Assembly (NCBI GenBank): GCA_001543005.1
Contig: LFLB01000003.1
Location: 78,062 to 142,061 of the forward strand
Direction of reading: 5' to 3'
DNA: 64,000 nt
From: Candidatus Spongiihabitans thiooxidans
Lineage (GTDB): Bacteria; Pseudomonadota; Gammaproteobacteria; Arenicellales; Poriferihabitantaceae
Translations under genes and position numbers: made by a program
Notes under the pieces: generated by a model
Databases searched by the model: none
What the model saw: the letters and a program-made list of their open reading frames with translations, nothing else
What the model was told of the DNA's origin: nothing
Shown here: piece by piece, positions 1 to 64,000 of the stretch
Position numbering within the stretch: position 1 is the first letter of the stretch
Layout: each line of letters begins with the position of its first letter

Positions 1-506
1 TTGAAAATATCGTCGCCGCCCAGGCCGACGAAAGTAGCGAATGCCAACATCATCAGCGCAAACTCTTCGGGCGCACCAAAAACCAGGGCAATGTGCGCCA
101 GTGGCGGTGCAAAAAAAGTAAACAGGACAATTGAAATTGTACCGCCGACAAAAGAAGCCACTGCGGCGGCGGTCAGGGCCTTGTCCGCCAGACCTTGCTT
201 CGCCAGTGGACGACCATCAAAAGTTGTGGCAACGGCAGTCGATGCGCCGGGGATGCCGAGCATAATAGAGGAGATAGCGCCGCCGTACATGGCGCCATAA
301 TATATCGCCGCAAGAAAAATAATTGCGCCGGTGGGCGGCACCAGAAATGTCAGCGGCAACAAAATAGCCACACCATTTACTGAACCCAGGCCCGGCATCG
401 CGCCAATAAACAGCCCTAGCGCACAACCGGCAATGATTAACATCAAATTCTGCGGCTCAAATACGACCGCGAAACCGCTACCGAGAAGTCCCAGGATTTC
501 AACCAT
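1..506 (-). CDS. tctA: Tripartite tricarboxylate transporter large permease TctA (N-terminal part; runs off the window)
   Basis: Minus-strand reading from ATG at 506 gives MVEILGLLGSGF...GLFIGAMPGLGSVNGVAILLPLTF...YYGAMYGGAISSIMLGIPG, the TctA signature. Missing from the ORF track because it is open at the edge. Confidence 0.92.
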   Translation of the reverse strand, partial: MVEILGLLGSGFAVVFEPQNLMLIIAGCALGLFIGAMPGLGSVNGVAILLPLTFLVPPTGAIIFLAAIYYGAMYGGAISSIMLGIPGASTAVATTFDGRPLAKQGLADKALTAAAVASFVGGTISIVLFTFFAPPLAHIALVFGAPEEFALMMLAFATFVGLGGDDIF

Positions 507-555
507 ATTCTTATTTTTTAAAGCTGAAGGGTTTTACCTGATTAAAAAAACCTGA

Positions 556-1059
556 TCAAAAAAACATCTTGTATAGCGGTATGAACAAGGGCTCGGTAAT
601 GCCTTTGGGAAGAATTATTTTTAGTGTTATTTCGAAAAAATAAAATATGACTACCGGAATGGCGATAACCAGGGTTATGGTCAATCGCCAAGTGTGTTTG
701 CCGAGAAATCTTATATAGAAAATAAGGAACAGGGGTAAGGCGCCATAGATACCGATAACCGAAAACAAGCCAACAGTCACAATCAATGCCACCGTGACGG
801 CGGTGACATCAGCCAATACATGCGGCTCTATGTAAAACTTTTCAGATGTTGCAATCCGACCGTGCCTGCGAAACCAGTTGTAGCCGATTCCCAGGCAGGA
901 GAACAGCATGACGGCGGACAGCCAGAATGGCCAAGCACCCCCGCCCGGGCCTTCGCGTTCTATCCAGCCGATCGGCAACTCGGCGCTTTTGACCATAAGA
1001 TAGATGGAGAAGGCACCCATCATTATTGCCATTAACAATTCAGCAGTACGAACCGTCAT
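556..1059 (-). CDS. tctB: TctB small membrane subunit
   Basis: 167 aa, several hydrophobic segments, GPGGGAWP motif and C-terminal LPKG; lies between tctC and tctA. Confidence 0.88.
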   Translation of the reverse strand: MTVRTAELLMAIMMGAFSIYLMVKSAELPIGWIEREGPGGGAWPFWLSAVMLFSCLGIGYNWFRRHGRIATSEKFYIEPHVLADVTAVTVALIVTVGLFSVIGIYGALPLFLIFYIRFLGKHTWRLTITLVIAIPVVIFYFFEITLKIILPKGITEPLFIPLYKMFF

Positions 1060-1118
1060 GATTAGGCGCCCCCCTATCTACACTTGTTATTTATGCACCA
1101 GAGAGCCTGAATTTCACC

Positions 1119-2114
1119 TTAGTTAATCGCACCCATTTTTATGAGCATTTCACGATGTATATCACGCTCTTCTTTCCAGTAACTCATCAACGCATCACCG
1201 GTCAATAGATCGCCTTGCAGACTTTTCTTGGTGCGATATTCCTGCCATTTATCAGAGTTGAATACGCGCGTGAAAAGATCGGTGTAGTAAGCGGCCGCTT
1301 CCGTGCTCATGCCCGGCGCGCCAACCACGGTACGTTGCATGAAATAGACAAAATCCTTGCCAAGTTCCTTAAAGGTAGGCGCATCAGGGAAAAGCGGCAA
1401 CCGTATTGGCGTGAATGCCGCCAGTGCTTTAGTCGTGCCCGCTTCGTAGAATCCTAACTGCTCCGAAGGGTTGTTCACCGTTGAATCAGCATTCTTGCCG
1501 GCCAGCTCTTTGGCAACCTTGCCACCACCTTTATAAGGGACATATTTCATATCGAGGTCATAAGCGGAGTTAAGAAAATCGGTTAACAGGTTGTCTTCCG
1601 AATTCTTGCCGGTTCCGGCCATAATCCACTGGTTGCCTTTGGCTTTAGCCGCTTTAACAAAATCGGCGACATTGTTGATATCCTTACGATCGGTATGAAC
1701 CCAGAGCAGAAAAGTGTCCTCGGCCATGCGAGCAATCGGTGTAAAAGTAGTGATATCAACGCCAAGCTTAGGCTGTCGCAAGGGAGTGGTGTAAAAACTA
1801 TTCAGGGTGAACATGATAGTGTGGTTATCCCCTTTTTTGTCATTCATGTGTACCAGCGCTTCCGCGCCTGAACCACCTGGCTTATTAATCGGCGTGAAAG
1901 GCACCGGGGCCATATTATCTGACGCAATAATACTCTGCATCAATCTAACCGCCTTGTCCGCACCACCGCCCTTGCCTGCCATTACAACAAATTCAACTGG
2001 TTTTTGCGGTTCCCAGGCCGCGGCTGATTGGGAGTATGCGGTTACGATTACCGTCATCGCCAATGCGACAGAAAACATAAGTGCTTTAGTACATCTTGTC
2101 GTAAATTTTATCAT
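1119..2114 (-). CDS. tctC: TctC/Bug family substrate-binding protein
   Basis: Signal peptide, then WEPQKPVEFVVMAGKGGGAD, NKPGGSG and YVPYKGGG motifs. ATG at 2114 follows a GGAG RBS. Confidence 0.92.
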   Translation of the reverse strand: MIKFTTRCTKALMFSVALAMTVIVTAYSQSAAAWEPQKPVEFVVMAGKGGGADKAVRLMQSIIASDNMAPVPFTPINKPGGSGAEALVHMNDKKGDNHTIMFTLNSFYTTPLRQPKLGVDITTFTPIARMAEDTFLLWVHTDRKDINNVADFVKAAKAKGNQWIMAGTGKNSEDNLLTDFLNSAYDLDMKYVPYKGGGKVAKELAGKNADSTVNNPSEQLGFYEAGTTKALAAFTPIRLPLFPDAPTFKELGKDFVYFMQRTVVGAPGMSTEAAAYYTDLFTRVFNSDKWQEYRTKKSLQGDLLTGDALMSYWKEERDIHREMLIKMGAIN

Positions 2115-2202
2115 TTCATTCTCCAAAAGCTTGGTGTCCCGAACGCTACCGGGATACTATCCCCAGTAGCGATAATGCGACACGCTTTTTAACAAATATA
2201 CC

Positions 2203-2217
2203 GGTATCTGGCATACC
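2203..2217. promoter_or_regulatory. Imperfect palindrome GGTATCTGGCATACC upstream of tctC, possible GntR/FadR-family operator
   Basis: GGTAT-N5-ATACC inverted repeat in the tctC upstream region; the regulator family is inferred. Confidence 0.3.
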
Positions 2218-2369
2218 ACCAGTTATTAGAATACTCCTGTTATCTGACAAAGTATAGTTATTCGCAAGGCCAGTGCGAATATAAACTTGAATACAGATAA
2301 CTGCTATTTGTCTTCCTGCTACAATGTTTAATGCCGTGTTTTTGTCACGGGTACAATTATCAGCAGGCT

Positions 2370-3251
2370 CTATCGCAAAACTCGGCTCATGGTCAAGCCA
2401 ATACTGACCGGGGAATCGGCAATGCTAACACCGGCCTCTGACAATCTCTCCATTTTCTCCTGTGCGCTGCCGTAGCCATGCTCAATGATGGCGCTGGCGT
2501 GCCCCATGCGCCGTTCCGCGGGAGCATATTGACCCGCGATATAAGCGACCACCGGTTTCGGATAATCACAGTTCTGTAAGTACTCCGCCACCTGCTCTTC
2601 TTCCGAGCCACCAATCTCGCCAATCAACACCACCGCCTCGGTTTGCGGATCATCCCTGAACAATTCAAGGCAGTCGACAAAATTGACTCCGTGTACCGGG
2701 TCACCGCCAATGCCAATACACGTGGACTGCCCGAGCCCATTATCCGTTGTTTGCGACACCGCTTCGTAAGTTAGCGTGCTCGACCGAGAAATGATGCCGA
2801 TGCTGCCAGGCCGGAATATTTCCGCAGGCATAATACCAATGCGGCATGCCTCGGGAGTGATGATTCCCGGGCTATTCGGCCCGATCAATCGCGACTTGCC
2901 CGACTTATCCTGCGTCAGCGCACTGATCACATTCACCATATCGAGTACCGGAATATGCTCGGTGATACAGACTATCAAGGGTATTTCGGCCTCAATGGCC
3001 TCAAGCATCGCGCTTGCAGCACTTTCCTTGGGGACGAAGATCACCGTGGTATCCGCGCCGGTTTCCAACATTGCCTCGCTAACGCTATTGAAAACTGGCA
3101 ACCCAAGATGCTGGATACCGCCCTTACCCGGTCTAACCCCGCCCACCATTTGTGTGCCTGAGGTCATTGCGCGCTCTACATAAAAAGTTGCCTGGCGGCC
3201 GGTAATCCCCTGACAAATAACTTTATTGGACTTGTTTACCAGAATCGACAT
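2370..3251 (-). CDS. sucD: Succinyl-CoA synthetase-like ligase, alpha subunit
   Basis: [26 protein letters not shown] and the phospho-His loop RRMGHASA. Confidence 0.85.
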
Positions 3252-3264
3252 AATTCAGGTCGGC

Positions 3265-4572
3265 CTATTTTTTGTGTTCATGTTTTTTGTGCCTCATTAC
3301 CTGGCCACCAACGAAGCGCTTAAATCCGCTCTTCCATGGAAATAGTTGCCATGGCGATTGCCCGGTCTCCGAGCGGTCGCTTTTTATCGAGTTGGCGAGC
3401 GCCACTGCCTGATCCGCCGCTTCAGCCATATTGCGTGCAAGAATGATATTGGGCATGGATTCACGCAGGCGCCGGATCGCCAGTGCCGCGTTGGTGCCGG
3501 CCAGTCGCACGATTAGGGGAACGGTGATCGGCGACGACTGGTTGACCAGCAGTATTGCATCGGCAATGGTGTCGCATCGCATAATGCCGCCGCCAAAAAC
3601 ATTGATGATGACACTTTTAACCCGGTCGTTGGAAAGCACCAGCTCGATGGCGCTGCGGCCGCGGCTGACCTTGGAATCCGGTGGCAAGTCGAGAAAGTTA
3701 GCCGGCTCGCCGCCCAGGTATTTAATCGCGTCGATGGTGGCCATGGATAATCCGGCGCCAACCGCCAGACAGCCAATATTGCCATCAAGTTTGAAATAGT
3801 TAAATCCGTCACGGCTGGCTTGCAAACGACCGTCGAGACGATAATTGTCCTGCTCCAGGTATTGATTGTCCTGCTGCCTGAACATGGCGTTTTCATCCAT
3901 CGCGATTTTTGCGTCCAGCGCGACTAGGTCATCGCCAACCACTGCCAATGGATTGATTTCAACCAGGCTGGCATCGCGTTCGACAAACAACTTGTACATA
4001 TTGTTTACCACTTGCTTTGCTTTTTCTGCCAATGCTCCTTCAAGACCCAGATTTTTCACTAAAGATTCAAGCTGAGGCGGCTGCGCACCCTGTGGCTGAT
4101 CAATTTCCAGGGTATGAACAGAGTCCGGATGCTGGGCGGCAACGGATTCAATATTAGTTCCGCCTTTGTCCGAATACAGCAACACCACCTTTTTAACTTT
4201 TGAATCGACCAGCATTGCCATTGATAACTCTTTGTCGGACACCAATGCCTGCTCGATATAGACACGATCTACGCTGGCACCTTCCGTTCCAGTCTGCCGG
4301 GTAATCAGTTTGTTGCCCAGCATATCATTGGTGAATCGACGAATACTGGTTATGCTATCCGTTTTGTGCACACCACTGGTCAGTTGGTTGCCTTCGATAC
4401 GCCCTTCGCCTCGACCGCCTGAACGGATTTGCGCCTTGACCATCCATTGCTCACCGCCGAGTCGGTTGCCGACCTCTTCAGATTGTTCCGGTGTTATCGC
4501 AATTTCACCTTTAGGAATCGCAATACCATAACCCGCGAGCAACCGCTTTCCCTGATACTCATACAAGTTCAT
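3265..4572 (-). CDS. sucC: Succinyl-CoA synthetase-like ligase, beta subunit (divergent paralog)
   Basis: MNLYEYQGK, KAQIRSGGRG, EINPL, DAK, GAGLSMAT, PANFLD, NVFGGGIMRCD. Several canonical residues are altered. Confidence 0.8.
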   Translation of the reverse strand: MNLYEYQGKRLLAGYGIAIPKGEIAITPEQSEEVGNRLGGEQWMVKAQIRSGGRGEGRIEGNQLTSGVHKTDSITSIRRFTNDMLGNKLITRQTGTEGASVDRVYIEQALVSDKELSMAMLVDSKVKKVVLLYSDKGGTNIESVAAQHPDSVHTLEIDQPQGAQPPQLESLVKNLGLEGALAEKAKQVVNNMYKLFVERDASLVEINPLAVVGDDLVALDAKIAMDENAMFRQQDNQYLEQDNYRLDGRLQASRDGFNYFKLDGNIGCLAVGAGLSMATIDAIKYLGGEPANFLDLPPDSKVSRGRSAIELVLSNDRVKSVIINVFGGGIMRCDTIADAILLVNQSSPITVPLIVRLAGTNAALAIRRLRESMPNIILARNMAEAADQAVALANSIKSDRSETGQSPWQLFPWKSGFKRFVGGQVMRHKKHEHKK

Positions 4573-4659
4573 CGTTTTCTCTGGTCAGATTACTGATTAT
4601 ATTGATTAGTGTGATTGATAATCATATTATACAGCCAACACAATACATGGCAATCCATT
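4531..4659 (-). repeat. Copy 1 of a ~130-bp duplicated segment (sucC upstream region plus first 14 codons)
   Basis: Aligns by eye with 5583-5727 (acccgcgagcaaccgcttt...ttatacagccaacacaatacatg...aatccatt). Confidence 0.85.
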
Positions 4660-4666
4660 CGTTGTG

Positions 4667-4709
4667 CCGCCGGACGCACTTGAGGGCGATCAAGCAGTGC
4701 GACCGGCGG
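4667..4709. other. GC-rich bulged hairpin just downstream of the dioxygenase gene (possible terminator or insertion scar)
   Basis: ccgccgg-a-cgcacttga ... tcaagcagtgcg-a-ccggcgg inverted repeat. Confidence 0.5.
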
Positions 4710-4721
4710 GAGCTCTACGGA

Positions 4722-5624
4722 TTAGGCCAACTCGAAACGGAATTCCGGATAGAGCGCGCTACCAATTCGGTCGCCGGGCTTTAGTCCCAGTTCCGTCATT
4801 ATCTGCGAATGATCGGGGTCCATGCCCTCTTTTCGAAAGCAAATACGCACATCGTCTCCCAGCCACCGGGTGCTGAATACTTTAAGATCCCGGTCATGGG
4901 AAAGATTACCGGAGCCGCCGTGAATCACTCGACCATTGAATATCGCACAGTCGCCCGGCAGCATATCCCAGCTCAATATCTGGTACTTGTCCCGGTCGCC
5001 CTCAATATCCGGGAACAGTTCGTATTGGTCGTCGGGGGAGTCGATCCGCTGATCTCGTTCGTCCTCGGTGAGCGCGCCGAAGTTGATCTGCCGAAAGCGC
5101 CGGTTCCAGCGGTGAGACCCGCGCACAAACTCCAGCGCACTCTTCTTTTCGACCGGGACAAGCGGCATCCAGATGGAGCAGGTATCGAAACCTTCCACAG
5201 ACCAGTACGGCTCGTCCTGATGAAACGGCGTACGAAATTGCGCGCCGGGAGTACGAACGAAAACCGCATCGAAAAAGAAATTGACTCGCTTGACATTCAT
5301 CAGCCGCGCCGCGATTTGGGCGCACGGTGATTGTTCGACGAATTTGCGGTATTCGGCGATTCTCTGCCATACTTGGCTGTCGTAAAAACAGACACGCCCG
5401 TTGTCATCACGGTCCCAGATGCGCCCCCGCGCGGTAGGTTCGGCAATGTTTTTTTCGATGCCTATACGTAATTTCTCGATCCAGGCTGGCGCAATTGCCT
5501 GCCGCAACAGCACTACGCCATGTTCGGCAAAGTCCCGCACCACCTGCGGCGTGATGCGTTCAAAAATATCGTTTGTCGGCAAACCCGCAAGCAACCGCTT
5601 TTCCTGATGTTTATACAAATTCAT
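4722..5624 (-). CDS. PhyH-family Fe(II)/2-oxoglutarate dioxygenase
   Basis: TPFHQD (HxD), CSIWMPL, LEFVRGSH, PGDCAIF and distal His in VIHG. Confidence 0.88.
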   Translation of the reverse strand: MNLYKHQEKRLLAGLPTNDIFERITPQVVRDFAEHGVVLLRQAIAPAWIEKLRIGIEKNIAEPTARGRIWDRDDNGRVCFYDSQVWQRIAEYRKFVEQSPCAQIAARLMNVKRVNFFFDAVFVRTPGAQFRTPFHQDEPYWSVEGFDTCSIWMPLVPVEKKSALEFVRGSHRWNRRFRQINFGALTEDERDQRIDSPDDQYELFPDIEGDRDKYQILSWDMLPGDCAIFNGRVIHGGSGNLSHDRDLKVFSTRWLGDDVRICFRKEGMDPDHSQIMTELGLKPGDRIGSALYPEFRFELA

Positions 5625-5727
5625 AGTTTTCTCCGGTCGGATTTCTGATCAATTGATGGGTGTGATTGATAACTCTATTATTATACCACCAACATTATAC
5701 AGCCAACACAATACATGATAATCCATT
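5583..5727 (-). repeat. Copy 2 of the sucC promoter/N-terminus duplication; forms the 5' end of the dioxygenase gene
   Basis: MNLYKHQEKRLLAG versus SucC MNLYEYQGKRLLAG, with matching upstream non-coding DNA. Confidence 0.85.
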
Positions 5728-5790
5728 AGCAGCGATAGTGACCAAGCGGGATAGGGCTGAAGCCATGGCAAACAAATTTTATTTCAACTC

Positions 5791-5877
5791 CTAATGAGCC
5801 AACCCATCCAGATCATACAAGCGATTGCCAACGGCGATATCCGGTACGGTTTCGATATCGAATACGAGGACGTTCAT
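5791..5877 (-). pseudogene. N-terminal fragment of a DnaQ/PolB-like 3'-5' exonuclease
   Basis: MNVLVFDIETVPD (ExoI motif), followed by a stop after 28 aa. Confidence 0.7.
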
Positions 5878-5884
5878 AGGGTTA

Positions 5885-6748
5885 TTACTTTTCTTTTTCA
5901 GTAAGCATGCAATTGATGATTCGGATATATCGGTCGGCGAGGGGGACGAGTTCCTTATACGCCATATCAAAAACCTCTTGCAACTGCTGAAAATTATCTC
6001 GCTCCCGCAAAGGGGCATAATTATTTTTGTGCATATGTTCTTTGATTCTCTCCAGCCGGTCGGTCTCGCCGAACAAGAATTCTCGATAATCGTTTCCTGC
6101 TTTCCTACTGTTACAGTCTCGACAAGCAGAAACGAGATTTCCGAGTTTATGTTCGCCCAAATATTCTCTGTTTATCGGAATAGCATGGTCAATCACCAAC
6201 TCCCCTTTCGCACCACAATAGGCACACGCACCGCCAAAAAAAATTATAGCTCGTTGCCAATCTTTTTCCGAAAAAGATTCATCCTCCAACCTACCAAGTA
6301 TATATCGTATAAAACCGTTTTGAGAATTGCCTATTGCGTGAGCGCGGTAGCGTCTGCTCAATGAAGATTGTCTCGCGAGAGCAGCGTCTCGCTTTTGTTC
6401 GATTTGCACCGCGCTTTCCGCGTTTGATGCTTGCATTGAATGCAGTAAATTTGCAGCATCTGCTTTGCTGATAATTTTCTTATCAACAAGGTAATTTACA
6501 AATTCGAATTGGTTGTAGGCAAACCATTGGCTTGTTACCCGAACTGTTTTCCCACATACATGATACTCGTTACTCCAAAATCTTAGCGTCTCACGAATCG
6601 AATCCACCTCCATACAAAAAGGGAAATTAACGCCAAACTTCTCTTTGGAGTATTTTTTATCCATCAGGTTTGGCAATTCACCGGGGGCTTTTTCGCACAT
6701 AGCGAAAATACCCGGAATATGACTTTTCACCAACTTACCGATTTTCAT
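5885..6748 (-). CDS. HNH endonuclease with an uncharacterised N-terminal region
   Basis: CAYCG...IDHAIPI...GEHKLGNLVSACRDCNSRK (CxxC-HNH-CxxC); TGATG overlap with the upstream gene. Confidence 0.85.
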   Translation of the reverse strand: MKIGKLVKSHIPGIFAMCEKAPGELPNLMDKKYSKEKFGVNFPFCMEVDSIRETLRFWSNEYHVCGKTVRVTSQWFAYNQFEFVNYLVDKKIISKADAANLLHSMQASNAESAVQIEQKRDAALARQSSLSRRYRAHAIGNSQNGFIRYILGRLEDESFSEKDWQRAIIFFGGACAYCGAKGELVIDHAIPINREYLGEHKLGNLVSACRDCNSRKAGNDYREFLFGETDRLERIKEHMHKNNYAPLRERDNFQQLQEVFDMAYKELVPLADRYIRIINCMLTEKEK

Positions 6749-7764
6749 CACACCGCTAACACAATTTTACCAAAATGGCTGCTGGTCTCCATAGCATGAT
6801 GGGCATCGGCGGCTTTTGCCAACGGATAGATTTCGGATATCAATGGCGCAATTTTGCCGCTCGCCATTAGTGGCAATACCGTTTTGGTAAACGCCGCAAT
6901 GATGGCGGCTTTTTCAGGTAGCGGACGGGGGCGCAAAACCGAGCCGATGATGCTTTGCCGCTTGACCATCGCCAATGCCAGGTTGAGTTCGGCGACGCTC
7001 CCGCCCATCACCCCGATCAGCATCAGCGTGCCGCCGACCGCAAGACATTGCATGTTTGGCTTCAGGTAAGCTGCGCCAATATGATCGAGAATCACATCCA
7101 CGCCGCGCTGGTCAGTAATTTCCTTGACTTTATCCGCGAATGATTCGTTCTGATAATCGATCACGTAATCGGCGCCGAGTTGCTTGACGCGCGCGACTTT
7201 TCCACTGGAGGCAGTCACGATGATATTAGTATCCGGCGCCAACTGTTTGCATAGCTGGATGGCGGCGGTATTGACCCCGCCGCCGCCGCCGTGAAGCAAT
7301 ACGGATTGATTGGCCGGCGGGCCGGTTGACTGGCCAACCGATTGATCTCGCCCCAACCCGGCAATCATAAAAAGATTCAGGTACGCGGTCAGGTAGGTTT
7401 CACAAACGCAGGCGGCCTGGTTGAAATCCATGTTCTCGGGAATAGCCATAGCATGATCGGCATAGGCAACGGCATATTCGGCGTATCCGCCGCCGCCGAT
7501 GAGCGCCATCACCCGCTCGCCAATTTTCCACTGCGTCACATGCGCGCCGAGCACCGCCACGGTGCCAGCCACTTCCAGGCCGAGAATTTCAGATTCGCCT
7601 TTGGGCGGGGCATAGTTTCCCTGGCGTTGGATTACATCGGGCCGGTTAACCGAGGTCGCCGCCACTTTGATTAAGATTTGTCCGTCGCCGACAAGCGGGC
7701 GTTCGGCATCGCCGAAAACCATCATTTCCGCGCCGCCAAAGCCATTCAGCAGGATCGCTTTCAT
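6748..7764 (-). CDS. NAD(P)H:quinone oxidoreductase, PIG3/zeta-crystallin family
   Basis: VNRPDVIQRQGNY, LGLEVAG, GGGYAEYA, HGGGGGV, HFGKIVL. Confidence 0.92.
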   Translation of the reverse strand: MKAILLNGFGGAEMMVFGDAERPLVGDGQILIKVAATSVNRPDVIQRQGNYAPPKGESEILGLEVAGTVAVLGAHVTQWKIGERVMALIGGGGYAEYAVAYADHAMAIPENMDFNQAACVCETYLTAYLNLFMIAGLGRDQSVGQSTGPPANQSVLLHGGGGGVNTAAIQLCKQLAPDTNIIVTASSGKVARVKQLGADYVIDYQNESFADKVKEITDQRGVDVILDHIGAAYLKPNMQCLAVGGTLMLIGVMGGSVAELNLALAMVKRQSIIGSVLRPRPLPEKAAIIAAFTKTVLPLMASGKIAPLISEIYPLAKAADAHHAMETSSHFGKIVLAV

Positions 7765-7804
7765 GTTCGTTCAGCCGGGGAATTGCGATACAGATCGGGG
7801 CACC

Positions 7805-7956
7805 TGAACCAGTTAACACTGACCAGTGTTACCGTGCAACGAGCTATCGTTCCAGCAACAAAATGTTCGACCAATCGAACTTGTTTGGCCTTGCTTAATC
7901 TACTCTTTCTCATACGACCACAATAGCATTTGGATGGTGTTATCTGATGCGGCCTT
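7805..7956 (-). mobile_element. IS1595-family (IS1016-like) transposase remnant with probable left end
   Basis: MRKSRLSKAKQVRLVEHFVAGTIAR resembles the IS1016 transposase N-terminus; upstream minus-strand ggccgcatcagataac resembles an IS1016-type end. Confidence 0.7.
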
Positions 7957-8104
7957 AACAAAATTTGTGGATTGGTTCAATTGATCAAGGGGAGTAATTA
8001 TTAATCGTGGCTAAGTTTGAGCAATTTCTGGTTGTTGTCGATCAGGGGTATGCCCGCTAACCAACTCAATTAAAGGGCCTACTTGTTGTTGTGTAGCTCA
8101 AATG

Positions 8105-9010
8105 TTATTCGATCAAACGAACTCTCTCAGAATAATTTGGTCTATCAATCTGCAACACATTTGTAGCATGGATAGAACAGAATTTGAGTAAATTTGAAAG
8201 CAATCCTTTCACATCCTTTCGATAAGGCGCAGGGTCATCTTGTAAGTCGTTATGTAGCTTGCTGGATAGAGTGCCAAAATATAATCCATTAGACGGATCC
8301 AAATTCAACTGGTCAACTAGCCATCGAAAGCTTTTTGTTGCTCTGAATCTATCTCCCACTCCATCCTTTTCGTTTCCTAAAAAAAGTTCTACATCGTGTT
8401 TGTGCTGCTCGGCATCAAAATCTAGGGTGTCAGGTGGAAACCATGGAAAATCATAAACCCAAATGGAAGCACTTTCATTGAACATACCCTCTGGCCATCG
8501 ATTCGGCATATTTTCTTGATTTACAGGAGATTTCCCCACGAACTTTTGCATCTCCTCAAGTTTTGCAGGTGTTATTTCAATAGCTTCTTTGAACAGTCTA
8601 TCAATAAATTGTAGATTTTCTTCACTACATTCGGCTTCTGTGCTTGATTCTAAATTCCCCTCGCCATAAATTTTTAGTCCTCGTGCCGTAAAATTGGCAC
8701 TTCCAACAAAAATCAACTTTCGATCCATACAGTAAATTTTTGCGTGTAGATGTGAAAGACATTTCATCCCCCATCCATTAGACATTGATTTTGATACAGC
8801 ATCAAAACTAGAAGCGCCTGATATAAAATCCATCGGGGTTAGCCTACCAATAATTGAAACCACAGATTCAAGTGAAAGATGGAATTCCAACCACTCAATA
8901 GCAGGAGTTGTGATGTAGGCACTTGTTACAAGTAATTCCTTTGTATGCGGGAATTTCTGTTCAAGGCTTCTTCTGAGACCGCTACTAGAAAGGATTTTTC
9001 CACTTGTCAC
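8105..9010 (-). CDS. Phospholipase D (HKD) family nuclease
   Basis: SAYIT, HAKIYCMD (HxKxxxxD), FVGSANFT and GNLE motifs; last gene of the six-gene operon. Confidence 0.85.
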   Translation of the reverse strand: MTSGKILSSSGLRRSLEQKFPHTKELLVTSAYITTPAIEWLEFHLSLESVVSIIGRLTPMDFISGASSFDAVSKSMSNGWGMKCLSHLHAKIYCMDRKLIFVGSANFTARGLKIYGEGNLESSTEAECSEENLQFIDRLFKEAIEITPAKLEEMQKFVGKSPVNQENMPNRWPEGMFNESASIWVYDFPWFPPDTLDFDAEQHKHDVELFLGNEKDGVGDRFRATKSFRWLVDQLNLDPSNGLYFGTLSSKLHNDLQDDPAPYRKDVKGLLSNLLKFCSIHATNVLQIDRPNYSERVRLIE

Positions 9011-9036
9011 AACTTGGAATTCTCAAGTAATATGCC

Positions 9037-10854
9037 TTAATCAATTGATGTTGCGACTATTGTTATTTTTCTTTCTAGAAATCTCTTAGCTATTCTGCCC
9101 CAATCAGCCCTTGCCTCTTGCGCTTGATTTTTGAGATATCCGTCCGGTTGCTCATCTTCATATCTGGCCCATGCCATAATCACTAACTTCAAAGCATCTA
9201 GTATGTCATTTTTATCACTTAATTCTAGCTCCTGCTCTTGGCCTAAATTAGAGTCATCGCCTTCTAACAGTTTAATCAATTTGTCGTAAAAGGGGTGATT
9301 GATATTTAATATTATTAATAGTTTACCACCTTTAGGTCTGACACTAAAAAAAGCATCCCCATCAATATCACCGGAGTTGATTGTGTACTTGTAATTATCA
9401 TTTACTATGGTAGCAGCTAGTGTATCAGAATTGGATATATTCGCATCGCTCAAACTTCTTTCGATTTCTGTCCTTTTATCCTGATCACTCATGGACTCGC
9501 CTGCATCACTTCTCCCTACTGACCCACGTTCCTGTAACTCTTTTGTTGCCTCTGTAGCAATTACTTCTACTGTAGTAGATTGATGATGTCTAGTTCTTCT
9601 AGTGCCTTGTGTCTGCAATTTCAAAGCCTTCCTAATACTTCCTAGATTACTTTTTATACTATTTGCAATCTCAATTAAAATTGCTTCAGGGTCATGATTT
9701 TGTTTCAATTCATCCAAATATTCACTGAATGTTCGGCCTTCATACAACTCTTCACCAATGTCCATCAAGTCAGAAGTGAATTTTCTCGCTGATTGCTTAT
9801 TATTTGAAACACCAAAAACATCGTCGAGGCTTGGAGGAAACTCCACCTCAATGCCCCACCAACGCTCTATCGGATCATATTGTATTGTCCATCTAGTATC
9901 TAAGTCTAATTCTCGTTTAGCTCGCACAATGGAAACCCCTAAATTTTTTTGAGCGTGCTTACCATGTGGCTTACGACCAGCATCGCCCCCAAACATCTTT
10001 ACATCCCTTGCATCTTCTCTAGCATAAGTGAATCTAACTTTAACGTCATGGTCTTCACCGTTGTGGTTCACAGAAAATGTATTTTCATAATCATCGCCCC
10101 CCCATCTGTTGAACATCGCTGTACTTTTGAAAGGATCAGGGCATGAAGTTTGTTCCATTAGATAAATAGGATCATTGGTTTCGAAATTTTTTGGGTCTTC
10201 CAAAGCATGGCCTGATTCATCTTCGCCAATCATCTTAATCACAACCTTGCCATTCTGGATAAAATATCGGTACATTCGCCCAATCAAGTTTTCTGAATGC
10301 GTGAATATTGATTTTGCAGTCTGCCACTGGCATCTATCTATTTTTGACCATAAAACCATAGTTCCGCTTGTGCTCGTAACATGCTTTTTCCATTCATGAG
10401 GAATATCCCTTTCTTCGGGTTTAGGAACTTCTTTTAGAACTTTGCCTATAATTTTGTCTATATCAAGGTAACTGTACAGTGCCTTTCCTCCATTTTTCCA
10501 AGTGTAAACCTCTACTCTCTTACATTGCGAAATAGAAGAATTAGGCAAACCCATACCAAACTTACCTATACCTTTTTGCTTCTCTGGCACCAAATTAGTT
10601 CCGTTGCCGAATTGCAACGACATTCGTAAAACACGGCCATCCATTCCTACACCGTTGTCTATTACTGCAATACTATTAATCTGCTTTCTCCCCCCGACTT
10701 TTCCTTCAATACAAACAAGTTTGACTTCATCTGCATCAGCCTGTATTGAATTGTCTATCAGTTCTGCAATCGCATACGCGGCATTTTTATATCCGTTATC
10801 TCTCATTGCTTTTACAGCTAAATATGCTGGTACTATTTCATGTGCTTCATTCAT
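9037..10854 (-). CDS. GHKL/MORC-type ATPase (HATPase_c_3)
   Basis: AIAELIDNSIQA (N box), IDNGVGM (G1), GKFGMGL (G2), SGT (G3); C-terminal LNINHPF. Confidence 0.88.
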   Translation of the reverse strand: MNEAHEIVPAYLAVKAMRDNGYKNAAYAIAELIDNSIQADADEVKLVCIEGKVGGRKQINSIAVIDNGVGMDGRVLRMSLQFGNGTNLVPEKQKGIGKFGMGLPNSSISQCKRVEVYTWKNGGKALYSYLDIDKIIGKVLKEVPKPEERDIPHEWKKHVTSTSGTMVLWSKIDRCQWQTAKSIFTHSENLIGRMYRYFIQNGKVVIKMIGEDESGHALEDPKNFETNDPIYLMEQTSCPDPFKSTAMFNRWGGDDYENTFSVNHNGEDHDVKVRFTYAREDARDVKMFGGDAGRKPHGKHAQKNLGVSIVRAKRELDLDTRWTIQYDPIERWWGIEVEFPPSLDDVFGVSNNKQSARKFTSDLMDIGEELYEGRTFSEYLDELKQNHDPEAILIEIANSIKSNLGSIRKALKLQTQGTRRTRHHQSTTVEVIATEATKELQERGSVGRSDAGESMSDQDKRTEIERSLSDANISNSDTLAATIVNDNYKYTINSGDIDGDAFFSVRPKGGKLLIILNINHPFYDKLIKLLEGDDSNLGQEQELELSDKNDILDALKLVIMAWARYEDEQPDGYLKNQAQEARADWGRIAKRFLERKITIVATSID

Positions 10855-10857
10855 CGC

Positions 10858-12465
10858 TTAACTCCAAACATCGTTCCAATTATTGAAAGCTTCAGCCACG
10901 CTGCCAAAACCACTTAAATTTTTATCTACTACAGTAACAACTTTTGCATTTTTGTTACCTCCTGCTTTCACACCTCTAATTGCTCTCCCAACCATTTGAC
11001 TATACAGAACCAATGAGTTAGTCGGCCGCGCAATAACCGCTACGTTGGTTTTTGGTGCATCAAAGCCAGTTGTTAAAACGGCATAGTTACAAATAACCAT
11101 GCAATCATCGCCACTTGCTCTAAATTTCTCAATAATGGCAGTTCTATCTTGTAAAGAAGTCTTCGCTGTAACAGATTTTGCATTGATGCCCTTATACTGC
11201 AACATCGCAGATAATAAAACTGAATGTTTTGCCGCCGCCGCAAACACAATGATTCGATTTGCTTGCTTTGCTAGTTCTATTACTTTGTCAATAATCAACA
11301 TATTTCTTTGGGCATCGTCTGCTATTTGTTCAAGAATATTGGTAGGCAAATCAGTACTTTCACGAATTCTTTCTATGTCAGGTTGAGCTAAATCCATACC
11401 AAAATTATAGAACAACGGTTCAAATTCAACCTTTGCTAAATATCCCTCTGACACTAAAAAATCAACAGGATTGCTAAAATTAGGCACTTCTAGTGTATGT
11501 TTTTTATATTTAAAAAATTTTGCTAATTTCTCATCTGCGTCCATATCACTCCATGTTCTACCGGGTGTTGCTGTAAGCCCTAACAGGTGCGTTTTATCTT
11601 TGTATTCAGGTGCCAGCAAGTCTAGTACAACACTATAAGTAGGTGCAACTGCTTGATGTGCTTCATCAATTACAACAAGGGAACAATGCTTTGATAAATT
11701 TTGCATAAACTCTATGCTAGATTTTGCTTTACTTACCATTTTAGGTAATCCTGCAACGATGAAACTGTCCTCTACTTCATCAAGTTTTTCCACATCATAA
11801 ACACCCCAAAAACGATGCAGGCAAACCTCTCTATTTCCCAAAAATTGCCAAGATTTAACAAACTCTTCTGCCGCCTGCTCACACAATTCCTCACTATACG
11901 CTAACCAGATAACTGTTGAACTTAGATGATTGCGCAAATAATGGGCAATGATATTCATAGCAGTTCTAGTTTTCCCAGATCCAGTGGGCATATGGAGCAT
12001 TGCTCGACCTTCGCCACTCAAAAGCTTTAACACTTTTACCGAAGCTAATATTTGATGATCGAATAAAGGATAGTCAGGCTGAATATCTTCTGTACGAAAT
12101 TTTAATTCTCTAGATTCTTCAAAATCAGTTATTCCAAAATGATCGCAAAGAACTTTTTTATTTTTAGAAGTTAGTTTTATATTCTTAATCTGTTGCCAAA
12201 TATCCGAATCAGGCCGTGCTTGCAATCCTAAAGAACTGAGTAAAGTTGTAGCCTCTTTCTTTTTTAGCATATCAAATAATAGATTTCTTGTTTTTAGTGT
12301 TCTCAAAAGATGGAACTCAGAATACATATCAAGCAATACTTGTTGCAATTTTGTTGTGTTGAACCGAGTGGAATCTAGATTCGTTATTAGGTTAACGGTT
12401 GATCTACCTAACAACTCTTGCAAGGTGTCTATATCCGCCCTCGAAATTAAATCTTTCAAGTTCAT
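10858..12465 (-). CDS. SF2 DEAH helicase/translocase (ResIII-like)
   Basis: MPTGSGKT, IDEAH, LTATP, TTGFD and QMVGRAIR motifs. Confidence 0.92.
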   Translation of the reverse strand: MNLKDLISRADIDTLQELLGRSTVNLITNLDSTRFNTTKLQQVLLDMYSEFHLLRTLKTRNLLFDMLKKKEATTLLSSLGLQARPDSDIWQQIKNIKLTSKNKKVLCDHFGITDFEESRELKFRTEDIQPDYPLFDHQILASVKVLKLLSGEGRAMLHMPTGSGKTRTAMNIIAHYLRNHLSSTVIWLAYSEELCEQAAEEFVKSWQFLGNREVCLHRFWGVYDVEKLDEVEDSFIVAGLPKMVSKAKSSIEFMQNLSKHCSLVVIDEAHQAVAPTYSVVLDLLAPEYKDKTHLLGLTATPGRTWSDMDADEKLAKFFKYKKHTLEVPNFSNPVDFLVSEGYLAKVEFEPLFYNFGMDLAQPDIERIRESTDLPTNILEQIADDAQRNMLIIDKVIELAKQANRIIVFAAAAKHSVLLSAMLQYKGINAKSVTAKTSLQDRTAIIEKFRASGDDCMVICNYAVLTTGFDAPKTNVAVIARPTNSLVLYSQMVGRAIRGVKAGGNKNAKVVTVVDKNLSGFGSVAEAFNNWNDVWS

Positions 12466-12480
12466 GGTTGCAAATTATTG

Positions 12481-13347
12481 CTATAAACTACAAATCAAAC
12501 AAGCTTGATCTTCGGGATCATCATCTTCGGCCACACGAAGTATATCCTGCCAACGCTCTGGCAGAGTCTCCGTACTAGCGACAATCCCCCTCTCTTTCTC
12601 CCTCTTTTCAGCTTTAGCCACTAACTCATCCACTGTTCCTTGCGATGACCAAGTATAACCATGACCACCGACATCAACCTCTCCATCCTTCCAATCATAT
12701 TTCTTGCGAACTTGTTGCTCAAACGCCTTGGCTTTTTCAAATAATTCTGGGTGATTTCTTTTCAGGCCAAGCCATTCATCTTGACGCTGGAAGAAACAAA
12801 AATAGCAACCCGACCGCGAACGCCATTTATAATATTCGGGAATGCCTACGGAGTCCTCCAAAATATTGAATATATCATCACGCACCAAGCCGTCATAAAT
12901 AAAGGGAAATACCGCCTTAATGTTCGCTTTGTGGCTTATGTACCCCTCTCGGTTTTCATCGGCTCTTATGCCAATATAAGTGATTACCGGATCATCACCA
13001 ACAAATTCCTCAAAGGGCTTGATTTTCATCACTCGAGTACACCATCGCTGTTTAGCTGATGGCAGGTACTGATTTTGGATTTTCAACCAGTGTTCAAAAG
13101 GTTTTCCGCTACTGAGCTTCGTTATCTCCTTGCCTAAATATGCTTCCAGTTTATCAAGAAAATCATACACCTCCTTAAGCTCGGCACCGGTATCAGAGAA
13201 AAAGTATTCCACCCTCTTGTGTATATCGGGATAACGATCCTTGATATAAATTGCCAGGGCTGCACTGTCCTTGCCACCGGATAAACCTAGAACATGGCGA
13301 GATTGAGTATCGCCTTGAACGGTCTGCATAATTGTCTTTTTAGCCAT
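12481..13347 (-). CDS. sspD: PAPS-reductase-family PP-loop protein, SspD-like (DNA phosphorothioation)
   Basis: LSGGKDS, DTG, RWCT, GIRADE, RSGCYFCF and terminal CLIC; its start overlaps the stop of the SspC-like gene. Confidence 0.8.
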   Translation of the reverse strand: MAKKTIMQTVQGDTQSRHVLGLSGGKDSAALAIYIKDRYPDIHKRVEYFFSDTGAELKEVYDFLDKLEAYLGKEITKLSSGKPFEHWLKIQNQYLPSAKQRWCTRVMKIKPFEEFVGDDPVITYIGIRADENREGYISHKANIKAVFPFIYDGLVRDDIFNILEDSVGIPEYYKWRSRSGCYFCFFQRQDEWLGLKRNHPELFEKAKAFEQQVRKKYDWKDGEVDVGGHGYTWSSQGTVDELVAKAEKREKERGIVASTETLPERWQDILRVAEDDDPEDQACLICSL

Positions 13348-16300
13348 GTTTAACCTGCCTGATCTTTGCTGGTGTTGCATTTTTTCTCTTACTAGAAGAC
13401 GATGCAACTCTATCAGTTAAGAACTCATTTACTAACTCGGCTAGTACTGCTAGTTGCAACTCACTATTCTTATGCTCACACAACACTTGCTTTAGCTTTC
13501 CTTTTACATTCTGTATGGCGATATGGTGGGATTGTTCTATAACGACAACTTCATCAACTAATTTCCCTCCTTTTTTAAGCGATTTAAGAAAGATAACATC
13601 AAAATCGCCGTCACTCTTTATAGATCTTTTATCATGGTGTAATCGTAAAGTTTCCAAGTCCAGGATTCTCTCAGCGAAATAGCTAAGTTTCACATCGGCT
13701 TCGCCTCGGTCTGTATCGGTCCACTTTGCCGACGGCTTTTGCCCTAAAAACATCAAGATATTTTCCAGCCAATTATCATTGTCCCCAGTCGGTTTGGTCA
13801 AGCGTTTGATAAACGCTTTTAAGCCATCAACATCCACGGTGTACTGCTCTAATCCCTCATAACGACTGGATTTACGCCGTAAATCCGCAAGGGACCCATT
13901 TTTATCCATGTGAAATGCCTGCAACAACATCTTGATTTGCTGCTTAATCATATTGGGGTAAGCAGATTTTAGTTCTTGTAGGGACTCATTCAGGGCACTC
14001 GAAAAACCTTCTAAACCGGGTCGTTTCTTTTTCAATTCCTGCTCATAACCTAAGGCCTTAGGGATGCCCTCAAGCAGTAGATTCTCTGGAGATTTAGCAA
14101 GGCTGAATGCATCTCTGACTCGCTTTGCTCTATCGCTGATTTCAACACTTTTTGTTTTTTGCGTGTATAGCTCTAATCCACCTATCCATTTCGCTAAGGG
14201 ACGTGCTAGTTGAACGATAGTCAGTTGATTACCCGATGTAACAACTTTGGAATACTCTTGATATATTGATGCCCTCAATCCGGAAATTCTAAACCGCTGA
14301 AAGGTGAACTCGTCAGGCCGTTTCACAAAACGTTCTATCATTTCCTCGGTAAAGAATGGTCGGTAACGGTGTTCCTCATATAGGGCAAGTTCATGCTGAT
14401 AAACTATATACACGGCGACGTATATTATTGGCAAAATACCTGCCTTTACTCCGTAGGGTGGGCCCATCAGTTGCTGATTTAAATTGGCCAGGGATTTTGC
14501 TTCATCTTCCGTGCTATCCAGGAATGCATCAATTCGTTGCCAAACAGAAAATAAAGTCGAATTCTCTGGAGGTACAACAAACTGCATTGTGTCCGTATTG
14601 TGAACACCCGTTGCACGTAGAATTGAACGATAGATAGCCTTCTCAGGGGGGAATTTTTCTATCCCCAGGTCAACTTTATCTTGGTGATTGAGCATCGCCG
14701 AAAGGAGTTTGTTTCTAGCTGCGTTGGCCTGAGCTGATGGCCTATCCCTGTTAATTAATTCATTATGCAACTTTGGGGCTTTGCTATACGCTTTTTTCAA
14801 TATTAAAGATAAGTTTTTTTGAAAATCTCTTTTATGAATAACAGAAAGTCGCTTGCCGCAACTAAACCAAACATTTTCTTCCGGGTTTTCCAACAAGCTT
14901 TGGAGTATTGCACTTTCTGCTTGCTCCGCTGCAGTCAGACGGTCTTCAAATTCGCGTTTTGCAACCGGGTCACTATTAAGCTCCTGCTTTGTAATTTGCA
15001 CCTGCCGCAGTGCTATCACCTCGGCTGTTGCTTCGCGCAACTGGACACCATTCTGGCACAATCCAACCACGTCCAAATTGGAATAATTCTTCGAAACTTG
15101 CTCGTTAAATATTTTTTCGTCGTCCTGTGCTGCCGCCAAAAAGAAAATTATTCTAGGTGTATCCACTTGATCTGGTGTTTTCTTAAAAGTTTGTGCGTCA
15201 ACAAATTCAGGAACAAAGTAACGTAAAGCACCACTCTCGATTGTGTAGCGTCTAGCAACAACAGACATTAGAGCCTTCTGCTCATTGAGTGTTGTTGCCA
15301 ATGAGAACTCGCCGAGGTTATTCAGTTCTTCTTCAACGGCACTCCCTAAGTCGAAATCACTGCCCGGCCAAACACGATATTCCCCACTAAACCGACGATA
15401 TGTAATTGCTGATTTATCGATGAGTGCTTTGATGACACTAGACACATTGATGCCAGTTTGCACACAGGTTTCCAATATCGCTTTAGAAGGCTTCAAACCA
15501 CCTTTAATGCCGATGATATTTAGAATACCTATCGTTTTAAGCAAACATATTTGCTCTTCGGGAGCATCACCTAATCGCTCCAGTGATGTAACTACTTCAG
15601 CCCAACGTCGATGCGTTGCATGGTTGCCGAGAACCGCCGGCTGATTAGTAATAAAATAGTCGTATAGATGATGTGGATAAACCCACGACTCTATGGAATC
15701 AAGACACGATAGCATATCCTGTAAGCCACACTCCTCGTGGCTACCTAGATAACTAAACAATGTTCTCTCGTTTTGCGCTACTTTCTGGCAAAGCATCGGC
15801 AGCAATATCGCGCTCACCGGGTGCAACGGATAGCAATTGCACAGTAAATCTGTGGCAGATTTTTCATCCAAAACACTAGGCACTGCCTCTTGCTTTATCA
15901 GTATTTTAACGATCTCTGATGTTTGTTTTCTAAGTTTAGCTTTTTCTCTTGTTGAAAAATGATATTCAAAAACAGCGCCAACTACTCTGAGCACTTGCTC
16001 TACTGATTCCAGAAATGGGACTTCTTCAAATCTACCCTGAATTTTTGACCATTCATTTTTTAGGTTCTCGCCTAGTCCCTTCGCGTATTGCTCAAAGGAT
16101 TGATGCAACAGAACAAATAGAAAAAGTTTGCGGTCGCCCTCCGCACATGCTTTCTCTGCTAGTGCTTGCAGAAGGTAAATGTCATTAGCCCCATAATGAC
16201 GCGCTTCGTATTCCAAAAATTTACCTAACTCATCTATAACAAGAACAATGCCTTTACAGTCTGTTTTTTGTAGCGCAATCTGCAATTGATTCACTAGGTC

Positions 16301-16816
16301 AATAATAGCAGTAGTAGGCACGGTTCCACTGTTACATGCATCTGAAAGCAGGTTAACAATTTTGGGATTCTTACCTTTTAACGTCGACCAATACTGTTCC
16401 GAAGCCTGTAATAATCCCTGTAGAATACACTTCCCCATTGCTTGTGGGGAACCGGTAATCAATACTTTGAGATAACCTTTTGTGCCTTTTGTTTCTTTAG
16501 TGAAAACTCTATACAAATCCGGTGATACTGATTTGAGAACTTTATAAGCCGCTTTTGTGGCCGCTGTATCAGGAGACGACAGTAATTGCGACGAAAAATT
16601 TTGACTGGCAGATTTACCCACACCATAAGGTCCCACTATTGACCACGCTCTCGGTGCTTGTTTGTTAGTGAAGCCGTTACTAATCTGGTCAAATAATTTA
16701 AGTGCTCGGGTGGTGGGAATGTAGGCTCGAATAACCTCTGTAGAATCCGCATCTCTCTCCAGATTGACCGAGCGGGTATAATGCGTTTTTATCTGTACTT
16801 TTCCCAGCATACTCAT
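13340..16816 (-). CDS. sspC: Large P-loop ATPase, SspC-like
   Basis: RSVNLERD N-terminus, GPYGVGKS (Walker A), LVIDELGKFLE (Walker B), EWSKIQGRF, YPLHP, QNERTLFSYL, PPYGVK; lies between the DUF4007 and PAPS-reductase genes. Confidence 0.8.
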   Translation of the reverse strand: MSMLGKVQIKTHYTRSVNLERDADSTEVIRAYIPTTRALKLFDQISNGFTNKQAPRAWSIVGPYGVGKSASQNFSSQLLSSPDTAATKAAYKVLKSVSPDLYRVFTKETKGTKGYLKVLITGSPQAMGKCILQGLLQASEQYWSTLKGKNPKIVNLLSDACNSGTVPTTAIIDLVNQLQIALQKTDCKGIVLVIDELGKFLEYEARHYGANDIYLLQALAEKACAEGDRKLFLFVLLHQSFEQYAKGLGENLKNEWSKIQGRFEEVPFLESVEQVLRVVGAVFEYHFSTREKAKLRKQTSEIVKILIKQEAVPSVLDEKSATDLLCNCYPLHPVSAILLPMLCQKVAQNERTLFSYLGSHEECGLQDMLSCLDSIESWVYPHHLYDYFITNQPAVLGNHATHRRWAEVVTSLERLGDAPEEQICLLKTIGILNIIGIKGGLKPSKAILETCVQTGINVSSVIKALIDKSAITYRRFSGEYRVWPGSDFDLGSAVEEELNNLGEFSLATTLNEQKALMSVVARRYTIESGALRYFVPEFVDAQTFKKTPDQVDTPRIIFFLAAAQDDEKIFNEQVSKNYSNLDVVGLCQNGVQLREATAEVIALRQVQITKQELNSDPVAKREFEDRLTAAEQAESAILQSLLENPEENVWFSCGKRLSVIHKRDFQKNLSLILKKAYSKAPKLHNELINRDRPSAQANAARNKLLSAMLNHQDKVDLGIEKFPPEKAIYRSILRATGVHNTDTMQFVVPPENSTLFSVWQRIDAFLDSTEDEAKSLANLNQQLMGPPYGVKAGILPIIYVAVYIVYQHELALYEEHRYRPFFTEEMIERFVKRPDEFTFQRFRISGLRASIYQEYSKVVTSGNQLTIVQLARPLAKWIGGLELYTQKTKSVEISDRAKRVRDAFSLAKSPENLLLEGIPKALGYEQELKKKRPGLEGFSSALNESLQELKSAYPNMIKQQIKMLLQAFHMDKNGSLADLRRKSSRYEGLEQYTVDVDGLKAFIKRLTKPTGDNDNWLENILMFLGQKPSAKWTDTDRGEADVKLSYFAERILDLETLRLHHDKRSIKSDGDFDVIFLKSLKKGGKLVDEVVVIEQSHHIAIQNVKGKLKQVLCEHKNSELQLAVLAELVNEFLTDRVASSSSKRKNATPAKIRQVKHG

Positions 16817-17733
16817 GCCGCTTTTCTCTTTTTGATTGTTGCATAATGCTGCTTAATGAACGCTAAAGGCGCTAGTTTTTCTGATAAGTATAATTGATGC
16901 TGCCCCGCCGTATCTCTCATCTCAAAAACACCAGGAATATAATAGACCAAGCGTTCTAATTTTGTGACCAACCCGCTTTCCGTTAGACGAAATACCGAAC
17001 CGGGCGCAGGGAATTCATCGCGACTGTACATTAAATCTTCAATCGGTAACGCAACGATGCCTTTAGCTGCAAACATTTGACAGACTGCAAACCCAAGAAT
17101 GCCCAAAGGTAATTGTGGGCGTGCTTGAGGAAGGGATTGATAACTGCGGCCACCCGCCGATTGAGATACTAGTTTTAGCAATGCAAAAGGAGAATCAAGG
17201 GCATCCTCTAAAGGTGTGTGCGTATTGCCTTTTGACTGAGTGTACATTCTAGGGAGCAATAGCGCATCATTCTTTAAGGTACTAGGAGATGGCTTTTTCC
17301 TATCGTGTACCCGGTCATTCACATAATCGATCAAAGCGGTGGTCAGTTGCTGGCCGGTAAATTCTGGTTTGTGATAGCGATTAAAGAACCAAAACCATGA
17401 CGTAGCCAACTCGGGATTTGTCACTAATAACCAATGCAGTAGCCAGATGGTCGCTTCGTCTTCCAAATAGGGGTCAAACCCTCTCTTGCTCAAGAGATGC
17501 TTGCCCAAATCCGTTGGCTTGCCGGTGCCGGGGTCAATCATCTGGCAAGCCTTAAGCCAATATTTGATTGCCGCTACCATATTCTTGCCGACACCCAGCA
17601 CAACCGTAGCATCCTCGGATTTAAAGATTTTAGAGTTCTTTACAACCGCCTGAAACCCTTTAGAAAGCCAGCCATAGCGGAGCGCAAAAGTCTCATGCCG
17701 CCCGAAAGCCATACTTTCTGCATTAAACTTCAT
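16813..17733 (-). CDS. sspB: DUF4007 family protein, SspB-like
   Basis: FGRHETFALRYGWLSKG, LGVGKNMV, DPYLED and WLLHWLL are DUF4007 hallmarks. ATG at 17733 has a GAGGGAG RBS. Confidence 0.85.
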   Translation of the reverse strand: MKFNAESMAFGRHETFALRYGWLSKGFQAVVKNSKIFKSEDATVVLGVGKNMVAAIKYWLKACQMIDPGTGKPTDLGKHLLSKRGFDPYLEDEATIWLLHWLLVTNPELATSWFWFFNRYHKPEFTGQQLTTALIDYVNDRVHDRKKPSPSTLKNDALLLPRMYTQSKGNTHTPLEDALDSPFALLKLVSQSAGGRSYQSLPQARPQLPLGILGFAVCQMFAAKGIVALPIEDLMYSRDEFPAPGSVFRLTESGLVTKLERLVYYIPGVFEMRDTAGQHQLYLSEKLAPLAFIKQHYATIKKRKAA

Positions 17734-17830
17734 TAGCACTCCCTCTTGTACATTGTCGTCTAATGTAATCGGTGTCAATGATGATTCGTTTATTATCGTC
17801 TGTATCCATTTTCAGCACCTTCAGTACTAT

Positions 17831-17882
17831 ATTAACACCATAGACTATGATACACGATTAACACCATAGACTATGATACACG
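17831..17882. repeat. Perfect 2 x 26-bp tandem repeat upstream of the ssp-like operon
   Basis: attaacaccatagactatgatacacg at 17831-17856 and 17857-17882. Confidence 0.95.
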
Positions 17883-18007
17883 CCCCGATTCGGTAGGGCC
17901 TCCCAAAAAATAAACATCTACGAGAATCTGCGGATTTAATCAATGAGCAAAACGCGCCCTGATGAAAAAATTATATGTTCCCTCATACGAAGAAATCGCG
18001 ATGAAAA

Positions 18008-42593: not shown

Positions 42594-45020
42594 ATGAATA
42601 TAGAAGAGAGAACCAACCATCTCGTAAGGAATATATTGCGTGATTTGGGGTATTACGACGAAATCTCTTTATTGAAGGATGGTGATGTCTGTGTGGAAGA
42701 AAAACAATCTACAAATGAATCAATTAGAAAATTACTGTCCACGGCAAGTAAGCACGGAACGGGCGAATACGGTTATCCTGAATTTATTATATCTCAAAAC
42801 AATAGCGATGTTGTGTTGGTAATAGAATGCAAAGCATCCACAAAACATCATGAGAGTGCATATAAAGATCAACCGGTAAAATATGCTGTAGACGGCGTAC
42901 TGCATTACGCAAGATTTCTTAAGAATAAGTATAATGTTATCGCCATAGCGGTCAGCGGTCAGAACAAGAAAAGTCTTAGAACATCCTCTTTTGTTTGGAA
43001 AAAAGATATTTCTGATTACTATCGTAAAGGATGGAAATTTATCACTTCATATGACGATTATTGCCGAGAGTTTCACAATAACTCGGATGTTTTAACTTTG
43101 AGCGACCTTAGAAAATACGCCCGAGATTTACACAACAGCATTAGAAATCACGCTAAACTAAAAGAAACACAAAAACCGCTTTTTGTCGGAGGGTTGTTAT
43201 TGGCGCTGGACAACAAAGATTTTTCAAATGCATATGAAAAAATTACCGGCCCTAAAAAACTTGCCAGAGATATTATCTCTGCCATTAAAGACAGTTTAAT
43301 GGAAAGCGGGATGGATGCCGATAAAGTAAATTTTGTTTCCAGGGAATTTGAGTTTATTGAAACACACACATACTTAATTAATGGGACAATCAATGTAAAT
43401 AATCCATCATACTACAACAATGTTTTACATAAAATATTATCCGACCTCCACAGTAAAATTTATCCTTCTATGAAGTCAGCTAGTATCTCCAATGTGGATT
43501 TCATGGGAGAATTTTATCAAGAGTTTATTCGCTATACAGGAGGGGATGGCAAGGGGCTTGGAATTGTTTTAACGCCACGACACATAACCGAACTATTTGT
43601 TGAGTTGGCGGATGTTCACAAAAACTCCAAAGTGCTCGATTTATGTGCTGGGACGAGTGGTTTTCTGGTTGCTGCAATGTCAAAAATGTTGCGAGGCGAT
43701 TTGACTGTAAAGGAAATAGAGCAAATAAAAAACAAAAACCTTTATGGAGTGGAATCTCAACCTGACATATTTGCATTAGCGTGCGTGAATATGTTTATTA
43801 GAGGAGATGGTAAAGCCAACCTAATAAAAGAAGATTCTCTTTCTGAAAGTAATAATCAAATTAAAGAGTTTTATGGGAAATGTCAGGTTGGATTAATGAA
43901 TCCACCATATTCACAAAAAGAACAGAAAGAGCTGGAATTTGTAGAACGTATGTTGGATATGCTGGCAATTGACGGGCGTGGTATTGTTATTATTCCTATA
44001 AGGAACACGAAATCCGATGATGAGATTCGCGAAAGAATACTGCAAAAACACACATTGGAATCAGTAATGATAATGCCATCTGATTTATTTGTAAAAGTTA
44101 ATACACATACATGCATAATGACTTTCATTGCGGGAAAACCACATCACGGAAAAACTTGGTTTTCTTTGTGGGACGAAGATGGGTTTACAAAATTTAAAAA
44201 TAATAGAATCGATAGATATGACAAATGGGCCGCCATAAAAAAATCGTGGTTAAAAGATTATCGATCAAAAATGGAGACTCCCACCAGTATATTAAAAGAA
44301 GTTAAGTATAGCGATGAGTGGTCGGCCTTGGCTTATTTGCCAACCGATTACTCCGAGTTGTCCATGCGAAATTTTAAGGAAACCATTAGAAATCATAAAT
44401 TATGTCAAATGCGGCAACAACACCTTGTGCCGGGCCGTTCTGTTACAGATCATGTGGAGGCTATTTTAGACAACAAGGAATCGCTGGAACTATTTTCCAT
44501 CAATGCGGATCAAGATACACAAAAAACATCAATGTCAGGATGGAAATTTTTTCTGTTATCAGACCTTTTTGATGTCACGGGATCAAAAACCACCCCTTTA
44601 GACGAGTTATTGGAAATGGAGAGCACTCATCCTGAAAACCGAAAATACCCATATATTACAACCAAGGCAAGTAACAATGGGGTGGACAATTACTTTCCGC
44701 ACTATACGCAAGAGGTCGGTGATGGAGTATTGACTATAGATAGCGCAACAATTGGCTATGTTTCTTACCAAACACAAAATTTTTCTGCCAGTGATCATGT
44801 GGAGATTTTGACTCCCAAGTTTAAAATGAATAAATATGTTGGATGTTTTTTTCAAACTATTCTCAATTTGGAGCAATTTCGATATGGATATGGAAGAAAA
44901 TTCAATCAAATAAGAATTAAAGAAACAAAGTTGTTTTTGCCTTATGCTAACGGTCAACCTGATTACAAAACCATGGAAACGACAATTCGCAGAATAAACA
45001 AAATGGAATGGTTCTGCTAA
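42594..45020 (+). CDS. BcgI-like restriction-modification protein: PD-(D/E)xK nuclease + N6-adenine MTase + fused C-terminal TRD
   Basis: GYPEFII...VIECKA nuclease motif, GIVLTPRH, LDLCAGTSGF (motif I), NPPY (motif IV); C-terminal WKFFLLSDLF...NNGV...RYGYGRK specificity-like domain. Confidence 0.85.
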   Translation: MNIEERTNHLVRNILRDLGYYDEISLLKDGDVCVEEKQSTNESIRKLLSTASKHGTGEYGYPEFIISQNNSDVVLVIECKASTKHHESAYKDQPVKYAVDGVLHYARFLKNKYNVIAIAVSGQNKKSLRTSSFVWKKDISDYYRKGWKFITSYDDYCREFHNNSDVLTLSDLRKYARDLHNSIRNHAKLKETQKPLFVGGLLLALDNKDFSNAYEKITGPKKLARDIISAIKDSLMESGMDADKVNFVSREFEFIETHTYLINGTINVNNPSYYNNVLHKILSDLHSKIYPSMKSASISNVDFMGEFYQEFIRYTGGDGKGLGIVLTPRHITELFVELADVHKNSKVLDLCAGTSGFLVAAMSKMLRGDLTVKEIEQIKNKNLYGVESQPDIFALACVNMFIRGDGKANLIKEDSLSESNNQIKEFYGKCQVGLMNPPYSQKEQKELEFVERMLDMLAIDGRGIVIIPIRNTKSDDEIRERILQKHTLESVMIMPSDLFVKVNTHTCIMTFIAGKPHHGKTWFSLWDEDGFTKFKNNRIDRYDKWAAIKKSWLKDYRSKMETPTSILKEVKYSDEWSALAYLPTDYSELSMRNFKETIRNHKLCQMRQQHLVPGRSVTDHVEAILDNKESLELFSINADQDTQKTSMSGWKFFLLSDLFDVTGSKTTPLDELLEMESTHPENRKYPYITTKASNNGVDNYFPHYTQEVGDGVLTIDSATIGYVSYQTQNFSASDHVEILTPKFKMNKYVGCFFQTILNLEQFRYGYGRKFNQIRIKETKLFLPYANGQPDYKTMETTIRRINKMEWFC

Positions 45021-45097
45021 AAAACACCAATAGTAAAGACAACGCTTTCCATAGGGCGGGAAATATCAAATATCGTGCTTGGTGAAAAGCTAACGTT

Positions 45098-45364
45098 ATG
45101 TCCAACCAACCTATTCACAAAACCAGCAACGTTCTCGCCTCCCTCGCCGTATTCGTCATCGTGGTGGGCGGCATGGAAATTGCCGCGCCGCTGTTGCTTG
45201 CATTGTTTATCGCGATTTGGACCGCTTCGCCCTACGCGTGGTTGCAGAACAAGGAGAAGGGAGTTTCGCGGCCGTTGGCGCTGCTCGGCGGACTGCTGGA
45301 CTGGCTGAACCAGGGGGCATCAGCGTCTCCAACAGCGAGGTGGCCGAGCGTAAATTTTGTGTGA
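45098..45364 (+). pseudogene. AI-2E/PerM family transporter N-terminal fragment
   Basis: LAVFVIVVGGM..AAPLLLALFIAI...P..WLQ..GV.R.LA, then truncated. Confidence 0.6.
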
Positions 45365-45496
45365 TCGATTATTTAAGCGGCCGTTAACCCCTTTCAACTA
45401 TGCTGTCTCAGGCGTGGTTTTTGTGTCTAGTTCTGCGCAGAAATCGCGCTTGCAATTCTTGCAATATGAAGAGCCAATAAATGAAAAAAGCATTTA

Positions 45497-46561
45497 ATGA
45501 ATTCCATACGCCACATTATCAAGCAAGCAAAAGCAAATCCGAAAAGGATTGTCTTGCCCGAGGCTGGCGACCTTAGGGTTATTGAAGCCGCTTCATTGAT
45601 ATCTCAGCAAGGGCTGGCGCAAGTCATTTTAATTGGAGAGCGTAATGACGTATCGCAATTGGCCCGCTCTCATCATATTGGCCATAACATCGACTTGTCC
45701 AATGTAGAGATCGAGAATTCCGAAAAAAAAGACGGGCAAAGCGATAACGCCGAAAAATATATTGATGCCCTTTTTCAAGCGCGGCAGCATAAAAAAGACC
45801 AGATTAAAAAAAGCGGGCATAAAAAACTTACGCTGGACCAAGCACGCGAACAGGTTGCCGACCCGCTAATTTTTGCCGCGCTCAAAGTGCTTAGTGGCGA
45901 TGCCGACGGGTTTGTCGCCGGCGCGGTGAACACAACCGCCGATGTGGTAAAAACAGCGTTACAACTGATTGGCATGAAACCGACCTGCAAATTGGCATCC
46001 AGCTTTTTTTTAATGCAGCATGACTTGGCACATCAGGCTATTCAAGGCACCGCCATTTACGCAGATTGCGCGTTAGTCATTGATCCCGATGCCGAGCAGT
46101 TGGCCGGCATTGCCATCGCCTCGGCGGATAGCGCAAAAAATCTGGCCGGGTTGGAACCAAAAGTTGCGCTGCTTTCTTTTTCAACGGCGGGCAGTGCAAA
46201 GCATCCGAATGTGGACAAGGTAATCGAAGCGGGAAGAATAATCAGCCAAAAAAGACCCGACATTACGCTGATGACAGAAGTGCAATTTGATTCGGCAATT
46301 GTTGCCAATATCCTGAGACAAAAAGCACCGAATATCTCCGTTGATGCGCCTGCAAATGTGTTTATTTTTCCCGAGTTACAGTCGGCCAATATCGGCTATA
46401 AAATAGCGCAGCGCATCGGTGGCGTAACCGCAGTGGGGCCGATACTTCAAGGGCTTAAACACCCGGTTAATGATCTTTCTCGCGGATGCAGCGTACAAGA
46501 TATTGTGCAATTGGTTGCGGTCACCTCGGTGCAAGCCGGCTCAAATGAAAATCGAATTTAA
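45497..46561 (+). CDS. pta: Phosphate acetyltransferase
   Basis: RIVLPE, SSFFLM, ADCA, ALLSFST, QFDSA, ANIGYK, GPILQG, NDLSRG. Confidence 0.95.
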   Translation: MNSIRHIIKQAKANPKRIVLPEAGDLRVIEAASLISQQGLAQVILIGERNDVSQLARSHHIGHNIDLSNVEIENSEKKDGQSDNAEKYIDALFQARQHKKDQIKKSGHKKLTLDQAREQVADPLIFAALKVLSGDADGFVAGAVNTTADVVKTALQLIGMKPTCKLASSFFLMQHDLAHQAIQGTAIYADCALVIDPDAEQLAGIAIASADSAKNLAGLEPKVALLSFSTAGSAKHPNVDKVIEAGRIISQKRPDITLMTEVQFDSAIVANILRQKAPNISVDAPANVFIFPELQSANIGYKIAQRIGGVTAVGPILQGLKHPVNDLSRGCSVQDIVQLVAVTSVQAGSNENRI

Positions 46562-47582
46562 GATCCTGCATCTTAACAAGCGCTTCCCCCTAGCAATCAG
46601 TCGCGGGGTAAGCGTCGGCTCTGACAATCTTTTTGTTTCTGTCGCGCATCAGGGCATTACCGGTTGGGGTGAATTATCCCCCGGGAAAAGCGAAGGCGCC
46701 GCCACCGCAGAGCAGGTGCAAAATATGTTGACCGGGTTTTTCGACCAGGATTTCAGCGGATTATCCATTCATCAAATCCACCAACGCGGTCGCGAGCAAA
46801 ACATCGCCGCCTGCGCGTTAGCTGGACTGGATATCGCGCTTTGGGACTGGCTCGGCAAAAAAGCTAATCTACCCTTGTATCGACTGCTCGGCATCAGCAA
46901 ACCCAGCGTACCGACATCGGTAACGATTGGCATAAATCCCCCTGAGGTAGTCAAACAGCGTGTTCCCCTGTTACTCCAAGGCACCGGGATTAAATCATTA
47001 AAAATCAAACTCGGTTCTCCTGAAGGTATTGAAGCAGACCAGGCTATGTTTATGCAGGTCGTAGAAAGTACAAAACCCTATGATGTTAACGTGCGTGTCG
47101 ATGCCAATGGTGGCTGGAGCGTCGAAGACGCTATCTTTATGATGAAATGGCTGGCCGAGCGCAATACCGATTACATCGAGCAACCGTTAGCCGAGGGCCA
47201 GGAAAGCGAACTTCCCGCCATTTTTAAAAATCGGCCGTTACCCATTTATCTGGATGAGTCCTGTCGCTACTCTAAAGATATTATCAAATGGGCCAACACC
47301 GTGGACGGCGTTAATCTGAAATTGATGAAGTGCGGCGGCGTCACTGAAGCGCTACGCATTATTGCGGTCGCGCGCGCGTTTAACTTAAAAACCATGATTG
47401 GTTGCATGAGCGAATCATCGATGTCTATTTCCGCTGGTGCATCGATTACAGGATTGCTGGATCATATCGACCTGGACTCCCATCTCAATCTTGCGCCTGA
47501 CCCCTGCTCCGGCGCCGCGTTAATTGACGGCGTTGTTGTCCCTAATGACTTGCCCGGGCATGGCGCCAGTATCAATCCCTAA
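46545..47582 (+). CDS. Enolase-superfamily dipeptide epimerase / N-acetyl-D-Glu racemase (DgcA-like)
   Basis: AISRG, KIKLG, VDANGGW, IEQP, DES, NLKLMKCGG, DLD; overlaps the pta stop. Confidence 0.85.
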   Translation: MKIEFKILHLNKRFPLAISRGVSVGSDNLFVSVAHQGITGWGELSPGKSEGAATAEQVQNMLTGFFDQDFSGLSIHQIHQRGREQNIAACALAGLDIALWDWLGKKANLPLYRLLGISKPSVPTSVTIGINPPEVVKQRVPLLLQGTGIKSLKIKLGSPEGIEADQAMFMQVVESTKPYDVNVRVDANGGWSVEDAIFMMKWLAERNTDYIEQPLAEGQESELPAIFKNRPLPIYLDESCRYSKDIIKWANTVDGVNLKLMKCGGVTEALRIIAVARAFNLKTMIGCMSESSMSISAGASITGLLDHIDLDSHLNLAPDPCSGAALIDGVVVPNDLPGHGASINP

Positions 47583-47613
47583 CAACGACATCTCTAAAAA
47601 TACTGATCTAAAA

Positions 47614-48675
47614 ATGCTGGAGGAAAATCAAAAAATCGCAATTTACATGGAGGGAAATCTGGACAGCGACTATGGAAAAATGGGGGTTGGTGTTATGCGC
47701 TATATGGAAAATCCGATTGTCTGCGTAATCGACTCAACCCATGCAGGCAAAACAGTCAATAAAGTTTTCGAGCAAGTTTGCGAGTTGCCGTTCGACTACC
47801 TGATTGTGAGTTCTATTGATCGGGCGGCGGAATTGGGGGCTGAAGTATTGATACTGGGTACCGCACCATCTGGTGGGCGGATACCGCAAGAGTGGGACGC
47901 GCCATTACATCGTGCAATACAACTGAACATGTCCATCGTCAATGGGCTACATGACAAATTAACCGACAAATTCAGTCACTTATTAACCGGGAATCAATGG
48001 ATTTGGGACGTTCGACAACCGACATTCACGCCCAAAATCGGCACCGGCCAGGCTGCCAGCTTGAATAATAAGCGCGTATTGCTGGTGGGAACCGACATGG
48101 CCATTGGCAAGATGACCGCAGGTCTGGAACTGTATCGCTGGGTACGCGAAGTTGGAAAAAGCCAGGGCATTAGTACCGAATTCGTCGCTACCGGCCAGAT
48201 CGGCATAACCATTACCGGCAAAGGAATTCCATTGGATGCTTTTAAGGTCGATCATGCCTGTGGCGCCGTGGAAACCCTGGTTATGGGTACCGCCGATAGC
48301 GATATTGTTTTTATTGAAGGCCAGGGATCGTTGTTACATCCAGGCAGTAGCGCAACTTTGTCATTGATGCGCGGCAGTTGCCCGACCCACCTGATTATGT
48401 GTCACCGGGCTGGCATGAAAATGCTGAGAAGCCCGGAAAATGTAAAAATTCCACCGCTAAAGGAATTCATCGAATTGAATGAGGCATTGGTGAGCGTGTG
48501 TGGTTCCTTATCCAAAGCAACCACCATTGGCATCGCATTGAATACGTCATTGGTATCGGAATCTGAAGCAAAATCCGCAATCGCGTCCCTGCAAGATCAA
48601 ACCGCATTACCGGTCACCGATGTTGTTCGTTTTGGCGCAGAAAAATTGGGTAGAGCGTTATTGGACATGACATAA
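47614..48675 (+). CDS. DUF1611 protein (DgcN-like D-glutamate N-acetyltransferase)
   Basis: NGLH, VGTDMAIGKMT, ATGQIG, EGQGSL.HP; paired with the epimerase. Confidence 0.85.
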   Translation: MLEENQKIAIYMEGNLDSDYGKMGVGVMRYMENPIVCVIDSTHAGKTVNKVFEQVCELPFDYLIVSSIDRAAELGAEVLILGTAPSGGRIPQEWDAPLHRAIQLNMSIVNGLHDKLTDKFSHLLTGNQWIWDVRQPTFTPKIGTGQAASLNNKRVLLVGTDMAIGKMTAGLELYRWVREVGKSQGISTEFVATGQIGITITGKGIPLDAFKVDHACGAVETLVMGTADSDIVFIEGQGSLLHPGSSATLSLMRGSCPTHLIMCHRAGMKMLRSPENVKIPPLKEFIELNEALVSVCGSLSKATTIGIALNTSLVSESEAKSAIASLQDQTALPVTDVVRFGAEKLGRALLDMT

Positions 48676-48732
48676 CTTTGGGGGCATCAACCAAAAGGCC
48701 CAGCCAAAAATTACTGACCGGCCGCTACTGTC

Positions 48733-50916
48733 TCAGTGCTTTTGTCTCAGTGCTTTTGCCTGTTTACGACGCGCATGCAAGATCCGCTCTGTATAACCAT
48801 TCGCCATTTCCCGGCCCTTGAACACCAGTTCCAGGGCTGTCTGGAAGGCGATGCTGGCATCGAAGTCATCTGCCATCGCCTGATACATCGGGTCGGACGA
48901 GTTTTGCCGATCGACGACGCCGGCCATCTTTTCAAACACCTTTTTCACTTGTTTTTCTGTGGTTAAGCCGTGATGCAGCCAATTAGCAATGTGCTGACTT
49001 GATATTCTGAGCGTGGCTCTGTCCTCCATAAGCGCAACATCGTTTATATCGGCAACCTTGGAACAACCGATACCCTGATCAATCCATTTCACCACATAAC
49101 CCAGGATTCCCTGAGCGTTGTTTTCCAACTCCTTTACCAACTCGCCGTGACGGAGGTCGCCAATATCACCGGGGCTGAGAACCGGAATGGTCAGAATATC
49201 ATCGATACTTGCCCGCATACATGTTTTAAGCTCGTGCTGGCGAGTGGCGACGCTAACCTGATGGTAATGAATCGCATGTAATGTTGCGGCCGTAGGAGAT
49301 GGCACCCAGGCGGTATTTGCGCCGGCGCGAGGATGGGCGATTTTTTGCTCCATCATGGCCATCATGTTATCCGGCGCCGCCCACATGCCTTTGCCGATCT
49401 GCCCATGGCCCAGCATTCCGGCTTCCAATCCCAGGTCCACATTTCGGTCTTCGTAAGCCAGCAACCATGGTGACAATTTCATATCATTTTTTGAAATGAC
49501 CGGGCCTGCTTCCATACAGCTGTGAATTTCATCACCGGTTCGGTCGAGAAAGCCGGTGTTAATAAATACCACACGTGCGCTTGCGGCGCGAATGCATTCT
49601 TTTAAATTGATTGTAGTTCTGCGTTCCTCATCCATAATGCCGATCTTTATGGTGTTTCTCCCAAGACCAAGGGCATCCTCTACCAACGCGAATAATTCCA
49701 TCGCAGCTGCGGTTTCGTCTGCCCCGTGCATCTTTGGTTTGACCACATAAACACTGCCGGCTCGACTATTGCAGTATTTACCTTGGCCGCGCAAATCCAG
49801 CATAGCGGCGGCCACAGTGACCATCGCATCCAAAAATGTTTCGGGGATTTCCTCGCCATTACAGGTAACCGCATCGCTATACATATGGGTGCCGACATGG
49901 CGCACAAACATCATGCTGCGCCCATGCAATTTAAAGGGTTTCCCGTCCGGCGCCAGGTATTCCTTATCAGGCTCTAATTCCCGCTGTAAAGTTTTTCCCG
50001 CTTTTCGGACTTTAGTTTTAAGATTGCCACGCATGAGTCCAGCCCAATTTCGATAGACCCGGACTTTATCCGCGGCATCCACTGCGGCAACGGAATCTTC
50101 GCAATCCATGATAGTGGTCAGCGCTGATTCAATTTTTACATCGTAAATACTGGCAAGGTCGCCCCGGCCAATAAACAAACCTTCCCCAATACAAATATCG
50201 ATATGCAGGTTGTTATGTTTTAACAAAATGTTGGACGGCGATTGCGGGGCGCCCCGATACCCTGCAAAACACTCTCGCCACCCCAACCCTGTTTCGCTGC
50301 CATCCCCCATAACCACAACCAGGTTTCCCGACTTAACTTGATATTTTATCGCATAAGCGTGGCTGCCGATGGCCAAAGGCACCGCCTGATCCAGAAACTC
50401 CCGAACATATCGAATGACCTGGGCGCCACGAACCGGGTTGTACTTTGCCGTTTTCTTACAGCCTTCCACTTCCAAAATAATATCTGTGCCATACAACGCA
50501 TCATACAAACTATTCCATCTCGCATTTGCCGCATTCAGTGCATATCTTGCGTTGTCAACCGGCACCACCAACTGCGGCGCGGCAATAGCGGCTATCTCTT
50601 CATCCACATTTTCAGTGGTAATTTCAAATGACTCCCTTTCCGGCAACAAGTAACCGATATTTTTAAGAAAAGTCTTGTACGTCTCGACATCCACAGGCGG
50701 CTTGTTGCTTTTGTGCCACGCATCCAATTTTTGCTGCAGTTCATCGCGTCTTTCCAACAGCGTTTTGTTCTTGCCGCCGAGCTGTTTTACGATATTTTCA
50801 AGCCCACTCCAAAACTGAGCAACACTAACTCCGGTGCCCGGCAAGATTTCGGTTTCAATCAATTCATAAAGTGACTGGTCGACACTCAGGTCATTGATAT
50901 CAATTCGGTTTGTCAT
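48733..50916 (-). CDS. glcB: Malate synthase G
   Basis: NARYALNAANARW, IMDCEDS, KPKMHG, MDEERRT, FINTGFLDRTGDEIH, WVPSPTAATLH, LMEDRATLRISSQ. Confidence 0.97.
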   Translation of the reverse strand: MTNRIDINDLSVDQSLYELIETEILPGTGVSVAQFWSGLENIVKQLGGKNKTLLERRDELQQKLDAWHKSNKPPVDVETYKTFLKNIGYLLPERESFEITTENVDEEIAAIAAPQLVVPVDNARYALNAANARWNSLYDALYGTDIILEVEGCKKTAKYNPVRGAQVIRYVREFLDQAVPLAIGSHAYAIKYQVKSGNLVVVMGDGSETGLGWRECFAGYRGAPQSPSNILLKHNNLHIDICIGEGLFIGRGDLASIYDVKIESALTTIMDCEDSVAAVDAADKVRVYRNWAGLMRGNLKTKVRKAGKTLQRELEPDKEYLAPDGKPFKLHGRSMMFVRHVGTHMYSDAVTCNGEEIPETFLDAMVTVAAAMLDLRGQGKYCNSRAGSVYVVKPKMHGADETAAAMELFALVEDALGLGRNTIKIGIMDEERRTTINLKECIRAASARVVFINTGFLDRTGDEIHSCMEAGPVISKNDMKLSPWLLAYEDRNVDLGLEAGMLGHGQIGKGMWAAPDNMMAMMEQKIAHPRAGANTAWVPSPTAATLHAIHYHQVSVATRQHELKTCMRASIDDILTIPVLSPGDIGDLRHGELVKELENNAQGILGYVVKWIDQGIGCSKVADINDVALMEDRATLRISSQHIANWLHHGLTTEKQVKKVFEKMAGVVDRQNSSDPMYQAMADDFDASIAFQTALELVFKGREMANGYTERILHARRKQAKALRQKH

Positions 50917-50917
50917 T

Positions 50918-50951
50918 ATTAGTATTCGATTAGAATTAGTATTCGATTAGA
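50918..50951. repeat. Perfect 2 x 17-bp tandem repeat immediately upstream of glcB
   Basis: attagtattcgattaga occurs twice. Confidence 0.9.
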
Positions 50952-51220
50952 TTATTGCAACGACTAGGGAACATTCCGCGCAAAATACGGAGCCCTAAAA
51001 TCTCTTTGCTGGTCAAGTGTCAATAATTTTGCTATAGACCGTTTTTAGTATCTGGATTTTAGTTTCAGGTTACAGGTTGTTCGACCACCACATAATATAA
51101 TATTTTTAAGGTTGTTCGCTCAAAGACTCACGTATCTTTTTACCAAGCGAAATACTGTCATGTTTTTTGTGATTTTTAAGTGGATGTTGATGTATTTCAT
51201 CTACATTCTCTTTATGTAGT

Positions 51221-52363
51221 CTAAATAACTGGTATCTGAATCATTTTCATTTTTAGTTGTTCGGAAAAACCAATAATAGATTGTGTCAACATTGTTTTAT
51301 AAGCATAATCCTCAATAATGTTTTTTAGTTTGGTATATTGCCCCGCGCAAAACCACGCGGCTGCAATAGGCATAGCAACGATGGAATATCTTGCTAACAC
51401 GGTAGTGAAACTAAATATAGGATCTTTCAAAATAAACCACACACCTAAACCAGTGGCACATGCAATGAAAGCAACAGCACCGGCCAACCAAAACCAAACT
51501 TTTCCTTGTTTTGCTTCGTCTAATTGAGTTTTAAAAGCCGCACTAATGCCCTCGGCTTTTTTGTAGCCCAATGCTGTGGTTGCCTGTTCAATAAGATTTT
51601 TTGCTTGCATTAATGATTCTTTTTGTTGTTGTGAGAAATCTTCTAATTGACTTTTATAAGAATTAGTTCTTACTTTTTGATCTTCTAATTGTTTCTCTCT
51701 TTCGCTAATCTTTTTCACAAAATTGTCAATCACTGCATTCGAACTATCAGCTTGAGTTTTAATCTTTGTTATACTATTGGTATAATTGGTGGCAGTATTA
51801 ATACTGTCATGCAATTCTGATAATTTCGTTTGACTATCATTAAGATTATTAATTAGCTTTTCTTTCTGTTGTTGTAGATTTTCTAATATTTCATTAAACC
51901 CTTCTTTTTTTACGGCTACATCATTTAGATCTTCTTTTAAGCCAGCAAGATTTATTGAAAAACTGAGTTTGTTTTTGGTTAATTCAGATAATTCTTCGTC
52001 AAAATCAATTAACCTCTCCTGTGTGTAACGAATATGAAAAGGCCGAAGATCTTGTTTTAACTGATTTAGAGCGTCGTATAAATTGTTCGGATCTTGTAAA
52101 TTACTAAGCGCATTATCTAAAATATTTTTTATAATGACTCTTTCTTCATAAGTGGATAGTTTCAAAAACTGGTTAGGTGTTTTTGTTAATGATGTCAAGT
52201 CCGTTAACAAGCCATCAAAACCACCCAATAGCCCTTTGTAAGTATATTCATCTTCAACGCCGAATGACTGGTCATCATAAGTTGACGTGGAAATTTCTGG
52301 TATTTTCTGTTTTATTTGATTTTTTAAATCCTTAATTTGTTGAATTGTTTCTATTTCCACCAT
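51221..52363 (-). CDS. Coiled-coil protein with two C-terminal transmembrane segments (3' end probably frameshifted)
   Basis: Long Q/K/E/N heptad-like region, two hydrophobic helices, then EDYAYK; plausible coding continues in shifted frames. Confidence 0.7.
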   Translation of the reverse strand: MVEIETIQQIKDLKNQIKQKIPEISTSTYDDQSFGVEDEYTYKGLLGGFDGLLTDLTSLTKTPNQFLKLSTYEERVIIKNILDNALSNLQDPNNLYDALNQLKQDLRPFHIRYTQERLIDFDEELSELTKNKLSFSINLAGLKEDLNDVAVKKEGFNEILENLQQQKEKLINNLNDSQTKLSELHDSINTATNYTNSITKIKTQADSSNAVIDNFVKKISEREKQLEDQKVRTNSYKSQLEDFSQQQKESLMQAKNLIEQATTALGYKKAEGISAAFKTQLDEAKQGKVWFWLAGAVAFIACATGLGVWFILKDPIFSFTTVLARYSIVAMPIAAAWFCAGQYTKLKNIIEDYAYKTMLTQSIIGFSEQLKMKMIQIPVI

Positions 52364-52475
52364 AATTTTATCCTGTCAAATAATTCTAATTTTAAAGTTT
52401 TTACCAAAATTCACTCTTTGGGTATAGGTGAAGAATTTGTTAAAATAAATGGCAATATAACTGTTCATTATTTTT

Positions 52476-54803
52476 TTAAAAGATATGTTGGGTAATCAAC
52501 TCTTCTAAATAAACCCAATCATTGGGTTTTTCTTGAAAGCCTGAATAGATTTTTTTGTCGTTAATTCTAAAATGCTGTCCTTCCTTAACAATCAAACCAC
52601 CAAAAATATTTTTCTTTTCCTCTGTTATGTATTTTTGTAGTGCCTCGCCTTTTAGCTTGTTATCGTCTTCCCTATTACCACTTGCTTTAGTATCAAAAAT
52701 TCCAAGTTTTCCATTTTTAAACAAGACAATAAAGTCAGGCTGAAATGTTGATTTTCTATTGTATTTTATACCAAAGTTTAAGGACATGTGTTCATTGCCA
52801 TTTTGCCACCACCACTTAACAGCATCTTGCTTATTTTCCAAATATTTAATAAAATCTGTTTCAACACCACTGTCTATATTCAAATAACATGGAGTATATA
52901 AAGATAGTGCATAGTCAAATTTCTTGTGACTATGTGGATTTAAATTTCTGCTTTCGGCAATATCCCACTCGTTATTCCATTCTTCAATTTCTTCAATTTT
53001 TTTATTTGTTTCCTCATCTTTTACTGGCTTATATTCTCTGGTTGCCTCATCAAATAGTCGTGAAAAAATACGAGCATTGTTAAGTGTAATATTTTGAATG
53101 TAAATTATTCCATTTCCAACAAGATTTATACCAAGATACTTTCTAAACCATCTGTATAAAGCCTGTTTTACAGTGGGCACGGAGCGCTTAAAGGAAAAAC
53201 CGTTTAAATTGACTTTAATGAGTGATTCAAAGACATGGAACAGATCATCTTGTGATAAATTTGCGGTCATTAATGTTTTCTCAGAAAATAAATCTGCGTC
53301 TCTACCTGAAATTTCATGTTCTGGCAACGCATCAAACAACTTTGCATCAAGATGTACATTTAATATGATTTCATCCCTGTTATCTAAATTTTCAAGGTTT
53401 ATTTTTTGTTCAACTTTCTTTCTATTTCGTTCAAGAATTTCATATTCATCTATTTTAAAGCCAAAATACTTACAGAATGTTTTGTCCAAAACTTTATAAA
53501 AACTTAAAGTAATATCGCCAAAATCCACTCTGTTTCGATAGTATGATTTTAATTTAAGCGGCTCATAAACATCCTTTCTTTTTACGGTAATTGATTTAAT
53601 AATGTTCGGATTATAGGTTTCCTTTTTAACTTCAAGACTTTTGACATTGGTATATACAAAACCTTTGTTTAAATTATCCTCTTCATAATGCTCCGCTTCC
53701 GGCATTCTGAGTATTCTGCCAATTGTTTGAATCTCAAATACAATACTTTTTATCTCTCTAAAACGAACAAGAATAGAAGCCCTCGGACAATCCCAACCGG
53801 TATCAATTGCCTGTTTAAAAATCAGGAAATCAACTTCGCTGTCATTTGGCGTCACAAACATATTTTCATTATTTACTTTTTCTTCGCTTAACCATATTGC
53901 GAGCCTTTTGTTTTCATAATTAATGTCCTTTTCTGCTAAAAAAGCTTCTACAAACTCTTTTTTATCTTCACCTGCCTCGCCTGAAGGGAGTTGAACCATT
54001 ACTAAAGGATTTATATCAATATCCATTTTTTGATAAAGTTGCCTTAATTCCTCCCGCTTTTGAAAAGCGGCCTGCATGATGAGTGCCTGGGATGTAGTTT
54101 CATCGTCATCTATCTTATCAATATTTTCATTAATGATAATTTCCTTTTTTATCATGCCTTCTTCAATAACATCATTGGGTTCAACAACCACCTTTTCGTT
54201 ATATTCGCCCTCGCGTAAAACAGGTGTGGCGCTCATTTCAATAGTTAGGTCAGCATTAACAACCTTGTCCCTTAACTCCAATGCTCTTTCGCTAGTGGAA
54301 TTGGAATGACTCTCATCAATTATCATGATGATTGTTGTTTTATCTTCCTTAGTGTTTCTAATCAGCTCTCTAAAATTAGTGGTTTCTTTATCTTTCATTA
54401 AGATATTTTTCCATTCGCCTGTTTTATTGTCTTTAGTCCTCAGCTTTTCCCAGTTGACAACAACAATTTCATTTCTGGTAATTGTTTCACGAGAACCGAA
54501 AAATTCTTGTTCCAATAAATAAACGTCTGGAAATCCCTGAAATTCCTGGTTCAAAGAGTTATAACTTTGAACATGCAAATCACCTTTGCCAATACTTACC
54601 CATAAAAAACATAAGTCCGTATCTTCGAGTTCTTCTATAAGTTGCTCAATATACTTAGTCATCATCAAGGTTTTCCCGCTGCCCGTGGACGACTGAAACA
54701 CAATCGTTTTTTTGTCCAGGCTCTTATCCAAAAGCAGTCTTGTTTTTAATAACAATTCATCTACCGCTTTTTCCTGGTACCTCTTCAGGATTTTTGTGGT
54801 CAT
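52476..54803 (-). CDS. res: Type III restriction enzyme Res subunit
   Basis: STGSGKT, IIDESH, SATP, GWDCPRA, QTIGRILR; C-terminal QPDFIV...DTK nuclease. Confidence 0.9.
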   Translation of the reverse strand: MTTKILKRYQEKAVDELLLKTRLLLDKSLDKKTIVFQSSTGSGKTLMMTKYIEQLIEELEDTDLCFLWVSIGKGDLHVQSYNSLNQEFQGFPDVYLLEQEFFGSRETITRNEIVVVNWEKLRTKDNKTGEWKNILMKDKETTNFRELIRNTKEDKTTIIMIIDESHSNSTSERALELRDKVVNADLTIEMSATPVLREGEYNEKVVVEPNDVIEEGMIKKEIIINENIDKIDDDETTSQALIMQAAFQKREELRQLYQKMDIDINPLVMVQLPSGEAGEDKKEFVEAFLAEKDINYENKRLAIWLSEEKVNNENMFVTPNDSEVDFLIFKQAIDTGWDCPRASILVRFREIKSIVFEIQTIGRILRMPEAEHYEEDNLNKGFVYTNVKSLEVKKETYNPNIIKSITVKRKDVYEPLKLKSYYRNRVDFGDITLSFYKVLDKTFCKYFGFKIDEYEILERNRKKVEQKINLENLDNRDEIILNVHLDAKLFDALPEHEISGRDADLFSEKTLMTANLSQDDLFHVFESLIKVNLNGFSFKRSVPTVKQALYRWFRKYLGINLVGNGIIYIQNITLNNARIFSRLFDEATREYKPVKDEETNKKIEEIEEWNNEWDIAESRNLNPHSHKKFDYALSLYTPCYLNIDSGVETDFIKYLENKQDAVKWWWQNGNEHMSLNFGIKYNRKSTFQPDFIVLFKNGKLGIFDTKASGNREDDNKLKGEALQKYITEEKKNIFGGLIVKEGQHFRINDKKIYSGFQEKPNDWVYLEELITQHIF

Positions 54804-54812
54804 ATTATCGCC

Positions 54813-56873
54813 CTATATGTTGTAGCTATTCAGCAACGATTGAATATGCTGGTAAAACTGTTCAACCTGTTTTAACTCGTAATCGTCATAATCGCCATGA
54901 GCAGCATGGTTGCCAATCGTTAAAAAGACTCTGTTTTCAGTGTATTCAATTTTCGTGATGATATTTTGATTGAAAAGTTTGTCGTTTAGCGTGGATATTT
55001 TCTGTTCTTTACTATTTTCATTTAGAATATTGATTCTATTGCTCTGCGATATTTTTTGAATCACTTTTTCCAAAATAATCCTCAAAATCCGTGCCCCCGC
55101 ATCCTTGTCCTTGTCGGTAAAAATGGTTGTTTTCGCTTTATGTAAATCGGTAAAAATTACATTGGTTTTAATGGATATATTCATCCTGACAAGCTGTTTA
55201 TATACATCGAGAATATTTTGTGGAATCGCTTCCAGCTTGATATTTTTAATCCCTGCAAAGAGGCTTTTTTGAACTTCGTTGCTCATGGAAAACATATAGA
55301 TAATTTTCTTGCCTTTGATCTTTTTAATTTCAGCATGAAAACTATTAAAAGTATCGTCTATTAAATTGTAGTAGATAGAGAGGGACTTATCTTGTTTATT
55401 GGATAAAAATATTTTGTAATCCTTTTCTTCGATTTCTAAATTAAAGATATTCTCTTTAATACAAAGCATTTCCGTGCATTTTCTGGTGAGATTTATTTTT
55501 ACTTGATCGCGATTTTTTGTTTTTTTGATAAGGGCGGTTTTGAAGTATTGGAAGTTACCGCCCAAGCCATCTATTATTTTGTTTTTAGGGGTAGTATAAC
55601 CATTGATAATTTTCTGAATGCGTGGATAGGTTACTTCCGTGCAGATATTGTTTTCATTATTGGTGCAAAGAATAAATTTTCTGTTACCCCCATCTTGCTT
55701 GTTTAATTCTAATACGGCATGCCCTGTTGTTCCCGACCCTGCAAAAAAATCGAGAATCACGGCGTTTTTATTGTTTTTTGCTACTGCTGTAATACACTCT
55801 TTGACATTATATAAAGATTTAGGGAATGGGAATTGGGTATTAATAATTTCCTTCAGAAGTTTTGTTCCATAAATATTTGCATTGTGTTTTTTATGAAACC
55901 ACACCGTTTTATAGTTAAATTTTGTTTTTTTTCTAATAATATCAAAGATTTTTCTTTTTTTATTATACTCAACTCTTAATTCACCTTTTATGGATTCCAC
56001 AGTTTGCCTAGCAAAAACCCATTTTCGTTCATTTCCACTAGGGTCGATTGGATACACTTCCAAAATGCCATCTGCTCTTGAAATATTCACAGATTCAGGA
56101 TGAAAATCATCGTTACACACATCGCCAAAGCCAATAATTTTATTGGCTTTTACATAGATAGGAAAAAAACAATTTTTTGCATTTATTCTTAGATGATCTC
56201 CTGTTGAAACATCTCTCAATGGTCTTATATCCGGATTATCTTCTCTGTTTTCTAATTCAATCATTCTTTTTTTATTTGGATATACAAAATATGCGTACTC
56301 ATGTGTGTATGAGAAATTATCTCCTTGAACACCGCCCGGATTGTGAATGATGGTAATGCAATCAATTTTATATCCAGGAAATATCTTTTTTAATAATAAC
56401 CCTAAATTAGCATGTTCATTTTCATCAATTGCACAGATTAAACAACCATCCTTTTTTAGTAACCTTTTGGCTAAATTCAATCTTTTTTCCATCATGTTCA
56501 GCCATTTTGAGTGCCAATAGCCATCATCTTTTTCTACATAACAGTTGTTATATTTCCAGCTTTTGTTCCCTGTGTTATAAGGCGGATCAATATAGATAAC
56601 GTCAATCTTCGCTTTATGAGTATAGTTCAAAACCGTTAAAGCATGATAATTATCCCCTTCAATCAGGATATTGTCTTCGCTGTCATCAGTTCTAATCTGT
56701 TTGCCTTTGATTCGCTTTAGAATCGGCAGGTTGTCCTCGCAATCAAGCACAACCTGTTCCGGTTCTCTTTCACTATCCCAAACAAGCCCATATTTTTTAG
56801 CTTTAAGCTCTTTTTCCTGTTTTGCGATAATTTTCAGCAATTCAGCTTTATCGTATGTTGAATAATCACTCAT
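54813..56873 (-). CDS. mod: Type III RM Mod N6-adenine methyltransferase with a C-terminal HEPN/DUF4145-like extension
   Basis: KYGLVW, IEGDN, IYIDPPYNTG, FPFPK, LDFFAGSGTT; extra C-terminal RIILE...IGNHAAH domain. Confidence 0.9.
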   Translation of the reverse strand: MSDYSTYDKAELLKIIAKQEKELKAKKYGLVWDSEREPEQVVLDCEDNLPILKRIKGKQIRTDDSEDNILIEGDNYHALTVLNYTHKAKIDVIYIDPPYNTGNKSWKYNNCYVEKDDGYWHSKWLNMMEKRLNLAKRLLKKDGCLICAIDENEHANLGLLLKKIFPGYKIDCITIIHNPGGVQGDNFSYTHEYAYFVYPNKKRMIELENREDNPDIRPLRDVSTGDHLRINAKNCFFPIYVKANKIIGFGDVCNDDFHPESVNISRADGILEVYPIDPSGNERKWVFARQTVESIKGELRVEYNKKRKIFDIIRKKTKFNYKTVWFHKKHNANIYGTKLLKEIINTQFPFPKSLYNVKECITAVAKNNKNAVILDFFAGSGTTGHAVLELNKQDGGNRKFILCTNNENNICTEVTYPRIQKIINGYTTPKNKIIDGLGGNFQYFKTALIKKTKNRDQVKINLTRKCTEMLCIKENIFNLEIEEKDYKIFLSNKQDKSLSIYYNLIDDTFNSFHAEIKKIKGKKIIYMFSMSNEVQKSLFAGIKNIKLEAIPQNILDVYKQLVRMNISIKTNVIFTDLHKAKTTIFTDKDKDAGARILRIILEKVIQKISQSNRINILNENSKEQKISTLNDKLFNQNIITKIEYTENRVFLTIGNHAAHGDYDDYELKQVEQFYQHIQSLLNSYNI

Positions 56874-57002
56874 GGTTGTATTTTTCTACTACTATCTGTT
56901 AGCACATCAAACTCGCTTTAATCAGATCTATTTTTAAGTGAAATTATGTCAAGTCCGGCTGTCTATAGACAATAGTACAGTATGGTCCAGAAACCTCGGA
57001 GC

Positions 57003-57056
57003 ATATTGGAATACTTCGGCTGCGTGAACCATATCAAATTGACTGCCAGCGTCAAT
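57003..57056. repeat. Diverged direct repeat, copy 1 (copy of the LysE/ArgO gene 3' end)
   Basis: atattggaatacttcggctgcgtgaaccatatcaaattgactgccagcgtcaat matches 59125-59179. Confidence 0.8.
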
Positions 57057-57096
57057 CTTGCAGAATGTTAAGATACCCTGACCAAAGTCGGGGGCA

Positions 57097-57564
57097 CTAT
57101 TTCTCACTCATCGGCATTGCCTTGCCATGTATCTGTTTGGAATCTGGGCGGTTCCAGTAGCGATTCGGATTATCCTTGTCATCAAGGTATTTGGAACGAC
57201 AACCCCACAGTTCCACCACATGAATCGTTGGCTCCTCGTTAACATGGACTGCAAAAGTGGTTTCAAACACCTTATTCAGCATTTCTTCGTCAATGGGTAT
57301 AGAGATAACAATTTCAGCCGCATCGGTGGTTTGTACCGTGCCTTCATTACCGGCATGGGAGCCATACAGGGCGCGAAAACGCTGACTGCCCTTGCCTCTG
57401 ACATAGGCACAGCTATCATATGCGCCCTGCTTCAACGGTAGTACCTTGCACAAAGCGTCAAGCACGGCATCTACGCCGCCTACCGGTGTTTGAATGGTAA
57501 CTTGCCACTCCCGTTCAAGATACGCTGGAGCCATGTTTATTTGATCGAGTGCATGTTTGCTCAT
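57097..57564 (-). CDS. Small protein with a NIF3/YqfO-type PII-like domain
   Basis: GAYDSC...G..RFR...GS...HVNEEP pattern. Confidence 0.55.
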   Translation of the reverse strand: MSKHALDQINMAPAYLEREWQVTIQTPVGGVDAVLDALCKVLPLKQGAYDSCAYVRGKGSQRFRALYGSHAGNEGTVQTTDAAEIVISIPIDEEMLNKVFETTFAVHVNEEPTIHVVELWGCRSKYLDDKDNPNRYWNRPDSKQIHGKAMPMSEK

Positions 57565-57992
57565 TTTTCTGTGCCTCCGAAATGATTGCGCCAACCAATA
57601 CCAAGGGAGCAATGCAGGAATTGAATACCCTTTGCGGTAACCCGCACACGGCGACCTGGGGCGCACTCACAATAATCATTTAGCAGCATAAAATTTAAAA
57701 TAGCACGTCCCAGTTCTCCGGCAATATGTGGCTCTCGATGTGAATGGTCAAGGCAGGATTTTGTGATAACCTGACAAATTCCATCAAATTTTGAATCGCT
57801 GTGCACTGCTATTGCGTGAGACATGCACCAGCGATAACCTTTTGTTGTGATGGAAAAACAGTGTTTGTCTTGCACTATGGCGTTGTTCACAAGTCCCGTG
57901 GACAGGAAGCTACGAGTGATAGCAACGCCAAGCTCTCCGGCAAGATGCTTATAACATGTGCGCGCATAGGTCAGTTCTTTGGAAAGACTCAT
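57561..57992 (-). CDS. C-terminal half of an ArsR-family regulator, with no HTH domain
   Basis: ARTCYKHLAGELGV and CLDHSHREPHIAGELG resemble the ARTCYDHLAG / CLDWxERxxHLAG subfamily. Confidence 0.65.
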   Translation of the reverse strand: MSLSKELTYARTCYKHLAGELGVAITRSFLSTGLVNNAIVQDKHCFSITTKGYRWCMSHAIAVHSDSKFDGICQVITKSCLDHSHREPHIAGELGRAILNFMLLNDYCECAPGRRVRVTAKGIQFLHCSLGIGWRNHFGGTEK

Positions 57993-58124
57993 GATCGGAA
58001 TCTCCGGTTACTGCAAATATTCAGCAGATTTGTCAATGGGGAAACCATTCTGTTTGTACTGAAGGGAATTATATACAATAGTCCCTTGACTTTGCTCTAA
58101 ATTTTACATAACTGAGTATAGTCA

Positions 58125-59012
58125 TTATCTCTCCCCTTGCGTTGAAGGAGTTTTGCTTGGCGCGGGATTTTCTGTTTTTCTCATCGTAAGATACATAACC
58201 GTTGCACTGAGAATAACCACACCGCCGATGACCGTTTTATATCCGGCTTCTTCATCGAATAATAACCATGCCCATATTGGCGCTATGGGTATTTCCGTCA
58301 GGCCAACCAAAGCAGCGGTGACCGCTGTGGTGCGTTGCACACCAAATAAATAAACACCAAACCCAAGCCCTAAATTAGCGATTCCGTACATAGCAAGCCA
58401 AGCATAATCAATCAACAGTGTATCACCGAACGAACTGAAAGGCATGGTTATCAAAGCACCTAGAAAACCTGACAGGTATGTGGATTTTGTGGTATCCGCT
58501 TCCGGAAAATACTTCGCGGCGATGGTTAGTGAAGCCATGAAAAAAGTCATGCCGAACGCCAGCATAATGCCAAATACATCATTAAATTCCTGAACCCCCC
58601 ACATGATAATCATCACACCGATGGCACACATCACACATGAAACAAGGGATAACAAATCGGCCTTCATCCTGAGAAATATCATGGCCAGAATAAATGTCAC
58701 AAGAGGCATCGTGCCATAGACAAAGGATACATTGGCTATTGTCGTATAAAAGAATGAGGAAATGAAACACACCATTCCAAAAGTGGATAGCGCGCCAATA
58801 ACAAATTCCCCCCAAGAAAAAGAAAAACATTTTTTAATATCAATTTTATCTTCACGAAAAACATAGATTAACAATACACATAAACCACCAATGAGCGATC
58901 TCCAGAACAGTGTGGTGGGAATATCAGTAGAAACCACACGGGTAAAAAGCCCCGCCGTACTCCATGCCATTGCTGCGATGAAGACCATGGTGATGCCGAG
59001 CTTTTGATTCAT
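58125..59012 (-). CDS. DMT/EamA family transporter
   Basis: About 10 hydrophobic segments, duplicated EamA architecture, EIPIAPIWAWLLFDE. Confidence 0.88.
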   Translation of the reverse strand: MNQKLGITMVFIAAMAWSTAGLFTRVVSTDIPTTLFWRSLIGGLCVLLIYVFREDKIDIKKCFSFSWGEFVIGALSTFGMVCFISSFFYTTIANVSFVYGTMPLVTFILAMIFLRMKADLLSLVSCVMCAIGVMIIMWGVQEFNDVFGIMLAFGMTFFMASLTIAAKYFPEADTTKSTYLSGFLGALITMPFSSFGDTLLIDYAWLAMYGIANLGLGFGVYLFGVQRTTAVTAALVGLTEIPIAPIWAWLLFDEEAGYKTVIGGVVILSATVMYLTMRKTENPAPSKTPSTQGER

Positions 59013-59124
59013 TTGTGATTCTTCTCTTTTAAAAATTGATAGATGCTTTGAAAAACGAATTTTGATTTTCTCATCTGAGTAAAATATATGTTATAGCACG
59101 GATTCAACTGGTAAGTGCAACTCA

Positions 59125-59179
59125 CTATTCGAAATACCTCGGCTACGCGAACTATATCAAGTTGACTGCCAGCGTGAAT
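59125..59179. repeat. Diverged direct repeat, copy 2 (overlaps the LysE/ArgO stop codon)
   Basis: ctattcgaaatacctcggctacgcgaactatatcaagttgactgccagcgtgaat. Confidence 0.8.
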
Positions 59180-59760
59180 GCAATGGCCCACATTATCACG
59201 CCGATTATGAAATCGAGTAAGCGCCAGGTTGCCGGATTTAGAAACCAGGGCTGTAGCCATTGTCCGCCTAGCGCCAAACTAAAAAACCAAACGAATGATG
59301 CGGTAACTGCACCCGCTCCAAAAATAATTTGATTGTTCGGCTTCTCCTGAACTGCAACACTTCCCAACAATACAACGGTATCCAGGTAAACATGCGGGTT
59401 AAGCAAACTAAGCGCCAGCATCGCCAGTACTGCGGTTTTAAAACTGACCTTATCCCCGCAGCCGCGCAAGTGCCCGGGAGCAAACATCCTTTTGAAAGAC
59501 AATCCACCATAAATGAACAAAAATAATGCCCCACCGATGGCGATTGCGGTTAGCAGATTTGGGAATTGTTGAATCAGTTTCCCCATTCCCAAAATGCCTG
59601 CGGCGATCAACAAAGCATCAATCAAACTACCCATTAAAGCGACCACCCAATGATGGTTGCGACCTATCCCACGAGTCAATACATAAGCATTTTGTGCGCC
59701 AATGGCGACGATCAAACCAAATCCAACCCCGAACCCCTTTAGAAATACGATGATGCTCAT
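59152..59760 (-). CDS. argO: LysE/ArgO family amino acid exporter
   Basis: LIVAIGAQNAYVL, LNPHVYLDTVVLLG, ASFVWF, WRLLD. Confidence 0.9.
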   Translation of the reverse strand: MSIIVFLKGFGVGFGLIVAIGAQNAYVLTRGIGRNHHWVVALMGSLIDALLIAAGILGMGKLIQQFPNLLTAIAIGGALFLFIYGGLSFKRMFAPGHLRGCGDKVSFKTAVLAMLALSLLNPHVYLDTVVLLGSVAVQEKPNNQIIFGAGAVTASFVWFFSLALGGQWLQPWFLNPATWRLLDFIIGVIMWAIAFTLAVNLI

Positions 59761-59851
59761 GCGCGGCGTGCTGTTGGATAACGGCGATTGGATAAAAACT
59801 GATCGGCTAATATACGAGCGCTCATAATTCGCGGAAGAAGAAAACCGTGAT

Positions 59852-60394
59852 TTATGAATTGAAATCCCCTATCCACACATCACCTGCCACTTCAATTTCT
59901 TCAAGATTGTCACCATCGCCGGCACGGTCAATCACAATAAAATCCTGGGTGCTGTTAAGCACAATCTGGAAATGATGCCAGGTGTTTTTTTTGAGGTTTA
60001 TTCCCTGGCGGCCATTGGCTAGAAACAAGGTTAGATCGTCGCCGTGCATTAGATCGTCGAAGTCCAATCGCCCCTCTATTCGCCCGGCTGTTCGCCCGAC
60101 CAGGACTAAAAACGGCTGGTCACCCATTGGAATAAATCCCTGACTGCCTAACGGGTGGCGTTCCATCACTTTGACTTTGTGCGGCAAAGGCAGCGGCGAG
60201 GTTCGAAATACATTGACGATGGGGCGACCACCCTGATCGTTAGTATCAATATTTAACAAATCATGAAATCGAGTTGTCAGCCCATGATTGATTGATATTT
60301 GTTTTGCATAGTGTTCTAGTTTGGCCAACTCAACGACTTGACCGAATTCTTCAAAGCCTTGCGCGGTCAAGGGTATCGGCCTCAGTTGCATCAT
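59852..60394 (-). CDS. allA: Ureidoglycolate lyase
   Basis: PLT...F..FG, MERHPLGSQGF, QGIN...WHH, FIVIDR. Confidence 0.92.
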   Translation of the reverse strand: MMQLRPIPLTAQGFEEFGQVVELAKLEHYAKQISINHGLTTRFHDLLNIDTNDQGGRPIVNVFRTSPLPLPHKVKVMERHPLGSQGFIPMGDQPFLVLVGRTAGRIEGRLDFDDLMHGDDLTLFLANGRQGINLKKNTWHHFQIVLNSTQDFIVIDRAGDGDNLEEIEVAGDVWIGDFNS

Positions 60395-60424
60395 CAGTTC
60401 CGATTCACTATTCGATTTCAGCAG

Positions 60425-61420
60425 TTAGAGTGCGGCAAACACTCTCAATCGACTCACGCCGCCATCCGGGTAGATATTCAGACGAATGTGAGTAACCGAA
60501 TCTGCGTCGATTATTTCATCGACAAATTCATGCTCTTTATCGGCTTCCAATTTTACCTGAGGCAGCAAGTCCTGCCAGGTCTGGCTGTCGGCATCAATAG
60601 AATTCAAATTTACCCGTTCGAGATGGGCGCCCTGAATACTACATCGGTCTGGGTAATTGCCTTTGAAATGCGCGGTATCGATTTCAATGCGTTTAATCTT
60701 GCCTGCTCTGGCCAGCGCGATCACTACCCAATCGTTGCCTGGTTGCCGACGCCGACGTGTTTCCCAGCCATCCCTCATGTTCACACCGCGACCCGGGGTG
60801 AGTAAATTGTTCATGGTACCGAAATGCTCATTGTTACAAGCGAGTGCCACACCGCCATTTAACGCCGCAGCGATGTCAACCAACTCACCTTGCGGAATTT
60901 TATCCCAGTTTATCTTCGGCTCCGCATAAACTCGCAATCTGGCAATGCCGCCATCTGGATAAATATTGACCCGAATATGCGTGTAGGTATCAGCATCGTT
61001 GACCGCATATTGATGTTGGCTATCACCATCAAGAACGCTTTGGGGGATTAGCTCTTTCCAATTGGTTTCTTCATTCGGCTCGGAATCTTCCGCTGAACAT
61101 ACATCTATTGAGGCAGCGGGCGGGTAATTGCCAGTAAAGTGGGTGGTGTCAATTTCGATGCCATGAATCACCCCGGGCTTCGCTAATTTCACGATACACC
61201 AGTCATGCCCCAGGGTGCGTTTCCTTCTGGACTCCCAGCCGTCCATCCATTTACCATTGTCATCATATTTACCTTCGATAAAAATCGGTGGTTGGTCATT
61301 TAACATACGCTCCATCGCTGCGAAAAAATCATCGCTGCAGGAGATTGCGGTGGCGCCTAGTTTTGCAGATGCCAAATTTACCCAACGCCGGGCAAATTTA
61401 TCTGGAGTGAAATCATTCAT
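60425..61420 (-). CDS. alc: Allantoicase
   Basis: SDDFFA, GKWMDGWESRRKR, DTTHFTGNYP and YPDGG..RLRV, with the domain duplicated. Confidence 0.95.
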   Translation of the reverse strand: MNDFTPDKFARRWVNLASAKLGATAISCSDDFFAAMERMLNDQPPIFIEGKYDDNGKWMDGWESRRKRTLGHDWCIVKLAKPGVIHGIEIDTTHFTGNYPPAASIDVCSAEDSEPNEETNWKELIPQSVLDGDSQHQYAVNDADTYTHIRVNIYPDGGIARLRVYAEPKINWDKIPQGELVDIAAALNGGVALACNNEHFGTMNNLLTPGRGVNMRDGWETRRRRQPGNDWVVIALARAGKIKRIEIDTAHFKGNYPDRCSIQGAHLERVNLNSIDADSQTWQDLLPQVKLEADKEHEFVDEIIDADSVTHIRLNIYPDGGVSRLRVFAAL

Positions 61421-62315
61421 GCGGAAAGTTTGCTCTCCAATGGTTAGCGATGTCAATTCTGCGAGCCAGCCAGACTCGATTTTTTGCCAGTACATAGTCC
61501 AAAAAACGGGCTACGGCAGCGGCTCTGCCCGGGCGGCCTGCCAGGCGACAATGTAATCCGATTGACATCATTTTCGGTGCATTGTCTCCTTCGTCATACA
61601 AGCAGTCAAAGGTGTCTTTTAAATAACTAAAAAATTGATCACCACAATTAAATCCTTGGGGGGTGGCGAACCTCATGTCATTGACATCCAGGGTATAAGG
61701 CACTATCAGCAACGGGGTTTGGTATGCCGTAATCCAGTAAGGCAATTCATCGGCGTAACTATCCGCGCTATAAACGAATCCGCCCCGCTCAGCGGTAATG
61801 CGATGGGTGGCGGGGCTTGTCCGACCAAGATAAAAACCTTGAGGACGATGGCCGGTAACTTCAGCGTGGATTTCGATTGCCTTTTCCAGGTGTTCTATTT
61901 CAAGCTGTTCGGATACAAATTGATAATCAATCCAGCGGTATCCATGGCTGGCGATTTCCCAATCGCTTTTCAGCATGGCATCAACCGCCAGCCGGTTTCG
62001 TTGCATCGCCATCGCCACCGCGAATGCAGTGACACGAATTTCCCGCTCTTCAAACAACCGATGCAACCTCCAGAATCCGGCCCGAGAACCGAATTCATAG
62101 ATAGATTCCATATTCATATGGCGCGCATTTTCATAGGCTTGGGCACCCACAATCTCTGAAAGAAATGCCTCGGAATGGGAATCACCGTGGAGGACATTAT
62201 TCTCACTGCCTTCTTCATAATTGACCACAAATTGCAGCGCAATTCTGGCACCGTCAGGCCACTTGGGATGGGGCTGTTGTTGACCGTAGCCAACCATATC
62301 TCTGGGGTAGTTCAT
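61413..62315 (-). CDS. puuE: Allantoinase PuuE (polysaccharide deacetylase fold)
   Basis: YPRDMVGYG, NYEEG, ESIYEFGSRAGFWR, HGYRW, GLHCRLAGRPGR. Confidence 0.95.
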   Translation of the reverse strand: MNYPRDMVGYGQQQPHPKWPDGARIALQFVVNYEEGSENNVLHGDSHSEAFLSEIVGAQAYENARHMNMESIYEFGSRAGFWRLHRLFEEREIRVTAFAVAMAMQRNRLAVDAMLKSDWEIASHGYRWIDYQFVSEQLEIEHLEKAIEIHAEVTGHRPQGFYLGRTSPATHRITAERGGFVYSADSYADELPYWITAYQTPLLIVPYTLDVNDMRFATPQGFNCGDQFFSYLKDTFDCLYDEGDNAPKMMSIGLHCRLAGRPGRAAAVARFLDYVLAKNRVWLARRIDIANHWRANFPHE

Positions 62316-62362
62316 GATCGATTCACTCCTATTCGAAAATCTGTGGCGTCGCTAAAGACCCA

Positions 62363-62808
62363 CACCTCGTTTAGTTATTCTTTGGAACGTGGCATCGAGT
62401 ACAGGTTTTATTTAAGTATGCTCTTAAATTTATGCTCGTGCTCGTTCCTTAAAAATATAAGGGGTGCGAAGTGCACCTCGTTTAAATATTCTTGGGACGT
62501 GGCATCAAGTATAGGTTTTATTTAAGTATGCTCTTAAATTTATGCTCGTGCTCGTTCCTTAAAAATATAAGGGGTGCGAAGTGCACCTCGTTTAAATATT
62601 CTTGGGACGTGGCATCAAGTATAGGTTTTATTTAAGTATGCTCTTAAATTTATGCTCGTGCTCGTTCCTTAAAAATATAAGGGGTGCGAAGTGCACCTCG
62701 TTTAGTTATTCTTTGGAACGTGGCATCGGGTACAGGTTTTATTTGTGTATGCTCTTAAATTTATGCTCGTGCTCGTTCCTTAAAAATATTAGGGAAACGA
62801 AGTATACC
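62363..62808. repeat. Tandem array of four 110-111-bp units between puuD and puuE
   Basis: Units start with cacctcgttta at 62363, 62474, 62584 and 62694. They are near-identical, and the last merges into the puuD 3' end. Confidence 0.95.
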
Positions 62809-64000
62809 ATTGTGCAATTAAATCTCGCTCCTGTTGGGTAATTTTGGTTAAATTTCCGATGGGCATGGTTTTATTCAATACTGCGGCTTGATAAATACGA
62901 TCTGCATTGGCAATCACTTGATCGGGATTATCCATTACTAATCCAGCCGGGGGTGCAGCAAATCCTGGTTGGGTCGGTGACTCGGAATGACAGACAGTAC
63001 AACGCTTCTGGATGATCGTCTGGACCATTGAATCAATATCGATTTTTTCCTGCGTCGCCACCGTTTTCGATGTTGATGCCGATGTTGATACTGCGGTTTG
63101 CGGCACCGGCGCGGTCATCCACATGACCAGCAGCATGGCTATAAAAGCGGCGGGCAATATCCACCAGAGCGATTTGATGACCTTGCGGATATTAAAATAG
63201 TGCCTGACAGCAACACTGATTAGTGAAACGACAATGAGTATCAACCAATTCCAACTATGGCCGTAGGCGCTTGGAAAATGGTTACTGATCATCAAAAAAA
63301 GTACTGGCAGAGTCAAATAATTATTATGGGTTGATCGCAGCAAACCATTTTTTCCGACCGCAGGGTCGATGGGTCGTTGCTCCTTTAATGCAACAACCAT
63401 TTCTTTTTGGGCAGGAATAATGACAAAGAAAACATTGCCCACCATCATCGTGCCGATGGCTGCACCGACATGAATATAAGCACCACGACCACTGAATACC
63501 TCGCTTAAAAAATAAGCCAGCAATGACAGATATAAAACCAGCGTCGTGGCCAGTAACAAGGGCGTCTTGCGTAACGGCGATCGACAAAAGCCATCGTACA
63601 CAAACCATGAACCAATAACCGAAATCACCGCGATGGCAATCGCCTTGGTGGGTGTAATATCCATTACACCCGAATCAATCAAACCAGGTTTAATCAAAAA
63701 CAGGCGGGCATTAAAATAGTACACAACGATCAATAATGTTATGCCGCTTAACCAGGTGGTATATGCTTCCCACTTGAACCAATGTAACTGCGTCGGCAAT
63801 GGTTGCGGGCCGGTTTTGAATTTTTTCAGATGATAGAAACCGCCGCCATGAATGGCCCAAAGATTTCCCGCAATTTCATTATCCTTGCCCCTATCCTGTG
63901 GCGGCTTGCGCTCTAAATTATTCTCAAGCCAATTAAAATAGAACGAAGCCCCAATCCAGGCCACGCCAACAATGAAATGAATCCAGCGAATGAGTAAATT
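62789..64000 (-). CDS. puuD: Urate hydroxylase PuuD (membrane protein with C-terminal cytochrome c; 5' end off the window)
   Basis: RWIH...WIGASFYF, HGGGFY, WFKWEAY.TWLSG, RSTHNNY, ISNH, CTVCH heme motif, MPIGN. Confidence 0.93.
   Translation of the reverse strand, partial: NLLIRWIHFIVGVAWIGASFYFNWLENNLERKPPQDRGKDNEIAGNLWAIHGGGFYHLKKFKTGPQPLPTQLHWFKWEAYTTWLSGITLLIVVYYFNARLFLIKPGLIDSGVMDITPTKAIAIAVISVIGSWFVYDGFCRSPLRKTPLLLATTLVLYLSLLAYFLSEVFSGRGAYIHVGAAIGTMMVGNVFFVIIPAQKEMVVALKEQRPIDPAVGKNGLLRSTHNNYLTLPVLFLMISNHFPSAYGHSWNWLILIVVSLISVAVRHYFNIRKVIKSLWWILPAAFIAMLLVMWMTAPVPQTAVSTSASTSKTVATQEKIDIDSMVQTIIQKRCTVCHSESPTQPGFAAPPAGLVMDNPDQVIANADRIYQAAVLNKTMPIGNLTKITQQERDLIAQWYTSFP

Follow-up and report, generated by a model that had tools for sequence, protein, structure and literature searches.

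Four or five restriction partners are known for phosphorothioate (PT) defence, namely DndFGH, PbeABCD, SspE, SspFGH and DndI, and the Ssp writer places PT on one DNA strand only. SauUSI and CglI/NgoAVII couple ATP hydrolysis to DNA cleavage. A 2021 survey found 83.9% of 2,678 sspBCD clusters without a partner, sspE and sspFGH accounting for about 7% each, and asked about other restriction modules; SspFGH as published there has an SspF with a Walker A motif alone and an SspH with an FtsK/SpoIIIE-like C-terminus (PMC8092258). PbeA, a PLD domain fused to an SF2 helicase, is described as a genetically required component of PT-linked defence (PMC6459918, PMC10853773). Here we describe a six-gene island, found in a 64,000-nucleotide stretch of DNA (the window), in which an SspBCD writer is followed by a helicase, a GHKL ATPase and a PLD nuclease (the trio). 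This trio probably serves the PT mark as a restriction partner of a kind not described before.

An acquired island with an Ssp writer and three further genes

7770 to 18004, no strand: acquired island of six genes; limits by congener comparison and GC shift
8105 to 9010, minus strand: single-HKD PLD-family nuclease, 301 aa; Pfam PLDc_2 5.5e-7, RE_NgoFVII N-terminal PLD domain 2e-5
9037 to 10854, minus strand: GHKL + S5-type (MORC-like / paraMORC-like) ATPase with a helical C-terminal region, 605 aa; Pfam HATPase_c_3 2.7e-23, AlphaFold/Foldseek
10858 to 12465, minus strand: SF2 DEAH helicase/translocase, 535 aa; Pfam ResIII 4e-23, DEAD, Helicase_C
12481 to 13407, minus strand: sspD, PAPS-reductase-like PP-loop sulfur-transfer enzyme, 308 aa; PADLOC SspD 2.4e-100, Pfam PAPS_reduct 8e-11
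13340 to 16816, minus strand: sspC, large BrxC-like P-loop ATPase of the writer, 1158 aa; PADLOC SspC E=0, 1400 bits, profile positions 1-1058 of 1064
16813 to 17778, minus strand: sspB, DUF4007, DNA-binding subunit of the PT writer, 321 aa; PADLOC SspB 1.8e-90 over residues 24-310, Pfam DUF4007 3.3e-80
17831 to 17882, no strand: perfect 2 x 26-nt tandem repeat just upstream of sspB, a possible operator; repeat search (family D7)

The island, an insertion of 10.2 kb that is low in GC and separates two housekeeping genes, was horizontally acquired. In a congener (G003, locus L100), the counterparts of the two gene ends, alcohol dehydrogenase at window 7769 and formate dehydrogenase alpha at 18005, lie about 104 bp apart, and GC is 0.39-0.43 over 8001-18000 versus about 0.50-0.52 on either side. 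No integrase, tRNA or flanking direct repeats were seen at the island ends, PADLOC and Pfam profiles found no DNA methylase among the six proteins, and megablast of window 7500-18500 against E. coli genomes gave no match. The genes form a tight operon, all on the minus strand between 8105 and 17778, with successive spacings of -4, -68, +15, +3 and +26 bp from sspB to the PLD gene. An earlier note on this DNA had reported six co-oriented AT-rich genes with overlaps or gaps of at most 26 bp, and the ORF coordinates and GC agree; of the span it gave, 8105-17733, the start stands, while the end reflects a slightly later sspB start in an ORF that reaches 17778. Promoter-like sites are not in excess (24 versus 23.8 expected from shuffling), and terminator-like sites number 11 versus 8.8. 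Contigs from run X4 cover the entire island at about 98% identity. Those from run X2 cover the sspBCD side and the flanks, with 7868-12070 uncovered and no contig joining across, a pattern that says nothing on absence of the trio; one copy of the tandem repeat is absent from a near-identical X2 contig.

By its sequence, the SspBCD writer is intact and canonical. SspC has a Walker A motif, GPYGVGKS, at residue 62, SspD carries SGGKDS at 43, CYFC at 201 and a terminal CLIC at 303-306, and sspB is the genome's sole DUF4007 gene. There is no cysteine desulfurase gene within the island; IscS-like genes lie elsewhere in the genome (best match 1.9e-149, contig C7) and are a putative sulfur donor. NCBIfam placed neither SspB, SspC nor the three trio proteins in a specific family, all matches being far below the cut-offs.

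Catalytic motifs are likewise intact in the trio. The helicase has a family-specific N-terminal region of about 130 aa and the motifs GSGKT (162), DEAH (267), TAT (298) and QMVGR (490); across 42 aligned homologs T161/G162/G164/K165/T166, D267/E268/A269/H270, A299/T300 and Q490/G493/R494 are invariant, and the nearest solved relatives are RadD (8.7e-18), SauUSI (1.1e-12) and XPB. The AlphaFold model of the GHKL ATPase (pLDDT 85.6) has as its top Foldseek matches the SMCHD1 ATPase module, MORC2/3/4, Hsp90, MutL and GyrB, and the ATP-binding residues E31, N35, D66, G70, G97, G100 and G102 do not vary in 47 homologs. The PLD protein consists of a PLD domain (residues 1-160) and a small helical C-terminal domain (about 200-301; model pLDDT 87), with HAKIYCMD at 89, GSAN at 103, and H89, K91, S104, N106, N119 and E121 invariant across 38 homologs. 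Its model matches SauUSI, Zucchini, Nuc, NucT and the NgoAVII R-protein in Foldseek, and its profile finds SauUSI among PDB sequences (9.7e-7); phmmer with the protein against PDB sequences returned nothing meaningful, and residues 195-301 had no usable match in the ESM Atlas. A complex prediction for the GHKL ATPase with the PLD protein scored 0.00, which is evidence neither way.

The protein identities proposed in the earlier note hold up throughout. The SspB-, SspC- and SspD-like calls agree with full-length PADLOC matches, Pfam DUF4007 and PAPS_reduct, and the SGGKDS and terminal CxxC motifs; the DEAH helicase with the ResIII, DEAD and Helicase_C profiles and the DEAH motif at 267; the MORC/GHKL ATPase with the HATPase_c_3 match and a MORC/SMCHD1 fold by Foldseek; and the PLD/HKD nuclease with the PLDc_2 match, an HKD-type motif and a nuclease fold by Foldseek.

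Comparison with described systems

PADLOC v2 assigned SspB, SspC and SspD and gave the three downstream genes no whole-protein system match, the outcome that the earlier note had predicted for writer and effector genes. What PADLOC matches in the trio is limited to generic domains: PbeA in its helicase part (the best match of the helicase, 6.3e-28), MzaB in its GHKL N-terminus, and DrmC/ZacB in the HKD motif. SspC and SspD also match the BrxC and BrxP models, far more weakly than the Ssp models. The same note had seen neither SspE nor PglZ, and this is borne out: the PADLOC SspE model matches none of the six proteins, the rest of the genome holds just a weak partial DUF262-type match (22.8 bits, on another contig), and PglZ (PF08665) was not found in the 97%-complete genome. 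PADLOC and Pfam identified no PT-reading domain in the trio, a PT-sensing DUF262-type domain included. Judged by gene content, the locus would fall outside BREX type 4 with its PglZ, outside Ssp systems partnered by SspE, and outside PbeABCD.

The island shares with SspABCD-SspE and SspABCD-SspFGH the same full-length SspB/DUF4007, SspC ATPase and SspD PP-loop writer, as well as the layout of a PT writer beside a separate, here putative, restriction module, with the desulfurase encoded in the locus or supplied as IscS (PMC8092258). However, a DEAH helicase, a GHKL ATPase and a PLD nuclease replace the DUF262/DUF1524 SspE or the FtsK/SpoIIIE-like SspH. The suspicion that the trio does not resemble SspFGH is upheld by the published description of that system, since the trio has clear ResIII/Helicase_C, HATPase_c_3 and PLDc_2 domains and Pfam found no FtsK_SpoIIIE domain among the island proteins. 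An outright identity of SspFGH with a PLD, GHKL and helicase set was considered and rejected; the text covered of PMC8092258 does not contain these words and describes other features.

DndCDEA-PbeABCD similarly pairs a PLD/HKD nuclease and an SF2 helicase with a PT writer (PMC6459918, PMC10853773). In contrast, nuclease and helicase are separate genes here with the GHKL ATPase between them, the writer is Ssp rather than Dnd, and the island is without the PbeC CxC-type ABC ATPase, the DndE-like PbeD and the small PbeB. SauUSI is closest to the PLD domain in both fold and profile, and the helicase matches it too, but PLD and helicase are split into two genes here and a GHKL ATPase is added; Pfam gave no match to a DUF3427-type modified-base reader in the trio. 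The PLD domain fold also resembles the NgoAVII R-protein of the CglI/NgoAVII type, whereas the C-terminal domain forms a small unit of helices in the model and is not shown to be B3-like.

The MORC/paraMORC operons of Iyer, Abhiman and Aravind (2008) include a GHKL+S5 ATPase, a superfamily II (Rad25-like) helicase and a nuclease, with HKD among those listed, and come with DNA methylases (PMC2292703). In the island, a GHKL+S5 ATPase likewise stands beside a superfamily II helicase and a nuclease, but there is no methylase and SspBCD takes the place of the modification module. The terms PAPS, phosphorothio and dnd each have 0 occurrences in the text covered of PMC2292703. A search of open full texts found no paper in which Ssp is paired with a helicase/GHKL/PLD module. 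Neighbourhoods of this kind may be listed in Table S2 of PMC8092258 and in the data sets on gene neighbourhoods of PMC12914056, PMC10853773 and PMC12839542.

The helicase-GHKL pair is linked to ssp genes across phyla

Relatives of the locus were compared as the best 80 of 157 confirmed, a set in which cyanobacteria dominate. The helicase gene lies immediately upstream of the GHKL gene in 74 of these best 80 loci, and all six genes occur together in 28 of the 80, spanning about 8 phyla by their record titles. Fifty of the best 80 have enough flanking sequence (at least 8 kb upstream and at least 3 kb downstream), and ssp genes are present in 42 of the 50, with a cysteine desulfurase gene beside the trio in 33. 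The ssp module and the trio are found in both co-linear and convergent arrangements; the pair often has sspD on one side and the desulfurase on the other, and where the modules converge, the desulfurase gene shares the orientation of the trio rather than that of sspBCD. Some relatives have SspE or DndB-like genes between sspD and the helicase, and in one (L009) an SspE homolog and the trio coexist. The synteny that the earlier note had proposed to look for, ssp genes with helicase, GHKL and in part PLD, is thus conserved over a wide range of phyla, and in the samples described below no genome without DUF4007 has the ATPase.

The nuclease slot is variable. Among the 42 Ssp-positive loci (from the best 80 of 157) it holds a PLD nuclease in 27 and a small HNH nuclease in 5, with NERD-UvrD additionally in 2, and no nuclease was recognised beside the pair in 10; a cysteine desulfurase takes the place of the nuclease in 11 of the 59 downstream ORFs examined. 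Because the nuclease is missing from part of the Ssp-positive loci, the conserved core is helicase plus GHKL, and this core could act without cutting, or in modification. The pair occurs without ssp genes in 8 of the 50 adequately flanked loci, a PLD gene accompanying it in one of the eight, and DUF4007 is absent from the whole assembly in 8 of 9 genomes with such loci, so the helicase-GHKL pair can persist without the writer. A swapped nuclease slot, with PLD rare where ssp genes are missing, is what a nuclease tolerated only beside the mark would look like.

The link to ssp genes also shows in genome samples. Among 300 cyanobacterial genomes, the GHKL gene is present in 8 of 29 with DUF4007 versus 0 of 271 others (Fisher p = 3e-9), a count that leaves out the biased centre genome and in which kin are not independent, so p-values overstate; in 7 of the 8 genomes with both genes, they share a contig and lie 6-17 kb apart. 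In the host's own class, the gene is found in 1 of 7 DUF4007 genomes versus 0 of 392 others with G000 left out, and in 2 of 8 DUF4007 genomes with G000. In the host's family, DUF4007 is 5-17 kb away from both full-length relatives. Over the unbiased parts of the three samples, the GHKL family occurs in DUF4007 genomes alone (8/8, 1/1 and 2/2).

A candidate PT-dependent effector and its alternatives

We lean slightly towards reading the island as a two-module, restriction-modification-type PT defence, in which SspBCD writes and a helicase-GHKL-PLD effector cuts unmarked DNA. SspB, SspC and SspD would take their sulfur from an IscS-like housekeeping cysteine desulfurase, whose gene lies outside the island, and would place PT on one strand of host DNA at a short motif. 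A joint ATP-dependent effector would then be made up of the SF2 helicase, the MORC-like GHKL ATPase and the single-HKD PLD nuclease: the helicase would translocate on DNA, the GHKL dimer would clamp or loop it, with ATP turnover coupled to assembly, and two PLD subunits would pair to form one active site, so that DNA without host PT marks would be cut and PT-marked host DNA spared. This scheme supposes that PT is made here, that the three proteins form one machine in which a subunit reads PT, and that phages are restricted as a result. It further takes the trio to depend on PT and to attack unmarked DNA, instead of being stimulated by PT like SspE. The trio appears to carry effector-type chemistry, given its HKD nuclease fold, its RadD/SauUSI/XPB-like helicase and its MORC/MutL-like ATPase. 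A position between sspD and the desulfurase, as in many relatives, suits a writer accessory equally well.

A trio following SspE-like logic would use host PT as an activating platform for damaging incoming DNA, and would be inactive rather than toxic without the writer. We regard this as unlikely, even though SspE, the best-studied Ssp partner, is described as operating so (PMC9646914, PMC13251355), PbeABCD is reported to be inactive, with the cell unharmed, after removal of the dnd genes (PMC6459918), and the persistence of helicase-GHKL pairs without DUF4007 means that the pair is not lethal without the mark. What counts against it is that the nuclease is also lost in 7 of 8 Ssp-less loci, which fits classical restriction-modification toxicity better, and that the trio lacks the PT-sensing DUF262-type domain. 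It is also quite improbable that helicase and GHKL ATPase are modification accessories, serving site scanning, loading, control of PT density or PT-linked repair, with the PLD nuclease as a facultative add-on. Such a role would suit a pair that forms the conserved core, does without a nuclease in part of the Ssp-positive loci and keeps company with the desulfurase, and strand-directed repair has the same layout of a MutL-like ATPase, a helicase and a nuclease (PMC2292703). Yet the characterised system makes PT with IscS and SspBCD alone (PMC8092258), so writing there does not require the trio, the pair is absent from most DUF4007 genomes in two samples (21/29 and 6/8), and a slot in which nucleases are exchanged, as behind this pair, is typical of defence effectors.

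Very unlikely, in our estimate, is an independent ATP-dependent restriction system, split SauUSI/PbeA-like or of paraMORC type, that merely shares a defence island with SspBCD. Defence genes do cluster in islands, orphan helicase-GHKL pairs exist, and operons of a GHKL ATPase, a superfamily II helicase and a nuclease are described with methylases and without PT genes (PMC2292703). Mere cohabitation is nevertheless hard to square with two modules that stay together in about 8 phyla and in several relative orientations, with a GHKL family found in DUF4007 genomes alone in the unbiased parts of the samples, and with six genes that overlap or lie at most 26 bp apart in an island without a methylase.

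As a restriction partner for SspBCD, the trio is a concrete and widely conserved candidate for the missing restriction module of orphan sspBCD clusters. About one in four DUF4007 genomes of two samples (8/29 and 2/8) carries the trio or its GHKL gene, and the chances seem evenly balanced that helicase, MORC-like GHKL ATPase and nuclease make up an undescribed PT-reading restriction machine that is among the commonest natural partners of SspBCD. If so, the trio would explain a sizeable part of the sspBCD clusters, roughly 84%, that are reported to be 'orphan', and a MORC-type ATPase would be acting on an epigenetic mark of the DNA backbone. PADLOC v2 misses the trio, and counts of defence systems in cyanobacteria, Bacteroidota and Acidobacteriota would be incomplete if it is a PT-dependent effector. 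On a bolder sub-reading, drawn by analogy, the MutL-like ATPase, helicase and nuclease could use single-strand PT as a strand signal, because Ssp marks one strand only; methyl-directed mismatch repair reads hemimethylation as such a signal. A PT-dependent trio would provide a tractable bacterial model for MORC-family ATPases that couple an epigenetic mark to DNA action. The 10.2-kb island is compact, without extra genes beyond the six, and is therefore directly clonable.

The six genes and their predicted products

Six minus-strand ORFs lie head to tail at 8105-17778 of the window, with successive junctions of -4, -68, +15, +3 and +26 bp, and encode the following proteins.

Products of the six genes
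SspB, minus strand: PADLOC 1.8e-90, Pfam DUF4007 3.3e-80
SspC, minus strand: PADLOC E = 0, profile positions 1-1058 of 1064 covered; Walker A motif GPYGVGKS
SspD, minus strand: PADLOC 2.4e-100, PAPS_reduct; PP-loop SGGKDS, CYFC and terminal CLIC
SF2 helicase, 535 aa, minus strand: ResIII/DEAD/Helicase_C; GSGKT, DEAH, TAT and QMVGR
GHKL ATPase, 605 aa, minus strand: HATPase_c_3; ELIDN, DNGVG and GKFGMG
PLD-family protein, 301 aa, minus strand: single HKD motif; HAKIYCMD and GSAN

By their profile matches and motifs, the first three genes are predicted to be a canonical Ssp phosphorothioation (PT) writer. The earlier note's description of six genes, with SspBCD-like genes followed by a helicase-GHKL-PLD trio, proved right in every particular checked (ORFs, families and motifs). 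Upstream of sspB, at 17831-17882, a 26-nt unit is duplicated in perfect tandem and is single copy in a near-identical contig from the sequencing run X2; the repeat could serve as an operator or have arisen by recent slippage.

The catalytic residues are invariant among homologs in all three downstream families (helicase motifs I, II, III and VI; GHKL E31, N35, D66, G70, G97, G100 and G102; PLD H89, K91, S104 and N106), and we therefore predict that the trio are functional enzymes maintained by selection and not genes in decay. The model of the ATPase (47 homologs, pLDDT 85.6) matches the SMCHD1 ATPase module, MORC2/3/4, Hsp90, MutL and GyrB, and predicts a GHKL domain and an S5-type transducer, with a helical region at the C-terminus. 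We call it MORC-like, a label that reflects this modeled fold and not a named paraMORC family. The first ~160 residues of the PLD model (38 homologs, pLDDT 87) match SauUSI, Zucchini, Nuc, NucT and the NgoAVII R-protein, and the family profile reaches SauUSI at 9.7e-7. Residues 200-301 are modeled as a small domain of helices and two short strands, for which model and structure searches returned no identification. The helicase has RadD, SauUSI and XPB as its nearest relatives, and its N-terminal ~130 residues are conserved among homologs and matched no family in a domain search.

Linkage of the trio to Ssp genes

Full-length relatives of the ATPase occur in many phyla at 46-64% identity. Scanning an alignment of these relatives against one genome per species gave 157 confirmed loci, and among the best 80 of them, which were examined, the helicase lies directly upstream of the GHKL gene in 74, and 28 carry the full set of six genes. 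From the record titles, we take the six-gene loci to belong to Gamma-, Beta- and Alphaproteobacteria, Bacteroidota, Acidobacteriota and Cyanobacteria, and further to Chloroflexia, Ignavibacteriae, Capsulimonadaceae and Caldisericales. Fifty of the best 80 loci have at least 8 kb of upstream and at least 3 kb of downstream flank; with all of their ORFs compared by profile and phmmer, 42 of these 50 encode SspB, SspC or SspD, and 33 encode a class-V aminotransferase (cysteine desulfurase), mostly right after the trio. The synteny across taxa that the earlier note had proposed to look for, sspD-helicase-GHKL-PLD, is borne out by these counts. Writer and trio are seen in both co-linear and convergent layouts.

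The nuclease is the variable part. Among the 42 Ssp-positive loci (from the best 80 of 157), the slot holds a PLD gene in 27, a small HNH gene instead in 5 and no recognised nuclease in 10, with a NERD-UvrD gene added in 2; PLD is present in only one of the eight loci lacking ssp genes. Fusions of a NERD nuclease domain to a UvrD-type helicase follow GHKL, besides PLD, in L018 (11938-13137), L061 (11855-13483) and L082. The interval between sspD and the helicase can also carry an extra gene, namely a DndB-like protein in L015 (7000-8340, 7e-23), a second GHKL ATPase in L052 (5923-7701) and an SspE homolog in L009 (6295-8199, 7e-63), which shows that SspE and the trio can share a locus. In a Nostocales variant (L021, 7400-8788 and 12125-12571; L039, 7524-8912; L028, 7784-8914), the helicase is missing its first ~175 residues and comes after an HTH-HNH_4 protein (376-462 aa), and a 148-aa HNH protein follows GHKL in the usual PLD slot; sspD was searched for in these loci and was not detected in several. 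The conserved core is thus the helicase and the ATPase, and the nuclease is facultative.

The association extends to whole genomes. Of the 400 genomes scored from the window's class, 8 have DUF4007 and 2 have the ATPase (E <= 1e-50); these 2 are among the 8, and in the second of them 6 kb separate the two genes. For the two full-length ATPase relatives in the window's taxonomic family, the distance to DUF4007 is 5 and 17 kb. DUF4007 is found in 29 of 301 cyanobacterial genomes, and all 8 cyanobacterial genomes with the ATPase have it (a count omitting the centre genome, which was picked for its orphan pair), on the same contig and 6-17 kb away in 7 of the 8 (Fisher p = 3e-9, overstated by kinship). 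On the contrary side, DUF4007 is absent from the whole genome in 8 of 9 genomes whose locus is without ssp genes, and the Microcoleus helicase-GHKL pair sits amid housekeeping genes. Orphan pairs without PLD are seen in Microcoleus and Nostoc genomes that gave no DUF4007 hit (L046, L047, L049, L060 and L062), that of L047 being surrounded by two-component and transporter genes.

A candidate effector module

As far as tested, the trio appears not to be any known Ssp partner. SspE is absent by model search: its models match none of the six proteins and find no convincing match elsewhere in the genome. SspFGH is set apart by its published description, in the available part of PMC8092258, of an SspF with only a Walker A motif and an SspH with an FtsK/SpoIIIE-like C-terminus; a search of the trio proteins found no FtsK domain, and the text of that paper does not use the words helicase, PLD or ATPase. 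PbeA is described in the available parts of PMC10853773 and PMC6459918 as an HKD nuclease-SF2 helicase fusion, and it is the helicase's best PADLOC match, limited to the helicase part; PbeB, PbeC and PbeD have no counterpart in the island. The similarity of the GHKL protein to MzaB is confined to about the first 175 residues, and a search of the genome for PglZ found none. As the earlier note expected, PADLOC assigns SspB, SspC and SspD, with near-full profile coverage, and leaves the effectors unassigned, giving partial matches such as those to PbeA and MzaB for the trio.

We propose that SspBCD and IscS would put PT marks on host DNA, and that the helicase would join with dimers of the GHKL and PLD proteins in an ATP-dependent restriction machine targeting DNA without these marks. 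[quoted passage not shown] This model is suggested by the fusion of the same two enzymatic domains in PbeA and SauUSI, by the disappearance of the nuclease from loci without a writer, a pattern like that of R-M systems, and by analogy to MORC/paraMORC-helicase-nuclease operons, for which the available part of PMC2292703 proposes DNA looping between recognition and cleavage sites. The helicase-GHKL core, with sspD on one side and the desulfurase on the other, would be equally well placed for an accessory role in writing the marks, but IscS and SspBCD alone write PT in the characterised Vibrio system (PMC8092258, available part), and the pair is missing from most DUF4007 genomes in the class and cyanobacterial samples. 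The restriction model is the one we prefer.

The generic GHKL-helicase-nuclease theme dates to 2008, where, in the available part of PMC2292703, the operons are linked to methylases, whereas the trio here is linked to SspBCD. In the available parts of studies of Dnd, BREX and Ssp neighbourhoods, GHKL and MORC do not occur (PMC10853773 and PMC12839542), nor does 'helicase' in that of a comparative neighbourhood study (PMC12914056). A full-text search covering the main text of open papers found none that pairs Ssp with a helicase-GHKL-PLD module. The conserved linkage across loci and genomes supports, at the comparative level, the earlier note's interpretation of a candidate new PT-dependent defence system with an alternative effector, and we infer that the island is a restriction-modification defence based on PT, with an effector module of a kind not yet described. 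This candidate PT-coupled module is widespread and directly testable.

The insertion and its surroundings

GC content falls from ~0.50 outside to 0.39-0.43 across 8-18 kb of the window. The island's neighbours are housekeeping genes, with a formate-dehydrogenase-type molybdopterin oxidoreductase and a Nuo51-like subunit on one side and a zinc-type alcohol dehydrogenase and succinyl-CoA ligase on the other. The dehydrogenase and oxidoreductase are ~104 bp apart in a same-genus genome, G003 (locus L100), and 10.2 kb apart here, and the six genes therefore form a clean, self-contained insertion at 7770-18004. No integrase, tRNA or flanking repeat was seen at its ends.

A gene for a 288-aa HNH endonuclease (5885-6751, minus strand), similar to the host in GC, shares 4 bp with the start of the alcohol-dehydrogenase gene. 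It is kept at ~77% identity in G003 and is missing between the same neighbours in another congener, G005, and is therefore a separate variable gene outside the island. Adjacent tRNA-Ala(TGC) and tRNA-Ile(GAT) genes, a pair typical of rRNA operon spacers, lie at 30607-30974 (minus strand). Against the window background of ~0.50, GC is also low at 42001-46000 (0.41-0.43) and 50001-58000 (0.31-0.41), and these stretches may be other acquired islands.
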